Assembly: GCA_963736675.1 (NCBI GenBank)
Contig: CAVTPT010000002.1
Location: 160,358 to 224,357, forward strand
Reading direction: 5' to 3'
DNA: 64,000 nt
DNA from: an uncultured Bacteroidales bacterium
GTDB lineage: Bacteria > Bacteroidota > Bacteroidia > Bacteroidales > VadinHA17
Shown here: in pieces, positions 1 to 64,000 of the stretch
How the letters are laid out: the number at the start of each line of letters is the position of its first letter
Position numbering within the stretch: the first letter of the stretch is position 1
Notes under the pieces: generated by a model
What the model saw: the letters and a program-made list of their open reading frames with translations, nothing else
Databases searched by the model: none
What the model was told of the DNA's origin: nothing
Translations under genes and position numbers: made by a program

Positions 1-126
1 GAGGTAAAGCAATGTCCTCTCTGTAAAAGTAATGAGATTACCGGCTGCATTGAAATGACGAATGAGGAGGATCAGGGGGATCAGTATATAAAACAATTTA
101 AACTTATAAATCAATCAGCGTGCTAA
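1..126 (+). CDS. partial CDS: C-terminal 41 codons of a gene starting upstream of the window (Cys-rich tail)
   Basis: Frame 1 is open from the window edge to TAA at 124-126. The CPLC...C...C tail resembles the Cys-rich C-terminus of the DUF134 protein at 17270-17674. Identity cannot be proven from 41 aa. Confidence 0.25.
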   Translation, partial: EVKQCPLCKSNEITGCIEMTNEEDQGDQYIKQFKLINQSAC

Positions 127-127
127 T

Positions 128-445
128 ATGAGAACAGCAATAACCAGTACGGGAAATTCTATCGGGAGCAAACTTGACCAGCGCTTCGGACGTTGTCTTT
201 ACTTTGTGATTTTTGATGATGAGACAGGCAGCACGGAATTTATTCCCAATCCGAACAAGGAAGCACTTGAAGGAGCGGGCCCGGCATCAGTACAGCTTGT
301 TGCTTCGCGCAATGTGAATAAAATCATCTCAGGAGAATTCGGGATCAAGATCAAGTCATTGCTCGAAAGTCTGAATATTCAGATGATTGTTTTAAAAGAA
401 CCTGAAAAGAGCATCGGAGAGATTATTCTAATGTTGAAAAATTAA
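128..445 (+). CDS. NifX/NifB-type (dinitrogenase Fe-Mo cofactor family, COG1433-like) small protein, Orp-like
   Basis: 105-aa ORF. N-terminal pattern (FGRCLYFVIFD) and size are typical of the NifX_NifB family. It lies next to MinD/ferredoxin ATPases, as in Orp clusters. Confidence 0.75.
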   Translation: MRTAITSTGNSIGSKLDQRFGRCLYFVIFDDETGSTEFIPNPNKEALEGAGPASVQLVASRNVNKIISGEFGIKIKSLLESLNIQMIVLKEPEKSIGEIILMLKN

Positions 446-457
446 ATAACGATCATT

Positions 458-640
458 ATGCCAAAAATGAATGGGACAGGGCCTGATGGGAAAGGACCGA
501 AAACAGGAAGAGCACTGGGAAAGTGCATAAAAAATACACCCGAAGAACTGGAAACCAAACTTGGAAAAGGACTTGGTAAGCGCTGGAATGCAGGAGGTGG
601 TACCGGTGAAGGTAAGAGAAACAGAAGTGGTTCAAAATAA
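458..640 (+). CDS. DUF5320 family small Gly/Lys-rich protein
   Basis: 60-aa ORF starting MPKMNGTGPDGKGPKTGRALGKC, matching the characteristic DUF5320 N-terminus (MPxxDGTGPxGxGPxTGRGxGxC). Typical genomic partner of NifX-like genes. Confidence 0.6.
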   Translation: MPKMNGTGPDGKGPKTGRALGKCIKNTPEELETKLGKGLGKRWNAGGGTGEGKRNRSGSK

Positions 641-660
641 TATTTAAACAGAATTTTTTA

Positions 661-720
661 TGAAACGAGCATGTTCGTTACAAACAAAAACACGGGTGAA
701 TATTCACATGCGAGTTACAT
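661..720. repeat. conserved hairpin element, copy A (TGAAAC-stem-CA[AG]ACA[AC]AAACACG loop-stem-GTTACAT)
   Basis: Stem 664-674 (aacgagcatgt) pairs with 706-716 (acatgcgagtt), with 2 internal mismatches. The loop carries acaaacaaaaacacg. Related to copies B, C and D. Confidence 0.5.
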
Positions 721-749
721 CCGGCCTTAAAAATTAAATAATATTCGGA

Positions 750-813
750 TGAAACCCACATGTATTGCAGACACAAACACGTATGTATATAATCTTCAGA
801 CATGTGGGTTACA
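750..813. repeat. conserved hairpin element, copy B
   Basis: 750-763 (tgaaacccacatgt) pairs with 800-813 (acatgtgggttaca) at 13 of 14 positions. The loop contains cagacacaaacacg. Confidence 0.6.
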
Positions 814-843
814 TCAGACCATTAAAATAAAAATTATATACTG

Positions 844-1182
844 ATGAAAAAACGTATCGCAATCCCGTTGGAAAACGGGATATTATGTTCTCATTTTGGT
901 CATTGTCAGCAATTTGCAATCCTTGATGCCGATAATAAAACAATTACAAATGAAATCCTGATCACCCCTCCTCCGCACGAGCCGGGTCTTTTGCCCGCAT
1001 GGCTGGCTGAAAAAGGAGTGACAGATGTAATAGCAGGCGGTATGGGACAAAGAGCTATTAACCTGTTCAACGGCCAGAAGATAAATGTATTTGTCGGGGC
1101 ACAACCTAAAGCTCCCAGGGAACTAGCAAATGAATTATTAAACGATTCACTGGCAGCAGGAGCAAATTGTTGTGATCATTAG
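844..1182 (+). CDS. NifX/NifB-type (COG1433-like) protein, Orp-like
   Basis: 112-aa ORF. HFGHCQQFAI and VIAGGMGQRA motifs are typical of the dinitrogenase FeMo-cofactor-binding family. Confidence 0.8.
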   Translation: MKKRIAIPLENGILCSHFGHCQQFAILDADNKTITNEILITPPPHEPGLLPAWLAEKGVTDVIAGGMGQRAINLFNGQKINVFVGAQPKAPRELANELLNDSLAAGANCCDH

Positions 1183-1193
1183 ATTTAACCGGG

Positions 1194-2069
1194 ATGATTT
1201 CAGATTACCGCTGTTTTTTTTGTTTTACCAGAGCATTTGAGAAACTACTTGTAAAAGAGGATGTCCCACTCCAAGCCAAAAACAGCTTTACCAATGAAAT
1301 GATAAGTCTGTATCATAATAACCGTGAAAGACTTACCGCCCCTGAATTTGCAAGGGCATTACATAATATTCTGAAAGTCTATACGCGGAATCACGACCCC
1401 TACAGGAATGAAAAAAAAGAGAGCAATGATGAAGCGCTCGGTATGATCCCACAGTTAAAAAAAATAATTGAAAGTTCTGCTGATCCATTCAACTGTGCTC
1501 TCAGGCTGGCAATAGCCGGGAATATTATCGACTTTGCAGCGAATGATGATTTTAACCTTAAGGCCACTATTGACAGGGCGCTTAAGGATGAATTTGCAAT
1601 CGATCATTCCGCGCAACTAAAGGAGGCCCTCAGCAAAGCTGAAAATATTTTATACCTGGGAGACAATGCCGGCGAGATCGTGTTTGACAAGTTGTTTATT
1701 GATACTCTCGGCCACCCGGGGATCACTTATGCTGTAAGAGGGGCTCCGGTTATTAATGATGCCACAATGGAAGATGCACTGTATACAGGAATGCAAAGCT
1801 CGGCAAGGGTAATTTCCAACGGTTATGATGCCCCGTCAACCATAGTTGGAAAATCTGCAGCTGAGTTCCGTGAATATTTTGACAGTGCTGATCTTATAAT
1901 CTCAAAAGGACAGGGTAATCTTGAAGGACTGATTGACGGGAATGACAGCCGTATCTTTTATCTGCTCATGGTAAAATGCGATGTTATTGCAGAATTACTG
2001 AATGTAAGGAAAGAGAGCCTTGTTGTGTTTAATACGGCTGAAGAACAGATGCGGCACGACAGGGATTAA
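1194..2069 (+). CDS. DUF89 (ARMT1-like damage-control phosphatase) family protein
   Basis: 291-aa ORF with GDNAGEIVFD and ISKGQGN motifs characteristic of DUF89. Confidence 0.7.
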   Translation: MISDYRCFFCFTRAFEKLLVKEDVPLQAKNSFTNEMISLYHNNRERLTAPEFARALHNILKVYTRNHDPYRNEKKESNDEALGMIPQLKKIIESSADPFNCALRLAIAGNIIDFAANDDFNLKATIDRALKDEFAIDHSAQLKEALSKAENILYLGDNAGEIVFDKLFIDTLGHPGITYAVRGAPVINDATMEDALYTGMQSSARVISNGYDAPSTIVGKSAAEFREYFDSADLIISKGQGNLEGLIDGNDSRIFYLLMVKCDVIAELLNVRKESLVVFNTAEEQMRHDRD

Positions 2070-2081
2070 AAGAGATGCAAA

Positions 2082-3008
2082 ATGAGGAACAGGAAAAGTA
2101 CTTTTAATTATCTGATTTACAATAATATGTTCAGGATTGCAATAGCCAGCGGAAAAGGCGGGACAGGTAAAACTTTTGTTGCTACAAATATTTTTTCAAC
2201 ACTGATAAAACAGAATATCAGCAGCTTATTAATTGACTGTGACGCCGAGGCTCCGAATTCGGTCGCATTTTTTGATGCGGTACAGGTCAGTAAATCAGAT
2301 GTTGCTCACCTGGTACCGGTTATAGACACCAATGTATGCACTTTTTGCGGGAGATGCCATGAATATTGCAGTTACAACGCAATTTTTATCCTGCCACATG
2401 TCAGGATAATCAGCGTTATTGAGGACCTCTGTCATGGTTGCGGAGCCTGCTCCGTTGCCTGTGAGGAGGGAGCCATTTCTGAAAAATCCAATTCTCTCGG
2501 ACAGGTTATATCCTACTCAATCAATGGTAGTGAACCTGTAATTTTTGAGGCAAGGATGAATATTGGTGTCATGTCGCCGGTAAACATTATCAAGGCGGCA
2601 ATAAGACAGGCCGGTACAGAAAAGGATATCGCAATTCTTGATTCACCTCCGGGTACATCGTGTCCTTTTATCCAGACGGTGGCAACAGCCGATTATACAA
2701 TACTGGTAACAGAACCGACTCCGTTCGGACTAAGTGATCTAAGGCAAAGTGTTGAAACACTACGCGAAATGAATAAATTGTTCGGCGTTATTATAAACCG
2801 GGCCGGATCAGGCAATGAAGATGTTAATGAGTATCTCGGGAAAGAAAATATCCCGCTGCTTCTTGAGATCCCTTTTAAAAAAGAGATCGCTTCAATTTAC
2901 TCGACAGGCAACCTGGTCTGTGATACCGATCCATTGTTATCAAAACAACTAACCGAAGTAATAAGTAACATTATATTACTACATGGAAATAGCAATAATC
3001 AGCGGTAA
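2082..3008 (+). CDS. MinD/ParA-superfamily P-loop ATPase with inserted 4Fe-4S ferredoxin domain (COG1149-like, Orp DVU2103/2104-like)
   Basis: Walker A SGKGGTGKT plus two CxxCxxCxxxC clusters (CTFCGRCHEYC, CHGCGACSVAC). The likely true start is the ATG at 2127 (MFRIAIASGKGG). Confidence 0.8.
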   Translation: MRNRKSTFNYLIYNNMFRIAIASGKGGTGKTFVATNIFSTLIKQNISSLLIDCDAEAPNSVAFFDAVQVSKSDVAHLVPVIDTNVCTFCGRCHEYCSYNAIFILPHVRIISVIEDLCHGCGACSVACEEGAISEKSNSLGQVISYSINGSEPVIFEARMNIGVMSPVNIIKAAIRQAGTEKDIAILDSPPGTSCPFIQTVATADYTILVTEPTPFGLSDLRQSVETLREMNKLFGVIINRAGSGNEDVNEYLGKENIPLLLEIPFKKEIASIYSTGNLVCDTDPLLSKQLTEVISNIILLHGNSNNQR

Positions 3009-3849
3009 GGGAGGAACCGGTAAATCAAGCCTCTGCGCAGTATTTGCAACTCTTGACGGAAATGTTGTACTTGCTGATTGTGACGTGGATGCAGCTAACC
3101 TGTTTCTGATCTTTGAACCTACTCATGAGGAAGAAAAGGCATATGTCGCAGGCCATAAGGCTGTTATCGATTACACTCTCTGTACAAATTGTACAAGATG
3201 TATTGATTATTGCCGCTTTGATGCAATTTCACTTTTTGAAGGATCGGTTACAATATCTGAAATTTCGTGCGACGGATGCTTCCTTTGTTCCCGCATATGC
3301 CCTGAGAAAGCTATTGCGATGAAACCAAACAACAGGAGCAGAATGTATTCAGGGAACTTCAGAAATGGCAAAATAGTTTATGGACGCCTTGCTCCCGGTG
3401 AAGAAAACAGCGGGAAACTTGTCAGTATGGTCCGGGAAAAATCGAGGGAAGTGGCCGAAAAAAATGGGCTGGACACAATAATTATTGATGGTCCTCCCGG
3501 GATAGGATGCCCTGTAATATCGACTATTACAGGAGTTGATAAGGTTGTGATTGTTACTGAACCAACTATCTCGGGCCTGCACGACCTCCGGAGAAGCCTT
3601 GAAGTTGTTGGTAAATTTGACCTGACATCCACGGTAATAATAAACAAAACGGATATTAACGTACCTGTCAGTAAGGCTATTGAAGAGTATTGTGAATCTA
3701 TCGGGATTAAGGTTGCTGGTAAACTACCTTTCGAACCCCTTATTACAAAGGCCATGATTTCAAAAATGAGCATAAACGAGTTAGATAACACATTGATTAT
3801 AAGTAGAGAAATCCAAAAAATATGGAGTATAATTTTAACAGATAAATGA
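2983..3849 (+). CDS. second MinD/ParA-superfamily ATPase with 4Fe-4S ferredoxin domain
   Basis: Walker A SGKGGTGKS plus CTNCTRCIDYC and CDGCFLCSRIC. Overlaps the previous gene by 26 nt. Confidence 0.8.
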   Translation: MEIAIISGKGGTGKSSLCAVFATLDGNVVLADCDVDAANLFLIFEPTHEEEKAYVAGHKAVIDYTLCTNCTRCIDYCRFDAISLFEGSVTISEISCDGCFLCSRICPEKAIAMKPNNRSRMYSGNFRNGKIVYGRLAPGEENSGKLVSMVREKSREVAEKNGLDTIIIDGPPGIGCPVISTITGVDKVVIVTEPTISGLHDLRRSLEVVGKFDLTSTVIINKTDINVPVSKAIEEYCESIGIKVAGKLPFEPLITKAMISKMSINELDNTLIISREIQKIWSIILTDK

Positions 3850-4652
3850 TTATGGAAAATGTATTTGAAAAGATCCCCATGGAAGGGGTAAAGAATATTA
3901 TTGTTGTTGCATCAGGCAAAGGCGGAGTCGGGAAATCGACAGTTGCGGCTAACCTGGCAATAGCAATGGCACGAAACGGCTATCGCACCGCACTCGTAGA
4001 TGCTGATATCTTTGGTCCTTCAATACCTAAGATGTTCGGTATTGAAGATGCCCGACCCGATGTCTCAGCTATCGGCGATAAAGAGATGATATTTCCGATC
4101 ATAAAATACGGGGTAAAAATAATCTCTATTGGATTCTTCATCGACCAGAGCCAGAGTCTTATATGGCGGGGTCCTATGGCAGCTAAAGCCCTGACCCAGC
4201 TTTTTGAGAACACTCAGTGGGGCGATATAGATTATATGATAATCGATTTCCCTCCCGGAACAAGCGATATCCAGCTCACTTCTGTCCAGAAACTGAATAT
4301 CACCGGAGCTATCATTGTGACCACTCCCCAGGAGATTGCAATCAATGATGCACGAAAAGCAGCATCCATGTTCATGAATCCTGACCTGAAAGTCCCTATT
4401 TTAGGAATAATTGAGAATATGTCGTGGTTCACTCCCGATAATCATCCCGACGAGGCTTACTATGTTTTCGGTAAGGGAGGCGGACTCAAACTGGCAAAAG
4501 AATTTGATACAAAGCTCCTTGGCCAGATCCCCCTCGTGCTTGAAGTCGGAGAGGCTGCTGAACATGGACTCAGTATTTTCAGCCAGAAAAATAAACTTGT
4601 GGTAACTGCCTTTGAAAAAATTTCAGAACAAATTATTTCAAAACAGGAATAA
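3846..4652 (+). CDS. Mrp/NBP35 (ApbC-type) iron-sulfur cluster carrier ATPase
   Basis: VASGKGGVGKST Walker A, DxPPGT motif (IIDFPPGTSD) and ENMS motif (GIIENMSWF). 4-nt overlap with the upstream gene. Confidence 0.85.
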   Translation: MIMENVFEKIPMEGVKNIIVVASGKGGVGKSTVAANLAIAMARNGYRTALVDADIFGPSIPKMFGIEDARPDVSAIGDKEMIFPIIKYGVKIISIGFFIDQSQSLIWRGPMAAKALTQLFENTQWGDIDYMIIDFPPGTSDIQLTSVQKLNITGAIIVTTPQEIAINDARKAASMFMNPDLKVPILGIIENMSWFTPDNHPDEAYYVFGKGGGLKLAKEFDTKLLGQIPLVLEVGEAAEHGLSIFSQKNKLVVTAFEKISEQIISKQE

Positions 4653-4682
4653 AATATTACTTTTACACTAAATCGTGTTACG

Positions 4683-5084
4683 ATGAGTGTCGTCCGTTTC
4701 AGTGTAAGTCTTGAAGAGGAATTATTAAACGAGCTTGATCTGTTTGCTAATGATAACAGTTTTGCAAACAGATCGCAGGCTTTAAGAAACCTTATAGAGA
4801 AGAATATAGTTGAGAAAAAATGGCACTGCAACAACCTTGTTGCCGGTGCCATTATTATGATATTTGACCATCATAAGAAAGATATAATATCCCGGTCAAA
4901 TGATATCCAGCACGATTATTACGATGTCATCCTCTCCTCACAGCATTTTCACCTGAGTCATAACATATGCCTCGAGATTATTGCCGTTAAGGGATTGGCC
5001 AAACGGCTGACCGAATTATCTGAAAAGCTGATAAGCATTAAAGGGATCAGGCATGGGAAACTTGCTATGAGCAAAACCGACTAA
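4683..5084 (+). CDS. nikR: nickel-responsive regulator NikR (ribbon-helix-helix + ACT-like metal-binding domain)
   Basis: N-terminal RHH (VRFSVSLEEELLNELD...NRSQALRNLI). C-terminal HFHLSHNIC reproduces the HxH-x5-C high-affinity Ni site spacing of E. coli NikR. Confidence 0.75.
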   Translation: MSVVRFSVSLEEELLNELDLFANDNSFANRSQALRNLIEKNIVEKKWHCNNLVAGAIIMIFDHHKKDIISRSNDIQHDYYDVILSSQHFHLSHNICLEIIAVKGLAKRLTELSEKLISIKGIRHGKLAMSKTD

Positions 5085-5138
5085 AAAAAATTTAAAATAT
5101 AAGTAACACTATTTTTATTATTCGTAATACTTTCAACA

Positions 5139-6971
5139 ATGATTAAACATTTTACCTTACTTGCCTGCTTAGCCACCCTGACCATAAATGGAATTTCTCA
5201 GGAAGATATCAGGAGCATTTTACAGGATACCGTTAATCTCGATGAAGTTGTAGTAACAGGAACCACAGTAAGAGTGAACAGGAGTAATATACCTATGGCA
5301 GTCACGGTGGTTAACACAAGACAGATAAATGAGAGTATTGAAACTGCTTTGCTTCCGGTACTGAACGGAAGGGTACCCGGATTATTTGTGACAGAGCGAG
5401 GGATTATGGGTTTCGGCGTTTCGGCAGGTGCCGCGGGCCAGATTTCGATAAGGGGCATAGGTGGCAGCCCTACAACGGGCGTTCTGATGCTGATCGATGG
5501 GCATCCTCAGTTCATGGGCATATTCGGGCATCCTCTGCCCGATTCTTATGTAGCGTCCGATGTGGAAAAAGTAGAAGTCATCCGTGGTCCGGCATCAATC
5601 CTTTACGGATCGAATGCGATGGGGGGAGTTATTAATATTATCACCAAAAAGCAGAAAGAGGAGGGTTTACATGGGAACACTCATATTTTGTATGGTTCGT
5701 ATAACACACAGAAATACATGGCATCGGCAGGATATAAGAAGAATAACTTCAGCGCATTTGCTTCGGTCAATCATGATCAGACAGACGGACATCGGAGTAA
5801 TTCCGATTTTAAAATAACAAACGGTTATGTCAAGATTGGATATGCGATAAGCAATAATCTGGATGTCAGCGCCGATTTCAGCCTTGCACATTTCAATGCA
5901 CAGGATCCGGGACCCGATACAGTCAATGCCAATCCCGGATACAATCTGGATGTTACGAGAGGATACTGGTCGCTTACTATGAATAATAATTACGCAAAAT
6001 ATTCAGGAACCGTAAAACTTTTCTACAATTTCGGCGAGCACAAAATATCTGACGGATTTCATTCAAATGATAATAATTATGGTGTAAATATTTTTGAAAC
6101 TGTCCGTCTTTTCAAAGGAAATACAGTGACCCTCGGCGCCGATTATCTTTTATACGGGGGGAAAGCTGACAATGAGCTCTACGGAACATTTATTACCGAT
6201 ACATCAATCTATGATGCAGGAGTATACGGATTTATGCAACAGACTCTTTTTAAAAAGCTGACACTAAATGCCGGTCTCCGCATGCAAAATCATCAGACTT
6301 ATGGAACAGAATGGATACCTGCCGGTGGATTTGCCTGGAAAATAGCCGGGAACACTACCTGGAAAACATCTGTTGCCAAAGGATTCCGTTCACCTACAAT
6401 AAGGGAACTCTTTATCTGGAACCACAACGTAAATCTTAAACCTGAAAGGATTCTAAACTACGAAACAGGAATAATGCAATCGTTTGTGCAGAATAAAATC
6501 AGACTTGAACTGACCGGGTTCATCGTTTCCGGAGAAGATATGATAATTACTGTTCCGATGCAGGGACTGCAGAATGCCGGTGAGATCCATAATAAAGGGA
6601 TAGAATTCTCGGCCAATACAAATGTTACGGAAAACCTTTCATTTAACCTTACTTATTCATATACTCATATGAAAAACACGGTTTATGCCACACCAAGGCA
6701 TAATATCTTTGCAAGCTGCGATTACACCTGGAAAAAGCTTCAGACCATGATAAGCATCCAGCATATTGATCGTCTCGATACTGATCCCCTGGCAGGTAAT
6801 GAAAAATTTGAAACATATACACTGCTAAACTCAAAAATATCGTACAAACTTATGAAATGGGGCGAGTTGTTTATCAGTGCTGAGAACATCCTGAACCAGC
6901 AATACGAAAATAACGTCTATTACCCGATGCCCGGGATCACCCTGTTTGGCGGAATAAAAATGAGATTCTGA
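5139..6971 (+). CDS. TonB-dependent outer-membrane receptor (small, 610 aa; candidate metal/Ni-Co transporter)
   Basis: Signal peptide, plug motifs (VVVTGT..., IEVIRGPASILYGSNAMGGVINIITK) and a terminal aromatic (MRF). Lies directly downstream of nikR. Confidence 0.85.
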   Translation: MIKHFTLLACLATLTINGISQEDIRSILQDTVNLDEVVVTGTTVRVNRSNIPMAVTVVNTRQINESIETALLPVLNGRVPGLFVTERGIMGFGVSAGAAGQISIRGIGGSPTTGVLMLIDGHPQFMGIFGHPLPDSYVASDVEKVEVIRGPASILYGSNAMGGVINIITKKQKEEGLHGNTHILYGSYNTQKYMASAGYKKNNFSAFASVNHDQTDGHRSNSDFKITNGYVKIGYAISNNLDVSADFSLAHFNAQDPGPDTVNANPGYNLDVTRGYWSLTMNNNYAKYSGTVKLFYNFGEHKISDGFHSNDNNYGVNIFETVRLFKGNTVTLGADYLLYGGKADNELYGTFITDTSIYDAGVYGFMQQTLFKKLTLNAGLRMQNHQTYGTEWIPAGGFAWKIAGNTTWKTSVAKGFRSPTIRELFIWNHNVNLKPERILNYETGIMQSFVQNKIRLELTGFIVSGEDMIITVPMQGLQNAGEIHNKGIEFSANTNVTENLSFNLTYSYTHMKNTVYATPRHNIFASCDYTWKKLQTMISIQHIDRLDTDPLAGNEKFETYTLLNSKISYKLMKWGELFISAENILNQQYENNVYYPMPGITLFGGIKMRF

Positions 6972-7018
6972 TCAACTGTAACCATTAACTTTCAGGCTTT
7001 ACGCGAAAATAAACAAGT

Positions 7019-8386
7019 ATGAAGAAATATTCAACACTGCTGTTCTTATCACTCCTGTCATATAATATCCTGGCAAGTCCTATGCACTTTAAGCTGAAGC
7101 ATTCTGTAATAATCGATACGGATGCTGATGACAGCGATCTCAGGAGTATCAGCCTGCTCTTACACCTTTCGCAGATAAATATTAAAGCCATCGTGATATC
7201 AGGTAACATCCCCGGCCAGTCCGGGAGACTCGAAAGAATAAGAGAACTGCTGCGTAAAACAGGTGCAGATACCATTCCGGTAAGCCTGATAGCGGATAAT
7301 TCCATCGAAAAACATAATAGTAAAGGCAAAAAACAAAATAATTTATCAGAGAGCGTTAAAATGAGCATTGATATTCTCAGGACGGATAATGACACAGTTA
7401 TTTTTGTCTGCCTTGGCTCACTCACTAATTTGGCTCAGCTGTTTCAGCACGATCTCTCACTGGCCGGTAAGATTGAAGAAATAATATGGTATAATAATTC
7501 AGTCATCCCTCCTGTTGCCGACAACTTCACCGACTATGGTGAAGAAGCGGATTTCGTATTAAGATCCGGAGTAGCAATTGATATAATCTCAAACCTTGAT
7601 TATATTAATGCCGGATTCCCGGGGATAAAATATTCACCCGCTTCTTTCGAAGATAATAGCTTTGAAAGATCTTTTGGTCTTACTGAAGAGCTTGTAGCAA
7701 TAGCACTGGCAAATCATGAGCTTTTTGAGATGAGACCTCTTTCAACCGGATCGCCTGTCCGCTATAATGTAAAATACAACACGAGGGCTGTAAATGAAGT
7801 AATCTCCGATATAGTAAAAGGTAACTACAAGCCAGGTCATTTTGTTGCCTTTAACGGGTTTCCGCTTAATCCGGAGATCTACACATATGATGTCAGGCTT
7901 ATTATGGATGAAGCCATGGCAAAACATGGAGTTGAAGAGTGGAAAGCATGTGTTATGACGGATGAATTTCATGGACACCTTGGGGTATACTCCATTATCG
8001 GGGCAAAAATGGGGATACTGGCGAGAGAGTACTTCGGAGTCTCAACCGATCTTCTGAAGATAGGATCCTATGCAGGCTCCATAACACCATTCAGTTGCAT
8101 GAACGATGGCCTACAGGTAAGTACAGGGGCAACCCTCGGACAGGGAACGATCCATCTCATAGATGATCCTGTTACAAAGCCTCATGCCATTTTCACTTAT
8201 AATGGCAAATCCATACTTATTAAGCTGAAGTCCGGATACCAGGAAAAACTTAAAGAGTTAATAAAAGAGGGTGCAGCGAATTTCGGTCTGGAGGATGAAG
8301 ATTACTGGTTCATGGTCCGCCAGAGTGCAATAAGATTCTGGCTTGAGTGGGACCGCAATGAAATTTTTGAGATATCAACAATCTGA
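7019..8386 (+). CDS. secreted fusion protein: inosine-uridine nucleoside-hydrolase-like N-domain + FmdE-like C-domain
   Basis: Signal peptide. IIDTDADDSD resembles the IUNH DTDxxxDD motif. The C-terminus (FHGHLGVYSIIGAKMG ... SCMNDGLQVSTGATLGQG) resembles FmdE family motifs. Confidence 0.55.
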   Translation: MKKYSTLLFLSLLSYNILASPMHFKLKHSVIIDTDADDSDLRSISLLLHLSQINIKAIVISGNIPGQSGRLERIRELLRKTGADTIPVSLIADNSIEKHNSKGKKQNNLSESVKMSIDILRTDNDTVIFVCLGSLTNLAQLFQHDLSLAGKIEEIIWYNNSVIPPVADNFTDYGEEADFVLRSGVAIDIISNLDYINAGFPGIKYSPASFEDNSFERSFGLTEELVAIALANHELFEMRPLSTGSPVRYNVKYNTRAVNEVISDIVKGNYKPGHFVAFNGFPLNPEIYTYDVRLIMDEAMAKHGVEEWKACVMTDEFHGHLGVYSIIGAKMGILAREYFGVSTDLLKIGSYAGSITPFSCMNDGLQVSTGATLGQGTIHLIDDPVTKPHAIFTYNGKSILIKLKSGYQEKLKELIKEGAANFGLEDEDYWFMVRQSAIRFWLEWDRNEIFEISTI

Positions 8387-8556
8387 ATATCAGCTATTTT
8401 ACATTTATTATAAACATGTCACTCAGTCGGGTTTCAGAAAGTATCTATTTTTTTAATATCCGATCAGATACGATAATCTGTGTCATATTATTTTAAAAGA
8501 GCCGGCTTGGTAATCTGGAAGGATAGGTATTTTCATTGATATTTAGCAGAAAGATC

Positions 8557-8976
8557 CTATTCTATGATCCTTATTTCGGAAGTCATTTCAATAACTTTCT
8601 TATAGACAGCGCTCACTCCGCAATATTTATCTTCTGAAAGTTCTATTGCTTTCTGAAGTTTTTCGATGGGCAGATCCTTCCCTTTAAACTCATAAATTAC
8701 GTGCATTTTCACAAACCGTTTTGGATAATCATCTGTGAGATAGCCTTCAACATTTACATTGAATTTCTCAATATCTACCTTCATTTTTTTCAGTATTGAT
8801 ACGACATCCATTCCGGTACAACCGGCCAGTGCAAGCAGCATTAAGGGTTTAGGTCTGGCTCCGCGATTTTCGCCTCCGAAATCGCTGCTTGCATCAATAA
8901 CTATTTTATGGCCGCTTACTTCTCCTTCAAAAGCCATATTACCCAGCCAGCTTGTTGTTACAATTTCCTTATTCAT
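8557..8976 (-). CDS. OsmC/Ohr family peroxiredoxin-like protein
   Basis: 139-aa ORF. PKPLMLLALAGCTGMDV and KYCGVS motifs give the two conserved Cys of the OsmC family. Confidence 0.8.
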   Translation of the reverse strand: MNKEIVTTSWLGNMAFEGEVSGHKIVIDASSDFGGENRGARPKPLMLLALAGCTGMDVVSILKKMKVDIEKFNVNVEGYLTDDYPKRFVKMHVIYEFKGKDLPIEKLQKAIELSEDKYCGVSAVYKKVIEMTSEIRIIE

Positions 8977-9223
8977 GACAGTAACATATTTAATGGTTTA
9001 ACAGTGAAAGAATATCGTTGCTTAAAGTTAAACTATGTTTTCAAATTCGTCAGCGTGACAGATACAATCTCTTGCATAAGTACTCCAGAAGGTTTAAAAT
9101 TCTCTTTCCGTGGGGGCATTCCGATTCGCAATGATCTAAATATTGGGCATCAGAAAAATTCTTAAAATTGAATTTAATAGAGTAAAAGTAATCTTTAAGT
9201 GTCCAAAAGTTCAATTATTAAGG

Positions 9224-9231
9224 TATTTTTG
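9224..9231 (+). promoter_or_regulatory. candidate Bacteroidota -7 promoter box (TATTTTTG) for tRNA-Lys
   Basis: Exact match to TAnnTTTG, 18 nt upstream of the tRNA 5' end. Confidence 0.35.
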
Positions 9232-9248
9232 TACTTCCAAAATTATTT

Positions 9249-9321
9249 CGGCCCGTAGCTCAGCTGGCAGAGCACGTGACTCTTAATCATGGGGTCGAGG
9301 GTTCGATTCCCTCCGGGCCGA
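9249..9321 (+). tRNA. tRNA-Lys (anticodon CTT)
   Basis: Hand-folded cloverleaf. Acceptor cggcccg/cgggccg, D-arm gctc/gagc, anticodon stem cgtga/tcatg with loop ctCTTaa, T-arm gaggg-ttcgatt-ccctc, discriminator A. Confidence 0.9.
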
Positions 9322-9324
9322 CAA

Positions 9325-9349
9325 AACCTGAGATTTTTCAGGTTTTTTT
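9325..9349 (+). terminator. rho-independent terminator after tRNA-Lys
   Basis: aacctga-gatttt-tcaggtt hairpin followed by a T-run. Confidence 0.75.
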
Positions 9350-9758
9350 ATTGCTTATAATCACGCTAATTATCACAGTGTGGTTCGACTCTTTTCCGGG
9401 GTTACCACGCGCAATGGAAAATGAGTTAGTTAACATCAATAAATTAAGAGAATTAGTGAAATGTGACTTTAGTAAGTTTCTGGAAGTATAGGTTAGATGT
9501 TCTTAATTTATCTTATTTTTCTTTACTTTCTTTTGCTTCTCCAAAAGAAAGTAACAAAGTAAAGGAGCCCGGAAAAACCAACCCCACCCTTTTTTACGCC
9601 CGCTACACGTGGCTTCCCGCTACAAAAAAGGGTGTGGTTCGCACCTTTTCCGGTTTTACCCCCCGCATTACAAAATGATTTAGTTTACATCAACAAATGT
9701 GGTATCTATGAAATTCTTAAAGCCCTGGATATCTAACTTTTGTCTTTTGTCTTTCTTC

Positions 9759-9848
9759 GCCTCACCCCTTCCCGCGTTCGCGGGATTGAGTCGCTTCGCT
9801 CCTCAACACGCCTCAAGCCTCACGCCTTTTTCAGCCTCACGGCTTCTT
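9759..9848. repeat. REP-like element copy (core CCTTCCCGCGTTCGCGGGATTGAGTCGCTTCGCTCCTCAAC + CCTCACGCC-rich tail)
   Basis: Shares its core and tail with the copies at 11434, 11827, 13592 and 46050-46171 (the last in reverse orientation). Abuts the stop of the 9848-11149 gene. Confidence 0.7.
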
Positions 9849-11149
9849 CATTTAAATGTCACAAACATCAATACAGTATTATCAAAGTCATTTAGTTTAT
9901 CAGCCAGTTCTTCCAATTGTTTCTTTTTTTCAGGGAATTTTGGAGTATTGTTCTTAAAATCATCACTTGCAACATGTGCCTTAAGTTCATTTGCCGGCAC
10001 CCACATAACCATTGTTGAATCGTTGACCATTTTATCTGGCCTGAACCTTGGCCCGGCATCAATATCATTATAAAGACCGGTTGTAAACATAAAATTATCT
10101 GTGCTGGTTGGTTTACTGAATACAAAATCACCGGTTTTTTTATTATACACACCCAATACATTTGTTGTACTATACCAGATTTTATATCCTCCGGGCAGAG
10201 GGGCAAATGGCGTAAGCCTTTTTGCGGGAAAACGACTCCCAAAAGAACAATCAACAAAAAGATAATCATCAGTTTGATTAACTGCTTTAACAAAAAAATA
10301 ATCCATCCGGTAATTTTCCATTTTTTTTGACCTTTCAGAATCAGGCAATTTAAATTTACCAAGATTCAGGACATACTTTGGAATTAATTCATACTTATGA
10401 TTTAAAATGAATAAAGTGTCATTAAAGATTTCTTTGAAATAAAACTCGTTATTATATGTGTGAAAACACGCATCAAAAGTTGTAACCTTTACACTTCCGG
10501 TATTTGTAACGAATTTAATATAATTTACATATTTATGTTTTATTTCGCCCGATCGATTAATAATAAGGGCATTGTAATCGACTTGCCCATTAGCATTCGG
10601 AACATACCCTAAAAACAATGAATCATCCACAAGAAAAACCTGATCCATATAATATTGATTATCAACATTAAAAAACCCATTGTTTTTATCTATAAATGTT
10701 CCATCAATAGAATACTCATAAAGATCACCAAGCTGTTTTAAAAAGATTTTTCTATCTTTTGTTATCCCAATAATATAAGCTAATTGATACTCACCAGGAC
10801 CTCTGCCAATACTGCCTATATTTCTTATATATTTTCCGGAAGTATCATATAAAGTCAATATCAGATTTCCATGAATAAGCATATAATTGTCTAAAAAATC
10901 AGCATTATAAATAAATGTAAAAGGCTCACTGCCTTCAGATTGTAACGGCACATAATGTATATTATCTGTAAACTGACTTAAATTAACCACCTCCATTTTA
11001 TCTGCATTTGCTTCAAGATCAATGGAAATAATCTGGTTTCCAGTTTTTATCCCGTTTTTACAACCCAACGTTAAAAGCAAAATAATAAAACTAATATTTA
11101 ATATCCTCATATTAAGTGTGTTAGCTATATTAAAATAATAATTTGGCAT
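9848..11149 (-). CDS. 6-bladed beta-propeller lipoprotein (DUF5128/BF3164-like), paralog 1
   Basis: The lipobox LLLTLGCKN follows the internal Met, so the likely start is 11110. Length, composition and C-terminal motif (...DNTVLMFVTFK) parallel the paralog at 11914-13218. Confidence 0.65.
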   Translation of the reverse strand: MPNYYFNIANTLNMRILNISFIILLLTLGCKNGIKTGNQIISIDLEANADKMEVVNLSQFTDNIHYVPLQSEGSEPFTFIYNADFLDNYMLIHGNLILTLYDTSGKYIRNIGSIGRGPGEYQLAYIIGITKDRKIFLKQLGDLYEYSIDGTFIDKNNGFFNVDNQYYMDQVFLVDDSLFLGYVPNANGQVDYNALIINRSGEIKHKYVNYIKFVTNTGSVKVTTFDACFHTYNNEFYFKEIFNDTLFILNHKYELIPKYVLNLGKFKLPDSERSKKMENYRMDYFFVKAVNQTDDYLFVDCSFGSRFPAKRLTPFAPLPGGYKIWYSTTNVLGVYNKKTGDFVFSKPTSTDNFMFTTGLYNDIDAGPRFRPDKMVNDSTMVMWVPANELKAHVASDDFKNNTPKFPEKKKQLEELADKLNDFDNTVLMFVTFK

Positions 11150-11433
11150 AATAAGCAGAACTTAAATAAGATCGGTCACCCTTATTGATTTATCTTTCGC
11201 ATGTTACTGATTAGTCTCTCTTTTGCCGCAGTAGCAGAAAACGATTAGAAATAAGATCAATATTCCTGTTCTCATTATTAGAAGATTGATTTTTACTCAA
11301 TAACTCGCAGAACTGATCCGTAATTTACGAAGCTTTTTAATAATACGCTTAGGTATTTAGTTGTTTTATTAATTTCTCATGATAAATTATCCGGACATTC
11401 AGGTCCTGGTCTATGAGTTTCTTTACCCTCATA

Positions 11434-11474
11434 CCTTCCCGCATTCGCGGGATTGAGTCACTTCGTTCCTCAAC
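11434..11474. repeat. REP-like element core copy
   Basis: ccttcccgcattcgcgggattgagtcacttcgttcctcaac; hairpin cccgc-attc-gcggg. Confidence 0.7.
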
Positions 11475-11519
11475 TGCCAACTGCTAACTAAATGTACCCT
11501 CATGCCTCACGCCTCCTTT

Positions 11520-11735
11520 CCAAGGTTCCAAGGTTCCGGGGTTCCAATGTTCCAAGGTTCCAAGGTTCCAGGGTTTCAAGGTTCCAGGGTTCCAAGGTTC
11601 CAGGGTTCCAGGGTTCCAAGGTTCCAGGGTTCCAAGGTTCCAGGGTTCCAGGGTTCCAAGGTTCCAGGGTTCCAAGGTTCCAGGGTTCCAGGGTTCCAAG
11701 GTTCCAGGGTTCCAAGGTTCCAGGGTTCCAAGGTT
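11520..11735. repeat. tandem 8-bp repeat array (CCARGGTT) x27, with a 40-bp higher-order pattern
   Basis: Direct reading gives 27 contiguous 8-mers. The A/G position follows a repeating g-a-g-g-a pattern. The ORFs translated from it (GTLEPWN..., FQGSKVP...) are artefacts. Confidence 0.95.
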
Positions 11736-11751
11736 ATTCATATACAAGTAG

Positions 11752-11785
11752 TTCTTCAACTCTGGAACTCTGGAACTCTGGAACT
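11752..11785. repeat. inverted partner array (CTGGAACT) x3 of the 8-bp repeat, after the 16-nt spacer attcatatacaagtag
   Basis: The reverse complement AGTTCCAG matches the GGTTCCAG register of the left array at 7 of 8 positions. The same architecture occurs at 13405-13550. Confidence 0.85.
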
Positions 11786-11810
11786 TTACTGTCAACTACC
11801 AACTATATGT

Positions 11811-11909
11811 ACACTCACTCCTCACGCCTTCCCGAGTTCTCGGGATTAAGTCGCTTCACTCCTCAACACGCCTCATGCCTCACGCCTTTTTCAGCCTCAC
11901 TCCTTCTTG
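11811..11909. repeat. REP-like element copy (CCTTCCCGAGTTCTCGGGATTAAGTCGCTTCACTCCTCAAC + tail)
   Basis: Near-identical to the 13581-13680 copy. Its hairpin is cccga-gttc-tcggg. Abuts the stop of the 11914-13218 gene. Confidence 0.75.
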
Positions 11910-11913
11910 AAAG

Positions 11914-13218
11914 TTATTCTTTGGGGGTTACCATTACGAGAACCGGATTATCAGTCTCTTTAAGGGACCCGGCAAGTTTTTTGAGCTCGTCTTTCTTTTT
12001 TGGATCCTTCACCCTGGCTTTCTTAAAATCTTCGCTGGAAACATATTTTTTTAGTGTGTTAACATCACTAAATGAAAAGAATTTGCCATCACTACAATAT
12101 AAATTCCAAAAATCTATTCTCATACTGAAATCAGGGCCACCACTCAAATCATCTTTTAGTATATTCTTTGGTATTTTAACAGGAATACCGGCTATAGTCT
12201 CAGAGATCATTTCAACATCCAGTTTATATTTCCTATTTGTCCTTTTGTCGAAGAACATGTTTTTTATTGGAATACTACTATTTCGTGTTTTTTTTGTACC
12301 ATATGAATAGAAAACATACCGTGTTGTCTCAAATATGTCAACAATAAAGCTTGTATGATCGTATGGTATATCCGGGTTGCCTCTCATTTCGGGTGTGAAT
12401 AGAGTCCCATGTGTATTAAAAATCATTCGTGGTTTAAAAAAATTGTCTTTTGTCCCGACACAGAAAACAGTATCACTGAATTTTTCCATAAAGCAAACCA
12501 TATTACTAACGGAATAAACAAGCATATCATTTAATGCCTGGGAATTTCTTCCGCTAACCTTCTTGTACTTATAACAATTTGGTTTAAAATGAATTGTATC
12601 ACCTACGACATTTATCAATAAACTTAAAGTCGGCTCGGTCCCTCTCCATGGTGGTATTGCTAAAAATGCATTGTCTGTGGCAGGAACCATACTTACTCTC
12701 CATGGAGCTGGGTCTTTTAATGCTATTGATCTCTGGAAAGTAAACCCCGTATCAGAAATCTCATATACCAATAATTTGCGATTTAAGCTTGAAAGGATTG
12801 TCAGAATTTTATTATCAGAACTGACAGCAAAATCAGTAATGAACGAGTATTCTTCCGGACCTCTTCCTCTATTCTGAAGCTTAAATAGAAATTTGCCATC
12901 AATATCGAAGCACATTATCACACTCCCAAGCCCCCCACTGGTTTCAATATAAAATCTTTTACCTATGCTAATAAATTTCTGTATATTACTGCCTATCAAT
13001 GCGTTCTGCGATGTCTGTAATGGTATATACTCAACATTTGTAGCAATCTCAGATAAATTTTTAATTATGGTCTCCGTTTCTGAAAGTAGGTCGATTCCAA
13101 GAACCTGATCGATATTAGTTTGTTCATTAGTATTTGTCCTTCCACAGGAGCAAAGGAAGATTAGAAGAATGGGTAATATTGTTATTTTCATGATTACAAA
13201 ATTGATCTTCAACATCAT
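11914..13218 (-). CDS. 6-bladed beta-propeller lipoprotein (DUF5128/BF3164-like), paralog 2
   Basis: Lipobox LIFLCSCGR; the likely start is the internal MKITIL near 13191. Colinear similarity to paralog 1 (e.g. GRGPEEY vs GRGPGEY; the C-terminal ...DNPVLVMVTPKE). Confidence 0.65.
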   Translation of the reverse strand: MMLKINFVIMKITILPILLIFLCSCGRTNTNEQTNIDQVLGIDLLSETETIIKNLSEIATNVEYIPLQTSQNALIGSNIQKFISIGKRFYIETSGGLGSVIMCFDIDGKFLFKLQNRGRGPEEYSFITDFAVSSDNKILTILSSLNRKLLVYEISDTGFTFQRSIALKDPAPWRVSMVPATDNAFLAIPPWRGTEPTLSLLINVVGDTIHFKPNCYKYKKVSGRNSQALNDMLVYSVSNMVCFMEKFSDTVFCVGTKDNFFKPRMIFNTHGTLFTPEMRGNPDIPYDHTSFIVDIFETTRYVFYSYGTKKTRNSSIPIKNMFFDKRTNRKYKLDVEMISETIAGIPVKIPKNILKDDLSGGPDFSMRIDFWNLYCSDGKFFSFSDVNTLKKYVSSEDFKKARVKDPKKKDELKKLAGSLKETDNPVLVMVTPKE

Positions 13219-13404
13219 TTCGCAGAAATGATCTGTAATTTACGAAGTTTTTTAATAATATGCTTAATTATTTAGTTGTTTCTATTACCAAAAGCAGTAC
13301 CTCATTTTACCTTTCGCAGAATTGAGTCACTTCGTAGCTAAAACTACCTACTTTCCAACTGCCTCCTGCCTACTATATGTACCCTCACTCCTAACGCCTC
13401 CTTT

Positions 13405-13550
13405 TAAAGGTTCCAAGGTTCCAAGGTTCCAGGGTTCCAAGGTTATTCATATACAAGTAGGTTTTCAACTTTGGAACTCTGAAACTCTGGAACTCTGGAA
13501 CTCTGAAACTCTGGAACTCTGGAACTCTGGAACCCTGGAACTCTGGAACT
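13405..13550. repeat. second copy of the inverted 8-bp repeat structure: (CCARGGTT) x5, 16-nt spacer, (CTGRAACT) x10
   Basis: The spacer attcatatacaagtag (13445-13460) is identical to 11736-11751. Arm copy numbers differ from locus 1 (27 and 3 there, 5 and 10 here). Confidence 0.9.
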
Positions 13551-13591
13551 TTACTGCCAACTACCAACTATATGTACACTCACTCCTCACG

Positions 13592-13700
13592 CCTTCCCGA
13601 GTTCTCGGGATTAAGTCGCTTCGCTCCTCAACACGCCTCATGCCTCACGCCTTTTTCAGCCTCACGCCTTCTTCCGCCGAAGCTTCGGCGAAGGTGGGAT
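13592..13700. repeat. REP-like element copy followed by a 14-bp perfect palindrome GCCGAAGCTTCGGC
   Basis: Core ccttcccgagttctcgggattaagtcgcttcgctcctcaac, then the CCTCACGCC tail, then an extended hairpin around gccgaagcttcggc. Confidence 0.75.
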
Positions 13701-13769
13701 GCCTTTTATTACTTTTTAAAAAAAGTTTTGATTTCTGGGAATTATTTCGTAATTTTATTTTTTATTAAA

Positions 13770-14158
13770 TGAGAATCATTATTACTTAATAATGATTATT
13801 ACCTGATTTTGATTCTCAGATAATAATAGTTCTTAAATAATAACGATTATCAAACAGTAATGATCCCTGGCAGGGACCTATTATCAAATAGTAATGATTC
13901 TCAAATAACAATAGTTCTTATATAGTAAGATTTATCAAACAGTAAAGATCCCTGGAAAGGACCGATTATCAAATAGTAATGATTCTCAAATAACAATAGT
14001 TCTTATATAGTAAGATTTATCAGACAGAAATGACCACAGGGAGGGACCGATTATCAAATAGTAATGATTCTCAGATAACAATAGTTCTTATATAGTAATA
14101 TTTATCAGATAGTAACGATTATCAAATAACAACAATTCCTAAATAGTAATGATTATTA
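13770..14158. promoter_or_regulatory. array of Fur-family 7-1-7-type boxes upstream of the Fur/PerR-family gene
   Basis: TGAGAATCATTATTA at 13770-13784. TAGTAATGATTCTCA at 13889-13903, 13974-13988 and 14059-14073, and TAGTAATGATTATTA at 14144-14158 (reverse complements TGAGAATCATTACTA and TAATAATCATTACTA). Each matches TGATAATnATTATCA with 2-4 mismatches. At least 11 ATTATCA[AG]A / ATTTATCA[AG]A motifs occur through 14280. Confidence 0.55.
13796..14135. repeat. 85-bp tandem repeat, about 4 copies (AT-rich, each copy with a GC-containing mini-palindrome tccctg-g-caggga or a degenerate form)
   Basis: The anchor ttatcaaatagtaatgattctca recurs at 13881, 13966 and 14051, an exact 85-bp period. 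The flanking copies are diverged. Confidence 0.85.
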
Positions 14159-14308
14159 AATAATAACTATTCTTAAATAATAACGATTATCAAATAGTAA
14201 CTATTTACCCTTAATTTCAATTAGCTAACATTAACAATTATCAAACATTACCGATTTTCAAACAAATTCCATTATCAAATATTTTCCCTACCCCGACAAC
14301 AAGTACCC

Positions 14309-14737
14309 ATGGCAAACAAAACAGTGATCCGGATCCTGACAGAAAATAAACTCAAAGTAACTCCCCAGAGAGCGGCTATCCTCGAAGTATTACTCAGCCT
14401 GAAAAACCACCCCACAGCAGAAGATATTATTAACTACCTGCGAATTAGTTACCCCGCTATATCCCTAGCTACCGTCTACAAAAGCCTCGACCTGTTCGTC
14501 TCAAAAAGAATTATTGAAAAAATAAATACCTCCGGCGATATCATGAGATACGATACCTTCAAGGATCCACACCACCATCTTTATTGCTCCGACTCCGACC
14601 AGATAAGCGATTTCTACGATGAGAAAATCAATGAGATCCTAGAAAACCATTTCAGTAAAAACCCAATACCCGGTTTCAACATTGAAGATATTAAACTTCA
14701 GATCATCGGCAGATTTAAGGATAAACAAACCAAATAA
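14309..14737 (+). CDS. Fur family transcriptional regulator (PerR-like by context)
   Basis: LKVTPQRAAILEVL winged-helix start and HHHLYC metal-site motif. Followed by ferritin-like and peroxiredoxin genes. Confidence 0.85.
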   Translation: MANKTVIRILTENKLKVTPQRAAILEVLLSLKNHPTAEDIINYLRISYPAISLATVYKSLDLFVSKRIIEKINTSGDIMRYDTFKDPHHHLYCSDSDQISDFYDEKINEILENHFSKNPIPGFNIEDIKLQIIGRFKDKQTK

Positions 14738-14743
14738 TTGTCT

Positions 14744-14790
14744 TGAACCCACATGTTTTATTAAATATAAACAAGAATGAAATCAGTTAC
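14744..14790. repeat. degenerate copy (D) of the TGAAAC...GTTAC hairpin element
   Basis: tgaacccacatgt ... cagttac retains the 5' arm and the terminal GTTAC but lacks the 3' acatgtggg arm. Confidence 0.3.
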
Positions 14791-14937
14791 CCCCAAAAGG
14801 TGGCCCACCCCCCACCTTCAGGATATTCAGTGCACCCATTGAAAAAAACCCATTTTTAAACACTTAACCAGAATGATATTAATCCTGACATAACAACCTG
14901 AATTCAAATTTTATGTTTAACAATAAAAAAATCTATT

Positions 14938-15438
14938 ATGGCTGAAATTGGAAGATCAATCGTTAAAATGGATGTTGATGAATTACTCAACTTATTAAAC
15001 AAAGCTCTGGCCGACGAATGGCTGGCTTATTATCAATACTGGATCGGGGCTAAAGTTGTCAAGGGACCTATGAAAGATGCTGTCATCAGCGAACTTGTAC
15101 TCCATGCTACCGAAGAACTGACCCATGCCGAATTACTGGCAGGCCGTATTGTCCAACTCGGAGGTACCCCGGTAATCTCCCCCGATGAATGGTCGAAAAT
15201 TACTAACTGCGGCTATGATGCACCCTCCGATCCATACGTGGAAGTGGTTCTCGATCAGAATATTAAAGGAGAACAGTGCGCTATCAGGACATACAGCAAA
15301 CTACTTGATGTTACACGTGAAGCCGACCCGGTGACTTATAATATTATCCTCCGGATTATAACCGACGAAGTTGAACATGAGGAGGACCTTGCAGCACTTA
15401 AGGAGGATCTTGAACTGATGCTTGCCAGAAGAAGATAA
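14938..15438 (+). CDS. ferritin-like, Dps-like (DPSL/bacterioferritin-related) protein
   Basis: Four-helix ferritin di-iron ligand pattern (E...ELTHAE ... EVEHEED). Two Cys are spaced 23 residues apart (TNCGY...EQCAI), as in DPSL-type proteins. Confidence 0.65.
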   Translation: MAEIGRSIVKMDVDELLNLLNKALADEWLAYYQYWIGAKVVKGPMKDAVISELVLHATEELTHAELLAGRIVQLGGTPVISPDEWSKITNCGYDAPSDPYVEVVLDQNIKGEQCAIRTYSKLLDVTREADPVTYNIILRIITDEVEHEEDLAALKEDLELMLARRR

Positions 15439-15508
15439 ACTTTCACATAGTTTATTCCAATCAAACCATTAATTATGAATCAATAATTATTAACTAATAT
15501 TTAAAATA

Positions 15509-16213
15509 ATGGAAGAAAAAACTTATTCAATGCCACGTATCGGCGAAAAAGCACCTGAATTTAAAGCAGTTACCACACAGGGCAATATAAATTTCCCATC
15601 CGATTACCAAGGAAACTGGGTAATCTTGTTTAGCCATCCTGCCGATTTTACTCCGGTATGCACCTCAGAATTCATGACTTTTGCCAGCATGGAAAAAAAA
15701 TTCAATGATGCAAACTGCAAGCTTGTCGGACTCTCTGTCGACGGACTCTATAGCCATATCGCCTGGCTGAGGACCATTAAAGAAAAAATTGAGTACAAAG
15801 GGATGAAGAATGTTGAAGTTAATTTCCCCCTTATCGAAGATATTACAATGGAGGTGGCTAAAACCTACGGTATGCTTCAACCCGGTGAAAGTTCAACAAA
15901 AGCCGTCAGAGCAGTATTCTTCATTGACCCCAAAGGGATTATCCGTGCAATCATTTATTATCCCCTCAGCCTCGGCCGAAACTTTGATGAGCTCTACCGC
16001 GTGATCATAGGATTACAGACCGCCGATGCATTTTCAGTTGCTCTGCCTGCCGACTGGCAGCCCGGAGACGATGTAATTGTACCTACGGCAGGCTCATGCG
16101 GAACTGCAAAGGAAAGAATGGAAAGTAAGGGCGAAATGACATGCTACGACTGGTTCTTCTGCACAAAGAAACTCGATAAAGAGCTGGTGCTGAAAACTGT
16201 TCTGAAAAAATAA
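15509..16213 (+). CDS. peroxiredoxin (Prx6/1-Cys-type, PVCTSE motif)
   Basis: FSHPADFTPVCTSEF active-site motif. The 234-aa length is typical of Prx6-like enzymes. Confidence 0.9.
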   Translation: MEEKTYSMPRIGEKAPEFKAVTTQGNINFPSDYQGNWVILFSHPADFTPVCTSEFMTFASMEKKFNDANCKLVGLSVDGLYSHIAWLRTIKEKIEYKGMKNVEVNFPLIEDITMEVAKTYGMLQPGESSTKAVRAVFFIDPKGIIRAIIYYPLSLGRNFDELYRVIIGLQTADAFSVALPADWQPGDDVIVPTAGSCGTAKERMESKGEMTCYDWFFCTKKLDKELVLKTVLKK

Positions 16214-16354
16214 TACACTTTGCTTTATTTACTGACTCTGTGTTCCTCTGCGTTAATTACCGCTACTCTTCGTTAATAACTGCTAATTATAATTTTACAC
16301 TGAGAAATTCCACGGATAAAGCCAGAGAGACACAGAGTTTATACACTATAAAAA

Positions 16355-16972
16355 ATGAATGAGTTCGATATTAAGGCATCAGGCTGGGACCTGAATCCAA
16401 TGCATCTCGAACGGTCACGTGCCGTTGTATCGGCATTACTGAAACAGATCCCGCTTAATAAAGAGATGTCAGTTATGGAATACGGTGCAGGAACCGCAAT
16501 CACCAGCTTCCTGCTTAAGGAACATGTCAGCAACATAACCATGATGGACAGCTCGCAGGAAATGGTTAAAATCATGCAGGAAAAGATCAGCGATGCAAAT
16601 GCAGATAAGATGAAAGCCATCCGGTTTGATCTTGAGTCAGAGGAGTGGAAAGAAAACAGGTTCGATCTTATTATAACCCAGATGGTGCTCCATCATGTAT
16701 CTGATACGGAGAATATAATAAGAAAATTCCATTCTCTTCTTAATCAGGCTGGCTACCTGGCCATAGCCGATCTTTATCCCGAAGATGGTTCATTTCACGG
16801 CGAAGGATTCTCAGGCCATAAAGGTTTTGATCCGGAATCTTTGTCGCTTCTGATCAGGAGAACAGGATTCGCTGATATCAAAACAGATAAATGTTTTGTA
16901 ATCAGTAAGAAAATAAACGAAACCACCGTTAAGGAGTTTGATGTTTTTCTAATCACTGCCGCCAGAACCTGA
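16355..16972 (+). CDS. class I SAM-dependent methyltransferase
   Basis: VMEYGAGTA (motif I) and a downstream LIITQMVLHH pattern. Confidence 0.8.
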   Translation: MNEFDIKASGWDLNPMHLERSRAVVSALLKQIPLNKEMSVMEYGAGTAITSFLLKEHVSNITMMDSSQEMVKIMQEKISDANADKMKAIRFDLESEEWKENRFDLIITQMVLHHVSDTENIIRKFHSLLNQAGYLAIADLYPEDGSFHGEGFSGHKGFDPESLSLLIRRTGFADIKTDKCFVISKKINETTVKEFDVFLITAART

Positions 16973-17001
16973 TATACAAAAGTTGATATTTTATTTGGAT
17001 T

Positions 17002-17286
17002 ATGAACGCAGGTTCACTATCTTTATTCAAAATATCAGCCATGAAAGCTCCATTCTTTATTAAACTGTTCCTGGTATTACCCTTACTGCTTTTTGCTGAC
17101 TATTTCATAATGGCCCTTTTAGGTTGTTCAACATGCCTTTTTGGCCCTGGAAATGATTTTTATTGCGGTCCGTTTTGTCTTGCCGGTAAAATTATCTTAG
17201 CTTTATCGGCAATATTTTTCATTTACCTGATATCCCCTGACCTGAGGGCTCTTTTCAGATCAAAAAAGAATGGCGCGTCCGCCTAA
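17002..17286 (+). CDS. small Cys-rich membrane protein (hypothetical)
   Basis: Two predicted TM helices and CSTC / CGPFC motifs. Likely start at MKAPFF (17041). Its 3' end overlaps the DUF134 gene by 17 nt. Confidence 0.35.
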   Translation: MNAGSLSLFKISAMKAPFFIKLFLVLPLLLFADYFIMALLGCSTCLFGPGNDFYCGPFCLAGKIILALSAIFFIYLISPDLRALFRSKKNGASA

Positions 17287-17674
17287 AAACAGAAAGATCA
17301 GCAACCCTCCGAAAATGAAGGGGTTTAAGCCTTATGGATTACCTTCCTGTAAAGTAGAATCAATAAAACTCAAATTTGAAGAATACGAAAGTATGAGGCT
17401 TGTTAATTATGAGTCTCTTGATCAGGAACAGGCAGCCCTGCAGATGAATGTTTCAAGACCGACTTTTACCAGGATTTATAACAAAGCCCTGAAACAAATT
17501 GCCAGATCTTTTGTCGAAGGAAAAGCAATAGAGATCGAAGGAGGAAATTACGAACTGGAGAAAGACTGGTACCGCTGCAAAAAATGCTATAAGCACATAG
17601 AGGGAATTGAGAATCACAGCAAATGTAAGGATTGTACTTCCTTTGGGAGTAACGAGCTGGTGAGATTAAACTGA
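17270..17674 (+). CDS. DUF134 (UPF0251) putative DNA-binding protein with Cys-rich C-terminal extension
   Basis: MARPPKNRKI..FKP and a sigma-70 region-4-like HTH (QEQAALQMNVSRPTFTRIYNKALKQIA). C-terminal CKKC...CKDC. Confidence 0.75.
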   Translation: MARPPKNRKISNPPKMKGFKPYGLPSCKVESIKLKFEEYESMRLVNYESLDQEQAALQMNVSRPTFTRIYNKALKQIARSFVEGKAIEIEGGNYELEKDWYRCKKCYKHIEGIENHSKCKDCTSFGSNELVRLN

Positions 17675-17690
17675 ATCAATACATATAAAG

Positions 17691-18083
17691 ATGGAAATTA
17701 CCTTTGACGGCGGTAAAATCATTACTGCCCACTTAAATGATCATATTATAACTACCGACCAGCCTGTGGAAGGCGGAGGCTCCAATTCAGCACCGGCTCC
17801 TTTCGATCTGTACCTGGCATCAATTGGAACATGTGCCGGAATATATGTCAAATCATTCTGTGACAACCGGAAAATTTCTGCTGATAATATTAAAATAATT
17901 CAGACTACTTCATTCAGTAAGGAGACAGGCCTTCCGGTTAATATTAAGCTGGACATAAAATTGCCATCCGATTTCCCGGAGAAGTACAGAGCACCTGTAA
18001 TAAATGTGGCTGAACTATGTAAAGTTAAAAAATCGATCCATAATCCGCCCCGGTTTGAAATTATCACCTCACAAGCTGAATAA
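17691..18083 (+). CDS. OsmC family protein
   Basis: APAPFDLYLASIGTCAGIYV motif. Size is typical of the family. Confidence 0.7.
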   Translation: MEITFDGGKIITAHLNDHIITTDQPVEGGGSNSAPAPFDLYLASIGTCAGIYVKSFCDNRKISADNIKIIQTTSFSKETGLPVNIKLDIKLPSDFPEKYRAPVINVAELCKVKKSIHNPPRFEIITSQAE

Positions 18084-18216
18084 AACCGGCAGATTTAAGT
18101 TCTGGTAATGTAAAATTATAAATATTCTATTCCGAACATTGGTCTTATTAAAATGCTCCGGTACTCCTTTCAGTACATGGTGCCATTTTCAATGTGACCC
18201 CGTAACTAAAAAAAAC

Positions 18217-18246
18217 AGAGGGCTTTATGAATGCCCTCTATTTTTA
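18217..18246. terminator. bidirectional rho-independent terminator between the OsmC gene and xylA
   Basis: agagggc-tttatgaat-gccctct hairpin, flanked by an A-run upstream and a T-run downstream. Confidence 0.7.
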
Positions 18247-18343
18247 TTATGAAGCTGAAGTCCTGTTCACTGTCAGTCTATACAAGAGCCTCGAAAAAGT
18301 AACTCTCTTTCTGACGGCCAGGATCTCTGACTTAAATTCAATC

Positions 18344-19669
18344 TCAGATAAGGTATGTGTTGATCAGCTGCTCAAGCAGTTCCTGCTTTCCGCTAACTAC
18401 CTTCGGTTCACCTGCTTTTGAGGCTATTGTTCTGAGGTCGGTAAGAGTAAGCTTTCCTTTCTCAAAATCTTTTCCGGTACCCTTATCGTACGATTCGTAT
18501 CTCTTCTGTTTCATCTTGAGGTAATCGCTCTCTTTGAGTATCTTGTCAGCAATCAGGAGAGCACGTGCAAAAGTATCCATACCGCTTACATGAGCAATGA
18601 ACAGATCTTCCATGTCGGTTGAGTTTCTCCTGATGTGAGCATCAAAATTGATACCACCAGTCCTGAATCCTCCGGCCTGCTGGATAACCATCATCGCTTC
18701 GGTAATCTCGTACACATTTGTAGGGAATTCGTCTGTATCCCAGCCATTCTGGTAATCTCCCTTATTGGCATCAATACTTCCGAGCATACCTGCATCGGCA
18801 GCTACCTGAAGGTCGTGCTGGAATGTATGTCCGGCAAGCGTTGCATGGTTAACCTCAATGTTCAGTTTGAAATCCTTTTCCAGTCCGTACTGACGGAGGA
18901 ATCCGATCACTGTAGCTGAATCATAATCATACTGATGCTTTGTAGGCTCCATCGGCTTGGGTTCGATCAGGAAAGTGCCGTTAAAGCCATTTTTTCTTCC
19001 GTAGTCGCGGGCAAGAGTCAGCATCATTCCCATATGCTCAAGTTCTCTCTTCATATCGGTATTGTGAAGGCTCATATAACCTTCACGGCCACCCCAGAAG
19101 ACATAATTCTCACCGCCAAGAGCGATTGTTGCATCAATGGCATTTTTCAGCTGAACGGCAGCATTTGCTGAAGCAATGAAATCAGGATTTGTTGCTGCAC
19201 CGTTCATATAACGTGGATGTGAGAACAGGTTCGCAGTTCCCCAGAGCAATTTCACACCGGTCTGTTGCTGAAGAGTCTTCATCACAGGCACAAATTTCTC
19301 AAGGCGCTTTTCAATATCAAATACAGATCCCTCTCCTCCGACAACATCTACATCGTGGAAGCAATAATAAGGTGCTCCTATTTTAGTGATAAATTCAAAT
19401 GCTGCATCAAGCCTTGATTTGACTTTATCATCTGAAGGAAGATCTTTCCATGGATAAGCGTGGGTTGCATTACCAAACTGGTCAGTACCATCACCACAGA
19501 AAGAGTGCCAGTAAGCTACTGCAAAGCGAAGATGATCTTTCATCTTTTTACCTGACACAACCTGGTCAGGATTATACCATTTGAATGCAAGAGGATTTTT
19601 TGACTTTTTCCCCTCATACTCTATCTTCCCGATCCCGGGATAAACTTCTTTTTTGCTTTTGGAAACCAT
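18344..19669 (-). CDS. xylA: xylose isomerase
   Basis: 441 aa. N-terminal [19 protein letters not shown], plus FHD, WGGREG and the [12 protein letters not shown] signature. Confidence 0.95.
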
Positions 19670-19760
19670 AATAATTGATTTTAGTTATGTTTTGAATTGA
19701 TAAATCCATTTTACATGATAAATAAGACTTCTGAAACTGATTTTACAGTCAATCAATATT

Positions 19761-21239
19761 TTACATAGCCTCAAGATGACCTTTCCATTTTGAATATGCT
19801 TTCTCGTACTCCGGTGTCAGTTTATTATCAGGTTTGGTAACACCAACTGCTTTCAGACCCTTGAAGGCGTCTTTTTCTGTTTTGTAGAATCCGCATCCTA
19901 TCCCTGCACCTCTGGCAGCTCCTATCGAACCATCGGTATTGTAAAGATGAATCTCCGTTCCGGTTATACACGATAAAACTTCTCTGAAAACCTTGCTGAG
20001 GAACATGTTTGCCTCTCCAGCACGTATCAGTTGCGGATTGATGCCGGTCTCTTTCATGATATCGAGTCCGTACTTGAATGAGAAAGCAATTCCTTCCTGA
20101 GCTGCCCTGAACATATGTGAATTTGAGTGCCTGTTAAAGTCTAAACCTATAACGCGACATCCGGCATCTTTGTTCAGCAACATTCTCTCGGACCCATTGC
20201 CAAAGGGAAGAATCGATAATCCTGCTGATCCGGGAGCTACCTGAGCCGCAAGCTCGTTCATTTCATTATACGACAAATTATTGCCTGAATTGCGTTTCAG
20301 CCAGGAATTAAGAATGCCTGTCCCATTGATACAGAGCAGTACTCCCAGCCTCTGCTTTTCTGCACTGTGATTGACATGAAGAAATGTATTCACCCTCGAC
20401 TGCGGATCATATTTTTTCTGGTCAGTCACACCATAAATTACACCCGAAGTACCAGCAGTGGCAGCAACTTCGCCAGGGTTCAGCACGTTGAGCGATAGTG
20501 CATTATTCGGTTGATCGCCAGCCCGGTACGAAACCGGAATGCCGGCAGGTAATCCGAATTCCTCAGCTACCTGTTTCAGGAGAGTTCCCTGAACTGAGAA
20601 CGATGAAGCAGCCTGAGGCAGAATGTCTGATTTAAAACCAAAGGAATCCATTAGCTCGCCTGAAACGCTATTATTTTTAAAATCCCAGAAAATACCTTCC
20701 GACAGGCCGGTAAATGAAGTGGATATCCCGCCGGTAAACCTCATCGCCACATAATCGCCCGGAAGCATTATCTTGAAAATCTTTTTGAACAGATCGGGCT
20801 CATTCTCTTTCACCCAGGCAAGTTTTGCAGCCGTAAAATTTCCGGGAGAATTAAGGAGATGTGAAAGGGCAAATTCTTTCCCCAGCCTGTCAAATGATTT
20901 CTGTCCGTACTCCACCGCCCTGCTGTCGCACCATATTATTGAAGGACGAAGTACCTTTTTATCCTTGTCCACTGCTACAAGACCATGCATCTGGTACGAA
21001 ATACCGATGGCACCTATATCATTTTTCTTTGCACCCAGCTGATTGCCGCAATCTTTAATAGAAGCTTTTAGATTATCCCACCATGCGTCCGGTTCCTGTT
21101 CTGCCCAACCCGGTTTGCTGGCTATTATCTTCATCTCAACTTTTGGATAGAATGCTGTGGCAAGGCAATTGCCCGACTCGCCCTCGATCACTGAAGCCTT
21201 TACTGATGAGCTTCCCAAATCAATTCCAAGTAATAACAT
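19761..21239 (-). CDS. xylB: xylulokinase (FGGY carbohydrate kinase)
   Basis: LGIDLGSSSVK start and GISYQMHG FGGY motifs. Adjacent to xylA. Confidence 0.85.
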   Translation of the reverse strand: MLLLGIDLGSSSVKASVIEGESGNCLATAFYPKVEMKIIASKPGWAEQEPDAWWDNLKASIKDCGNQLGAKKNDIGAIGISYQMHGLVAVDKDKKVLRPSIIWCDSRAVEYGQKSFDRLGKEFALSHLLNSPGNFTAAKLAWVKENEPDLFKKIFKIMLPGDYVAMRFTGGISTSFTGLSEGIFWDFKNNSVSGELMDSFGFKSDILPQAASSFSVQGTLLKQVAEEFGLPAGIPVSYRAGDQPNNALSLNVLNPGEVAATAGTSGVIYGVTDQKKYDPQSRVNTFLHVNHSAEKQRLGVLLCINGTGILNSWLKRNSGNNLSYNEMNELAAQVAPGSAGLSILPFGNGSERMLLNKDAGCRVIGLDFNRHSNSHMFRAAQEGIAFSFKYGLDIMKETGINPQLIRAGEANMFLSKVFREVLSCITGTEIHLYNTDGSIGAARGAGIGCGFYKTEKDAFKGLKAVGVTKPDNKLTPEYEKAYSKWKGHLEAM

Positions 21240-21374
21240 AATTTAAAATTTTATAATTTATATTAATCTGTCGTAAGGTGTTTTTTCGAAAGCCTAAAGT
21301 ACTCAAAGTTATTAAATCCTTATCACAAGCAGGATTAACTTTAATCATTTTTTATAATTTTAACTCTTGCTGCT

Positions 21375-22583
21375 TTACCAGTAATACATTGTTCCGTCCG
21401 ATTTCCGGTTTACCGGAAGTGTAGCCATCCCATAGGGATATCCCGAAGCTTTTTCCTCATCAATATCGACACCAATACCAGGAGTATCATCAATATAAAG
21501 AGAGCCATTCTTAAATGCGTAATTAATACTGAATACCTCATTTACAATTTCCTGATGTGGCATATATTCCTGGATACCAAAATTATTTATTGCCAGATTA
21601 AAGTGAATTGCCGCAGCAAGATTTACAGGCGACAGATCAGTGGCTCCGTGAAATCCTGTCTGAATATGGTACACCGATGCAAATGCCGCTACCTTCATTA
21701 AATGAGTAATTCCTCCTCCGTGAACCAGTGGCATCCGTATATAGTCGATAAGCTGCCCGGTTATCAGGGTGGTGTAATCATATATAGTGTTGAATACCTC
21801 CCCTATTGCCACAGGGGTTGTTGAATGTTGCCTCAATAGCCTGAGCCCCTCCTGTAGCTCTCCTGACACCGGATCCTCAAGCCAGAAAAGATGATAGGGC
21901 TCTAGTTCCTTTGCGAGCCTGGCTGCCTCAATGGGTGTACACCGGTGATGTGCATCATGTAACAGGTGGACATCTTCACCATACACTTCCCTTACTTTAC
22001 TGAACAGCGAAGGGACGAAATTCAGATATCTGGCTGTATCCCACGACTCTTCATGAGGCAATCCCCTGTTGGCAGGTTCATAAGGCTTGCCGTCAGGAGG
22101 CACTCCATAGGTATGAGGTATTCCCGGTATACCCGATTGTACCCTTACGGCAGTAAAACCCTCTTCTATCTTCTCCCCTACCTTGTCGATGGTTTCATTC
22201 AGATCCCTACCGTTGGCATGACAGTAGACCTGTACTTTCTCCCTGCTCTTACCTCCCAGAAGGTTATAGAGAGGTGTATTAAGCGCCTTCCCCTTAATAT
22301 CCCAGAGGGCCATATCGATTGCTGAAACGGCTGTCATGCTTACTGAACCCCTCTTCCAGTATACACCTTTATAGAAATAGTGCCATATATCTTCGGTATT
22401 GCGCGGATCCCTTCCTGTAAGCATCGGGATGCAGTAATCCTCAAGATATGCGACAACAGCCTTTTCCATCCCGTTAAGAGTTGCATCTCCCAGTCCGTAA
22501 ATACCTTCGTCAGTAAATACTTTCAGGGTGGTAAAATTCCTCCCCGGAGAACATAATATTACTTTAGCTCCTGTTATTCTCAC
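21375..22583 (-). CDS. manD: D-mannonate dehydratase, enolase-superfamily ManD type
   Basis: MRITGAKVILCSPGRNFTTLKVFTDEGIYGLGDATLNG is the characteristic ManD N-terminus. 402 aa. Confidence 0.8.
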   Translation of the reverse strand: MRITGAKVILCSPGRNFTTLKVFTDEGIYGLGDATLNGMEKAVVAYLEDYCIPMLTGRDPRNTEDIWHYFYKGVYWKRGSVSMTAVSAIDMALWDIKGKALNTPLYNLLGGKSREKVQVYCHANGRDLNETIDKVGEKIEEGFTAVRVQSGIPGIPHTYGVPPDGKPYEPANRGLPHEESWDTARYLNFVPSLFSKVREVYGEDVHLLHDAHHRCTPIEAARLAKELEPYHLFWLEDPVSGELQEGLRLLRQHSTTPVAIGEVFNTIYDYTTLITGQLIDYIRMPLVHGGGITHLMKVAAFASVYHIQTGFHGATDLSPVNLAAAIHFNLAINNFGIQEYMPHQEIVNEVFSINYAFKNGSLYIDDTPGIGVDIDEEKASGYPYGMATLPVNRKSDGTMYYW

Positions 22584-22728
22584 GATAAATCATTTTTTAA
22601 TTATTACATCTTTAAGCTCAGAATCACTATTATATTAAGCATGTTTTTCCACATATACCTTTTCGTATTCGCGCAATTAAGTACCTTCGTTCACGCCTCA
22701 CGCCTCACGCCTCTATCTTAGTCAATGC

Positions 22729-23625
22729 CTAAATAACGTTGACCTTTTTAATACTTATTTTATCTCTTTTATAATGATGATGATTTACTGTTGATAACAG
22801 GAGATAACTTGAAGAGTTATCCTTGTTATCAATAGTATCTTTAAATGCTTTTGGCGTTAATTTCCCCAACGCTTTGTGTGGTTTTTCATTATTGTACATG
22901 TGTACTGCTTTGTTTAACAGCTTCCTGAGCGTTTTCATGTTTGTCGGGCCATATGGATAAAGATAGTTGTTTTTGATTATCCCGTTTAGCCTCTCAGCAT
23001 GTGAGTTCTCGTACACCTTTTCCTCTGTCATAGAGTTAATCATTTTAAGGCTCTTTGTGAGTGCTTTAAATTCATTGCAATAATACTGACCGCCACCATC
23101 AGAATGTATTATAGATCCTTTTAAATTCACCGTGCCACGCAGTGCAATCAACATTCTCAGGGCAGGTAACGTTGTAGTCTCAGTTCGCAGATTATCACTG
23201 GCAGACCAACCGACTATCTCGCGATTATAAAGATCCATTATAAAAGTCAAATAATATACATCTGAGCCTATATCGAAGTAGGTAATGTCACTCACAAAAA
23301 CCTGGTTCACACGTGTAACCCTGATATCCTTTATCATGTTTGGAAAACGAGTCACTCCAAGGCTGTTGGTTGTAACCCTGTAGTTCTTTAATCTCTTGAT
23401 CCTGTAACCATAGTCCATGCAAAAACGTTCGAACTGATCTCTGCCCATGCAATGTGGCTTAAGCTTAAGATAGATGTCTCTGGCTGACATACGTGGATGA
23501 TCTCTACGTATCTCATTTATCAAAGGTATCAACTGCTCAAGCTCTTCGTACTTGTATTTCCTTCGTTTAAGCATTTGATGGAAAGACTGCTTGCTTATAT
23601 TCAAAACATTAAAAAGATCGTTCAT
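22729..23625 (-). CDS. IS3 transposase OrfB (DDE / rve integrase core)
   Basis: SDITYF ... HSDGGGQY ... NSHAERLNG pattern (DDE triad context). The frame is continuous with the -1 frame of orfA after the A-run. Confidence 0.85.
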   Translation of the reverse strand: MNDLFNVLNISKQSFHQMLKRRKYKYEELEQLIPLINEIRRDHPRMSARDIYLKLKPHCMGRDQFERFCMDYGYRIKRLKNYRVTTNSLGVTRFPNMIKDIRVTRVNQVFVSDITYFDIGSDVYYLTFIMDLYNREIVGWSASDNLRTETTTLPALRMLIALRGTVNLKGSIIHSDGGGQYYCNEFKALTKSLKMINSMTEEKVYENSHAERLNGIIKNNYLYPYGPTNMKTLRKLLNKAVHMYNNEKPHKALGKLTPKAFKDTIDNKDNSSSYLLLSTVNHHHYKRDKISIKKVNVI

Positions 23626-24071
23626 TTTTTTCCTGTGGACTTCTCTGTTAAAGTAGTACCAGGTAAGAGCCTGGAACCTGCTTTTTTTTTAATGTCAACA
23701 TTATAAGTAGATTCTGCTATCTCTATCATTTTATCCTTGAACTCAATCAATAATTGTTTCTGTCCAACTATTCTCTCAAGTTCCTTAATCCGTTCTTCAA
23801 GAGCTTTAATTTTCAGAGTATCACTCTTTGCTTCAACTACTTGTTTTACTTGCTTTTTTGCCATTGCCGAATATTTGTAAATCCAATCATAAACTGTTCT
23901 TCTGCTTACTGAATAAGTTTTACTAATATCGGTAACTGATGTCAGATTACGTTCCAGTTCCCTGATTTTCTTTTTCTTAAAATCCTCACTGAAATACCTG
24001 TGATACTGAGGTTTGTTCTCATGATCAAAATAATTCACTTTTGCCATACTGTTAACCTTTTTTTTGGTCAA
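23622..24071 (-). CDS. IS3 transposase OrfA (HTH + leucine-zipper-like)
   Basis: HTH (ISKTYSVSRRTVYDWIYKY) and a coiled-coil segment. Ends just after the AAAAAAAAA slippery site. Confidence 0.8.
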   Translation of the reverse strand: MTKKKVNSMAKVNYFDHENKPQYHRYFSEDFKKKKIRELERNLTSVTDISKTYSVSRRTVYDWIYKYSAMAKKQVKQVVEAKSDTLKIKALEERIKELERIVGQKQLLIEFKDKMIEIAESTYNVDIKKKAGSRLLPGTTLTEKSTGKK

Positions 24072-24092
24072 CGTATTTCAGGCATCGACACT

Positions 24093-24830
24093 TCAAAACC
24101 CTATTGAATTTCCTCCGTCTACCGGTAATACGACACCCGTTATATAGGAGGCAGAATCTGAAATCAGAAAATAAGCTGCTTCAGCAACCTCCTCAGGTTT
24201 TCCCAGTCTTCCGAGTGGAGTTCGTGAATAGACTCTTTTTTTTCTTTCAGGGTCCCGGTCGAGGGCTGACGACGACATACTGGTAGTGATAAAACCGGGA
24301 GCGATGCAGTTAACCCTTATACCATATGGGGAGAGTTCCACCGCCAGAGCCCTGGTCATCCCTTCAATAGCCGATTTTGAAGCAGTATAGGCGATAACAA
24401 GGGGCAGTCCATAGATAGAGGCCATTGAACTAATATTCAGGACCACACCATCTTCCTGCTCCTGCATGAAACCTGCCACTGCCCTGGTAAGGCTGAAAAC
24501 AGAGGTCTGATTTGTCAGGATAACCTTCTGATACTCTTCGTCCGTTACTTCGTTAAAAGCCTTTTTCAGGTGTATCCCTGCATTGTTTACCAGAATGTCA
24601 ATCCTCCCGAACCGGTCAATCAGCTGCTGGACAACTCCCGGTATATCCCCGAGCCGGTTTAGGTCACAGACAATCCAGTCGGTCATATTACCAAGCACTT
24701 CACCGGCCTTTTGCAGCTTTATCCTGTCCCGCCCCAGCAAAACAGTCTTTATGCCGTTCCTCACAAATTTTTCAGCAATGGCAAATCCTATACCGGAAGC
24801 TCCGCCTGTTATGATTGCTACTTTTCCCAT
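24093..24830 (-). CDS. SDR family oxidoreductase (UxuB-like fructuronate/mannonate reductase by context)
   Basis: TGGASGIG cofactor motif, NNAG and YxxxK (YTASK). Located between GH67 and ManD. Confidence 0.8.
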   Translation of the reverse strand: MGKVAIITGGASGIGFAIAEKFVRNGIKTVLLGRDRIKLQKAGEVLGNMTDWIVCDLNRLGDIPGVVQQLIDRFGRIDILVNNAGIHLKKAFNEVTDEEYQKVILTNQTSVFSLTRAVAGFMQEQEDGVVLNISSMASIYGLPLVIAYTASKSAIEGMTRALAVELSPYGIRVNCIAPGFITTSMSSSALDRDPERKKRVYSRTPLGRLGKPEEVAEAAYFLISDSASYITGVVLPVDGGNSIGF

Positions 24831-24892
24831 ATCACCTTAATTAGCTGAAACTTATACCACAAATTCATACACCTTGTTACTTCAACCCGACA

Positions 24893-27052
24893 CTAATAAA
24901 TACCCGGTATATCGGTGTATTTGTGCGACCTGTAAAAATCCAGACTCTTCTCCGGTTTTTCAACCAACGGGGGTATTGTCCTTTTGGAAAAAGTCTGAAA
25001 ATAAAGTAAGCATCCGTCTTTCCAGATTTTTGCATCTCTTTCCTGCATCTCCAGAAATTTCAGTACCTGCGCATACCTGTCGCTGTCGATGGAATCCTTC
25101 AGTTGTATCCAGCCGGTTTTCATCTGTCTTACTGCCTTCACTCCCTCGTCGTACCTTAAACACATCTCATCCCAGAGTGTGTTCCCCGACTTCATCCTGT
25201 AATCCCATGGTACATGATGGAACCATAACAGGAGATTTTCAGGACATGTCTCAATATTTTCGTACAGGTCTCTGACAGGTGCGAAATATTGTCCTGCAGC
25301 ATTGCTCCCGCCTGAGGTCCTGTTAAAGCCAATCCCGGCACTATCGGCACGGTGATAGTAGACTGATGTCCAGTCCTGCCGCCCCCTGTCAACCCATGGC
25401 CCCGGGCCGTAATGATGACCTGAGTACATTATATGGTGCAGCCCAAGCGGTGTCATATAGTTTACAGCTGTTTCGCGTGAGTCAAGCATCATCTTGCTAA
25501 TCTTCCCGGCAACTGTATTGTCATTTGTAAAGGTCATTCTTATCCATTCATCAGCTATCACCGAAGATAAGAGGTAAGGATCCCAGGCCAGCCTTCCGAA
25601 GGCGTACCAGTTGGATTGTGCAAAGGGGTGTCCGGTCCAGTTTGTCACACTGCCAATGTTTGAAACACCTGCCATAGCCGTCAGTGAATGTTTTTCGACC
25701 GAACCGTCGATGATACCGGCAACAGGTGTCCCTTTACCCCTGGCATACGTATCTGATTTAAGACACTCTTCATAAAGGGGAGCAAGGTAAACGAGGTGGA
25801 CCGACGATCCAAAGTACTCCTGGGTTATCTGCAATTCAGGCATGAGAGGTGTTTTGGGCATTGCACCGAAAAGAGGGTGAAACGGTTCCCTTGGCTGAAA
25901 ATCAACGGGTCCGTTTTTTACCTGTATTATGACATTATCCCTGAACTTACCGTCGAGGTTGACGAATTCGTTATAAGCCTGTTTTGCCCTGTCGTCGGGC
26001 ACATTACTATCGTAAACAAATGCCCTCCACATCACAACTCCTCCATGAGGAGCAACTGCATCAGCAAGCATGTTTGCTCCGTCGGCGTGATCCCTGCCGT
26101 AATTCTGCGGACCCGGCTGTCCCTCTGAATTGGCTTTGACAAGGAAACCTCCGAAATCAGGAATAAAGGAATAAATTTCATCTGCTTTATCTTTCCACCA
26201 TTTTGCCACTTCAGCATCAAGAGGGTCGGCTGTCTTCAAATTCCCTATCTCAACAGGGGCGCTGAAACGAGCGGTGAGATAGACCTTCAGTCCATAAGGC
26301 CGGAAGGCATCAGCCAGTGCGGCTACTTTAACCAGATAATCTTTTGTCAGGATCAGGGCATTGGCATTGACATTTGTCAGGGCTGTGGCATTTATTCCTA
26401 TTGATGCATTAGCCCTGGCATAATCAATATAACGCTGCGAAATAGTGCCAGGGAGAGAATCCCAGTTCCAGAGAGAAAGTCCGGAATAACCCCTCTCCAC
26501 ACTTCTGTCCAGATTATCCCAGTGGTTCAGTATCCTGATCCTGGTTTTGGGCGAACTTACAACTGCCAGACCTGAAACAGACTGGTGCATCTGCATAAGC
26601 CTCAGGAAATGGAAGACACCATAAAGAACTCCTTTATCACTATTCCCGGTTATTACAGTAATTCGTTTATTTTTATAAACAGTGCTCAAAATAATATACC
26701 CCTCCTCATTTACACCTGCGAGCCTGTCTTTCAGTTTAAGCGAAGCTATTACCTTCGATGTTACCTGTGTGCCTGCAACTATGGTCCCATGCTTTTTTAC
26801 CGAACGCACTTCATTCACCGTTTTGCCCAGCAATCCGTTGAGGCCAAGCTGAAGCTCCTTCCCTGCAACAGCAAGTGTTGGTGAATCACCCCCGATCATC
26901 CAGCCGGTGATCTCTTTTTTGTATTGTTCAAGCAATTCAGCATTTGTTATCTGGTCATACCTTAACCAGAGCCTCGAGCCGTCTTCTGCTTTAAGAAATG
27001 CAGGCGAGATCAGAATAACCGCAATTAAAAGTGTTTTTAACAGGCTTTTCAT
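24893..27052 (-). CDS. alpha-glucuronidase, GH67
   Basis: Signal peptide followed by EDGSRLWLRY, the classic GH67 N-terminus. 719 aa. Confidence 0.85.
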   Translation of the reverse strand: MKSLLKTLLIAVILISPAFLKAEDGSRLWLRYDQITNAELLEQYKKEITGWMIGGDSPTLAVAGKELQLGLNGLLGKTVNEVRSVKKHGTIVAGTQVTSKVIASLKLKDRLAGVNEEGYIILSTVYKNKRITVITGNSDKGVLYGVFHFLRLMQMHQSVSGLAVVSSPKTRIRILNHWDNLDRSVERGYSGLSLWNWDSLPGTISQRYIDYARANASIGINATALTNVNANALILTKDYLVKVAALADAFRPYGLKVYLTARFSAPVEIGNLKTADPLDAEVAKWWKDKADEIYSFIPDFGGFLVKANSEGQPGPQNYGRDHADGANMLADAVAPHGGVVMWRAFVYDSNVPDDRAKQAYNEFVNLDGKFRDNVIIQVKNGPVDFQPREPFHPLFGAMPKTPLMPELQITQEYFGSSVHLVYLAPLYEECLKSDTYARGKGTPVAGIIDGSVEKHSLTAMAGVSNIGSVTNWTGHPFAQSNWYAFGRLAWDPYLLSSVIADEWIRMTFTNDNTVAGKISKMMLDSRETAVNYMTPLGLHHIMYSGHHYGPGPWVDRGRQDWTSVYYHRADSAGIGFNRTSGGSNAAGQYFAPVRDLYENIETCPENLLLWFHHVPWDYRMKSGNTLWDEMCLRYDEGVKAVRQMKTGWIQLKDSIDSDRYAQVLKFLEMQERDAKIWKDGCLLYFQTFSKRTIPPLVEKPEKSLDFYRSHKYTDIPGIY

Positions 27053-27080
27053 AATTTATTGATTTTTTAAAATTTAATTC

Positions 27081-28106
27081 TCACAGTTTTTGTGATGATC
27101 TGCGCACTATCAGGCTATGCTTTAATATGATAGTGCTAAGGTTGCCAGTTCCGGTATTATTCAGCTTGTTTATCAGCGAAGTGGCTGCAATCTCTCCGAT
27201 TTCCCTGGCGGGATAATCGACGGTTGTAAGGGTTGGCTGAACAACGTAACTGATGGGCTCGTTATTAAATCCTACCACGGCTATCTCTTCGGGTATCTTA
27301 ATGCCCGCCTTTTCAAGTTCAACAATTATAGCTACTGCCGAGGTGTCGTTAGACGAAAAAATTGCATCCGGACGCGGGTTCATCTTCATAATTTTTTCGG
27401 CGGTTTCAACACCCGCCTGTTCACTCATATCACAGGAAAATACCAGCGACGGATCAAATGTAATGCCATTATCAGCAAGGGCCTGCCTGTATCCTGCAAA
27501 TCGTCCGGAATATACATTTCGCATGAAATTACCCCCAACATGAACGATTCTTCTGCACCCCTGTGTTATCAGGTGCGACGTAGCCTCATAACCTGCTTTT
27601 ATGTTATCAATTACAACACTCATACAATCGTGGCAGTCGGCAACCCTGTCAAAAAAGATTACAGGAATGTTCTTATTAAAAAGAATATTAAAATGGTCCA
27701 GGTTCCGGGTATCGGATGCAAGAGAAACAAGCAATCCATCGACCCTGCTGTTAAAAAGTGTTGAGATACACGAAATCTCTTTCTTTTCGGATTCCTGCGA
27801 CTGGCTGATAATAAGGCCGTAACCATTCTGGGTGGTGATCTTCTCTATCCCGGCTATGGCCGCTGCCATGAAATAACTATTCAGCCTTGGTACCACAACT
27901 CCGATCGTATAGGTTCGTTCCAGCCGGAGATTGCTGGCAAATTTATTGTGCCGGTAGCCCATTTCGCTGGCAGCACTTCTTATTCTTTTTTTCGTCTCCT
28001 GGCTTATGTGAGGATGGTCCTTTAACGCACGGCTAACTGTTGAAGGTGACAGGTTGAGAGCCTTTGCAACATCGTATATCGTTACTTCCCTTTTTACTCC
28101 GGACAT
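27081..28106 (-). CDS. LacI family transcriptional regulator
   Basis: HTH VTIYDVAKALNLSPSTVSRAL plus a periplasmic-binding-fold body. I prefer ATG 28104-28106 over the TTG-extended track ORF (to 28172), which would run through the operator. Confidence 0.85.
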   Translation of the reverse strand: MSGVKREVTIYDVAKALNLSPSTVSRALKDHPHISQETKKRIRSAASEMGYRHNKFASNLRLERTYTIGVVVPRLNSYFMAAAIAGIEKITTQNGYGLIISQSQESEKKEISCISTLFNSRVDGLLVSLASDTRNLDHFNILFNKNIPVIFFDRVADCHDCMSVVIDNIKAGYEATSHLITQGCRRIVHVGGNFMRNVYSGRFAGYRQALADNGITFDPSLVFSCDMSEQAGVETAEKIMKMNPRPDAIFSSNDTSAVAIIVELEKAGIKIPEEIAVVGFNNEPISYVVQPTLTTVDYPAREIGEIAATSLINKLNNTGTGNLSTIILKHSLIVRRSSQKL

Positions 28107-28167
28107 CCCTCTTTTTTTACCAAAAGTAGTAAATAATGACAGAATATTAAAGGAGAAATGAAATTTC

Positions 28168-28181
28168 TGCAACCGATTGCA
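28168..28181. promoter_or_regulatory. LacI-type operator TGCAACCGATTGCA (copy 1)
   Basis: 14-bp near-palindrome with a central CG, matching the generic LacI/GalR pattern TGnAAnCGnTTnCA. Lies in the divergent lacI-GH67 / GH115 intergenic region. The 15 nt CTGCAACCGATTGCA are identical to those at 41918-41932. Confidence 0.6.
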
Positions 28182-28362
28182 TTATTTTACCTCTTTGGTT
28201 GGATATATAAAATTTAACTCCTATTTTTAACTGATAAATCAGGTTCTTATACTTTGTAATCCTCCTGCGGTCATTTATGACGCCTTGCCACTACATAAAA
28301 AGTTGCTGTATGCGACCGGATCTCATAAATAGAGTAAAGTTAAAAACGTAATAACAATTAAA

Positions 28363-31326
28363 ATGCGTAAGATCTTATTAATTATAGCGTTAGCGGTATA
28401 TTGCTTACAAATACCTGTTAATGGCCAGCCAACTTTCGGCACTCAACAGTTTATTTCCGGGAAGAAAGTAAAGGGAGGTTTGTCTCTTTCAGTATCAGGT
28501 ATTTCAGCCCCGCTTGTTGTAAGTTCAAAAGAGTGGCCCGGGGTGACAAGAGCTTTTCAGGATCTCAGGAGCGACATCGGAAAGGTTACATCATACCAGC
28601 CGGAAATATTTACTGATAACATTCCGCGATCGAAGGAGATTGTTGTTGCAGGTACTATAGGGAAAAGCGCCCTTATCGATGAGCTTATCAGGGAAAAAAA
28701 GATTGATGCAGAGGGGGTAACCGGTAAATGGGAGTCCTTCCTTATCCAGGTAGTTAAAAATCCTTACAAGGGTGTTAAAAGGGCTCTTGTTATTGCAGGG
28801 AGTGACAAGCGCGGAACCATTTACGGGATATATGAGGTATCGAGGCAGATCGGTGTTTCACCCTGGTACTGGTGGGCCGACGTTCCGGTAAATCATAAAA
28901 AGGAGCTTTATGTAAGTCCTGGCCGTAATGTTTACGGATCTCCGTCAGTCACATACCGCGGTATCTTTCTGAACGATGAGGCACCTGATCTGACTAACTG
29001 GATAAGAGCTAAGTTCGGAAATGTACCTGTCGCCGATGATCCTCCCATGCCGGAGGGGATAGCAAACTATGGCAGAGAATTTTATACAAGGCTTTTTGAG
29101 CTTATGTTACGTCTTAAGGCTAATTATCTCTGGCCAGCCATGTGGAATAATGCTTTCAATGAAGATGATCCTGAGAATCCGAAACTGGCCGATGAGTACG
29201 GCATAGTGATGGGAAATTCGCATCAGGAACCTATGCTGCGTGCTCAGAAAGAGTGGGACCGGAGGTATCAGAAAAAGATAGGAAGCTGGAATTATGCAAA
29301 GTATCCCGATATCGTAGAGGAATTTTGGAGAGAAGGAATAAAGAGAAACAGGAACTATGAAAGTATTGTTACAATTGGCCTGCGTGGGGCAAATGATACT
29401 CCAATGGCACCGGGCGGACCGGAAGCCAATATTGCCCTGCTCGAAAAGATTGTTGGTGTACAGCGAAAAATTCTGGCCGACGAGATAAATCCCGATGTAA
29501 CCAAAGTACCTCAGCTATGGTGCCTTTACAAGGAAGTGCAGGATTACTATAATGCCGGGATGAGGGTCCCGGATGATGTTACCCTGTTATGGGCCGAAGA
29601 TAACTGGGGCAATGTACGAAGGCTCCCCACTGCCGAAGAGAGAAAACGTTCCGGCGGTGCAGGAATCTACTACCATTTTGACTATCACGGCGGGCCAAGA
29701 AGCTACCAGTGGATCAACACAAACCCCATAGCAAAAATATGGGACCAGATGTCGCTGGCAAAACAGTATGGTGCCGACAGGATATGGATAGTGAATGTCG
29801 GGCATTTCAAGGGTTATGAATTCCCGATTGAGTATTTCCTCGACCTTGCATGGAACACCGAAGAACTTACCAGCGACAATATCAATGAATATACAAGGCA
29901 ATGGGCCGAAAGAGAATTCGGGGACCAATATGCAGGAGAAATCGCCGGGATAATGTCTCTTTATACAAAATATAACGGGCGGCGGAAACCGGAACTTCTT
30001 TCCCCGTCAACTTACAGTCTCGTAAACTATAACGAAGCTGAAAAGGTTGTTGCCGACTACAAAAAAATTGCCTCACAGGCTGAAGATATTCTCAGCAGTC
30101 TGCCTGAAGAGAGAAGAGATGCATTTTACCAGCTTGTATTGTTCCCTGCAAAAGCAAGCTCAGTAGTAAATGAGCTATACCTTGCTGCAGGAAAAAACGA
30201 TCTCTACTCGCGACAGGGAAGGGCCAGCACAAACGACATGGCCGACCAGGTCCATTCACTCTTCAGTACCGATACGGCCATGATGGGATACTTTAACCGC
30301 TCTTTTGCAAATGGTAAATGGAACCATTTTATGGATCAGTCGCATCTGGGATATACAAACTGGGCCGATCCTCCGGTAAACAGCCTCAAGGCGATAAAGC
30401 TGAAGCAGATTGAACCTTTATCCGGATCGGTTATGGGTGTGACAATTGAGGGATCAGAGGCAGTCTGGCCGGGGGAAGCCGGTGATGCATCATTACCTCA
30501 GTTTGATGTATTTAACCATCAGACAAGGTATATCGATGTCTTTAACAGGGGCACAATACCATTTGAATTCACGGCATCTGCAGATAAGGATTGGGTAATC
30601 ATCAGGAAGGAAGAAGGACCCTTCGGCAAAGATGAAAGGCTTCTGATATCAGTCGACTGGGAAAGGGTACAATCCGGTAGAAGCCAGAGCAAAATCAGGA
30701 TTTCAGGAACAGGTGTCGATGTGTTTGTCAATGCATATGCATTCAGGCCTCAGGAAATCACACCCGAAACTCTTGATGGCTTTGTTGAAGGTGAAGGTTT
30801 TGTATCTGTCGAAGCTGCGCATTATAGTGCCAATATACCGGCAGGTGTCAGCCGGTGGATTAATATTGAGGATTACGGACATACATTATCCGGAATGAGG
30901 GCATCTGCTCCTGCCGACAATCCTGCTGCTGTAGCGGGGAAAGATGCCCCGTGCCTTGAGTATAACATGTATCTGTTCAGCCAGGGCTCTTTTGAAGTCA
31001 CTTCAGTTTTCTCGCCGGCACTTAATTTTATGCCCGGGAGAGGACTTCAGTACGCAATCTCATTTGACGATCAGGCTCCACAGGTGATAACTCTTGTTCC
31101 GGCAGACTACAACGCGCAGAACGGGAACAGGGACTGGGAAAAATCGGTAAGCGACAATGCCAGGTTCAGCAAAACCATTCATAAAATAGAATCCCCGGGA
31201 TATCATAAAATGAAAATATGGATGATAGATCCCGGGATTGTCATTCAGAAGATAATGGTCAATACCGGAGGATTGAAAGAGAGCTATCTTGGTCCTCCGG
31301 AGAGCTACTTTAACATCCGGAAATGA
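28363..31326 (+). CDS. GH115 xylan alpha-(1,2)-glucuronidase
   Basis: 987 aa. The RGTIYGIYEVSRQIGVSPWYWWADVP motif is typical of GH115. Confidence 0.8.
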   Translation: MRKILLIIALAVYCLQIPVNGQPTFGTQQFISGKKVKGGLSLSVSGISAPLVVSSKEWPGVTRAFQDLRSDIGKVTSYQPEIFTDNIPRSKEIVVAGTIGKSALIDELIREKKIDAEGVTGKWESFLIQVVKNPYKGVKRALVIAGSDKRGTIYGIYEVSRQIGVSPWYWWADVPVNHKKELYVSPGRNVYGSPSVTYRGIFLNDEAPDLTNWIRAKFGNVPVADDPPMPEGIANYGREFYTRLFELMLRLKANYLWPAMWNNAFNEDDPENPKLADEYGIVMGNSHQEPMLRAQKEWDRRYQKKIGSWNYAKYPDIVEEFWREGIKRNRNYESIVTIGLRGANDTPMAPGGPEANIALLEKIVGVQRKILADEINPDVTKVPQLWCLYKEVQDYYNAGMRVPDDVTLLWAEDNWGNVRRLPTAEERKRSGGAGIYYHFDYHGGPRSYQWINTNPIAKIWDQMSLAKQYGADRIWIVNVGHFKGYEFPIEYFLDLAWNTEELTSDNINEYTRQWAEREFGDQYAGEIAGIMSLYTKYNGRRKPELLSPSTYSLVNYNEAEKVVADYKKIASQAEDILSSLPEERRDAFYQLVLFPAKASSVVNELYLAAGKNDLYSRQGRASTNDMADQVHSLFSTDTAMMGYFNRSFANGKWNHFMDQSHLGYTNWADPPVNSLKAIKLKQIEPLSGSVMGVTIEGSEAVWPGEAGDASLPQFDVFNHQTRYIDVFNRGTIPFEFTASADKDWVIIRKEEGPFGKDERLLISVDWERVQSGRSQSKIRISGTGVDVFVNAYAFRPQEITPETLDGFVEGEGFVSVEAAHYSANIPAGVSRWINIEDYGHTLSGMRASAPADNPAAVAGKDAPCLEYNMYLFSQGSFEVTSVFSPALNFMPGRGLQYAISFDDQAPQVITLVPADYNAQNGNRDWEKSVSDNARFSKTIHKIESPGYHKMKIWMIDPGIVIQKIMVNTGGLKESYLGPPESYFNIRK

Positions 31327-31404
31327 CAAATACCTTATAACCGGGTTCTCAAAGGGCAGAGATCAACAAATAAAAAGTGCGAAATAACAAAAACCCGTCA
31401 TATC

Positions 31405-32670
31405 ATGAAAAGAGACTCTTCAAATCTGATCAGGTTAGCTGCAGCATCTGTTTTCAGCTTTTTAAGCCTGGCAGGCTTCCCCCAGAAGATTGCCACCCTG
31501 GAGGTTGATCTTCCTGAACCTGCTTTCGGACTCGAAATTCCCGTGAGCATTAATCTTGATGAGGTGACGTATGTGACTGACTCCCTTTTAGCATTATTTG
31601 AAGTTAAAGGCAGTACCCGTACGCCTGTATCGTTTCAGATAGAACAGGGTGATCAGAGAAGGTTGCACTGGCTGGTGGAAACGGGAAGCGTAGCCGGTGA
31701 AAAACATACTTTTGAACTTGTTCAGGGAAAAGTAAAACAGGCTGAAGTAATAAAAGCAACTGTAAACGATGGAACTCTGACAATCCATAATGGAGATCAG
31801 AATCTTCTCAGGTATTATTTTAAGACACTTTATCCTCCGGAAGGTGTTGATACTGCCTACCGCCGGAGCGGTTTTATTCATCCTTTATGGGCACCGAAAG
31901 GCCAGGAGCTGACAAGAATACAGCCACCCGATCATTATCATCATTATGACATCTGGAATCCCTGGACACATGTTGCCTACGAAGGAGATACTATTGATTT
32001 CTGGAATATAAATTCAAGGCAGGGCACTGTGCGCTTTGCCAACTTCGCCTCCGTTGAGAACGGATCTGTCTTTTCTGAATTCGGAGCTATGCATGAACAC
32101 GTTGTATTCAGAAAGAATGCTCCCGAAAAAGTTGCCATGAACGAACTTCATTCTGTAAGGGTATATCGTCCGCAGAAAAGCCAGGATTACTATATAGTCG
32201 ATTTTAATTTCAGTATGAACTGCGCTGATGAGAGTCCTGTAAAACTTCTGGAATACCGTTACGCCGGATTGGGCTGGAGGACGACAGAAAAATGGGACAA
32301 TAAGAACAGTATGGTACTTACCTCAGAAGGGAAGACAAGGAAAGATGCAGATGGCAGTACAGCACGCTGGTGCATTGTCCAGGGAGAGATTGACGATGAC
32401 TATGCCGGTGTTGTCATGATGTCGTTCCCGACTAATTACAATTTCCCGGAACCTTTGCGTATATGGCCGGAGAATCAGTATAACAGGGGTGATATGTTCG
32501 CAAACTTCTGCCCGACGAAGGATAAAGACTGGCTGTTACAGCCCCGTCGCAACTACACTTTAAAATACAGGTTCCTGGTATATAATGGCCGTATGGATAA
32601 AGATAAGGCTGAAAGTGCCTGGCAATATTTCGCTTATCCTCCTGAAATAACCATAAAAAAAACAAAATAA
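31405..32670 (+). CDS. PmoA-like / DUF6807 family protein (secreted)
   Basis: The HPLWAP...PPDHYHHYDIWNPW motif is typical of the 'methane oxygenase PmoA' (DUF6807) Pfam family. Function unknown. Confidence 0.55.
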   Translation: MKRDSSNLIRLAAASVFSFLSLAGFPQKIATLEVDLPEPAFGLEIPVSINLDEVTYVTDSLLALFEVKGSTRTPVSFQIEQGDQRRLHWLVETGSVAGEKHTFELVQGKVKQAEVIKATVNDGTLTIHNGDQNLLRYYFKTLYPPEGVDTAYRRSGFIHPLWAPKGQELTRIQPPDHYHHYDIWNPWTHVAYEGDTIDFWNINSRQGTVRFANFASVENGSVFSEFGAMHEHVVFRKNAPEKVAMNELHSVRVYRPQKSQDYYIVDFNFSMNCADESPVKLLEYRYAGLGWRTTEKWDNKNSMVLTSEGKTRKDADGSTARWCIVQGEIDDDYAGVVMMSFPTNYNFPEPLRIWPENQYNRGDMFANFCPTKDKDWLLQPRRNYTLKYRFLVYNGRMDKDKAESAWQYFAYPPEITIKKTK

Positions 32671-32907
32671 CCAGTTAAAGAAATAATGAATAAGAACAAT
32701 CCGGTACACCTGAAGCACTTTCTGCGTTACATCGGTAATGGAAATAAGGTTACCCCCCGAAAACGGGTTAACGGCGACGGAGAAGGTTCCATTGCAGAAC
32801 AACATTATCAGATTTTTTGATTAACTTGGATCTCTGCCTTAAAAACCGGAAGGTTTGCTTTTCAAAATCTAAACGATCCAATATATTGTAATTTAATAAC
32901 TTACACT

Positions 32908-34284
32908 ATGAAAAGAAGAAAATTTATTACTAATTCCATTACCGCCGCAGCGGGGACTATAATTATTCCCACAATAATTCCTTCATCAGTTATGGGCAGG
33001 AATCCGCCCAGCGACAGGATCAACATAGGATGGATCGGTTGTGGCAGGCAGGGGACAGGTGATATTTCAGGTACGATGAGGTTTGATTCTGCTATTGTTG
33101 TCGCTGCCTCCGATGTCGATTCAAACAGAATGGCAATTGGGAAACAATTTGTTGAAAGGTACTATGCCAGGCAGACCGGAAAAAGTGACTATGTAAATGT
33201 GAAAACTTTTGGTGACTACAAGGAGATGCTCCTTGATAAGTCAATAGATGCTGTTATGATAACAACTCCCGATCACTGGCATTCACAGCCGGCCATTGAA
33301 GCTGCCCTTGCAGGTAAAGATATCTACCTTGAGAAGCCGACATCACTTACCATCACAGAGGGAAGATTATTAAGCGACGTCATAAAACGTACGAAGGTTA
33401 TACTCCAGGTTGGCACCCAGCAGCGTTCTAGTCCCCAGTGGAGAATAGCCGCCGAGCTTGTAAGAAACGGCAGGATCGGGAAGCTTCACACGGTTAAAAT
33501 AGGACTCCCGGGAGATCCTTCCGGACCAGAAGCACCGGAGATGCCGGTACCCGGGAACCTGAACTATGATATGTGGCTGGGATCGACCCCTGAGGTTTAC
33601 TATACCGAAACACGTGTGCATCCGCAGAATAGTATCAACGATCGCCCGGGATGGCTGAGGTGCGAACAGTTCGGAGCTGGTATGATAACCGGATGGGGAC
33701 AACACCATTTCGATTCAGCGGCATGGGGCATGGATACTGAACTTACCGGCCCTATATCGGTTGAAGCTGTTGCACAGTTCCCCAAATCAGGTTTGTGGGA
33801 TGTTCATGGGGACTTTATGTCAAAAGCCGAGTATAAGAATGGCATTACACTGCTGACAAGTGGTGGCTATCCTAATGGCGTAAGATATGAGGGTACCGAA
33901 GGCTGGATTTTTGTTACCCGTGGGGCATATACTGCTACTGCCAGCGATCCCGTAGTTGTTGACAGCAATGCCAAAGCGCTTGATGCAAGTGATCCGAAGA
34001 TCCTTCAGTCAGTTATCAGTGAAAATGAAACCCATCTGTATGTGAGTGAAAATCAACAGGGCAACTGGCTCGACTGCATCAAGTCGCGTAAAGAACCTGT
34101 TTCTCCGGTCGAAATTGGTCACCGCGCATGTACCGTCTGTCTCGTAACACACATTGCCATGAAGCTTGGCAGAAAGCTGAACTGGGATCCCGATAAGGAA
34201 AGATTCACTGACGACGACGAAGCAAACTCAATGCTTTCACGTCCACAGAGAGCTCCCTACGGGACCAATTATATAAAGATGTAA
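32908..34284 (+). CDS. Gfo/Idh/MocA family oxidoreductase with twin-arginine-type signal
   Basis: MKRRKFITNSITAAAG leader, GWIGCGRQG Rossmann motif and an EKP motif. Confidence 0.85.
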   Translation: MKRRKFITNSITAAAGTIIIPTIIPSSVMGRNPPSDRINIGWIGCGRQGTGDISGTMRFDSAIVVAASDVDSNRMAIGKQFVERYYARQTGKSDYVNVKTFGDYKEMLLDKSIDAVMITTPDHWHSQPAIEAALAGKDIYLEKPTSLTITEGRLLSDVIKRTKVILQVGTQQRSSPQWRIAAELVRNGRIGKLHTVKIGLPGDPSGPEAPEMPVPGNLNYDMWLGSTPEVYYTETRVHPQNSINDRPGWLRCEQFGAGMITGWGQHHFDSAAWGMDTELTGPISVEAVAQFPKSGLWDVHGDFMSKAEYKNGITLLTSGGYPNGVRYEGTEGWIFVTRGAYTATASDPVVVDSNAKALDASDPKILQSVISENETHLYVSENQQGNWLDCIKSRKEPVSPVEIGHRACTVCLVTHIAMKLGRKLNWDPDKERFTDDDEANSMLSRPQRAPYGTNYIKM

Positions 34285-34293
34285 TTTCTCTTT

Positions 34294-35196
34294 ATGAAGA
34301 CAATACTTATAAAATGCCTCCTGATTGCTGGAGGCATTATTATTGCTTTACCAGTAAAAGGGGTAAAGATAAATGCCGAAAAAGTCGGATCGAAGATAAA
34401 TATCACAATAGATGGTAAGTATTTTACCAGCTATATCTTCTCAACTGATGAAAAATATCCCTTTTTCTATCCGGTAAACGGACCCCTTTCAGGCGGCTCT
34501 GTCACTTCAATGCGTAATGCTGTCTACCCTCATCATACATCACTATTTTTTGGTTGCGATATGGTTAACGGAGGTAATTACTGGCAGGAGGGGCTTGAAC
34601 GCGGAAGGATAATTTCTGTAAATGCCCGTGTGGAGAAAGAGGGGGGCGATACTGTAATCATAACAGATGAATGCATCTGGAGCCGACCGGGAGCACTCTC
34701 TCCCATTAAGGATACGAGAAGAATTATTATTACTGCGCCATCTTCAAGTTTAACCCGGATAGATTTCGATATAACCATGGAGATGCTGATGGATGTCCAA
34801 ATCTCAAAAACCAATCATTCTCTTTTCAGTGCCAGGATGGCAGCAGACCTTGCTGTCACAAACGGAGGGACAATGATCAATGCGGAAGGGGCAAAAAGTG
34901 AAAAGGAGACTTTCGGCAAGAACTCGGCCTGGATTGATTTCTATGGCAAAAGGGGTGCAATTACTGAGGGACTGGCAATTTTACAGCATCCGTCCAACCC
35001 CTGGTTCCCCTCACCCTGGTTTACCAGGGACTACGGGTTTATGTCACCTACCCCTATGTACTGGCCTGAAAACGGGGAAGTGACTTTTCTGAAGAAAGGA
35101 AGCAGTCTTAATCTCCGGTACAGGGTACTTGTACATGCCGGAAATAGTGATGAAGCCCGGATAAGTGAGGCATTTGACAAATATTCGAAAGAATAG
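34294..35196 (+). CDS. PmoA-like / DUF6807 family protein (second, shorter)
   Basis: Signal peptide. FFYPVNGP ... HHTSLFFG ... NYWQE pattern of DUF6807. Confidence 0.55.
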   Translation: MKTILIKCLLIAGGIIIALPVKGVKINAEKVGSKINITIDGKYFTSYIFSTDEKYPFFYPVNGPLSGGSVTSMRNAVYPHHTSLFFGCDMVNGGNYWQEGLERGRIISVNARVEKEGGDTVIITDECIWSRPGALSPIKDTRRIIITAPSSSLTRIDFDITMEMLMDVQISKTNHSLFSARMAADLAVTNGGTMINAEGAKSEKETFGKNSAWIDFYGKRGAITEGLAILQHPSNPWFPSPWFTRDYGFMSPTPMYWPENGEVTFLKKGSSLNLRYRVLVHAGNSDEARISEAFDKYSKE

Positions 35197-35320
35197 GGAA
35201 AGTCTATCCGTAACCTTTCAAAAGCCACTGCGGGCGGAGGTGTATGAAAAGTCAATTCTTCCCCTTGAGAATTGAAATATCTGTAAGTACTCCCCGCTGG
35301 AAATACAACTAAAATCAAAA

Positions 35321-35360
35321 AAGAGGCTGTTCTCACCTCTTGAGAAAGCCTCTTTAAATT
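35321..35360. terminator. bidirectional terminator between convergent genes
   Basis: aagaggct ... agcctctt 8-bp stem, flanked by A-rich and T-rich runs. Confidence 0.55.
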
Positions 35361-35378
35361 TTTAATAAACCCTGAGAA

Positions 35379-38063
35379 TTACTGAACCGTAACGAGCGCT
35401 TTAGTAACCGAAGCCTCTTTTGCAGTTCCGTCAAGCTGAGGTTGATGACCACCAACAGCGACAGTAAACTGCCCCGGCAGAATTACTCTTTCATTTTTGT
35501 CGTCAATAACAGAAAAAGCATCTGAAGCAACACGGAAGGAAAGGGTTCTGGTTTCTCCCGGTAACAGATTAACCCTGTCAAAAGCTTTAAGTGTACGTAA
35601 AGCAACCGGGTACTTTGAACCAAGATTTGATACATAGAGCTGAACCACTTCATCGCCGGCCATTTTCCCTGTATTCTTTACATTTACTTTTACAGTTACC
35701 TCATCACCGGCCTTTATTTTCTTACTTACTTTCATCTTGCTGTATTCGAAAGTTGTATAGCTTAATCCGTATCCGAATGGGAATAAAGGATCTCCGGTAA
35801 AATATCTGTATGTACGGTTTTTCATGTTATAGTCCTCGAAATCCGGGAGATCGTCAACCGACTTGTAAAATGTTACAGGCAGACGGCCGGCAGGATTATA
35901 ATCACCGAACAGGATATCAGCTATAGCGGCTCCGCCTTCCTGACCCGGATACCATGCCTCCAGGATAGCAGGAATGTTCTCCTTTTCCCAGTTTATTGCA
36001 ATGGCACTTCCATTAAGCAGTACCAGTACTACCGGCTTGCCGGTGGCATGAATAGCCTTGATAAGGTCCTGCTGTACCGGGGGCAGGTCGATTTTGGTTC
36101 TGTCACCGCCCTTGAACCCTTCTACTGCAACGTTCATCTCCTCCCCTTCCAGTCGAGGGGTTATACCCATGCACATAATTACAACATCAGCCTGTCTGGC
36201 AGCATTTAATGCCTCGTTTTTCATGTTTTCGAAGTATTGTTTCTCAGGTAATGCCCAGAGTAGTTGAACCTGGGCTTCTCCGGAAGTCTCGGAAGCTTCA
36301 ACCCTGAAGTTGTATTTTTTTCCGGCTTCAAGAACAACCGGTTCTGATCTTCTCATCCTTGGATTTCTGTTCTCATCCATCGAAAACGAAGGAGTACTGA
36401 TCAGAAGTGAGTCGCCCATGAAGATCCTGACTTTGCATGAAGAAACGAACCCGATCTGATATGGGCCCGTGAATTCCGGAACAATCTCTCCTGTCCATCT
36501 GATACCGAAATTGTCAACATCCATATCGTCTGTTGGTGCATTTTCTCCCCACTGCATGTCAATTTTGGTGTCGACCCGTGTGAACATGGCATCACCAGTA
36601 AAATCACGGTTGTTAAAATATTCACCTTTTAATCCTCCCCGGGTGCCTTCATTATAAAGGATATTTGAAGGAATTACCTCAAAAACAGGCATGCCGGCGG
36701 CCCATTCGCTACCCCTGGCATAGATAACTTTTGACTTGCCTTCCAGTTTCTCCCTTATCCCTCTGAGGGGTGTTACAGGGTCTGAAGGTGTCCCGTTATA
36801 ATTACCAAGCAGTACAAAATCCTCATCCGAATTGGGGCCAATAACAGCAACGGTGCCGATATCTTTTTTAAGAGGAAGAATGTTATTTTCATTCTTAAGC
36901 AGTACCATTGATTTCAGGGCTGTCTCTTTTGCAAGCAATTTATTTTCCTTGCTGTCAACAACACTGTAAGGGATACTTGTATATTTTACCATTTCGGGAG
37001 GATCAAACATGCCCAACCTGAACCGGGCAATGAACAGCCTTTTTACGGCGGTATCAATTTCCTCTTCGGTAATTAGTTTTTTGCTGACTGCCTCCTTAAG
37101 GTTCCTGTAAACTGATCCGCATTCAAGGTCAGTCCCTGCCCTGACGCTCAGGGAGGCTGCCTCTGCTGGAGTCTGGACAACCTTATGTCCGGCATATATG
37201 TCATTTATTGCCCCGCAGTCGGAAACAATAAATCCGTCAAATCCCCACTCGGTGCGCAGGATACCATCAAGAAGCGATTCGCCTCCGCAGCATGTTACAC
37301 CATTGTAACGGTTATACGCGCACATCACCGAGTATGCTTTTCCCTCTTTTATTCCCATTTCAAACTGAGGGAGATAGGTCTCCATGAAATCCCGCTGATC
37401 AGTGATTGCATCAAAAGAGTGCCTGCCCTGCTCCGGTCCGCTGTGGACGACAAAATGCTTAATGGTTGCTATTGTTTTAAAATATCGGGGATCGTCACCC
37501 TGAAGGCCTCTGATAAACTGCACCCCCAGGCGGCCCGTAAGGAAGGGATCTTCTCCGTAAGTTTCCTGGCCTCTCCCCCAGCGTGGATCCCTGAAAATAT
37601 TAATATTGGGGGTCCAATAGGTAAGTCCCTGGTATCTGGCCCTGGAATCGTTTCTGACAAATTCATGATGCTTTGCCCTTGCCTCATCGGAAATTGCCGT
37701 TGAGACACGGAGTATAAGATCCTCATCCCAGGTAGCGCCCATACCGACAGCCTGGGGGAAAACTGTGGCCAACCCTGCCCGGCCCACACCATGAAGACAC
37801 TCGTTCCACCAGTTATAAACCGGGACACCAAGCCGGTCGATAGCAGGTGCAACATCCAGCATCTGTCCTATTTTTTCGTCGAGGGTCATTCTCGAAACAA
37901 TGTCATCAGCCCGTTGCCCAACGCTAAGATCCGGATTCAGGAAAGGAAACTGATAGGTTTTCTGAGCCATGGATACGATTCCCGGCGATGTCATTAAAAG
38001 TACTGTAAGAACCGATCTGAGGAGCACATTCAATGACCGGCTCATCATTTTTTTATTTTTCAT
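35379..38063 (-). CDS. GH3 beta-glucosidase/beta-xylosidase with PA14 insertion
   Basis: GFIVSDCGA catalytic nucleophile region, a GH3 C-terminal domain, and a PA14-like segment (GEYFNNRDFTGDAMFTRVDTKIDMQW). Confidence 0.9.
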   Translation of the reverse strand: MKNKKMMSRSLNVLLRSVLTVLLMTSPGIVSMAQKTYQFPFLNPDLSVGQRADDIVSRMTLDEKIGQMLDVAPAIDRLGVPVYNWWNECLHGVGRAGLATVFPQAVGMGATWDEDLILRVSTAISDEARAKHHEFVRNDSRARYQGLTYWTPNINIFRDPRWGRGQETYGEDPFLTGRLGVQFIRGLQGDDPRYFKTIATIKHFVVHSGPEQGRHSFDAITDQRDFMETYLPQFEMGIKEGKAYSVMCAYNRYNGVTCCGGESLLDGILRTEWGFDGFIVSDCGAINDIYAGHKVVQTPAEAASLSVRAGTDLECGSVYRNLKEAVSKKLITEEEIDTAVKRLFIARFRLGMFDPPEMVKYTSIPYSVVDSKENKLLAKETALKSMVLLKNENNILPLKKDIGTVAVIGPNSDEDFVLLGNYNGTPSDPVTPLRGIREKLEGKSKVIYARGSEWAAGMPVFEVIPSNILYNEGTRGGLKGEYFNNRDFTGDAMFTRVDTKIDMQWGENAPTDDMDVDNFGIRWTGEIVPEFTGPYQIGFVSSCKVRIFMGDSLLISTPSFSMDENRNPRMRRSEPVVLEAGKKYNFRVEASETSGEAQVQLLWALPEKQYFENMKNEALNAARQADVVIMCMGITPRLEGEEMNVAVEGFKGGDRTKIDLPPVQQDLIKAIHATGKPVVLVLLNGSAIAINWEKENIPAILEAWYPGQEGGAAIADILFGDYNPAGRLPVTFYKSVDDLPDFEDYNMKNRTYRYFTGDPLFPFGYGLSYTTFEYSKMKVSKKIKAGDEVTVKVNVKNTGKMAGDEVVQLYVSNLGSKYPVALRTLKAFDRVNLLPGETRTLSFRVASDAFSVIDDKNERVILPGQFTVAVGGHQPQLDGTAKEASVTKALVTVQ

Positions 38064-38122
38064 TTGTTTATGGATTATATATTAAAAAGCAGTTTTTTCC
38101 CTTATTGCATTATAAAATTAAA

Positions 38123-38827
38123 CTATTTCCCGGCAACATCCTTGTTCCTTCTGTAAATACAATTGGTGTTATCACATAAATTGCAGGCATAAGGATTCAT
38201 TCTGACATTAGTGCCTATGCCGATTATCCCACTGACCGATTTAACAGGCTGCATAAGTGCGGAATCAGTCAGCCTGATGCCACAATAATTACCGGGGATA
38301 AGACTGAACAATTTATGTTGCTCCGAAACATCCCAGCTGCAATACCCCGGACTGAACCTGTTGGTAATATTAAATCCCTCTTCTTCCATTGACTGTTTCA
38401 GCCGGGCCTGCAATACGTCGGCTGCAGCTTCAACTATTTCACTCCCGACAACATCATATACATATGCTTTCAGGAAGTCCTTCCCCCCGACTGAATTTCC
38501 GGCCCTGAGGCCAATCTCCTCCCCTGCCGTGCAAAGAAATACTGCCAGCGATTCTGATTTTTTTATCTGATTGAATATTATCCTCCCGACCTGAAATACA
38601 ACACTCCCGGTCTGTATAGATTTGCTCTTATTATCAGGATTTATGTCGTCAAATATGTAATACACACCTTTAATGGCACATATTGTTGCAGCTTCCTCAA
38701 GTACTTCCCTTATAAGAGAGCTTACAAGTGCACGGTCCTCTCCCTCCTTGTACCCCATTACACTTTCAATCCGGGGCACATTCAGGTTAAGCTGATCAAA
38801 GCTGAATGAGAAGGTTACTTCGTGCAT
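38123..38827 (-). CDS. stand-alone MetH-type AdoMet-binding reactivation domain protein (Met_synt_B12-like)
   Basis: SPGYCSWDVSEQHKLFSLI...GIRLTDSALMQPVKSVSGIIG aligns with the E. coli MetH activation-domain core (PAPGYPACPEHTEK...L.ES..M.P..SVSG). Confidence 0.65.
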   Translation of the reverse strand: MHEVTFSFSFDQLNLNVPRIESVMGYKEGEDRALVSSLIREVLEEAATICAIKGVYYIFDDINPDNKSKSIQTGSVVFQVGRIIFNQIKKSESLAVFLCTAGEEIGLRAGNSVGGKDFLKAYVYDVVGSEIVEAAADVLQARLKQSMEEEGFNITNRFSPGYCSWDVSEQHKLFSLIPGNYCGIRLTDSALMQPVKSVSGIIGIGTNVRMNPYACNLCDNTNCIYRRNKDVAGK

Positions 38828-40257
38828 AAACCTGATTCTGTTACAATTCTTTCAACGATTGATTCCCATCCCAATGTCATAATATGTATCCCGTTGACGG
38901 CTTTTTTCCGTTTCACCGAATCGATAATTTCGAGAGCAATCTGCACACCTTCTTCCGGTGCCGACTCTCCTGCTTTTTCCATTCTGTGGAGAATATTTTC
39001 AGGAAGACTCACCCCGGGAACGCTGTTATGAAGGTACCGGGCAATTTTCAGGCTTTTCAGAGGTGCAAGGCCCACCAGGATATACACCTTGTCAAGTATA
39101 TTTCTTTTATCGAGTTGCTCAAACCACTGGTCAAGCCGGTCGGGTTCAAATATCAGGTTTGTCTGAAAAAACTGAGCCCCGGCATTTATCTTCTTATGAT
39201 CCTTAATTGCCTGTAATACAGGATCGGACGCAAATGGCGACGTCGCAGCCCCCAGGAAAAAATGCGGGGGATCTTTCATTTTTCTTCCGTCGAGATATGT
39301 GCCTTCATCTCTCATTTTTCTCAGTATCCATAACATCTGAACTGAATCGAGGTCAACTATATTCATCGAGCTTTCCGGGGCAGGACCAACCTTCGGGCTG
39401 TCGCCGGTTATACACAGAATATTTTTTATCCCTATACCGTTGATCCCTGCAACATCGGATTGAAGTCCGCATCTTGAAGTATCGCGGGCGGCAATCTGAA
39501 GGACAGGTTCAGCATTCAGGTCGCAGGCTATTTTTGAACAGGCAACACTTGACATTTTTGGCTTTGCTGAAGATGAATCGGTAAAGTTTATCGCTGTAGA
39601 GAAAGGTTTTACCATCTCAATATCCCTTATCAGCCTGTCTGTGTTTGCTCCCAGGGGAGGTGTTACTTCAGTGGCAACTACGAACGCGCCGCTTTTCAAC
39701 CGCTTTTCGAGGCCCGAAACAGGTTCGGTATAACCGGGAGGATGATAATCAGAATCCCCATTCCACCAGTCAGGCTGCCGTACACTCCTAAAAACAGAAT
39801 CCCATACAATGGTCCTCTTCTCTTTATCTTTTGATACGATCGCTGAAAAAAATCTGCCTGCCCCGGCTTTTCTTACCTCACTCACAACATCTCCCCACGT
39901 CGCAGTGCCTGTTTTGTTCCAGTCGAGCGGAGGCAGAACTTCGAGAAGCTTTTCCTCCGTACCGGTTTTAAGAGCTCTTTTATAAATGCAGTACCAGATA
40001 CATTTCCGGGTTTCATCCACATAGCAGTTTTTGGAAGGAGTAATCCCGCCGCATGGCCCGTTTCTCAATCCTTTCGGGCACTCCATGGGACAAATGAAGG
40101 CTGTCTCCTGAAGAAGGCAGTTCCCGCACATCCGGCATCCGAACAGGGGTCCTTTTATGATAAGCTCTGTTTTTGCAAGAACCCGTCGTCCAAAGGTCTC
40201 CTTTTTAAACGGGTAAAATGCGGGTTGCCATCTGCGGGCAGGTTTTATCCCTGACAT
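38815..40257 (-). CDS. methylenetetrahydrofolate reductase with N-terminal MTHFR_C/MetV-type zinc-ribbon domain (MetV-MetF fusion)
   Basis: The N-terminus CRMCGNCLL..FICPMECPKGLRNGPCGG matches the MetV/MTHFR_C signature. The remainder is a MetF TIM-barrel (ITGDSP, FFQTNLIF). Confidence 0.75.
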   Translation of the reverse strand: MSGIKPARRWQPAFYPFKKETFGRRVLAKTELIIKGPLFGCRMCGNCLLQETAFICPMECPKGLRNGPCGGITPSKNCYVDETRKCIWYCIYKRALKTGTEEKLLEVLPPLDWNKTGTATWGDVVSEVRKAGAGRFFSAIVSKDKEKRTIVWDSVFRSVRQPDWWNGDSDYHPPGYTEPVSGLEKRLKSGAFVVATEVTPPLGANTDRLIRDIEMVKPFSTAINFTDSSSAKPKMSSVACSKIACDLNAEPVLQIAARDTSRCGLQSDVAGINGIGIKNILCITGDSPKVGPAPESSMNIVDLDSVQMLWILRKMRDEGTYLDGRKMKDPPHFFLGAATSPFASDPVLQAIKDHKKINAGAQFFQTNLIFEPDRLDQWFEQLDKRNILDKVYILVGLAPLKSLKIARYLHNSVPGVSLPENILHRMEKAGESAPEEGVQIALEIIDSVKRKKAVNGIHIMTLGWESIVERIVTESGLCTK

Positions 40258-40296
40258 GAATGTATCTCTATTCTGATATTATGTTCTTTTCACTAA

Positions 40297-41136
40297 CTAC
40301 ATACGGCTCTGATAGTACTCAATAAACCTCACGGCAAAATCATCCCTGCCAAGTATCAGATCAGATGCCCTCACAGCAGCCGTTATCTTTTCGGGATTGG
40401 CTATGAGACACGTCAGCCCGTTAAGTATGGAAATTGCCATAAATGAAGAATTCAGAGCCTCCCTGCCGGGTAAGCCGAACGATATATTACTGGCTCCCAG
40501 GGTTATATTATGTCCCAGTTTATCATGTACCAGCTTAATAGTCCGCATAGTCACCAGACAAGCCTGGGGATCAGCACTGACAGCCATTGCCAGGGGATCT
40601 ATAACAACATCTTCAGCTTTGATCCCTGCAGCAATAGCTCTTTCAATTATTTTCTCTGCTATCTTAAGTCTCTTTTCCGGATCATGAGTTATCCCTTCAT
40701 CATCCATGCACAATCCAATAATGGCCGCATTAAATTCCCTGGCTAACGGAAGCAGTACTTTCATGGAGGCTTCTTCCCCGTTTACTGAATTGATAAGGCA
40801 TTTCCCCACGACTACTTTAAGGGCAGCTTCTATTGCCTTCGGATTCGGGGAATCAAGGCAAAGAGGTATGTCGAACCTGTCCTGAATTGCCTTAACCGTT
40901 TCGGGAAGAAGTCTGACATCATCAACCCCGGGATATCCGACATTTACATCAAGTACATCAGCACCTGCTTTTATCTGGCTTTCTGCCAGTTCGAGAACGT
41001 AATCAAATTTTCCTTCCTGAAGAGTGCTTACCAGCTTTTTCCTCCTGGTTGGATTAATTGATTCCCCGATAATGACAACAGGTCCTTCAGTGTCAATAAC
41101 TACTTCGCTCTCTTTTCCCCTCAGAATTGTCCTCAT
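40297..41136 (-). CDS. methyltetrahydrofolate:corrinoid methyltransferase (pterin-binding, AcsE/MtgA/MetH-pterin-domain-like)
   Basis: Pterin_bind motifs IIGESINPT, DVLDVNVG, LINSV and GASNISFGLPGR. Confidence 0.8.
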   Translation of the reverse strand: MRTILRGKESEVVIDTEGPVVIIGESINPTRRKKLVSTLQEGKFDYVLELAESQIKAGADVLDVNVGYPGVDDVRLLPETVKAIQDRFDIPLCLDSPNPKAIEAALKVVVGKCLINSVNGEEASMKVLLPLAREFNAAIIGLCMDDEGITHDPEKRLKIAEKIIERAIAAGIKAEDVVIDPLAMAVSADPQACLVTMRTIKLVHDKLGHNITLGASNISFGLPGREALNSSFMAISILNGLTCLIANPEKITAAVRASDLILGRDDFAVRFIEYYQSRM

Positions 41137-41151
41137 TCCGTAAATTATTAA

Positions 41152-41820
41152 TTATGAAACCATTTGTTTCAGATAATTTACTGCACCCTGCGGGTCGGGT
41201 GAATAAAAATCAGCTCCTATTTTTTTGCAGTATTCCATCGTAACCGGAGCTCCTCCGACAAGGATCGTTGATCCGGGATATTTTGATTTTATTGCAACAA
41301 CGGAATTCTTCATATTTTCCATTGTTGTTGTTAGTAAAGCAGAAAGACCGACAACAGCATCAGGGTTCTCCTCAATGGCTTTAAGGAACCTGTCGGTTCC
41401 CACATCAACGCCAAGATCAATAACCTCCCAGCCGCCGCCTTCAACCATCATCGAGACAAGGTTTTTGCCAATATCATGAAGATCACCGGATACAGTACCA
41501 ATAATGAATTTACCTTTTCGCTTTGTCTCTCCCGACTGGAAAAATGGCTTCAGATGTTTCATCGCGCTATTCATTGCTTTTGCTGCCATCAGCATCTGGG
41601 GCACATATATTATCTTTCTGCTGAACTTGTCGCCAACGACTGCCATTGCCGGGATCAGTGCGTTCTCAAGAATATCATCAGGTTTAATCCCTGCCTCAAG
41701 AGCCTGTTTTGTAAACTCATCAGCTCCCTCCTGCCCCTTCATATCAGGCGGATAAGGAGATAACTTATCTGTTTTGCCATACTCAACGCACCTGGCTATC
41801 TTTTCAAGAATGTCACTCAT
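41152..41820 (-). CDS. corrinoid (cobalamin-binding) protein, MtbC/MtaC/MetH-B12-domain-like
   Basis: B12-cap helix bundle plus DxHxxG (GDLHDIGKN), SxL (SALLTTT) and GG (VGGAPV) base-off/His-on signature. Confidence 0.85.
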   Translation of the reverse strand: MSDILEKIARCVEYGKTDKLSPYPPDMKGQEGADEFTKQALEAGIKPDDILENALIPAMAVVGDKFSRKIIYVPQMLMAAKAMNSAMKHLKPFFQSGETKRKGKFIIGTVSGDLHDIGKNLVSMMVEGGGWEVIDLGVDVGTDRFLKAIEENPDAVVGLSALLTTTMENMKNSVVAIKSKYPGSTILVGGAPVTMEYCKKIGADFYSPDPQGAVNYLKQMVS

Positions 41821-41893
41821 TGATCAATAAAATTTGAAAGGTTCATATTAATAATCAGGCTTTAAAATTAGAAATATCGGCATGAATCACTGT

Positions 41894-41901
41894 CAAAATT
41901 A
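41894..41901 (-). promoter_or_regulatory. candidate -7 promoter box (TAATTTTG on the minus strand) for the corrinoid operon
   Basis: Exact TAnnTTTG match 74 nt upstream of the start codon. The LacI-type operator lies 18-31 nt further upstream, at the expected -33 position. Confidence 0.4.
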
Positions 41902-41918
41902 TAAATTATATTTATTCC

Positions 41919-41932
41919 TGCAACCGATTGCA
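41919..41932. promoter_or_regulatory. LacI-type operator TGCAACCGATTGCA (copy 2)
   Basis: Identical to 28168-28181, with 15 nt identical when the preceding C is included. About 100 nt from both divergent start codons (41820 and 42033). Confidence 0.6.
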
Positions 41933-42032
41933 CAAGTGTTTTTCATCTTTTACTTTGGCGAAGTGAGCCGGAATGGTTAACTTTAAATGATCTGGCTCTG
42001 AAGAATCTTATTATTAATAAACCTGGTCACCT

Positions 42033-43559
42033 ATGAAATCAATCTCTGTTATCTTTTTTTTACTGATTTTTAATGCAGGACTGGCACAGAATATTCCTGC
42101 CGGTATCTTCGAATCCTCAGCCGATATTGGTAACCCCCGGATTAAAGGATCTTCCCTGTACGACGCTACTGACCAGAGTTATACTCTTAAGGGAGGCGGT
42201 TACAATATCTGGTTCGAAAGAGATGAATTCCATTATCTGTACAAAAAGATAAAAGGGGACTTTATCATAACGGCAAATTTCGAATTGACCGGGAAGGGGA
42301 CTGAACCTCACAGGAAAACCGGATGGATGTTAAGAGCCTCGACAGAGGAGAACTCAGCGCACATGTCAGCAGTTCTCCATGGCGATGGACTAACTGTAAT
42401 GCAATGGCGTAATTTTAATGGAGCACCGATGAGAGATCCTCAGGATGAATTATTTGCACCGGGATCAGATTATAATGTCATCCAGCTTGAAAGGGCCGGA
42501 AAAATAATAGTGATGAGGGCAGCCCGGGAAGCCGGCCCCCTTGAGACTATAGGATCTTATGAAATGATGACAATGCCGGATGAGATCCTTGCAGGGCTTT
42601 TTATCTGCTCGCATAACCCTGATGTCTCCGAAGAGGTGAGGATCTGGAATGTAAGGATTGACAATCCGGTCAGCAACAGTTATAATCCTTCTGTTGAGGG
42701 CTACCTGGGCTGCAGGCTTGAAACAATGAATGTTTTTGACGGTAAGAGGAGAGTGATCTTTGAAAAAAACAGCAGGTTTGAAGCTCCAAACTGGATGCCC
42801 GACGGCAAAAAACTGCTGTTCAACATGGACGGGCTATTATGGAAAATACCAATCGAAGGAGGTATCCCCGAACAACTTAATACAGGATTTGCAAACAGGA
42901 ATAATAACGATCATGGCATATCATGGAACGGGAAGCTTCTTGCCATAAGTCATCAGCGCGAAGGGATGCCCGGAGGAGGCTCAACTGTATATTACCTGCC
43001 TCTGAAAGGTGGAAAGCCAAAACTCATTTCTGAAGAGACTCCTTCCTACTGGCATGGATGGGCTCCGAACAATAAAGAAGTAATATATATCGGGAACCGG
43101 CAGGGAGATGAAGGATACAATATATTCAGAAATACCCTTAAGGGCAACAAAGAGGTCCGTCTCACCAATGTTAAAGCAAACGAACGTGCAGATGGCTGCG
43201 AGTATTCTCCTGATGGAAAATATATTTACTATAATGGCAGTCATACCGGTCACATGCAGATATGGAGGATGAAGCCTGACGGCACAGAACGCGAACAGGT
43301 AACCTTCGACGGGAATAATAACTGGTTCCCTCATATTTCTCCGGATGGGAAATGGTTAGTATTCATTGCATTTCCTCCGGATATAGAATTGAATTCCCAT
43401 CCTTCATACAAGAGGGTGACTCTGAATATGATGCCTGCTTCAGGAGGAGCCTCAAAGGTTATTGCATACCTCTATGGCGGGCAGGGCACAATTAATGTAC
43501 CTTCATGGTCTCCCGACAGCCAGCAGATTGCTTTTGTTAGCAATTCAGGAAAATATTAA
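42033..43559 (+). CDS. secreted protein: ConA/LamG-like (DUF1349-like) N-domain + TolB-type PD40 beta-propeller
   Basis: Signal peptide. Repeated SPDGK / WSPD PD40 motifs. Paralog of 50645-52162. Confidence 0.55.
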   Translation: MKSISVIFFLLIFNAGLAQNIPAGIFESSADIGNPRIKGSSLYDATDQSYTLKGGGYNIWFERDEFHYLYKKIKGDFIITANFELTGKGTEPHRKTGWMLRASTEENSAHMSAVLHGDGLTVMQWRNFNGAPMRDPQDELFAPGSDYNVIQLERAGKIIVMRAAREAGPLETIGSYEMMTMPDEILAGLFICSHNPDVSEEVRIWNVRIDNPVSNSYNPSVEGYLGCRLETMNVFDGKRRVIFEKNSRFEAPNWMPDGKKLLFNMDGLLWKIPIEGGIPEQLNTGFANRNNNDHGISWNGKLLAISHQREGMPGGGSTVYYLPLKGGKPKLISEETPSYWHGWAPNNKEVIYIGNRQGDEGYNIFRNTLKGNKEVRLTNVKANERADGCEYSPDGKYIYYNGSHTGHMQIWRMKPDGTEREQVTFDGNNNWFPHISPDGKWLVFIAFPPDIELNSHPSYKRVTLNMMPASGGASKVIAYLYGGQGTINVPSWSPDSQQIAFVSNSGKY

Positions 43560-43610
43560 TTTTCTTTGAGCTTATAAAGTACATTTATCTTTGCACCCGG
43601 TATTAAGTTA

Positions 43611-44378
43611 ATGCAATTATATACGACCCGTTTGACCAGTTCAGCCTTATATAGTATATTATCAGTTCCTGTATTCGCGATATTATATATTTATACTGCG
43701 ATAGGAGTCTTTCTTGTCATGTTCCTTACATATATGAGGGCAAAAAGACCTGCCAGGTTTCTTTCGAGGATCTGGGCCCGGTCGGTTTTTTTTATTATGG
43801 CAACCCGGCTTCATATCTATGGTAAAGAAAATCTTGACAGAAGCAGGAGATATATTGTTGTTGCCAATCATGCAAGTCTTTTTGATATTGTCGCTATAAC
43901 GTCCTTCTTCCCTGAGGTATCATGGTTCGGTCATGAGCGCTTGCTGAAGGTCCCGGTATTCGGACGTTTTCTCCGGCTTACAGACTATGTTCCTTTTAAA
44001 GAGCCTACAGTCACCAATACGAGGCATATGCTTGAACAGCTTATTGAAAAATCGAAAAATCAATCAGTTGCATTGTTCCCTGAAGGAACGCGCACCCTCG
44101 ATGGCAAAATCAATCCCTTTTACAGGGGTTTCATCTTCCTGCTGAGAACAAGAGAAATTGATATTTTACCTGTCACATTAAACGGATTTTATAATCTTAA
44201 GCCAAAAAACCGGTTCTATATCAACTTCGGATCAAAACTTAATGTTGTGATACATAAGCCAATACCCAGGGAAGATCTTATCAGCAGGAAAGATAATGAG
44301 ATAATCGGATCGGTCAGAAGCGTGATCGAATCAGCATATAATAACAAACCCGGTAAAAAGGCCATAATCCACGATTAA
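43611..44378 (+). CDS. 1-acyl-sn-glycerol-3-phosphate acyltransferase family
   Basis: NHASLFD (HxxxxD) and FPEGTRT motifs. Confidence 0.8.
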   Translation: MQLYTTRLTSSALYSILSVPVFAILYIYTAIGVFLVMFLTYMRAKRPARFLSRIWARSVFFIMATRLHIYGKENLDRSRRYIVVANHASLFDIVAITSFFPEVSWFGHERLLKVPVFGRFLRLTDYVPFKEPTVTNTRHMLEQLIEKSKNQSVALFPEGTRTLDGKINPFYRGFIFLLRTREIDILPVTLNGFYNLKPKNRFYINFGSKLNVVIHKPIPREDLISRKDNEIIGSVRSVIESAYNNKPGKKAIIHD

Positions 44379-44442
44379 CCTTTGCAGTAAGTAAATTTTT
44401 TCTGACCGGCAATTCCTACAATAATCAAACTAAAGATACCAG

Positions 44443-45372
44443 ATGACAGAACCAGAAGGGGAAAAATGGATTTTCATTGTCAATCCGACAGCAGGCAACG
44501 GTTTTGCAGGAGAACTTGTTCCTGAAATCACCGCAATGATAAAAAAACACAATGTGAACGGAGAAATAGTACTCACTGAAAGGCCCGGCCACGCAACTGA
44601 ACTTGCAGAACGCTATTTAAACCAGCGATACAGCCATATCATCGGAGTGGGTGGTGACGGTACATTCAATGAGGTAGCCAGACGCCTCATAAACAGGACG
44701 GATGTTGTTACCGGTATAATCCCTGCAGGCACAGGGAACGATTTTATACAGATACTGGGATTTCCCGGCCGTTTCGGGGAAAGGGAGTGGGATATCTTTT
44801 TTTCCGGGAATATTATACCCATGGATGCAGGTACGGTCAACGGGATGATCTTTACCAACGGCATGGGCCTCGGTTTCGATGCAGAAGTCGCGGCACAGAA
44901 TTATATAGAACCGGGGAAGGTAAAGAAAGGCGGAAAACATAAATACATATGGCATATAGTCAGGACACTCCTTTTTTTCAGTGAGAAGAATATGACTGTA
45001 AAAAGTGATCATAACATCTCCGAAACCGAATGCTTCATCAATACAGTATCAATAGGAAGAAGATTTGCGGGAGGTTTCTTTCTGACTCCTGAAGCAATTG
45101 CCAATGACGGTCTTCTCGACATTTGCATGATTAAAAAGCTGAATCTTCTGCAGAGATTCCGGTTACTTCTTAAAGTTCCTGAAGGTAAACATATTACAAA
45201 CAACAAGGTCAATTATTATCACTCAACAGGACTTGAGATTGAGTTTACCGAAAAGGTACCCTTCCATGTCGATGGAGAACTGTTCTTTGCAAAAAGCTTT
45301 GATATCGGAATAATGCCCGGAGCCCTGAATATTATCTATAACCCCGATGGAAACCATTTCTTCAGAAAGTAA
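44443..45372 (+). CDS. diacylglycerol kinase-family lipid kinase (YegS-like)
   Basis: GGDGTFNEV motif and DAGK catalytic-domain layout. Confidence 0.8.
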   Translation: MTEPEGEKWIFIVNPTAGNGFAGELVPEITAMIKKHNVNGEIVLTERPGHATELAERYLNQRYSHIIGVGGDGTFNEVARRLINRTDVVTGIIPAGTGNDFIQILGFPGRFGEREWDIFFSGNIIPMDAGTVNGMIFTNGMGLGFDAEVAAQNYIEPGKVKKGGKHKYIWHIVRTLLFFSEKNMTVKSDHNISETECFINTVSIGRRFAGGFFLTPEAIANDGLLDICMIKKLNLLQRFRLLLKVPEGKHITNNKVNYYHSTGLEIEFTEKVPFHVDGELFFAKSFDIGIMPGALNIIYNPDGNHFFRK

Positions 45373-46027
45373 GAAATCATATATTGCCTTTTTTGACCTC
45401 GACAGGACGCTTATTGCTGCCAACAGCGGCAGAGCACTTGTTAACCTGGCACGTAAAAAAGGTATGATGCCGTGCACGGGTCTCATCAGGGCAATTTATC
45501 TTTCGCTCCTGTATAAGCTTGACTTAAAAGACACTGTAAAAATCCTTGGCGATATGGCAGCCTGGGTTAAAGGTCTGCCTGAAAAATCTATAATTGACCT
45601 CTCCTGCGAAGTTTCCGCTTCAGTCCTTATACCATCAATCTACAGGGAAGCATTGGCAGAGATAAATAATCACAGAGGCGAGAATGCAGCCCTGGTAATG
45701 CTCTCCTCAGCGATCCGGCCGGTTTGCAGGGAGGTTGCCGGATACCTTTATATGGACGATGTCCTCTGTTCCGACCTTGAAGTGAATGATGGATATTGCA
45801 CCGGTGGAATAGCAGGTAATTTCTGCTTCGGGGAAGAAAAAGCAATCAGACTTATAAAATATTGTGAATCAAACAACATCTCCCCTGATAAAACATGGTA
45901 TTACGGAGACTCAATATCTGATCTTCCCGCATTAAGCATAGCAGGATTCCCGGTGTGTGTGAATCCTGATAAAAAACTCCTGAAAATTGCCAGGGCAAAA
46001 GGCTGGAGGATTTTCAGGTGGGAATAG
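45347..46027 (+). CDS. HAD-IB family hydrolase
   Basis: FFDLDRTLI motif I and GDSISD motif IV. Overlaps the upstream gene by 26 nt. Confidence 0.75.
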   Translation: METISSESKKSYIAFFDLDRTLIAANSGRALVNLARKKGMMPCTGLIRAIYLSLLYKLDLKDTVKILGDMAAWVKGLPEKSIIDLSCEVSASVLIPSIYREALAEINNHRGENAALVMLSSAIRPVCREVAGYLYMDDVLCSDLEVNDGYCTGGIAGNFCFGEEKAIRLIKYCESNNISPDKTWYYGDSISDLPALSIAGFPVCVNPDKKLLKIARAKGWRIFRWE

Positions 46028-46049
46028 ATGGGGAGCACTTGAGTTTGAG

Positions 46050-46184
46050 GTAGAGCTTGAGATAGAAAGTGTTGAGGAACGAAGTGACGAAATCCCGCGA
46101 ATGCGGGAAGGTAGAGCTTGAGATAGAAAGTGTTGAGGAACGAAGTGACGAAATCCCGCGAATGCGGGAAGGTTAAGGTTGAGA
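46050..46184. repeat. 61-bp tandem repeat x2 (+ partial third), each unit containing a reverse-oriented REP-like core
   Basis: gtagagcttgagatagaaagtgttgaggaacgaagtgacgaaatcccgcgaatgcgggaag occurs at 46050-46110 and again, identical, at 46111-46171. Confidence 0.9.
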
Positions 46185-46236
46185 ATAATAAACTGTAATT
46201 TTACATTAACAGGTACTTACTTTTCAGAAAAGAAAT

Positions 46237-47424
46237 ATGGAAAGGCCACATTTAAGGACGGGCATAATAGGTTCGGGGTATGCTGCCGGTTTTCATTATA
46301 CAGCGCTCCGGCGGATTTTTTCGGTCGATATTGAAATTACCGGAGTCTTTTCCATTACTCCGGAAAGGCTCAGTCATTTCACCACACCACGTAACCTGAA
46401 ATCATATCAAACAGTAGAGGCCCTTATATCCGACAGTGATGTTATTCATGTTTGCACACCTCCCTCAAGCCATGAGGAGCTGGTGATTAAATCCCTTAAA
46501 AAAGACAAACATGTTATTGTGGAAAAACCCTTTACAGGGTATTTTGGAGATGGAAGTGATAATTTTAACGGGGATACATTCCCGCGTGAAACAGGGCTGA
46601 AACAGGCTCTTGAAAGTGTCAGCAGAATGCTTGAAGCCGAAAAGAAGAGCCGTGGAAAAATTATGTATGCCGAAAACTGGATCTATGCCCCTTCAGTCGT
46701 CAAGGAAAGGGATATCATTGAAAAGACCGGATGTCAGATTCTGTGGATGCATGGAGAAGAATCCCACTCGGGATCGCATTCTGCTGCATATGGCCATTGG
46801 AAATATTCCGGGGGAGGATCCATGATAGGAAAAGGCTGCCATCCTCTGTCTGCAGCTCTTTACTTCAAGCAGGTTGAAGGCACTAAACGGTACGGGAAAC
46901 CTGTAAGGCCGGCCACAGTCACAGCACGTACCCATGCCATGACCCGTATGAAAAACTTTGCTGACGACGGACATCTGAGGACAACATACACCGATATTGA
47001 GGATTTTGCCCTGCTTCATATAGTATTTGATGACGGGACCTTTGCAGACATCTTTGCCAGCGAGCTGGTAATGGGAGGAGTCCATAACTGGATAGAGGTG
47101 AATACCAGCAATCACAGGACTATCTGCAATATCAGTCCGAATAACTCAATGCAGGCATACACACCCGACGGCAGACATTTTAATGATGTGTATCTGGTAG
47201 AAAAGACGGAGACTAAAGAGGGATGGTCATCTGTTTCACCCGATGAAAGTTGGTTTACCGGATACCAGCACGAAATGGAAGCATTCTACCGGGCAGCTGC
47301 CTTTGACGAACCGGTTGAAAGCGGAAGCATTCTTGCAGCAGATGTAATTGCTACAATATATGCAGGTTATCTTTCGGCTGAAAAGAGAGGTACTGAGGTT
47401 CCGGTCACCCTGTTTCCAGGTTGA
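46237..47424 (+). CDS. Gfo/Idh/MocA family oxidoreductase (cytoplasmic)
   Basis: GIIGSGYAA Rossmann start and an EKP motif. Confidence 0.8.
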   Translation: MERPHLRTGIIGSGYAAGFHYTALRRIFSVDIEITGVFSITPERLSHFTTPRNLKSYQTVEALISDSDVIHVCTPPSSHEELVIKSLKKDKHVIVEKPFTGYFGDGSDNFNGDTFPRETGLKQALESVSRMLEAEKKSRGKIMYAENWIYAPSVVKERDIIEKTGCQILWMHGEESHSGSHSAAYGHWKYSGGGSMIGKGCHPLSAALYFKQVEGTKRYGKPVRPATVTARTHAMTRMKNFADDGHLRTTYTDIEDFALLHIVFDDGTFADIFASELVMGGVHNWIEVNTSNHRTICNISPNNSMQAYTPDGRHFNDVYLVEKTETKEGWSSVSPDESWFTGYQHEMEAFYRAAAFDEPVESGSILAADVIATIYAGYLSAEKRGTEVPVTLFPG

Positions 47425-47456
47425 CCAGAGGAACCTTCATCAGGGCAGGAAAATTT

Positions 47457-47927
47457 TCAGAAAATATATCTTATAGAAAATGCACCTCCGTCACCCCAGA
47501 ATCCTGAGTATCCAACAATGTTAAAAGCCGGTTTCCAGTCAAGGCTCAGGTTTATAGGTAATTCTTTAAAATTGTACTCAATACCAAGAATACCATCTAC
47601 TCCTATAACAGTGTAATTTGATCCTTCATCTCCCCATCCGGCATAGTCTCCGTTCCAGAATCCCAAATGCCCACCGACACCGTAATACCAGTTTAGCCTG
47701 TCAACATCAAAAGCCGTGTTATGTATTTCATACAAGCCGGTAATCTCAAGACCTCTCCACCGGGAAGCAATAATACCTTCAAATGCCGATCTCTCATTCA
47801 GGAAATGTTTAACGGTTATACCATTTGCGAAGCCACCTCTGAATCCGATGCCGGTGTTGTAATCCTGTGCATTTACAAATACAAAAACACAAATTGAAAG
47901 TACTAATGTTAAGACGATTTTTTTCAT
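47457..47927 (-). CDS. small outer-membrane beta-barrel protein
   Basis: Signal peptide, alternating aromatic/Gly beta-strand pattern, terminal F. Confidence 0.6.
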   Translation of the reverse strand: MKKIVLTLVLSICVFVFVNAQDYNTGIGFRGGFANGITVKHFLNERSAFEGIIASRWRGLEITGLYEIHNTAFDVDRLNWYYGVGGHLGFWNGDYAGWGDEGSNYTVIGVDGILGIEYNFKELPINLSLDWKPAFNIVGYSGFWGDGGAFSIRYIF

Positions 47928-48199
47928 TACAGATAATTTATGGATTATTTACAAATCTACCTATTTAACAGTTCAAAAGAAACAAATGTTCATAATTACC
48001 ATCTCACTTTATTGCTTTGTCTGAAAATGCAGAAATGAACCACAGTTCGTTCTTTGCGTCACAGTCAGTTCAATAAATGATGCCATGATTTTATAAAACG
48101 GGAGGCCGGAATTTTTATTTTGTGTATCTTTAAGAATTGAACCTGACGGATATCTTAACAGAATTATCCCAGCGCTTAACCAGGAATTTTTTATGTTAC

Positions 48200-48291
48200 G
48201 GAATCCACATGTTATTTCAGACACAAACACGAATAAGTATTATTTACAGCCGGGCCCTGGCGAGCCCGCCGGGGTCACACATGTGTAATCC
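48200..48291. repeat. conserved hairpin element, copy C (with a GC-rich insertion in the loop)
   Basis: 48200-48212 (ggaatccacatgt) pairs with 48279-48291 (acatgtgtaatcc). The loop begins with the conserved cagacacaaacacg and contains an extra cgggc...gcccg mini-hairpin. Confidence 0.5.
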
Positions 48292-48340
48292 CTATGCTTA
48301 TGCGGGACAGCTGTGATACCTTTAATATCAAAACTATATT

Positions 48341-49810
48341 ATGATGAAAAAACTTAAAATTCTGTCGAAAGTTGCATTTCTGCTTTCACTGATGCTGTTT
48401 TTTTCAGATTGTGCAATAAATCCGGTAACAGGGAAAAAGCAGTTAATGCTTATGTCGGAAGAACAGGAAGTTGCCATGGGGCTTCAGTACGATCCTCAGG
48501 TCATTGCTACCTTCGGGGAGTATAAAAAGGATGACCTTCAACGTTTTCTTCAGCAGAAAGGTAATGAGATGGGGTTGATCTCTCATCGGTCAAAGCTTCA
48601 ATACCATGTAAAAATCCTTGACTCCCCTGTTGTCAACGCTTTTGCTGTTCCCGGAGGTTATATTTACCTTACCCGGGGAATTCTGGCTCAGCTCAATAAT
48701 GAAGCTGAGATGCTGGGTGTCCTGGGGCATGAGATGGGTCATATTACTGCCCGCCATTCGGTAAGCCAGCAAAGCAAGCAGCAGCTGGGAACCCTGATAC
48801 TGATAGGAGGGCTTATTGTCTCAAAAGATTTACAGCAGTATGCCGATTATGCAATGCAGGGAATGCAGCTGCTGTTTCTTAAATTCAGCCGCGACGATGA
48901 GGTTCAGGCCGACCGGCTTGGTGTTGAATACTCTTCAAAAGTAGGTTATGATGCACATAAGATGGCTGACTTCTTCCAGGTCCTGAATAAAATGAATATG
49001 GCCAGCGAACAGGCTGGCGTCCCTACTTTCCTTTCAACCCATCCCGATCCGGGCGATCGTTACAATACAGTAAACCAGAGAGCAACAGAATGGCAACAAA
49101 AACTACAGCTGCCCGAATACAAAGTTAATGCTGACAGCTATCTTCAGATGATTGACGGCATTGTGTACGGAGAGGATCCCAGGCAGGGTTTTATAGAGAA
49201 CAATGTATTTTATCACCCTGACCTTCAGTTCAGATTCTCATATCCGGGCGGATGGCAGCTCGAAAACCAGCCTGCCCAGGTAAGAATGGCTCCTACCGAC
49301 GGAAAGGCTCTTATGATATTCACCCTTGCTTCAGGCAATTCACTTGAGGAAGCAGCCCAAAGTACAATTGATCAGCTTGGGATCACTGTTCAGGAAAGCA
49401 AAAAAACGACTGTTAACGGGATGCCGGCAATAGCAGCTATTTCGACACAGGTCTCACAGGATCAGTCAACAGGTGCCCAGCAGACAATACGTGTCCTCTC
49501 CTACTTCATAAGCTATAATAAAAACTATTTTGTTTTCCACGGGCTCTCTTCCGATGCTGACTTTAACAGCTATTCCCGGCTCTTTGAATCATCAATGACA
49601 ACTTTCTCAAAGCTGACCGACCCTTCAAAACTGAATGTAAAACAGAAGAGGATAATTGTAAGAAAAGTTCAGAAAACTGGAACACTGGCAAATGCTTTCA
49701 CCTATTACAGGGTACCCCAGGGTATAATGGCTGAAATGGCCCTTCTCAACAATCTGGAACTTACCGATCAGGTACCGGCAGGTAAACTGATAAAAGTTGT
49801 CGGGGAATAA
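48341..49810 (+). CDS. M48 family zinc metalloprotease (lipoprotein)
   Basis: HEMGH zinc motif (GVLGHEMGHITARH). Lipobox FFSDC. Confidence 0.85.
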   Translation: MMKKLKILSKVAFLLSLMLFFSDCAINPVTGKKQLMLMSEEQEVAMGLQYDPQVIATFGEYKKDDLQRFLQQKGNEMGLISHRSKLQYHVKILDSPVVNAFAVPGGYIYLTRGILAQLNNEAEMLGVLGHEMGHITARHSVSQQSKQQLGTLILIGGLIVSKDLQQYADYAMQGMQLLFLKFSRDDEVQADRLGVEYSSKVGYDAHKMADFFQVLNKMNMASEQAGVPTFLSTHPDPGDRYNTVNQRATEWQQKLQLPEYKVNADSYLQMIDGIVYGEDPRQGFIENNVFYHPDLQFRFSYPGGWQLENQPAQVRMAPTDGKALMIFTLASGNSLEEAAQSTIDQLGITVQESKKTTVNGMPAIAAISTQVSQDQSTGAQQTIRVLSYFISYNKNYFVFHGLSSDADFNSYSRLFESSMTTFSKLTDPSKLNVKQKRIIVRKVQKTGTLANAFTYYRVPQGIMAEMALLNNLELTDQVPAGKLIKVVGE

Positions 49811-49998
49811 AGAGTACTGCCGGCTGATTGTATCTGTTGGCCCTCACTATTTAGAGGTGGGTTCTCACATTGCGCCGTGAAATCTATGTGACCGTCAGAA
49901 ACGAAATTATTTACACAGGAAACAAAATTTCATCATATGTTCATCTTTACATATGTACTTTTGAATTGTAAATAATTAATAATTCAAATAGTAGTAAT

Positions 49999-50406
49999 AT
50001 GAAAAGGACAATTTTTTTATCTGCCATCGCACTTCTGATAAGTGCAGGCATCTCGGCACAGACCGTCAGTCAGACGCAGGATCAGACTCAGAATCAGGTT
50101 CAGACACAGGCTCAGACAGGTGATCAGTTACGGTCACAGGTTCAGGCCGGGGATATGATTCAGAAACGTACAAGAGCCCATGTGAATCTTCAGGATCAGA
50201 CCGGAACTCAGGACCAGCTGCAAAAAAGGGACCGGATACGTTTACACGATCCCTCACAGGCAATGTCACAATCAGGGAACCAACAGGCCAGGACACGTTT
50301 AAAAGATGCATCATGCGTAAACAGGGCGACAGCAAATGCCGGAATGCGAAACAGCGCAATGCAACGCAGCATGAGAAGCTCTTCAATGTCAGGAGGAAGA
50401 AGGTAG
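49999..50406 (+). CDS. secreted low-complexity Gln/Thr/Arg-rich protein (hypothetical)
   Basis: Signal peptide then QTQDQTQNQVQTQAQTGDQ repeats. Followed by a strong terminator. Confidence 0.4.
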   Translation: MKRTIFLSAIALLISAGISAQTVSQTQDQTQNQVQTQAQTGDQLRSQVQAGDMIQKRTRAHVNLQDQTGTQDQLQKRDRIRLHDPSQAMSQSGNQQARTRLKDASCVNRATANAGMRNSAMQRSMRSSSMSGGRR

Positions 50407-50430
50407 AAGAATAACATAATTCAAAAAATT

Positions 50431-50476
50431 CAGGGGGGCTGTCTTAAATTTAAAAAGAGACAGCCCCCTGTTTTTT
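50431..50476 (+). terminator. rho-independent terminator
   Basis: caggggggctgtct ... agacagccccctg stem (one bulge) followed by TTTTTT. Confidence 0.8.
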
Positions 50477-50644
50477 ATAACATTAATAACACCGGAAATC
50501 ATTTTACTACAGCGAAGCTCATGAAACCTGTAATATGATATATTCGCATATAGATATTATTGTATATCGGGAAAATATAATTAAAATTACCTTCCATTAA
50601 AATTACTGATCGCCTTTGTTTACAAATTCAAATAAAAAGAAATC

Positions 50645-52162
50645 ATGAACATTAAAAATCTGTTATTAATAGTCCTGCTGATCTCCCTTTTTTATGAGCC
50701 TTCAGCCGGTCAGAGAATTGGATTATTTACCGGAACTTCGGGAATAGGTGATGTAAAGATAGCCGGCGCTGCTGCCTTTGATGACGACAAACAGGTTTTT
50801 ACCATTTCGGGGGCAGGTTCAGGTACCGGTGGCCAGAAAGATGAATTACAGTATGTCTATCGTAAGCTTACAGGTAATTTTATTCTCAGGGCAAATATGA
50901 AGTTTCAGGGAGTTGAAGGGGCTCCTGAAAAAAAGATAGGATGGATGATAAGACATAGTCTTGAGGCAAATTCGCCGGCTGCTCTGGCGACCGTTCAGGG
51001 CGATGGGAAGGCATTTTTACAATTCAGGGAACTTCCTTCGCTTGACATGGAGTCAAAACTTCTGCCGGTAACAGGTGCTGATGTTATACAACTTGAAAGA
51101 AGGGGGAACTCGATCATTATGTCGGCAGCCATAATGGGAGAAAGATTTTTTGAGGAGCAGGTAACCGGAATTGATCTGGGAGATGAAGTTTATATTGGAT
51201 TATTTGTTTGTTCTGCCAGTAATGAAGCTTCTGAAAAAGCCACTTTCAAAAATGTCAGGGTGATTATTCCTCCCAAAGAAGGATATCAGCCTTACCGCGA
51301 CTATATCGGAAGCCATATAGAAGTTATGGATATCGGAACAGGAGACCGCAGAATAGTATACACTGCCCCCAACTCACTTCAGGCTCCAAACTGGATGATA
51401 GATCCGAACATTTTCACCATAAACAGCGATGGTGTTTTGTATGATTTTGACCTTCGTACAGGGAAACCGTCAAGGATAGAGACAGGAGCAGCAATAAACA
51501 ACAATAACGATCATGTAATTTCCTTCGACGGGAAAAAGATGGGAATCAGCAGTTCGACAAAAGAGGAAAGGCAGTCGGTCATTTTCACAATACCACGACA
51601 GGGAGGAGAAGCTAAGAGGGTCACTGCACTGAGTCCCTCCTATCTTCACGGGTGGTCGCCCGATGGGAAATACCTTGTGTACACAGCCGTAAGAAATGAT
51701 AACTGGGGTATATACAGGATCTCCGAAAAAGGCGGACAGGAAACTGTTCTTACAGACGTTAAAGGACTGAATGACGGACCTGAATATTCCCGCGACGGAA
51801 AATATATCTACTTCAACTCCGACCGGACCGGGACAAGCCAGATATGGCGGATGACACCCGACGGTAAAAATCCCGTACAACTGACATTTGACGAACTTAA
51901 TAACTGGTTTCCGCATATCTCACCCGACGGAAAGTGGATAGTGTTCATTTCGTTTCCCCGGTCTGTACCATCAGGAGACCATCCTTTCTACAAACACGTA
52001 TATATCAGGCTTGTTCCTGTTACAGGCGGTGAAGCCAGGATAGTTGCATATGTTTACGGCGGACAGGGGACAATGAATGTTCCAAACTGGTCGCCCGATA
52101 GTAAAAGTATAGCCTTTGTCAGCAACAGCGATTTCCTCGACTATCAGGCTCCCCGGGAATAA
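50645..52162 (+). CDS. secreted ConA/LamG-like + TolB-type PD40 beta-propeller protein (paralog of 42033-43559)
   Basis: Colinear shared motifs: NNNDH, NNWFPHISPDGKW, YGGQGT.NVP.WSPDS..IAFVSNS. Confidence 0.55.
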   Translation: MNIKNLLLIVLLISLFYEPSAGQRIGLFTGTSGIGDVKIAGAAAFDDDKQVFTISGAGSGTGGQKDELQYVYRKLTGNFILRANMKFQGVEGAPEKKIGWMIRHSLEANSPAALATVQGDGKAFLQFRELPSLDMESKLLPVTGADVIQLERRGNSIIMSAAIMGERFFEEQVTGIDLGDEVYIGLFVCSASNEASEKATFKNVRVIIPPKEGYQPYRDYIGSHIEVMDIGTGDRRIVYTAPNSLQAPNWMIDPNIFTINSDGVLYDFDLRTGKPSRIETGAAINNNNDHVISFDGKKMGISSSTKEERQSVIFTIPRQGGEAKRVTALSPSYLHGWSPDGKYLVYTAVRNDNWGIYRISEKGGQETVLTDVKGLNDGPEYSRDGKYIYFNSDRTGTSQIWRMTPDGKNPVQLTFDELNNWFPHISPDGKWIVFISFPRSVPSGDHPFYKHVYIRLVPVTGGEARIVAYVYGGQGTMNVPNWSPDSKSIAFVSNSDFLDYQAPRE

Positions 52163-52191
52163 AGCAAAAAGCCTGTTCCCGGGCGTTTCAG

Positions 52192-53187
52192 TTATTCTGC
52201 AAGCCTGAATGCCAGTTTGACAGCATTTATCATGCTGTGTTCATCTGCTTTTCCCTGCCATGCAATTTCAAAGGCAGTACCATGATCAACAGAGGTCCTG
52301 ATAACAGGCAGCCCTACCGTAATATTCACACCACTTCTGAATCCCAGAATTTTAAGTGGTATATGACCCTGATCGTGATACATTGCCACGACTACATCAT
52401 ATTTGCCCTGGACTGCCTGAAGGAATACCGTATCAGGCGGTAAAGGCCCGGAAACATCGATTCCTTTCAGTTTCATGTTGCTGACGGCCGGAGCTATCTG
52501 AAGAAGCTCTTCGTTGCCAAACAGTCCGTTCTCACCGGCATGCGGATTAATGCCCGCAACAGCAATCCTGGGCTTTGCGCCCTTTATTCTTGTCATTGCA
52601 TCGTTAGCCAGGGAGATCACCTTTTCGATCCGTTCTCTTTTCAAGCCTGTCACTGCTTCGAAAAGTGAACAATGTGTCGATACATGGATGACACTAAGTT
52701 TTTTGTCGTATAACAGCATGGCATAATCCTTCGTTCCTGTCAGCGAAGCCAGTATCTCGGTATGACCCGGATAATTTTTCCCGGCCAGGTGCAGGGCTTC
52801 CTTGTTAAGAGGCGCTGTAACAATAGCATCAATAAGCTTTTTCTGGGTGAGTTCAACCGCCTTTTTAACTGATTCAAATGCAGCAGCTCCGGAAGAGGCC
52901 ATCACAACTCCTGAGCGGAATAATTTTACATCAACCAGCTGAAGATCCAGTACATTCAAAATGGCTGGTTTAAATTCACACTCCCCGGGATCACTAACTC
53001 TCCTGAGGGTAAATGTTTCTGTCTTCAACAGACCGGCAGCTTTCTGCATAATGCCAAAATCGCCAATCACCAATAGCTGCATGTTCCGGATCTCTTTTCT
53101 TTCAAAGCTTTTTAAAATTATTTCCGGTCCTATCCCTGAAGGATCGCCCATTGTTACTCCTATGATCTTTTTTCTCCTTCCTTTCAT
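52192..53187 (-). CDS. PdxA-family dehydrogenase (PdxA2-like 4-phospho-tetronate dehydrogenase by context)
   Basis: [10 protein letters not shown] motif and the HAGENG / DHGTAF pattern of the PdxA family. 4-nt overlap with the upstream kinase fusion. Confidence 0.8.
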
Positions 53188-55415
53188 TTTTTGCCTTTTT
53201 TAAGAAACAGTAAAACTTTATGGAGTGCCTCTTCATTTCCGAACCCTCCTGCTTTTGTTACAACTATCAAATCTCTGTAACGGTCATCGGCATACCTGCC
53301 GGATGGTATCCCGGGGAGGATTTCATTCTCAATAATGGTCCCGGTAATATTAAGCGATCGTGCCGTTTTAATGGCAGTGTCTCCGCCGGTAAGCAACACA
53401 CTGTTGATCTGAAGATCTCTGATGGAAGATGCTGCAATTTCTCCTATGAAAATGGCTATCGCTTCGCTTACATGGTACCTGTCAAGTCCCAGCCGGAGGC
53501 CCTTCTCAAAACAGGCTGTCACCTCAGCCGGGTCAGACGCACTTCTGATAATGATATCCTCACCCCTGGAACATAAGTCCCTGGTTATTCTGAGGATCCT
53601 CTCCCGCTCCTCCTTTTTGCTCTTCTCACCTGAAAACAGTTTGAGGGTATCGATGTCGATCAGATTTATTTCCGAATTGTTCTTTACGTATTCTATTTGT
53701 TGCCTGGTAATTTCGCTCACGCTACCCGCGATTATAAGATTGCTTTTTTTACTCTTTTCAAGGTTAAGATGATCCGGAAGATAATCTGCCAGACCTGAGG
53801 AACCGGCATAAAGGAACCTCTCATCAAGAGAGGTAACTGCAGAAGCGATAATATCAAGATCTTCCGTCTCCTGAACATCTGCTACAAAAATATGAACTCC
53901 ATTTTTGATATGCTGCCTGATCACTTTTTGAAGATTTTCTTTACCTGCGCGCACTTCGCTGTAACTGACAACCGCCGTCTTCCTGTTCGTCTGAGCTGAA
54001 ATTACTGCAGGAATATATGATTCTTTAACGGGTGTTTTTGGATCCCTCCCTGTCTCTGTCTCTTCAAGCAGGACTCCTTTTACATAAAGTGAACCATCAA
54101 GTATCGTACGTCCATATTCAGGCAGGGCCGGAACAACAACAGCATAACTTATGTCCATGGAGTCCATCAGTCCTGATATTTCAGCGCCAATATTACCACG
54201 AAGGGTTGAATCAATTTTTTTATAAATACATTTTAATTTCTTATCCTTTAAAGCTCTCCCGGTTTCATACACTTTGCGGTATGCAGTGTCGCGGTCGTCT
54301 GACCTGCTCTCTGTGTCAACCACCAGCACGTCATAACCGGCAAGCGATCTCTCTATATTCTTAATGTCGGTGATCACGATACTGCTCAGGTCCCTTTTGC
54401 TGAACTGAACAGCTGTGTCGCCTGCTCCTGTCAGATCGTCAGCAACGATAACGATCTTGTTACCGGTTTCAAATTCAGGTTGTTCCTGAACAGTTTTGCT
54501 GGTCCTTTTCCTTCTTCCTGCAATAAATGTTGTGAGCAACGGGGTAAGGATAGCTGTTGTTATAGTTGAGGCAGCTATCTGTGGGGCAGCTATTTGGGCC
54601 AAAGCTGCGAAGGAAGGATCGGTCATGGCGACAGCCGAAGGTGTGGCAACCGCATTCCCGGCAGTACTTGATGCCGCAGCTCCTGCTACTCCACTTCCAC
54701 CTGTCGAGATATCTGCCAAAATGTTAAAGATACCGCCGATGAAAGTTGTCATTACGCCAAGAACGATTCCCGCCAATCCGGCTACCAATAGCATTTTGAG
54801 ATCAATGCCTGTCCCCAGTGCAAATGCAAAGAAGGGGATCAGAACAGGTCCTCCCGACATAAGGAATTTCTTCATCTCACCGTCAAGGTTCCCAAGGATC
54901 ATTCCTATGACAATAGGTATGAGTACTCCGATAAGACTGTTCAGGGGAATGGTTGCAATTCCTGCTGCTCCCAGAGCGATCATGGTAAGAAAAGGACCAT
55001 CATTCAAAGACAGGATGGCAATTGCTCCAACATCTGTCTCATCGCCCATTTCACCGACAAGTGCAGCATATAGGCCTCCGTTGCTGTTTGTCATTGCAGC
55101 AATTACCGCCAGCGATGAGAGTCCCAACCAGCCTGCCCTGGATATAACAAGACCTAGGGCTACTCCTACTATAAACTTTGTAAAGGTAATCACAGCTCCC
55201 TTCTTCAGTGCCCTGGGCGCTGCCCTTAAGCTTATACCAGCCCCCATACAAACCAGAAAAACTCCTATCAGTGCTGACGATCCTGTTGCAATGGCAGTTG
55301 TAAATCCACCTATCTTCAGTGCCTGCGGAGAAACTGTGTTTATCAGAGCGCCAACTATCAGGGGAAGTATCATCATCCCTCCCGGAATCCTTTCAATACT
55401 CTTTTTCAGGTTCAT
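53184..55415 (-). CDS. fusion protein: KdgT-type 2-keto-3-deoxygluconate permease (N, about 320 aa) + DUF1537 four-carbon acid-sugar kinase (C, about 420 aa)
   Basis: The N-terminus [23 protein letters not shown] matches the KdgT family start and multiple TM segments follow. After a basic linker (GRRKRTSK), [17 protein letters not shown] is the DUF1537 N-terminal signature. Confidence 0.75.
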
Positions 55416-55432
55416 CAGTTAAGAAATTTTTG

Positions 55433-57586
55433 TCAGGGAGTATAAGTTGCTTTAATGGCTATCTCAATATCGTTTGCCACCTCTGGTCTGATCAAAGCCC
55501 AGTGGAAAAGATTGTCATCGTTCCTGTCGTAGCTGCTTCCGTTGTAATGTGTTAAAGGCATATCCCTGTAAATCGGTCTTGTTATTTTAATAACCTCATC
55601 CCAGAAATCAAGAGCTTTCTGAAGATGACCGATTGCCTCCTGCCTGTTATCCTCTCCTCCCTCAAGACGAAATTTCTGCAATGCGACAGCGCCCCTCAGC
55701 TTTTCAGCAAGATGAAGCCCCAGGTTGGCCCATGTCCTGACGTCAGCCACCTCATACATAAGAGAGGCATTATTTCCGGTATATATATTCCGTACCAGTC
55801 TGAGAGCTTGCCGGCACTCCCTCTCAAGCAATATTGAAAGCTCCGGAGGGGTCATCTTATGGTCTTCAAAACTGCCTCCCGAACCAGTTATTTCGACATA
55901 ATTCCTTACAGAGATATAATCAGGATCGAGAGGAGGCTGGGAGATCAGCCTGTCAACCGGAATATATCTTGTTTTATCGCCTATAAGAGCCATGAACCCT
56001 TCACCATAGAGGGTAAAATCCCATCCCGAATCGTATAATGAAGCCAGGCGCAACTGTGTCGACGAAGCAAGCGAGTATGCCTTCAGAAGGTTCCCTGCAG
56101 CATTGCCATAACGTCGTATAAATTCAGCTTTAAATACTTCATCGGGAGTGCCAGGATCATATAACAATCTTCCCCAGAGCTTATAAAAGAGCCATTGCCT
56201 TTCAAATGCAAATTTCCAGTCAACGGGTTCCGTGACCGCGGTAAAATAATCCAGGGCTGGAATATAGGTTTCGGAGCCGATAAAATAACCGCCTACATAA
56301 CTCCTGCTGTTTTCTGCGATATGTGCACGGACGAAAGAAGGCACTCCCCACCGAAGAGCAAAAAAATCCTCATTACGGGCAGTATAGGTAATCTTATAAC
56401 CTTGCGGTTCAGGATTATAAAAGGTATCGAACATCTTTCCGCCATGTACCTTTACAAGTTTGGGAGTGGAGTGTGCATGCGACCAGTTATATTTCAGATC
56501 AGCCCAGACAGGACCCTTTATAAAGTCAAGGCCGGCTTCTCTTTCAATTGCGTTCCTCGTAAGTCTTTCGAGGTCAACACTTGTTGCCCCAAGCGATTCG
56601 GTGGTGCTCGAAAAAGGTATCCGGTGCACCAGCTTGGTCTGACGGCCGGCAAGTCTCATCCCTTCAATATACGTATCGAACATCCAGTCTTCCCTTTCCT
56701 GTGGTGACATCCCTGCCATACCCTCGCCGAGAGTAAGTCCGAACCCTGTCAGCCCGGGGTACTCTTTTAATACCTGTGTAACACTCTCGCGCATATATCT
56801 CTTTACTATTTCAGATGTATCTCCCTGGCAGTAATAGTGCGGGTAAAAATTTGTAAGGGCTACATTATATGCTTCTGAAAACTCCGGACTTACGAATATG
56901 TTAAAAGGTATAATATAAGTATCAATAGCCCTTTCTGACGCCATCCTGAAAATTTCACGATGGAAACTCTTCCACTCCTCCATTTCCTTACTGTCAAAAG
57001 GACTTGCTTCAGGGAAATTCTCCGGTGTTATCATGTAAACAAATGGATGAAGATTAAACAGAGAGAGGGAATTAAAACGATTCCCGGCCATCATGTCCAG
57101 AAATGCTTCCCAGTAATTCAGATCCTTCACAGTTTCGAAATGCTGGTCAATTGCCGAGCTGGGCCGGTACGAATACCAGGGGGTGTTATGCTTGATCGCC
57201 CTCAGTGCAAAATGTGGTTTCCCGCTGCTTTGTTCAGCATTTTCCAGCTTTATTCCATTCCCCAGATCTTCACATAATGAAAGTGCGCCATATATCATGC
57301 CGCGCCGGTCGCCTCCTGTGATCGTTATATTTTTCGCATTGACCGTGATCGAATAGGCCTCTTCCCCCAGATTAACCGTATCTGTTGTAATACTTATCCT
57401 GAATGCACAATCCTGTTCTCCCGCTGCAACAGAATAGGAATTTTCAATCAGTGCGTCTTTCAGCCTGCCTGCAGCATATTGAGCCTGAGGCATTAATTTA
57501 TCAAATAACAAACAGACATCCTGTGAAAAACACAGACTACAGGCTCCTGTTGCACTTATCAGAAGAGTAAATAGAAGCTTTTTCAT
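55433..57586 (-). CDS. secreted putative glycoside hydrolase of unassigned family (zincin-like N-domain + TIM-barrel-like body)
   Basis: Signal peptide. The segment GGDRRGMIYGALSL resembles the N-domains of GH20/GH67/GH115-type enzymes. The remainder has no family motif I can name. Confidence 0.35.
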   Translation of the reverse strand: MKKLLFTLLISATGACSLCFSQDVCLLFDKLMPQAQYAAGRLKDALIENSYSVAAGEQDCAFRISITTDTVNLGEEAYSITVNAKNITITGGDRRGMIYGALSLCEDLGNGIKLENAEQSSGKPHFALRAIKHNTPWYSYRPSSAIDQHFETVKDLNYWEAFLDMMAGNRFNSLSLFNLHPFVYMITPENFPEASPFDSKEMEEWKSFHREIFRMASERAIDTYIIPFNIFVSPEFSEAYNVALTNFYPHYYCQGDTSEIVKRYMRESVTQVLKEYPGLTGFGLTLGEGMAGMSPQEREDWMFDTYIEGMRLAGRQTKLVHRIPFSSTTESLGATSVDLERLTRNAIEREAGLDFIKGPVWADLKYNWSHAHSTPKLVKVHGGKMFDTFYNPEPQGYKITYTARNEDFFALRWGVPSFVRAHIAENSRSYVGGYFIGSETYIPALDYFTAVTEPVDWKFAFERQWLFYKLWGRLLYDPGTPDEVFKAEFIRRYGNAAGNLLKAYSLASSTQLRLASLYDSGWDFTLYGEGFMALIGDKTRYIPVDRLISQPPLDPDYISVRNYVEITGSGGSFEDHKMTPPELSILLERECRQALRLVRNIYTGNNASLMYEVADVRTWANLGLHLAEKLRGAVALQKFRLEGGEDNRQEAIGHLQKALDFWDEVIKITRPIYRDMPLTHYNGSSYDRNDDNLFHWALIRPEVANDIEIAIKATYTP

Positions 57587-57861
57587 AATATCCGGAGTTA
57601 GTTTTTTATGAAATTACCAGGTAAAATTTTCCTCAAATAGTAGTAGTAAAAATCTGAATTCAATTTAGTGATATTTTAATTATGAAGTGATAAAAATATG
57701 TTCAGGACTGGAGCCTGCTGATAAAGTCGAAGCTGATGAAAAGGCCAGGGGAAAAATCGGGAAGCTATCTGTTTTATTCAACTCATCTGACTCTACTTAA
57801 GACAATTTTTTTATCTTTATTCACTCTTAATGCAGAACAAATTTAAAATACGGAGGACAGG

Positions 57862-58266
57862 ATGAGCGAAATTTTATGCCCGGAATGCGACGGCAGGCTT
57901 AGGATAGGTAACCATCTGATTTTAAAAGTAAAAAACGTAAAGAAGCAGGTATCCCTTCTATTGCTGAGCCCTCAGATAGGCAACTACAGGAGCATTAAAC
58001 ATCCCTCATTTGAAACAAGGCATGGTGAATATATTGGTTTCTACTGCCCGTTATGCGGTAAATCCCTGAATTCCCATATACATAAGAACCTGGCTCATCT
58101 GATTATGATCGATGAGAATAATAAAAGGTCGGAAGTTTATTTCTCTCAGATAGCCGGCGAACACAGTACATTTAATACCAACGGGGAATCGGTCCGCGCC
58201 GAGGGTGAAGATGCCGGCCGTTATACTTTTTTCACCATAGGCGATAAGTTCAGGAGATTTATCTGA
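57862..58266 (+). CDS. hypothetical zinc-ribbon protein
   Basis: CPECDG ... CPLCGK pair. No other recognisable motif. Confidence 0.4.
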   Translation: MSEILCPECDGRLRIGNHLILKVKNVKKQVSLLLLSPQIGNYRSIKHPSFETRHGEYIGFYCPLCGKSLNSHIHKNLAHLIMIDENNKRSEVYFSQIAGEHSTFNTNGESVRAEGEDAGRYTFFTIGDKFRRFI

Positions 58267-58287
58267 AGAATTTAATACACCGGAGTC

Positions 58288-58695
58288 TTATTTATTGTGT
58301 TTCTTCCGGACACGATCGTTTACGTTAATTGCTATTGATAAAGTCAGTGCAACGAGGAATGAATAAAGAGTGAAATTGTCGACAAGCGATGAGTTTATAT
58401 CAAGTCCTGTCAGCCTGTCGGCCAGATATTTGACATAAGAAGACGGGAGTCCGGTCTTCCCAAGTTTCTCAAGGACAATAAAATGCCAGTCAGTAAGAGG
58501 ACAATAGCCTAAGGTGCCTGTAATAAGGCCTAGCAATAACCAGGAGGCACCGGTAAGCCCGAGAGTAATAAGATTTAAAATCCTTGTCCTCCTCCATACC
58601 CAACCGAAAAGATTAAAAATGATCAGAGCCGTATGGAAAATCATAAAGAAAATATCCAGGAACCTGTATATCATCCCCTTTAACCTTTGATGCAA
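58288..58695 (-). CDS. DUF2784 family membrane protein
   Basis: The GYCPLTDWH motif and 4-TM layout are typical of DUF2784. Confidence 0.55.
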   Translation of the reverse strand: MHQRLKGMIYRFLDIFFMIFHTALIIFNLFGWVWRRTRILNLITLGLTGASWLLLGLITGTLGYCPLTDWHFIVLEKLGKTGLPSSYVKYLADRLTGLDINSSLVDNFTLYSFLVALTLSIAINVNDRVRKKHNK

Positions 58696-58941
58696 AGGTA
58701 CATAACTTTCAGATCACACTCCTCCGTCAGGATTAAAGACCTTCCTCATCCAATTTCAGTAAATATCAATAGATGACTTATCGTAAAAATCCCGCAGATA
58801 TTCTTTTTATATTATTGCGGACTCCCTATATTTAGTGCCACGCCATATAAGATGGCAGGGATCGGAAATTTTATTGATAGTCAACAACTAGCTAACATTA
58901 CGGAAACCGTTTAATTGATAAAAACCCATATAACTTAACAG

Positions 58942-59201
58942 ATGTTGTACATATTACTGTTATTAACAGGGTTTCTACCCCTGATATATGGTGCCGATCT
59001 ACTGGTTGACAGGCAGCAGGTCTCCATGGTAAACAAGACCAAAGTCCTTTGTCCAACCTGGATCTTATATTAAATGTTGCTGCCAGCCTGATGCTCTTTG
59101 TTTTTGTTTTTCTTGGAAAAGAGAGGAAGATACATCGCCCCGAAGGGATCATATTCCTTCTGATCTATGTTATATATGTCACTTTTCTTATTATAAGATA
59201 A
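58942..59201 (+). pseudogene. remnant of a CaCA (YrbG-like Na+/Ca2+ antiporter) gene: N-terminal about 25 aa and C-terminal about 42 aa only
   Basis: MLYILLLLTGFLPLIYGADLLVD is a typical family N-terminus. A different frame (59073-59201) gives ...RKIHRPEGIIFLLIYVIYVTFLIIR*, a typical C-terminus. About 700 bp of core is missing. Confidence 0.5.
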
Positions 59202-59333
59202 CCGGTAATTGTTTTAATCAGGTCCACATAGTGTATCACTATAAAAGGAATTGAACAGAGACCAGCGATAATCTGGCAGGTCAGAAATTTTTTTAACTTT
59301 AAAAAATGATCATTTAACTTAAACATTCTGAAA

Positions 59334-61316
59334 ATGAAGTCCTTTAAAAAGTTCCAGGCGTTACGGTTTACAGTATGCGCTTTTATGTTTTCACTTATTA
59401 GTGTCAACACAATACCCCAGACAACGGGAGACCAGACCGATGGCCAGGGTGTGGCTGTGATGCTGATCGACACCGACAGACCCGCCGGGAAAATTCCTGA
59501 AGCGGTTTACGGCCAGTTCCTTGAGCACATCAACCATTCTGTTGTTGATGGTCTGTATGCAGAACAGGTGCAGGGATCAGGTTTTGAAGGGAATGATTTT
59601 AAGACATACTGGGAGCCGTATGGAGAGAACGGATCTGCATCGGTGGTAAATGCCTCTTTTAAGAATGGTGAAAAAAGTCTGCAGCTGAAAGCAGAAAAAG
59701 GGAAAGCCGGAATACGTCAGGGGCGCTTTTTTTTCGAATCAGGCAGCGAATACAGCGGATCCCTTTTCATAAGCAATATTGAAGGCACCCTGAAGCTAAC
59801 CCTCAGAGTAAAGGATTCAGCCGGTAAAACATTGAAGGAGATCCCGCTAAAAGCAACCGGCAGGGTCTGGAGTGAGACTCATTTCTCTTTCTCGCTGGCA
59901 ATAACTGATAACCAGGCGCTTATTGAGATTGAGGCCAGAGGCACCGGGACTCTCCTTGTAGACTTTATATCCATTATGCGTTCCGACCTCCGCAGCAACG
60001 GTATGATACGCCCCGATCTTTTCAATGCCCTCGACGGCCTTAAAGCTCCATTTATCAGATGGCCCGGGGGATCATTTGCAACCATTTACAAATGGAAAGA
60101 CGGGATAGGTCCGGTAGAATCGCGAAAGTACAACCCAAATACAATATGGGGAGGTTATTCCGATTACTATGGTTTCGGGACAGAAGAGTTTATGGAACTA
60201 TGCAGACGGCTGGGGTCAGAACCGCTGATTGTCCTTCCTGCGACAGGTACCGGACCTGAAGAGTTAAAATATGCAATGGACTGGGTCCACTATCTGAATG
60301 ATCCGGCCACAACCGAATCCGGAAAAGCCAGGGCTGCAAACGGGCATCCTGAACCATACAACGTCAGGTACTTCCAGATCGACAACGAACCGATGAATAA
60401 TGGATTTACGCCTGAGCGATACGCCGAGATTGTTAATATTTACGGAGCTGAAATAAGGAAGATAGCCCCTGGGGCAAAGATTATTGCCTGCGGTCAGAAA
60501 AGATCCAATGACCTTAACTGGAGTCAGAAATTAATTGATATTGCAGGTAAAAACTTTGATATTCTCGGATGTCATAACTACGAATATGAGAATGAGAATT
60601 ATCAGACCGGACTTATCAGGATAGAAGATTATCTTATCAGGCTTGCTGACTATGTCAGAAAATCCGGGCACCCCGATATCAGGCTGGCAGTACTCGAATG
60701 GGGGCTTTGCCGTTCTTACGACTGGAAGGCAGGGCTTCATGCAGCAGGAAGCCTGATAATATATGAGCGGCTTGGAAATGAAATTGAGATGACCTGCCCG
60801 GCCCTGCTTATGCGAAACACAACTGATGATCCCACCTGGACAGCTTTTATTTACCATGATCACGTCTCCTGGTTTCCAGGGGCCGGATATATCGTCGAAA
60901 AGCTTTTCCGGGAACACTATGCCGAAAACTACCTGGCCACAACATCCGGGACCTTCAGCGATATACAAAACCGGCACGTTTTCTTTGATGATATCTCACA
61001 GATGAAACCTGAGGACTGGAAACCCGGCACACTGGATGCAATAGCTACACGAACCGGCGACGGGAAAAAGATAGTGATCAAGGCCGTAAACTATGAGGGT
61101 AAAAGTAATACCCTTCTTACCCGGTTGCAGGGGAGTAACCTGACTGACATTGCCGGAGCAAAACTCTATACAATAAGTGCTGGGATTTCAGAAAAAGCAT
61201 CTCTCGAAAATCCGGAAGCAATTAAAGTATCGGAGAAAAATATTACATGGTCAGGTGATATGGCATTTATTCTCGACCCATACAGCGTGGCAGTAATCGA
61301 AATAACCATGAAATAA
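59334..61316 (+). CDS. GH51-like alpha-L-arabinofuranosidase with N-terminal CBM-like domain
   Basis: IRWPGGSF, GIGP, the EF.ELCRRLG segment and the FQIDNEP (acid/base Glu) motif are typical of GH51. Confidence 0.7.
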   Translation: MKSFKKFQALRFTVCAFMFSLISVNTIPQTTGDQTDGQGVAVMLIDTDRPAGKIPEAVYGQFLEHINHSVVDGLYAEQVQGSGFEGNDFKTYWEPYGENGSASVVNASFKNGEKSLQLKAEKGKAGIRQGRFFFESGSEYSGSLFISNIEGTLKLTLRVKDSAGKTLKEIPLKATGRVWSETHFSFSLAITDNQALIEIEARGTGTLLVDFISIMRSDLRSNGMIRPDLFNALDGLKAPFIRWPGGSFATIYKWKDGIGPVESRKYNPNTIWGGYSDYYGFGTEEFMELCRRLGSEPLIVLPATGTGPEELKYAMDWVHYLNDPATTESGKARAANGHPEPYNVRYFQIDNEPMNNGFTPERYAEIVNIYGAEIRKIAPGAKIIACGQKRSNDLNWSQKLIDIAGKNFDILGCHNYEYENENYQTGLIRIEDYLIRLADYVRKSGHPDIRLAVLEWGLCRSYDWKAGLHAAGSLIIYERLGNEIEMTCPALLMRNTTDDPTWTAFIYHDHVSWFPGAGYIVEKLFREHYAENYLATTSGTFSDIQNRHVFFDDISQMKPEDWKPGTLDAIATRTGDGKKIVIKAVNYEGKSNTLLTRLQGSNLTDIAGAKLYTISAGISEKASLENPEAIKVSEKNITWSGDMAFILDPYSVAVIEITMK

Positions 61317-61423
61317 TTATTATGCCGGATTATCAGATAGATATATAAATCAGTAAATAGCTGCCGGAAGGTCAGGCCGGGTTTATCCGGCAGGCCATAA
61401 TCTGAAATTTTAACCCGGATCCG

Positions 61424-62083
61424 ATGGACAGATACCTGAAGAAACTGATATCAGAAGGTGAGAATCAACTACTTGACTTCAAATACTGTGTTTCTGACAG
61501 CAGAAAGATAGCACGGACACTGGCCGCATTTGCCAACAGCCAGGGAGGAAGGATACTTATCGGGGTAAGGGATAATGGAAGCATTGCTGGAATAAGAACC
61601 GATGAAGAGATATATATGGTTTATACTGCTGCCCATCTGTTCTGCAGGCCTGAGATCTCTTTTACTGTCAGACAACACATCACAGAAGGAAAGACAGTGC
61701 TTGAAGTGGTGGTGCTGAAAGGCAACGAAAGACCATACCAGGTAAAGGATGAAGATGGCCGTTGGTTGCCATATTTCAGACATGGCGATCAGAATCTTGT
61801 TGCCAATAAAGTGCTGTTGCAGGTCTGGAGAAAGGAGAACAAAGAGAGGGGTGTAATGGTAAAGTTCAGCAAGGCAGAAAATTTTCTGTTGGATTACCTG
61901 CAAAAGAATGATTCCATTACTATTTCAGCATTCAGGAAAATAGCCGGGATATCCTCATACCGGGCTGAGTCGATACTTGCAAATCTTATATTATTCAAAG
62001 TTCTTATCCTGAAGGCTTCTGAAAAAGGATTCAGTTATAAACTTAATCCGGATGAGCCGGTGGATCTGGAACTGTTTAAATAA
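61424..62083 (+). CDS. AlbA_2 (Schlafen-like divergent AAA) domain protein with C-terminal wHTH-like region
   Basis: The LDFKY...IARTLAAFANSQGGRILIGVRDNGSIAGI pattern is typical of AlbA_2. Confidence 0.55.
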   Translation: MDRYLKKLISEGENQLLDFKYCVSDSRKIARTLAAFANSQGGRILIGVRDNGSIAGIRTDEEIYMVYTAAHLFCRPEISFTVRQHITEGKTVLEVVVLKGNERPYQVKDEDGRWLPYFRHGDQNLVANKVLLQVWRKENKERGVMVKFSKAENFLLDYLQKNDSITISAFRKIAGISSYRAESILANLILFKVLILKASEKGFSYKLNPDEPVDLELFK

Positions 62084-62135
62084 CTGAAAAATTTCCTAAT
62101 ATTGAAGTCCTGATTAAAATTCTGTATTTAGCATT

Positions 62136-63659
62136 ATGGTAGCGAATAATTGTATTGGATTTGATAACGATAAATATCTCCGGGAGCAGACTTTATCAAT
62201 TCTTGAGAGAGTAAGCCGTTTTAACCACAAACTTTATCTTGAGTTCGGAGGCAAGATATTATACGATTATCATGCAGCAAGAGTATTGCCCGGGTTTGAC
62301 CCGAACGTAAAGATGAGGCTTCTGCAAAAGCTGAAAGATAAGATCGATGTTATACTTTGCATTCATGCCGGGGCGATCGAAAGAAAAAAGATAAGAGCCG
62401 ACTTCGGGATCACATATGATGTTGACGCCCTTAAGACTATTGATGATTTCCGCGAATGGGGAATTGAAATAAAAGCTGTGGTGATCACGCGCTACGAGAA
62501 TCAGTCGCCGGCAAAAGCCTTCAGGAACAAGCTCGAGATGAGAGGCGTAAAGGTTTATCTGCACTATCCCACCGAGGGATATCCTATGGATGTTGATCAG
62601 ATAGTGAGCGACAAAGGATATGGTCAGAACGAATATATAGAGACAACAAAACCTATTGTGATCGTAACAGGTCCCGGTCCAGGCAGCGGGAAACTTGCCA
62701 CATGTCTCTGCAATCTATATCACGAATATAAACAGGGAATTAAAGCCGGGTATGCAAAGTTTGAGACCTTCCCTATATGGGATCTCCCACTCGACCATAT
62801 GGTAAATTTCGCCTACGAAGCCGCCACCGTCGATCTTGAGGACAGGGTACTGATAGACGAACATCATCTGAAAGCCTATAATATAGAGACAGTAAATTAT
62901 AACCGCGACATTGAAGCGTTTAACCTTCTTAAAAGGATAATCGAAAAGATTACAGGCGGCGAGTCGATGTATCAGTCACCAACCGATATGGGAGTAAACC
63001 GTGCCAGCGCCGGAATTGTTGATGATAACATTATAAAGGAAGCATCATTTCAGGAGATCATCAGAAGATATTTCAGGTGCTCCGTTGAGTATGCTATGGG
63101 GCTGGTTGAAAAGGACACCCTTGAACGGATTGACTCAATAATGAAAAATGTAGGAGCTAGAGCCGAGGACCGTAAGGTAGTATTGCCGGCCCGAAAGGCG
63201 GCCAGTGAGGCTGAAAAATGCGGAAAGGGAAACGCCGGGATCTTTTGCGGAGCTGCCATTGAACTGCTCGACGGGACAATTATTGCCGGCAAAAACTCTC
63301 CTCTTATGCATGCATCCTCAAGTCTGATACTGAATGCAGCAAAACATCTGGCCGGACTGCCTGATAAAATGTACCTTTTACCTGAAAACATTATAGATTC
63401 GGTTACTCACCTGAAAAAAGATATCCTCGAAGGTAAAATGGTAAGCCTCGATGTGGATGAGACCTTAATAGTTCTTGGGATAAGTGCTCTGTCAAACCCG
63501 GCTGCTAAAATGGCTCTGGAGAATCTTAAATTGCTGCGCGATTGCGAAGTACACCTGACTCACATACCTACTCCCGGCGATGAAGCAGGCTGGCGAAAAC
63601 TTAAAGTCAATCTTACATGCGATCCGGAATATTCAAGCAAAAGCCTCTTTATCAGCTAA
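62136..63659 (+). CDS. DUF1846 (UPF0371) family protein
   Basis: GFDNDKYLREQ...LYLEFGGKILYDYHAARVLPGFDPN is the hallmark N-terminus of the family. About 500 aa. Confidence 0.8.
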   Translation: MVANNCIGFDNDKYLREQTLSILERVSRFNHKLYLEFGGKILYDYHAARVLPGFDPNVKMRLLQKLKDKIDVILCIHAGAIERKKIRADFGITYDVDALKTIDDFREWGIEIKAVVITRYENQSPAKAFRNKLEMRGVKVYLHYPTEGYPMDVDQIVSDKGYGQNEYIETTKPIVIVTGPGPGSGKLATCLCNLYHEYKQGIKAGYAKFETFPIWDLPLDHMVNFAYEAATVDLEDRVLIDEHHLKAYNIETVNYNRDIEAFNLLKRIIEKITGGESMYQSPTDMGVNRASAGIVDDNIIKEASFQEIIRRYFRCSVEYAMGLVEKDTLERIDSIMKNVGARAEDRKVVLPARKAASEAEKCGKGNAGIFCGAAIELLDGTIIAGKNSPLMHASSSLILNAAKHLAGLPDKMYLLPENIIDSVTHLKKDILEGKMVSLDVDETLIVLGISALSNPAAKMALENLKLLRDCEVHLTHIPTPGDEAGWRKLKVNLTCDPEYSSKSLFIS

Positions 63660-63843
63660 TTAATATATTTTTAATTGGAAATTAAACCGGATTTTAATAC
63701 ACTCTGGTACCTTTTTCAGATCCCTGAAAACTTATTTATCATAAAGATGATATTTATCTTTATTCAGATAAATTAAATAAAATTTTTATATTTATGCGTT
63801 TTAAAAGAAATTCGTTAATACAAACCTGATAATTTATACCAAA

Positions 63844-64000
63844 ATGGACATTAAATTAATGAAAAAGTTTGCAGGGATTATGATCATCTCCGGTATTATA
63901 GTTTCAAACCTTAGTGCACAGGAAAGGAACGATGTTATTAAGTATTACAACGAAGGTGCAAAAACGATGCAGACCGATCTTAAAGCAGCAATTGAAGCAT
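63844..64000 (+). CDS. partial CDS (5' end) of a secreted protein, runs off the window
   Basis: ATG at 63844 (or MKKF at 63859), a signal-peptide-like AGIMIISGIIVSNLSAQ, and an open frame to the window edge. Confidence 0.3.
   Translation, partial: MDIKLMKKFAGIMIISGIIVSNLSAQERNDVIKYYNEGAKTMQTDLKAAIEA

Follow-up and report, generated by a model that had tools for sequence, protein, structure and literature searches.

In the 64-kb window (the whole stretch of 64,000 nucleotides analysed, to which all positions refer), four genes for corrinoid-dependent methyl transfer and a gene for a beta-xylosidase-like GH3 enzyme form a single operon within a glucuronoxylan locus. The best explanation, which we put at about 45% as a whole, is that the operon, predicted to be repressed by the neighbouring LacI-family regulator jointly with the genes for glucuronoxylan side chains, encodes the generic half of a corrinoid-dependent demethylation pathway, the half that accepts the methyl group. 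The module is therefore proposed as a candidate, open to testing, for the way in which the methyl group of xylan side chains is dealt with in anaerobes. A 2025 paper stated anaerobic sugar demethylation as unsolved (PMC12316285), which agrees with the preliminary description, where the fate of this methyl ether in anaerobes was held not to be established. No earlier description of such a corrinoid operon in a xylan regulon was found in the literature.

Gene content and organization of the operon

The operon is composed of the following features:

41152-41820, minus strand: CP, corrinoid protein with B12-binding cap and Rossmann domain (PF02607, PF02310)
40297-41136, minus strand: MeTr, methyl-THF:corrinoid methyltransferase of the MT II / MeTr type (PF00809, PRK07535)
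38815-40257, minus strand: MetVF, methylene-THF reductase, a MetV-MetF fusion (PF12225, PF02219)
38123-38827, minus strand: Act, stand-alone MetH-type AdoMet reactivation protein, TM0269-like (PF02965)
35379-38063, minus strand: GH3, beta-xylosidase-like (Xyl3A-like) with PA14 insert and signal peptide, last gene of the operon (Pfam, NCBIfam)
35321-35341, minus strand: terminator-like hairpin followed by a T-run, 3' of GH3 (terminator prediction)

Gaps of 15 nt separate CP from MeTr and 39 nt MeTr from MetVF, MetVF and Act overlap by 13 nt, and Act is followed by GH3 after 59 nt, an order found again in at least six related loci. No hairpin was predicted in the Act-GH3 gap, and the sole terminator-like site on the minus strand is the one 3' of GH3 (35341-35321). 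Because of these tight spacings and a terminator after GH3 only, CP-MeTr-MetVF-Act-GH3 is a single operon. The preliminary description had already listed four packed genes with these positions and spacings and a GH3 gene 59 nt further on with no hairpin between, and the ORF calls and the hairpin and terminator predictions bear this out. Its domain assignments were right as well, since searches with PF02310/PF02607, PF00809, PF02219, PF12225 and PF02965 all matched, and "MetH minus the homocysteine domain, plus MTHFR" describes the Pfam/NCBIfam domain set accurately.

CP matches PF02310 with 84.5 and PF02607 with 68.8 bits, and the DxHxxG / SxL / GG signature can be read in its sequence as D-L-H-D-I-G, S-A-L-L and G-G. 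It shares 34% identity with residues 679-853 of E. coli MetH, with GDxHDIGKN kept, while the nearest NCBIfam models are the corrinoid proteins MtgC, MtbC and MtaC, none of which reaches its cut-off. MeTr scores 104.4 bits for PF00809 and 268.6 bits for PRK07535, above the NCBIfam cut-off of 259, and all motifs of the MetH pterin module align in it. MetVF combines an N-terminal PF12225 match (residues 35-114, 84.1 bits) with PF02219 (residues 184-476, 100.6 bits), and the GH3 protein matches PF00933, PF01915, PF07691 and PF14310.

The match of Act to PF02965 is partial (42.6 bits), and phmmer pairs it with PDB 1J6R. This structure is also the top Foldseek match (TM 0.72/0.85) of its AF2 model (pLDDT 82), followed by MetH reactivation domains. 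The earlier label "MetH-like" is consistent with this homology and fold, but Act is not a plain MetH domain; it is of the TM0269 type with an additional family-wide Cys4 motif (C163, C215, C218, C223), and RxxxGY together with the four cysteines is 92-100% conserved across 140 diverse representatives. Neither TM0269 nor E. coli MetH appears to have the conserved cysteines, at least as regards C99 and C163, the aligned positions.

These gene products could also be read as a split cobalamin-dependent methionine synthase, in which MetVF would make methyl-THF, MeTr would load CP, an unlinked homocysteine-binding protein (PF02574 or of the core MetE/MesB type) would make methionine, and Act would reactivate the corrinoid as TM0269 does for Thermotoga MetH. 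The domain set is exactly that of MetH without its homocysteine module, plus MetF, and both the sequence and the fold of Act show homology to TM0269 and the MetH reactivation domains, with RxxxGY kept. Methionine synthases of the split MetH type and core synthases that depend on a corrinoid protein have been described (PMC7857596). Compared with MetH, including the split forms (Thermotoga TM0268 + TM0269; GapMind / Price et al.), the operon encodes homologous pterin, B12 and reactivation modules with their signature motifs retained, and Act, like TM0269, is a separate polypeptide. Unlike in those systems, there is no homocysteine module in cis, and regulation and context are related to carbohydrates. 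A tblastn search of the window with E. coli MetH matched only the B12 and pterin parts, and 1.4 Mb of loci yielded no homocysteine domain, which also speaks against a methionine synthase. With the evidence from regulation and from relatives given below, we consider this reading unlikely.

Shared operator and predicted co-regulation

The operator copies and the genes around the operon are located as follows:

41919-41932, no strand: LacI-type operator palindrome TGCAACCGATTGCA, exact match, located between the divergently transcribed CP and PD40 genes at 99 nt 5' of the start codon of CP
28168-28181, no strand: second exact operator copy, between the LacI gene and GH115
41894-41901, minus strand: TAATTTTG, putative -7 promoter read from the sequence, 18 nt downstream of the operator, fitting TAnnTTTG
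27081-28172, minus strand: LacI-family regulator (PF00356 and Peripla_BP domains)
24893-27052, minus strand: GH67, downstream of LacI
24093-24830, minus strand: SDR, downstream of LacI
22729-23625, minus strand: IS integrase, downstream of LacI
21375-22583, minus strand: ManD, above the NCBIfam equivalog cut-off
19761-21239, minus strand: xylB, downstream of LacI
18344-19669, minus strand: xylA, downstream of LacI
28363-31326, plus strand: GH115, exported, operator target in relatives
31405-32670, plus strand: DUF6807 (a), exported, operator target in relatives
32908-34284, plus strand: GFO-family oxidoreductase with TAT signal, exported
34294-35196, plus strand: second DUF6807, exported
42033-43559, plus strand: PD40 / TolB-like exported beta-propeller protein, divergent from the operator region

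All neighbours that had been named at the outset (GH67, GH115, GH3, SDR, ManD, xylAB) are present by annotation. GH67 to xylA form a minus-strand block downstream of LacI (18344-27052), whose order LacI-(GH67)-SDR-ManD-xylB-xylA is found again in relatives, and GH115-DUF6807-GFO-DUF6807 form a divergent plus-strand unit (28363-35196). The LacI protein probably starts at a methionine 22 codons in, near position 28106, and for the GFO protein the similarity is to the BT_2158 glycoside 3-dehydrogenase family, with a score below the cut-off.

The palindrome TGCAAYCGRTTGCA has two exact copies in the 64-kb window, where about 0.001 would be expected by calculation. In the related loci (80 Bacteroidales genome loci, 1.34 Mb) it has 39 exact copies against 0.02 expected, nearly always 5' of a corrinoid gene, LacI, SusC, GH115 or DUF6807. 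The targets there are CP (18), LacI (13), PD40 (13), GH115 (6), SusC (6) and DUF6807a (6), with no unknown cytoplasmic gene among them, and in the 18 loci with CP as target the operator lies 60-140 nt upstream of it. The shared operator, which had been taken to support co-regulation with the glucuronoxylan genes, is thus exact in the window and conserved in relatives. The motif TAnnTTTG is the -7 consensus of Bacteroidetes promoters. Neither a SAM nor a cobalamin riboswitch was found in the window, and control by a sugar-type operator common to GH115, GH67 and SusC, instead of such a riboswitch, is not what would be expected of a methionine synthase.

Recurrence and xylan linkage in relatives

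Among 81 loci carrying Act, CP is present in 74, MeTr in 69 and MetVF in 64; since the genes recur together in relatives and share the operator, the four-gene block is not a chance assembly. Xylan, xylose or GFO/DUF6807 genes accompany the module in 49 of 55 well-flanked loci, and GH115, GH67 or CE15 in 15 of these 55. The surrounding gene order varies among relatives while the xylan linkage is kept. In some loci the module genes form SusC-SusD-(GH10)-CP-MeTr-Act operons opposite SASA-GH115-GH3-GH10 or CE15. CP of L172 lies within a SusC-SusD operon, where 1 nt separates its start from GH10, to which it is translationally coupled. A complete lack of xylan linkage in relatives, named in the preliminary description as grounds for rejection, is clearly contradicted by these loci, and the tie to glucuronoxylan is stronger than that description could show. 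Related loci also contain glucuronoyl esterases of family CE15 and a CE1-like esterase, and the relatives come from peat, fen, soil and digesters, habitats rich in lignocellulose.

All 80 genome loci belong to one uncultured Bacteroidales lineage with conserved synteny (PD40-AcylT-DAGK-HAD) on the other flank, and therefore part of the xylan linkage is inherited. This flank is seemingly unrelated to xylan, and the module could accordingly be imagined as a lineage-specific housekeeping cluster, functionally unconnected, beside a hot spot of xylan gene accumulation. Such a coincidence is highly improbable given the exact operator common to LacI, GH115 and SusC, a linkage that outlasts many rearrangements, the coupling to GH10 in L172, and Act homologues farther off that are again found in glycoside-hydrolase clusters. 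The PD40 protein adjoins CP in 45 of 81 loci, and its top match in the PDB is Atu1656, an uncharacterised protein.

Sister loci combine parts of the module with MtaA/CmuA-like URO-D methyltransferases, sugar-porter transporters (PESPRWL and PETKG motifs), other glycoside hydrolases and formate-THF ligase, the last directly 3' of the module in L010, L019, L028, L035 and L084. The MAG fen_982 holds two diverged copies, one xylan-type and one URO-D/Fhs-type. Because L084 has a RACo-type activase fragment and no Act, the role of Act as an activase rather than an MT I fits. A methionine synthase would find some support in the housekeeping surroundings of Ignavibacteria-type Act genes and in L168, where a distant Act adjoins a stand-alone PF02574 homocysteine-type methyltransferase, and because of the latter a methionine-synthase-like acceptor may stay in play. 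Even L168, however, lies within a glycoside-hydrolase cluster, and the embedding in SusC-SusD-GH10 operons, the two copies in one MAG, and the ligase, URO-D methyltransferases and transporters of the sister loci likewise argue against it. The operator, its conservation in relatives, the xylan context and the sister-locus parts therefore speak more for catabolic processing of methyl groups by this module than for a split methionine synthase.

Methyl source and comparison with known systems

In the favoured demethylation pathway, a methyl group borne by glucuronoxylan would be loaded onto the Co(I) corrinoid protein by some MT I encoded elsewhere. Its most likely source would be the 4-O-methyl ether of methyl-glucuronate, freed in the periplasm by GH67/GH115 and then imported. 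MeTr would hand the methyl to tetrahydrofolate, and MetVF would oxidise methyl-THF to methylene-THF, a precursor for biosynthesis or, by way of FolD and formate-THF ligase, for formate. Oxidised Co(II) would be returned to methyl-Co(III) through reductive methylation with AdoMet by the TM0269-like protein, with the Cys4 site as the probable electron entry point.

As had been claimed, MT I is not part of the module: profile searches found no PF02574, URO-D, MttB or MtaB-type protein among ORFs of at least 150 aa in the 64-kb window, and no URO-D, MttB, MtaB or other recognisable MT I lies within 10 kb in about 80 related xylan-type loci. It is for this reason that we infer the methyl donor and the direction of flux. 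That generic parts are kept at a xylan locus without a specific MT I is odd and counts against our explanation, as does the outcome of a literature search in which no precedent was found for a corrinoid system that cleaves a methyl ether of the alkyl (sugar) type; we know of none ourselves. Consequently, of the proposal that the operon is a candidate 4-O-methyl-GlcA demethylation system, the parts, co-regulation and xylan linkage stand, while the donor, the flux from methyl-corrinoid to THF and the ether cleavage are putative. By reasoning only, a B12-free route is conceivable in principle, with ManD and the SDR releasing the methyl as methanol through beta-elimination. At the approximately 17 related loci where the operator is missing and the module runs into xylB-xylA, the tie would be to xylose use in general, not to methyl-glucuronate.

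The module could alternatively demethylate another donor accompanying xylan, such as aryl methyl ethers (arabinoxylan ferulate, CE15-freed lignin fragments) or methanol, with MT I encoded elsewhere. Corrinoid MT I / CP / MT II systems are well known to act on these compounds (PMC3727330), and the CE15 and CE1-like esterases and the lignocellulose-rich habitats would suit them. We nevertheless find such a donor rather improbable, as the specific operator targets and neighbours are the alpha-glucuronidases GH115 and GH67 and not feruloyl esterases, the sister loci carry sugar-porter and not aromatic-acid transporters, and no MtaB or aryl-type MT I is nearby.

Corrinoid O-demethylases of acetogens and Desulfitobacterium have three or four components, namely MT I, corrinoid protein, MT II and an activating enzyme. 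The operon resembles these and the MtgABC glycine-betaine system in its MtxC-type corrinoid protein, built of cap and Rossmann domains, and in a pterin-binding MT II through which THF receives the methyl of methyl-Co(III), as with MtgA and the D. hafniense MT II, and both can be likened as substrate-induced gene clusters, induction being predicted here. It differs in lacking MT I, in an activase of the MetH/TM0269-type AdoMet domain with Cys4 in place of ATP-dependent RACE/RamA, in including MetVF, in its position in a LacI-controlled glucuronoxylan locus/PUL of fermentative Bacteroidales, and in its presumed donor, an alkyl (sugar) ether and not an aryl ether or amine.

With the Wood-Ljungdahl methyl branch (Fhs, FolD, MetVF, AcsE) the module shares the MetV-MetF reductase, an AcsE-like methyltransferase and, in sister loci, adjacent Fhs. 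A reductive or anabolic use, with methylene-THF converted to methyl-corrinoid during pentose fermentation as an electron sink or methylation supply, like a truncated methyl branch, would agree with these parts and with the 17 loci leading straight into xylB-xylA. It is quite unlikely, however, as the carrier is a small MtxC-type (MtgC/MtaC) protein and not CoFeSP, no CODH/ACS or methyl acceptor occurs in the window or loci, and a sink requires a terminal acceptor, of which none is evident.

In aerobic marine bacteria, 6-O-methyl-galactose is demethylated by a cytochrome P450 in an O2-dependent reaction that yields formaldehyde (Reisky et al. 2018; PMC6292453). If the demethylation hypothesis is true, both systems would follow the same logic of a PUL-encoded demethylase that unblocks a methylated sugar, although by unrelated chemistry, the one proposed here being the transfer of the methyl to cobalt and folate without O2.

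The corrinoid operon and its predicted LacI regulon

The module studied here comprises a corrinoid protein (CP), a methyl-THF:corrinoid methyltransferase (MeTr), a MetV-MetF methylene-THF reductase (MetVF) and a stand-alone MetH-type AdoMet reactivation protein (Act), followed by a glycoside hydrolase gene (domains according to Pfam):

41152-41820, minus strand: CP, PF02310 and PF02607
40297-41136, minus strand: MeTr, PF00809, 15-nt gap after CP
38815-40257, minus strand: MetVF fusion, PF12225 and PF02219, 39-nt gap after MeTr
38123-38827, minus strand: Act, PF02965, 13-nt overlap with MetVF
35379-38063, minus strand: GH3 with a PA14 insert, 59-nt gap after Act

When the ORFs were checked, the coordinates, strands and spacings reported for these genes in the preliminary description were all correct, and the domain searches it proposed returned every domain predicted for the four module proteins. 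It had also noticed no hairpin between Act and GH3; none is present there, and the sole terminator-like site on this strand follows GH3, so the five genes most simply form a single transcription unit. CP has a B12-binding domain and a helical cap by Pfam, shows the DxHxxG...SxL...GG signature in its sequence, and retains GDxHDIGKN in the alignment to E. coli MetH. MeTr scores above the curated NCBIfam PRK07535 cut-off for methyl-THF:corrinoid methyltransferases and keeps the pterin-module motifs of E. coli MetH, and by family membership it is predicted to be an MT II, that is, a methyl-corrinoid:tetrahydrofolate methyltransferase. The Cys-rich MetV (PF12225) and MetF (PF02219) are joined within a single 480-aa polypeptide, which places it among MetVF-type reductases.

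The neighbours named earlier (xylA, xylB, ManD, SDR, GH67 and GH115) were all recovered in the window, together with LacI, a GFO-family oxidoreductase with a TAT signal and a pair of DUF6807 proteins. No SusC/SusD lies beside the module. Signal peptides were found on GH67, GH115, GH3, GFO, DUF6807 and the exported beta-propeller protein PD40, and on none of the four module proteins, so that demethylation by the module, if any, would act on imported free 4-O-methyl-glucuronate (MeGlcA) or small aldouronates. An IS element with an rve integrase (22729-23625) sits between SDR and ManD, a position at which the LacI-(GH67)-SDR-ManD-xylB-xylA unit of relatives is uninterrupted, and its insertion may be polar on ManD and xylBA.

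Co-regulation through a common LacI-type operator had been proposed as well, and two exact predicted sites in the window, conserved across relatives, bear this out. The 14-nt palindrome TGCAACCGATTGCA has exactly two copies in the window: the first precedes the CP start by 99 nt, and the second sits between LacI and GH115; with three mismatches allowed, further matches in the window occur at chance level only. An TAATTTTG element, which we take to fit the Bacteroidetes -7 promoter consensus, follows the CP-proximal copy at a distance of 18 nt. Across 1.34 Mb from 80 related genome loci, 39 exact copies of the palindrome were counted where 0.02 would be expected, and the next gene downstream is CP (18), LacI (13), PD40 (13), GH115 (6), SusC (6), DUF6807a (one of the two DUF6807 genes flanking GFO; 6), or GH10, xylB and GFO (1 each). 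In loci whose corrinoid genes come after SusC-SusD in the same orientation, the site is found ahead of SusC instead. A palindromic operator is thus common to the regulator gene and the target promoters, both in the window and in relatives, as characteristic of LacI regulons, and no SAM or cobalamin riboswitch was detected in the window. From the operator distribution and the absence of such riboswitches, the module and the alpha-glucuronidases are members of the same sugar-type LacI regulon, with protein binding predicted from the sites.

The module in relatives and its link to xylan genes

At E <= 0.001, 2693 Act homologues were found, of which the closest non-self sequence is only ~62% identical. 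Of the 80 loci given by the genome scan, almost every one comes from an uncultured Bacteroidales MAG (habitats: fen, peat, soil, lake sediment and digesters), and all belong to one lineage. The block is conserved across 81 loci, with CP present in 74/81, MeTr in 69/81 and MetVF in 64/81; GH67, ManD, CE15 and GH10 are each found in several loci among the neighbours, the more frequent of which are listed below.

Genes found within 10 kb of the module in 81 loci
PD40: 45 loci
xylB: 43 loci
xylA: 39 loci
GFO: 38 loci
DUF6807b: 30 loci
LacI: 20 loci
SDR: 18 loci
SusC: 17 loci
GH115: 14 loci
GH3: 13 loci

Requiring a flank of 8 kb or more on one side leaves 55 well-flanked loci; 49 of these have xylan, xylose or GFO/DUF6807 genes, and 15 have GH115, GH67 or CE15. 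Since gene order around the module differs widely among relatives, the linkage does not reflect one frozen arrangement, whereas the order PD40-AcylT-DAGK-HAD on the upstream side is simply synteny by descent. The order SusC-SusD-(GH10)-CP-MeTr-(MetVF)-Act is found in seven loci (L002, L008, L030, L064, L065, L075 and L172), and in L172 CP starts 1 nt past GH10. A sub-type without MetVF, SusC-SusD-(TIG-TIG-GH10)-CP-MeTr-Act (L064, L065, L066, L074, L075, L079, L081 and L172), faces a SASA-type esterase, GH115, GH3 or a GH30-like protein, CE15, GH10 and a GPH transporter. Association of the module with xylan genes, both in genomic position and in regulation, is robust, and a complete lack of functional connection between them, with neighbourhood merely inherited within this single lineage, appears highly improbable.

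In approximately 17 loci devoid of LacI and its operator, Act leads straight into xylB-xylA, and a different conserved motif occupies the promoter region. This element of ~55 nt upstream of CP (…AATTATTnTnTAATTTTGGnTGCAAACAnAAAATATTGAATTATTTTGGTG…), found in L005, L012, L013, L014, L032, L034, L041, L054, L060 and L078, resembles a -7-type box in duplicate and could represent a second regulatory design for the module and xylBA.

Two sets of exported proteins accompany the module. The TAT-signal GFO oxidoreductase flanked by two DUF6807 (PmoA-like) proteins (window 31405-35196) is the commonest convergent neighbour (GFO in 38/81 and DUF6807b in 30/81 loci); the exported GFO protein, which is a member of the same LacI regulon, shows weak similarity to the BT_2158 glycoside 3-dehydrogenase family, and the set may constitute a periplasmic oxidative route in glucuronoxylan use. 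Two paralogous exported proteins (42033-43559 and 50645-52162) combine an unassigned ~200-aa N-terminal domain with a TolB-like beta-propeller; the former is PD40, transcribed divergently from the operator, and no other neighbour of the module is as conserved (45/81 loci). Sequence searches of PDB with PD40 and DUF6807 gave no informative match, the best for PD40 being the uncharacterised Atu1656.

Act and the search for a methyl donor enzyme

In the PDB sequence search (phmmer), the only match of Act was the T. maritima reactivation protein TM0269 (1J6R; E = 1e-4), and Foldseek with its AF2 model (pLDDT 82) retrieved 1J6R (TM 0.72/0.85) followed by MetH reactivation domains. RxxPGY and LT(D/E)SxxMxPxxSVSG are kept in comparison with MetH. 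The AdoMet motif R157-x3-G161-Y162 shows 92-100% conservation across a diverse set of 140 representatives, in which cysteines C163, C215, C218 and C223 are conserved at ~100%, with C163 directly after RxxxGY and C215-x2-C218-x4-C223 at the C-terminus; TM0269 has Ala and Gly aligned to Act positions C99 and C163. The family forms 484 clusters at 50% identity (E <= 1e-30), and no fusion partners were found among its 150 best-scoring representatives, all of which are stand-alone. Act therefore shares with TM0269 the reactivation fold and the RxxxGY motif in a separate polypeptide of ~210-240 aa, but no MetH lacking a reactivation domain adjoins it, its neighbours being separate CP, MeTr and MetVF with no homocysteine (Hcy) module. 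In our reading, Act is a reductive activase that depends on AdoMet and carries an additional metal or Fe-S site. Its cysteines suggest that this site holds Zn or Fe-S, no such site being described for MetH reactivation domains.

The preliminary description had noted the absence of MT I, the substrate-specific methyl donor:corrinoid methyltransferase, and indeed no homocysteine-binding, URO-D, MttB or MtaB-like protein was found among window ORFs of at least 150 aa. Neither the 64-kb window nor the 10 kb around the module in any of the xylan-type relatives contains an MT I. Clustering of all ORFs of 82 loci and inspection of frequent and unique neighbours gave no candidate either, and no operator copy precedes an uncharacterised cytoplasmic gene in the window or related loci. 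Neither an inner-membrane transporter nor a glucuronate isomerase is encoded in cis in the regulon, so further members must lie elsewhere, and it is therefore possible, though unproven, that MT I is encoded away from the locus. It could also be considered that Act, with its four cysteines, is itself the donor:corrinoid methyltransferase cleaving the ether. This was rejected as the main reading and is quite improbable, because the AdoMet motif and the reactivation fold are retained, a RACo-type activase takes the place of Act in L084, and Act coexists with two URO-D methyltransferases in L088.

URO-D proteins near the module are restricted to three sister loci. L010 is arranged as GH123, DUF5107, URO-D (419 aa), divergent AraC, CP, MeTr, MetVF, Act, an MtaA/CmuA-like URO-D (368 aa) and formate-THF ligase (Fhs); L084 as URO-D, GH38, sugar-porter MFS, RACo fragment (the only one among module loci), AraC, CP, MeTr, MetVF, URO-D and Fhs, with no Act; and L088 as AraC, CP, URO-D, sugar porter, URO-D, Act, then GH5, GH9, esterases, GH94 and GH78. 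Fhs also follows Act in L019, L028 and L035. The MAG fen_982 holds both L010 and the xylan-type locus L022, and its two module copies are only 62-79% identical. In tblastn, the URO-D proteins of L010 matched L010 only.

The 419-aa URO-D-like family (L010:4312-5571, L088:7240-8496 and L089-L167; L010 and L088 59% identical) is often located beside sugar-porter MFS, TAT-signal GFO oxidoreductases, GH2, GH29 and sulfatases, and only sometimes beside a corrinoid protein, RACo or MtaA-like URO-D. It cannot be put forward as a general sugar MT I, as only 2/18 well-flanked loci of the metagenome scan hold a corrinoid protein (a sugar porter is present in 6/18).

Act homologues at a greater distance (34-41% identical) are found beside a stand-alone PF02574 protein, flanked by GH141/GH2 and GH31/GH78 (L168), or in the company of a corrinoid protein, with GH65 genes on either side, on a contig of 62% GC (L170); two Ignavibacteria-type loci showed no glycan context. 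In L168, the PF02574 gene (6653-8250; homocysteine S-methyltransferase-type, with a Zn-Cys motif) is immediately upstream of the Act homologue, and the glycoside-hydrolase cluster also holds an SSF transporter and NikR/CbiM genes.

What recurs is a corrinoid methyl-transfer set placed among carbohydrate genes, often together with folate C1 enzymes, and this pattern fits methyl-group catabolism better than methionine biosynthesis. The pterin, B12 and AdoMet reactivation modules shared with MetH could nevertheless be taken for a split methionine synthase; however, the Hcy module of MetH (PF02574) is absent from the window and from the 82 loci, so that the set does not qualify as MetH, and, considering also the carbohydrate-locus pattern, we regard this explanation as unlikely. 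A reductive or anabolic use of the module is less probable still.

A possible demethylation route and its relation to known systems

Methyl-catabolic function is best compared with the corrinoid O-demethylases and methylotrophic systems, with which the module shares the corrinoid protein and the predicted MT II. In corrinoid O-demethylases, however, MT I is encoded with the system and activation relies on an ATP-dependent RACE/RamA activase, whereas here a PF02965/TM0269-type activase is found. As MT I is missing at the locus, the module cannot be counted as a complete O-demethylase. We consider that it would accept and process the methyl group, as one half of a corrinoid-dependent demethylation pathway linked to glucuronoxylan, and we assign this reading a probability of about 0.45. 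According to this model, the donor would most likely be the 4-O-methyl ether of glucuronoxylan, from which a putative MT I would pass the methyl group to CP; MeTr would transfer it from CP to THF, MetVF would convert methyl-THF to methylene-THF, and Act would serve as a repair enzyme. The preliminary description, which had proposed a candidate anaerobic 4-O-methyl-glucuronate demethylation system, is upheld in its observations and only in part in its interpretation.

That the same module serves aryl methoxyl groups or methanol as donors is improbable. It is also chemically plausible, by our own reasoning, that the methyl group is lost independently of B12, as methanol by beta-elimination from MeGlcA, or from its reduced form via the ManD-type dehydratase, in which case the donor of the module would be something else. 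More broadly, we tentatively propose that anaerobic Bacteroidota hold an unrecognised class of O2-independent corrinoid carbohydrate O-demethylases in glycan loci, whose xylan version would move the 4-O-methyl group of MeGlcA to the folate pool after cleavage of the ether by an unlinked MT I or, far less probably, by Act.

Hardwood and cereal xylans bear MeGlcA as their main acidic side chain, and we reason that its O-4 methyl ether would stop standard uronate catabolism at the aldolase step. The LacI-controlled module in xylan loci offers a concrete, cloneable gene set for probing an O2-independent route. If the proposal is true, alkyl or sugar methyl ethers would be a new substrate class for corrinoid methyltransferase chemistry, hemicellulose breakdown in peat, soil and digesters would be tied to the folate C1 pool, formate and hydrogen, the B12 need of xylan degraders would be explained, and Act would stand for a new subfamily of AdoMet-dependent activases that bear a metal site.

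The individual parts are already known: an MtxC-type corrinoid protein, a MeTr/MtgA-type MT II, MetVF and a TM0269-type activase. As far as the literature search could tell, what is new is their combination, the AdoMet-type activase in place of RACE, and the placement under a xylan LacI operator and in PUL operons; no paper connecting corrinoid enzymes with xylan or methylated sugars was found. The clusters of Kountz and Balskus (PMC10418091) are Firmicutes URO-D systems with a proposed role in methyl-S/Se metabolism, unrelated to the xylan context. For methylated sugars only the aerobic P450 route is known (PMC6292453), and methyl-galactose demethylation in anaerobes "has not been elucidated yet" (2025; PMC12316285).

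Several other loci of the window were recorded. At 52192-55415, a 743-aa ORF fuses a KdgT-type permease to both four-carbon acid-sugar kinase domains (SBD_N, NBD_C), an unusual transporter-kinase fusion that overlaps the start of a PdxA-like dehydrogenase gene. The cluster at 1194-8386 comprises an ARMT1-like phosphatase, three P-loop ATPases (two with 4Fe-4S ferredoxin inserts), a TonB-dependent receptor and a nucleoside-hydrolase-like domain fused to FmdE; as no cobalamin riboswitch was detected, a role in B12 uptake is not indicated. Finally, two paralogous DUF5128/DUF4934 six-bladed beta-propeller proteins (9848-13218), adjoined by a tRNA gene (9249-9321), are encoded in a stretch with 35-36% GC versus ~43% elsewhere, which may be an acquired segment.

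Follow-up and report, generated by a model that had tools for sequence, protein, structure and literature searches.

DtnK and DenK are kinases of the DUF1537 family (PMC10971088), and D-threonate kinase together with 4-phospho-D-threonate dehydrogenase converts D-threonate to dihydroxyacetone phosphate (DHAP) (PMC10079672). In work with the R. eutropha permease, slow uptake of the acid sugar was reported as a limitation (PMC10079672). PdxA has a paralogue, PdxA2, that acts in organic-acid catabolism (PMC9997740), the topology of the KdgT family is given as 8H-2BH-Nin, with ten helices (PMC8396727), and a DUF1537::PdxA fusion is on record as the clue from which the function of the kinase was assigned (PMC4921024, Table 4). 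The earlier note on the DNA studied here had held that DUF1537 kinases paired with PdxA2 convert D-threonate or D-erythronate to DHAP; published work bears out the D-threonate part of this statement (PMC10971088, PMC10079672).

The trio of permease, kinase and dehydrogenase is an already experimentally validated module and, since unfused KdgT>kinase>PdxA operons are also common, the novelty of the locus described below lies in the fusion of permease and kinase alone. The earlier note had not seen such an arrangement described, and no published transporter-kinase or KdgT-DUF1537 fusion was found in the open-access literature searched. The window analyzed, a stretch of 64,000 nucleotides from an uncultured Bacteroidales bacterium, is a glucuronoxylan/uronic-acid utilization region with GH115, GH67, GH3 and GH51-like genes. 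We consider it probable (roughly 0.6) that the fusion and its PdxA2-type partner together form a cassette of two genes for the catabolism of a four-carbon acid sugar, in which uptake and tethered ATP-dependent phosphorylation are followed by PdxA2-catalyzed formation of DHAP. Judging from the sequences, D-threonate or D-erythronate is the most likely substrate.

The fusion protein and its operon partners

A 743-aa protein consisting of a KdgT-family permease and a DUF1537 acid-sugar kinase is encoded by a single unbroken ORF (positions 53184..55415, minus strand, like all operon features below). The Pfam permease domain (KdgT, PF03812, TC 2.A.10; BART/CPA-AT fold) spans residues 4-299 (54519..55406) and covers positions 2-303 of the 305-position model, at 367.1 bits (cut-off 25, E = 1e-109). 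It is followed by the substrate-binding domain of the kinase, SBD_N (PF07005, residues 321-546, 53778..54455; model 1-230 of 230, 214.3 bits, E = 2.5e-63), and by its nucleotide-binding domain, NBD_C (PF17042, residues 560-731, 53223..53738; model 1-168 of 168, 111.7 bits, E = 7e-32). Since the three models are covered nearly in full, all three domains of the fusion are complete. The kinase half aligns end to end with the solved DUF1537 structures 4xfm, 1yzy and 4xfr and keeps the motifs ADDxTGxxD, KKxDSTxRGN, TGGxT and KAGGFG in invariant columns, its NBD_C bearing TGGDTA and TKAGGFG. The description of both halves as complete is therefore upheld, and both retain conserved motifs of their families.

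Permease and kinase are joined by a linker (residues 300-320, 54456..54518) delimited by alignments and AlphaFold. As the earlier note had proposed, it is short and basic: it comprises about 20 residues (16-24 across the Bacteroidota clade), is basic toward the membrane and varies in sequence. Residues 301-317 of the window's fusion have pLDDT below 50. For the entire fusion AlphaFold gives a pTM of 0.48, with pLDDT of 30-50 in the permease half and of about 90 in SBD_N, and this model, with its poor permease half, contains no confident interdomain docking or geometry.

The permease half has ten hydrophobic or helical segments in an N-in/C-in arrangement with two discontinuous helices, whose two motifs are strictly or nearly invariant in the alignment, in unfused relatives as well. 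In 18 fusions, lysines and arginines average 14.3 on the inside versus 1.3 on the outside, and under the 10-helix model the acidic loop 121-128 lies on the cytoplasmic side. The family topology and the positive-inside bias together place the kinase domain in the cytoplasm, a prediction that agrees with what had been assumed for a kinase acting on imported substrate. With the 2-keto-3-deoxygluconate permease equivalog TIGR00793 the permease half scores 259.5 bits, close to the 252.9 bits of the permease beside the Salmonella-type DtnK, to which it is 66% identical. Because the equivalog cut-off of 453.8 is missed, the label "2-keto-3-deoxygluconate permease" is an over-transfer; given by all naming sources, it omits the kinase and probably misnames the substrate.

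The tetranucleotide ATGA at 53184-53187 is common to the stop of the fusion and the start of a 331-aa gene (52192..53187), which confirms the 4-nt overlap reported before. Its product is a PdxA protein (PF04166, E = 5e-106) of the PdxA2 type, as had been suggested: it scores 379 bits against 6e85 and 378 against 2hi1, solved structures of D-threonate-4-phosphate dehydrogenase/PdxA2, versus 186-191 bits against the canonical PdxA structures 1ps6, 1ps7 and 1r8k. It passes the generic pdxA model TIGR00557 (368.8 versus 290.35) and reaches 425 bits with the equivalog NF002891, below its cut-off of 583. The protein is 54% identical to the PdxA2 flanking DtnK in the Salmonella-type D-threonate locus, and a PdxA gene lies downstream of the fusion in 16/16 loci having downstream sequence, the window included. 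We infer that it is a 4-phospho-D-threonate/4-phospho-D-erythronate oxidative decarboxylase.

Among NCBIfam models, the best one for the kinase half is that of D-threonate kinase, with about twice the score of 3-oxo-tetronate kinase. The 343.5 bits obtained with this DtnK equivalog (NF047819) are below its cut-off of 450. Non-gammaproteobacterial kinases of KdgT-kinase-PdxA operons score 320-397 bits, fused and unfused alike, and the Salmonella-type kinase scores 663, above the cut-off; by these scores, the DtnK model is specific to Gammaproteobacteria. The assignment of the substrate rests on best match and context, since both the kinase and PdxA are below NCBI equivalog cut-offs.

The ATG of the fusion is located 17 nt past the stop of an accessory gene for a 717-aa exported protein (55433..57586), the gap caaaaatttcttaactg having the length given for it earlier. 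Pfam assigns the N-domain to GH20b (37.6 bits), with GH67N matching below threshold, in line with the GH20/GH67-like N-domain noticed before; a TIM barrel and a helical C-domain follow. The protein, for which no family motif had been placed before, is not without a family: the AlphaFold model (pTM 0.87) is matched by Foldseek to the GH138 structure 6hzg of BPa0997 (TMq 0.74/TMt 0.76, E = 2e-27), the next-best folds, GH84, GH67 and GH20, having TM of 0.45-0.5. Over its whole length, the 717-aa protein can be described as a GH138-like fold that has diverged strongly. The three-domain fold is shared over its full length with BPa0997/BT0997, an alpha-D-galacturonidase of rhamnogalacturonan-II degradation, although the two are 17% identical and the 717-aa protein is shorter by about 170 residues. 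In sequence, the two resemble each other in the N-domain, in the first half of the barrel and in the helical C-terminal domain. CLGEAIG around Glu294 of BPa0997 corresponds to an invariant TLGEGMAG in the 717-aa family, with E288 as the equivalent of Glu294, whereas the segment with Glu361 has no sequence alignment to the 717-aa protein. We take Glu294 and Glu361 to be the catalytic carboxylates of BPa0997; the PDB title of its structure names an E361S mutant. With the NCBI galacturonidase model NF049878 the 717-aa protein scores 110 bits (cut-off 1300), over residues 66-311 only. Relatives of the 717-aa protein form a large family of their own (2,615 matches), annotated only as "GH20 zincin-like fold domain-containing" and occurring mostly away from the fusion pathway.

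A GH138-like gene is present upstream of the fusion in 8/22 loci and overlaps it by 11 nt in one of them (L003). The proposal that the 717-aa protein releases the kinase substrate from a polymer is unsupported, given this limited occurrence and the distribution of its family. An exported glycosidase in the same operon is hard to square with a free C4 acid substrate.

A second accessory gene, convergent with the operon, encodes a 505-aa exported PD40/Tricorn-like beta-propeller by Pfam (50645..52162, plus strand). Its orthologues (74-84% identity) occur in loci L003, L004, L014, L015 and L092, and a PD40 gene is found in 6/6 GH138-like-containing loci with downstream sequence and in 0/4 loci lacking the GH gene. 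Between the convergent PdxA2 and PD40 genes there is a short GC hairpin (52171..52184, no strand assigned), with TTTTTGCTTT next on the minus strand. As a candidate terminator it is only suggestive, because terminator-like sites in the region number 10 versus 5.0 +/- 2.4 expected. A tentative candidate for the operon promoter, TAAATTTG (57838..57845, minus strand), lies 252 nt upstream of the GH138-like ATG and fits TAnnTTTG, which we take to be the Bacteroidota -7 promoter motif. With 34 matches in the window versus 55.6 expected, this motif shows no enrichment. A scan for σ70 promoters, itself ill-suited to Bacteroidota, gave results at chance level.

Distribution and origins of the fusion

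The three-domain architecture, in proteins of about 730-750 aa, was found in over 100 separate clusters at 90% identity, drawn from NCBI, JGI, ENA and Logan assemblies, all of them from one Bacteroidota clade. In 24 retrieved loci the ORF of the fusion runs without interruption. Since more than 100 clusters from independent assemblies carry the same architecture, the fusion is no assembly artefact, and its description as a genuine joining of permease and kinase is confirmed. The closest named relatives are metagenome-assembled genomes of Bacteroidales and Rikenellaceae; a single-protein scan of reference genomes retrieved 2 loci only.

Unfused operons with the same gene order (KdgT>kinase>PdxA) were found in about 22 loci. 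The nearest unfused relatives of both halves belong to loci of this order, and several of these loci (L059, L066, L073) are shared by the two halves. With unfused operon kinases the kinase half shares only 33-48% identity, and with the Salmonella-type kinase about 33%. Six proteins, P0115-P0120, were considered as the ancestral state, being the closest unfused kinases, and were rejected as contig-truncated or permease-deleted derivatives of the fusion. The existence of permease-deleted derivatives (P0117, P0120) implies that the kinase may also function alone.

A second fusion lineage, with a linker of only about 12 residues, was found in Acidobacteriota. In the permease tree each of the two lineages is monophyletic in 50/50 bootstraps and the two are joined in 0/50; their kinase halves are only 24% identical. 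The fusion therefore has at least two independent origins, in Bacteroidota and in Acidobacteriota. An aminotransferase gene upstream of the Acidobacteriota fusion hints at an amino-acid-like substrate there. Two enterobacterial proteins, considered as a further lineage, were discarded: P0111 is a 1-nt frameshift read-through that has lost the last permease helix, and P0112 results from a 186-nt in-frame deletion. One more locus, L009, was considered as a frameshifted fusion and proved to be an unfused kinase-PdxA-KdgT arrangement.

The predicted pathway and alternative explanations

According to the proposed mechanism, the N-terminal KdgT-family carrier, with ten helices and both ends in the cytoplasm, would bring the acid sugar in by secondary transport. 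The DUF1537 kinase, tied to the last helix of the carrier by about 20 flexible residues, would use ATP to phosphorylate the 4-hydroxyl upon the sugar's arrival at the inner face, and the translationally coupled PdxA2 would oxidize C3 with NAD+, decarboxylation yielding DHAP and CO2. The D-erythronate route via PdxA2 is classified as EC 1.1.1.409. The fusion probably arose when the stop codon between the neighboring genes for permease and kinase was lost in an ancestral KdgT>kinase>PdxA2 operon, and its likely benefits would be 1:1 stoichiometry, location of the kinase at the membrane and immediate trapping of the imported substrate. What we say of the identity of the substrate, of the coupling ion and of any kinetic advantage of the fusion we infer.

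One may ask whether the fusion is an artefact or pseudogene, two genes run together through an error of sequencing, a frameshift or a deletion, as happened in the enterobacterial P0111 (1-nt frameshift) and P0112 (186-nt in-frame deletion). For the window's fusion this is effectively refuted: the last helix, the linker and the start of the kinase are intact and in frame in the more than 100 Bacteroidota clusters from independent assemblies, and the permease half is under strong purifying conservation (mean identity 80%). A different question is whether the substrate is a larger or branched sugar acid freed from plant cell-wall glycan by the GH138-like enzyme, with PdxA2 performing an analogous beta-hydroxy-acid oxidative decarboxylation. 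The immediate proximity of the GH138-like gene (17 nt here, an overlap in L003), the uronidase nature of GH138 and of the related GH67 fold, the glucuronoxylan/uronic-acid utilization genes in the window, the enolase-superfamily and RraA-like genes near loci of relatives, the KdgT-only permeases adjoining other distant GH138-like proteins in L036, L040 and L044, and the equivalog cut-offs missed by kinase and PdxA all speak for such a substrate. We nevertheless regard it as doubtful, since 14/22 fusion loci are devoid of a GH138-like gene, whose family is mostly found elsewhere, the D-threonate kinase model is the best two-fold while an apionate-pathway kinase model gives only 67 bits, DtnK-model scores do not distinguish fused from unfused operon kinases, and PdxA shares 54% identity with the PdxA2 encoded at the Salmonella D-threonate locus. 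It is very improbable that the locus serves salvage or detoxification of 4-hydroxy-L-threonine, which would be imported, phosphorylated to 4-phosphohydroxy-L-threonine and passed by PdxA2 to pyridoxal-phosphate synthesis. The Salmonella DUF1537 kinase STM0162 does phosphorylate 4-hydroxy-L-threonine (PMC10971088, PMC7954711), PdxA2 can carry out the PdxA reaction and may substitute for a missing PdxA (PMC9997740), the 331-aa protein passes TIGR00557, and an aminotransferase precedes the Acidobacteriota fusion. However, this activity is treated as promiscuous and PdxA2 is placed in organic-acid catabolism (PMC9997740), the tested substrate of the KdgT family is an acid sugar, and a high-capacity carrier-kinase whose operon includes a glycosidase, within a polysaccharide-utilization region, is better explained by carbon catabolism than by salvage of a vitamin.

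The remaining alternative concerns mechanism. In true vectorial phosphorylation outside the PTS, transport would be obligatorily coupled to ATP-dependent phosphorylation, and the sugar, passed straight from the carrier to the tethered kinase, would be released only as a phosphate ester; the carrier would then be effectively unidirectional and ATP-driven, and the two separate fusion events would be the outcome of selection for coupling. Such coupling is suggested by the covalent 1:1 link of permease and kinase, by the shortness of the linker (16-24 residues, and only about 12 in Acidobacteriota) and by the two independent origins, which point to a functional advantage. We consider it unlikely, because the same permease and kinase often occur unfused, the R. 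eutropha permease functions when it and its enzymes are expressed separately, fusion derivatives without the permease domain exist, and the variable linker has a prediction of disorder, with no confident interdomain packing (pTM 0.48). The "group-translocation-like" coupling put forward in the earlier note is a conjecture, and tethered metabolic trapping is the more economical explanation.

The fusion matters in several respects. In annotation, it is Rosetta-stone evidence that KdgT-family permeases of such operons carry the substrate of the kinase. A secondary carrier has here been fused, naturally and more than once, to the enzyme of the first catabolic step, which offers a simple system in which to study whether a kinase tethered at the exit of a transporter improves substrate capture by metabolic trapping or channelling, as well as whether transport depends on phosphorylation. 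For engineering, the fusion and PdxA2 would make a two-gene cassette leading from an external C4 acid sugar to DHAP. In ecological terms, the locus raises the questions of where polysaccharide-degrading Bacteroidota obtain D-threonate or D-erythronate and why a GH138-like enzyme accompanies the cassette in one sub-clade.

Comparison with known systems

Like the fusion, the PTS physically ties a membrane permease to phosphorylation of the incoming sugar. The PTS is driven by PEP through a phosphorelay of EI, HPr and EIIA/B, with obligatory coupling of transport and phosphorylation, whereas the fusion has a secondary-transporter fold and an ATP-dependent kinase unrelated to EII domains; profile searches with Pfam and NCBIfam detected no PTS domains. 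In metabolic trapping of the PnuC/NadR type, a facilitator or carrier acts together with a cytoplasmic solute-modifying enzyme, PnuC and NadR being separate proteins. The Acr3-ArsC fusion of Mycobacterium joins a BART-superfamily carrier, Acr3, to its partner enzyme. Acr3 and KdgT are thus both BART-superfamily carriers fused to a partner enzyme; in Acr3-ArsC reduction is coupled to efflux, while the KdgT fusion pairs uptake with phosphorylation.

DUF1537::PdxA fusions (P0371, 767 aa; P0444, 786 aa) likewise join consecutive steps of the same pathway, but the proteins that they combine, kinase and dehydrogenase, are both soluble enzymes, whereas the fusion in the window joins a membrane carrier to an enzyme. 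Another close counterpart is the D-threonate module of R. eutropha H16 and Salmonella, which consists of the same three families in the same order: permease, kinase and PdxA2. It differs in that a DeoR regulator is not found beside the window's cassette, and in that permease and kinase, separate proteins in the D-threonate module, are in the window one polypeptide chain, connected by about 20 linker residues.

A permease and a kinase in one reading frame

Three closely packed ORFs lie on the minus strand of the window: a gene for a 717-aa exported protein with a GH20b-type N-domain in Pfam (55433..57586), a 743-aa gene (53184..55415) and a 331-aa gene assigned to the PdxA family by Pfam (52192..53187). 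The 17-nt gap between the first two and the 4-nt overlap of the last two, which share an ATGA at 53184-53187, agree with what an earlier note had read from the sequence. Its claim that the 743-aa ORF joins a KdgT permease to a DUF1537 kinase was also borne out, since all three Pfam domains are complete in this single ORF. Residues 4-299 match the KdgT permease (model positions 2-303 of 305, E = 1e-109), while residues 321-546 and 560-731 cover the full SBD_N and NBD_C models, the two halves of DUF1537. A 20-residue linker joins the permease and the kinase.

A search of 5.8 billion proteins, with clusters defined at 90% identity, retrieved more than 100 distinct clusters of identical three-domain architecture, derived from NCBI, JGI, ENA and Logan assemblies. 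The homologues measure 726-754 aa and share 55-67% identity with the window protein; the source label, where present, is always "2-keto-3-deoxygluconate permease/transporter". The aligned sequences keep a complete last permease helix (...AILTPxLTAFIAKRxK); between it and the kinase start ADDxTGxxDT come 16-24 hydrophilic residues that vary in sequence and are basic on the membrane side. The fused ORF is unbroken in 24 retrieved loci. Uninterrupted by a stop or frameshift in these loci and recurring in so many clusters, the fusion is real and conserved.

The KdgT family is assigned eight helices plus two broken ones and a cytoplasmic N-terminus (PMC8396727). With this topology, the C-terminus of the permease half, and hence the kinase, is predicted to lie in the cytoplasm. 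When a 10-helix model was applied to 18 fusions, K+R averaged 14.3 in predicted inside segments (9.1 without the linker) versus 1.3 outside; the family topology and the charge bias thus agree on a cytoplasmic kinase domain. In the AlphaFold model of the whole fusion, pLDDT was about 90 for the kinase half and 30-50 for the permease half, and the linker was also poor; with a pTM of 0.48, this model provides neither independent topology nor evidence for a fixed docking geometry.

Rarity, origins and look-alikes of the fusion

An exhaustive HMMER search covered 1.84 billion representative sequences from clustering at 50% identity, and the best 150 matches were considered. At this level, the Bacteroidota fusion clade forms one single cluster. 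One further full-length fusion was present among the best 150 matches (P0245, 742 aa, 35% identical, all three domains complete), and the remainder were stand-alone kinases or stand-alone permeases. The lineage of P0245 comprises about 20 clusters, one of which comes from an Acidobacteriaceae MAG. In this Acidobacteriota lineage, PdxA is located downstream of the fusion with a 4-nt overlap, and an aminotransferase is located upstream. In loci L094 (4798-9245) and L095 (4414-9227), a class I/II aminotransferase gene directly precedes the fusion, with a 3-nt gap in L094. This neighbor hints at a possible amino compound, e.g., 4-hydroxythreonine, as the substrate or a downstream product in the Acidobacteriota lineage.

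Neighbor-joining trees with 50 bootstraps were built separately for the two halves. The Acidobacteriota lineage was monophyletic in 50/50 bootstraps for either half. The Bacteroidota lineage was monophyletic in 50/50 bootstraps for the permease half and in 4/50 for the kinase half, where the low count is due solely to L010, a fusion derivative with a deleted permease that groups among the Bacteroidota kinases. The two lineages were jointly monophyletic in 0/50 bootstraps for each half. Identity between the lineages is 43% in the permease half and 24% in the kinase half; between Bacteroidota fusions and their nearest unfused relatives it is 71-75% and 48%, respectively. The nearest unfused relatives of both halves come from loci ordered KdgT>kinase>PdxA (among them L059, L066 and L073, which are near both halves, and L033, near the kinase half), as predicted if adjacent genes fused in place. 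It follows from these searches and trees that the permease::kinase architecture is rare and has at least two origins.

Two enterobacterial "fusions", P0111 and P0112, located between acnB and speDE (the Salmonella-type D-threonate locus), were rejected as genuine. P0111 (L005 8001-10208) is a read-through of a 1-nt frameshift, since the true permease C-terminus is found in the +1 frame with a stop just ahead of the kinase ATG, and P0112 is due to a 186-nt in-frame deletion. L006 (6001-8019) is, along with L005, an assembly in which this locus carries a lesion joining permease and kinase; such lesions in individual assemblies generate false fusion proteins in databases. At the wild-type enterobacterial locus, permease, kinase, PdxA2 and DeoR are separate genes, and the kinase clears the D-threonate kinase equivalog (663 bits versus the 450 cut-off). 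The apparent closest unfused kinases were likewise rejected as unfused, being derivatives of the fusion itself: P0118 is truncated at a contig end, in P0115 (L010 1360-2799) the permease is reduced to a remnant of its last helix, and in P0117 and P0120 the first permease residues (MNLKKNIER and MNLKNN) run straight into linker and kinase. The permease-deleted members P0117, P0120 and P0115 either have truly reverted to a soluble kinase or reflect misassembly on short contigs.

The GH138-like protein and the surrounding genes

The 717-aa protein, for which the earlier note could place no family, is GH138-like both by sequence and by fold. Its closest solved sequence relative is the GH138 alpha-D-galacturonidase BPa0997 (78 bits in a single-sequence search, 137 bits in a profile search), which matches residues 9-312 and 453-673. 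The AlphaFold model (pTM 0.87) superposes on GH138 over the full length with a TM of 0.74 (E = 2e-27, 17% identity) versus 0.45-0.5 for GH84, GH67 and GH20. The BPa0997 segment CLGE(294)AIG corresponds to an invariant TLGE(288)GMAG in the 717-aa protein; the segment with BPa0997 Glu361 has no sequence-level alignment with it. The family is large (2,615 hits, Bacteroidota), is labeled in the sources only as "GH20 zincin-like fold domain-containing" and mostly has no link to the kinase/PdxA2 pathway; its members are solitary in Rufibacter and elsewhere adjoin GH9, GH127 and SusD.

Among scorable loci, PdxA is downstream of the fusion in 16/16 and the GH138-like gene upstream in 8/22. A PD40/Tricorn-like beta-propeller gene convergent with the operon is present in 6/6 scorable loci that contain the GH138-like gene and in 0/4 that lack it. 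These counts therefore define the two genes as an accessory pair of one sub-clade. In the window, the PD40/Tricorn-like gene at 50645..52162 encodes a 505-aa protein with a signal-peptide-like N-terminus, whose relatives co-occur strictly with the GH138-like gene beside the fusion. Another one (42033..43559, 508 aa), about 8 kb apart, is probably its paralogue. The 135-aa ORF at 49999..50406 begins like a signal peptide and continues with a highly repetitive sequence rich in Gln, Thr and Asp (QTQDQTQNQVQTQAQTGDQ...); its status as a gene is uncertain, given an overlapping 106-aa ORF on the opposite strand.

In loci L036 (7974-12440), L040 (5721-12184) and L044 (2634-6292), KdgT-family permeases that stand alone and share 64-67% identity with the permease half adjoin 731-1118-aa proteins with 22-23% identity to the GH138-like protein. 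Neither a kinase nor PdxA was detected there, and the three loci present a second, independent association of the two families. In the closest long relative, L092 (2777-7834), the GH138-like gene is directly preceded by three radical-SAM genes, of which one encodes a B12-binding domain, and by a 374-aa gene whose sole match, to an acetyltransferase, is faint. Still further upstream are an SBF-family carrier and a gene of the enolase superfamily; the window lacks this upstream block.

The window is a hemicellulose and uronic-acid utilization region containing GH115 and GH67 alpha-glucuronidases, GH3, a GH51-like arabinofuranosidase, a LacI regulator, an enolase-superfamily dehydratase and an FGGY kinase. 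The stretch 18344..38063, which resembles a glucuronoxylan/uronic-acid utilization cluster, houses the FGGY kinase, dehydratase, GH67, LacI regulator and GH115, a GFO/IDH/MocA oxidoreductase between two DUF6807 proteins, a GH3 with a PA14 insert and a xylose-isomerase-like TIM protein with a weak, sub-threshold Pfam match. In relatives, enolase-superfamily, RraA-like and aldo-keto-reductase genes are found near the fusion. Speculatively, the GH138-like enzyme could be linked to the module through Dha, a sugar of RG-II (3-deoxy-D-lyxo-heptulosaric acid): its aldol cleavage would yield pyruvate and a threo C4 aldehydo-acid, and reduction of the aldehyde of the latter would yield D-threonate.

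Pathway, tethered phosphorylation and known systems

D-threonate kinase (DtnK) and DenK belong to the DUF1537 enzymes (PMC10971088), PdxA2 is a catabolic paralogue of PdxA (PMC9997740), and PMC10079672 refers to a KdgT-family permease of R. eutropha H16 as a previously described D-threonate importer. Unfused KdgT>kinase>PdxA operons are found in about 22 of the 95 retrieved loci, and other loci hold the same trio in other orders. The pathway and its three protein families are thus already known.

The window PdxA scores 379 and 378 bits to 6e85 and 2hi1 (D-threonate-4-P dehydrogenase/PdxA2 structures) versus ~190 to canonical PdxA. Over its whole length, the kinase half can be aligned with solved DUF1537 structures, and it retains the conserved blocks of the family. 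Its best curated model is D-threonate kinase; the score of 343.5 bits, below the cut-off of 450, is about 2 times its score for 3-oxo-tetronate kinase and 5 times that for the apionate-pathway kinase. The D-threonate kinase model is gammaproteobacterial; in other phyla, operon kinases reach 358-397 bits when unfused, and the fused ones reach 320-381. The permease half reaches 259.5 bits on the KDG-transporter equivalog, whose cut-off is 453.8, and the permease beside Salmonella-type DtnK is in a similar range with 252.9 bits. Because its score falls below the cut-off, like that of the DtnK-adjacent permease, the KDG permease name is probably wrong on substrate. Judged by these similarities, the window cassette is assigned to the D-threonate-type permease/kinase/PdxA2 module.

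In the best-supported reading, the carrier would bring in a C4 acid sugar (D-threonate or D-erythronate), the tethered kinase would phosphorylate it at once in an ATP-dependent reaction, and PdxA2 would oxidatively decarboxylate the product to DHAP. The fusion would fix a 1:1 stoichiometry and place the kinase at the carrier exit, amounting to tethered metabolic trapping. Obligatory coupling of transport to phosphorylation, i.e., group translocation, is disfavored: the R. eutropha permease and the pathway enzymes function when separately expressed, the linker is variable in the alignment and disordered in the AlphaFold model, and permease-deleted derivatives of the fusion occur.

Tethered trapping, rather than a new biochemical principle, is what the fusion points to on present evidence. 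The protein is already in public databases, annotated solely as a permease; the earlier note knew of no description of a group-translocation-like arrangement of this kind, and we found no account of it in the open-access literature searched. As a clean, recurrent natural transporter-enzyme fusion, it corrects this annotation and enables a direct test of tethered trapping. A DUF1537::PdxA fusion is on record (PMC4921024), and we observed kinase::PdxA fusions as well (P0371, 767 aa; P0444, 786 aa), in a cluster of 9 members that includes genome contigs of up to 2.1 Mb. With permease::kinase and kinase::PdxA, each adjacent gene pair of the operon has been seen fused.
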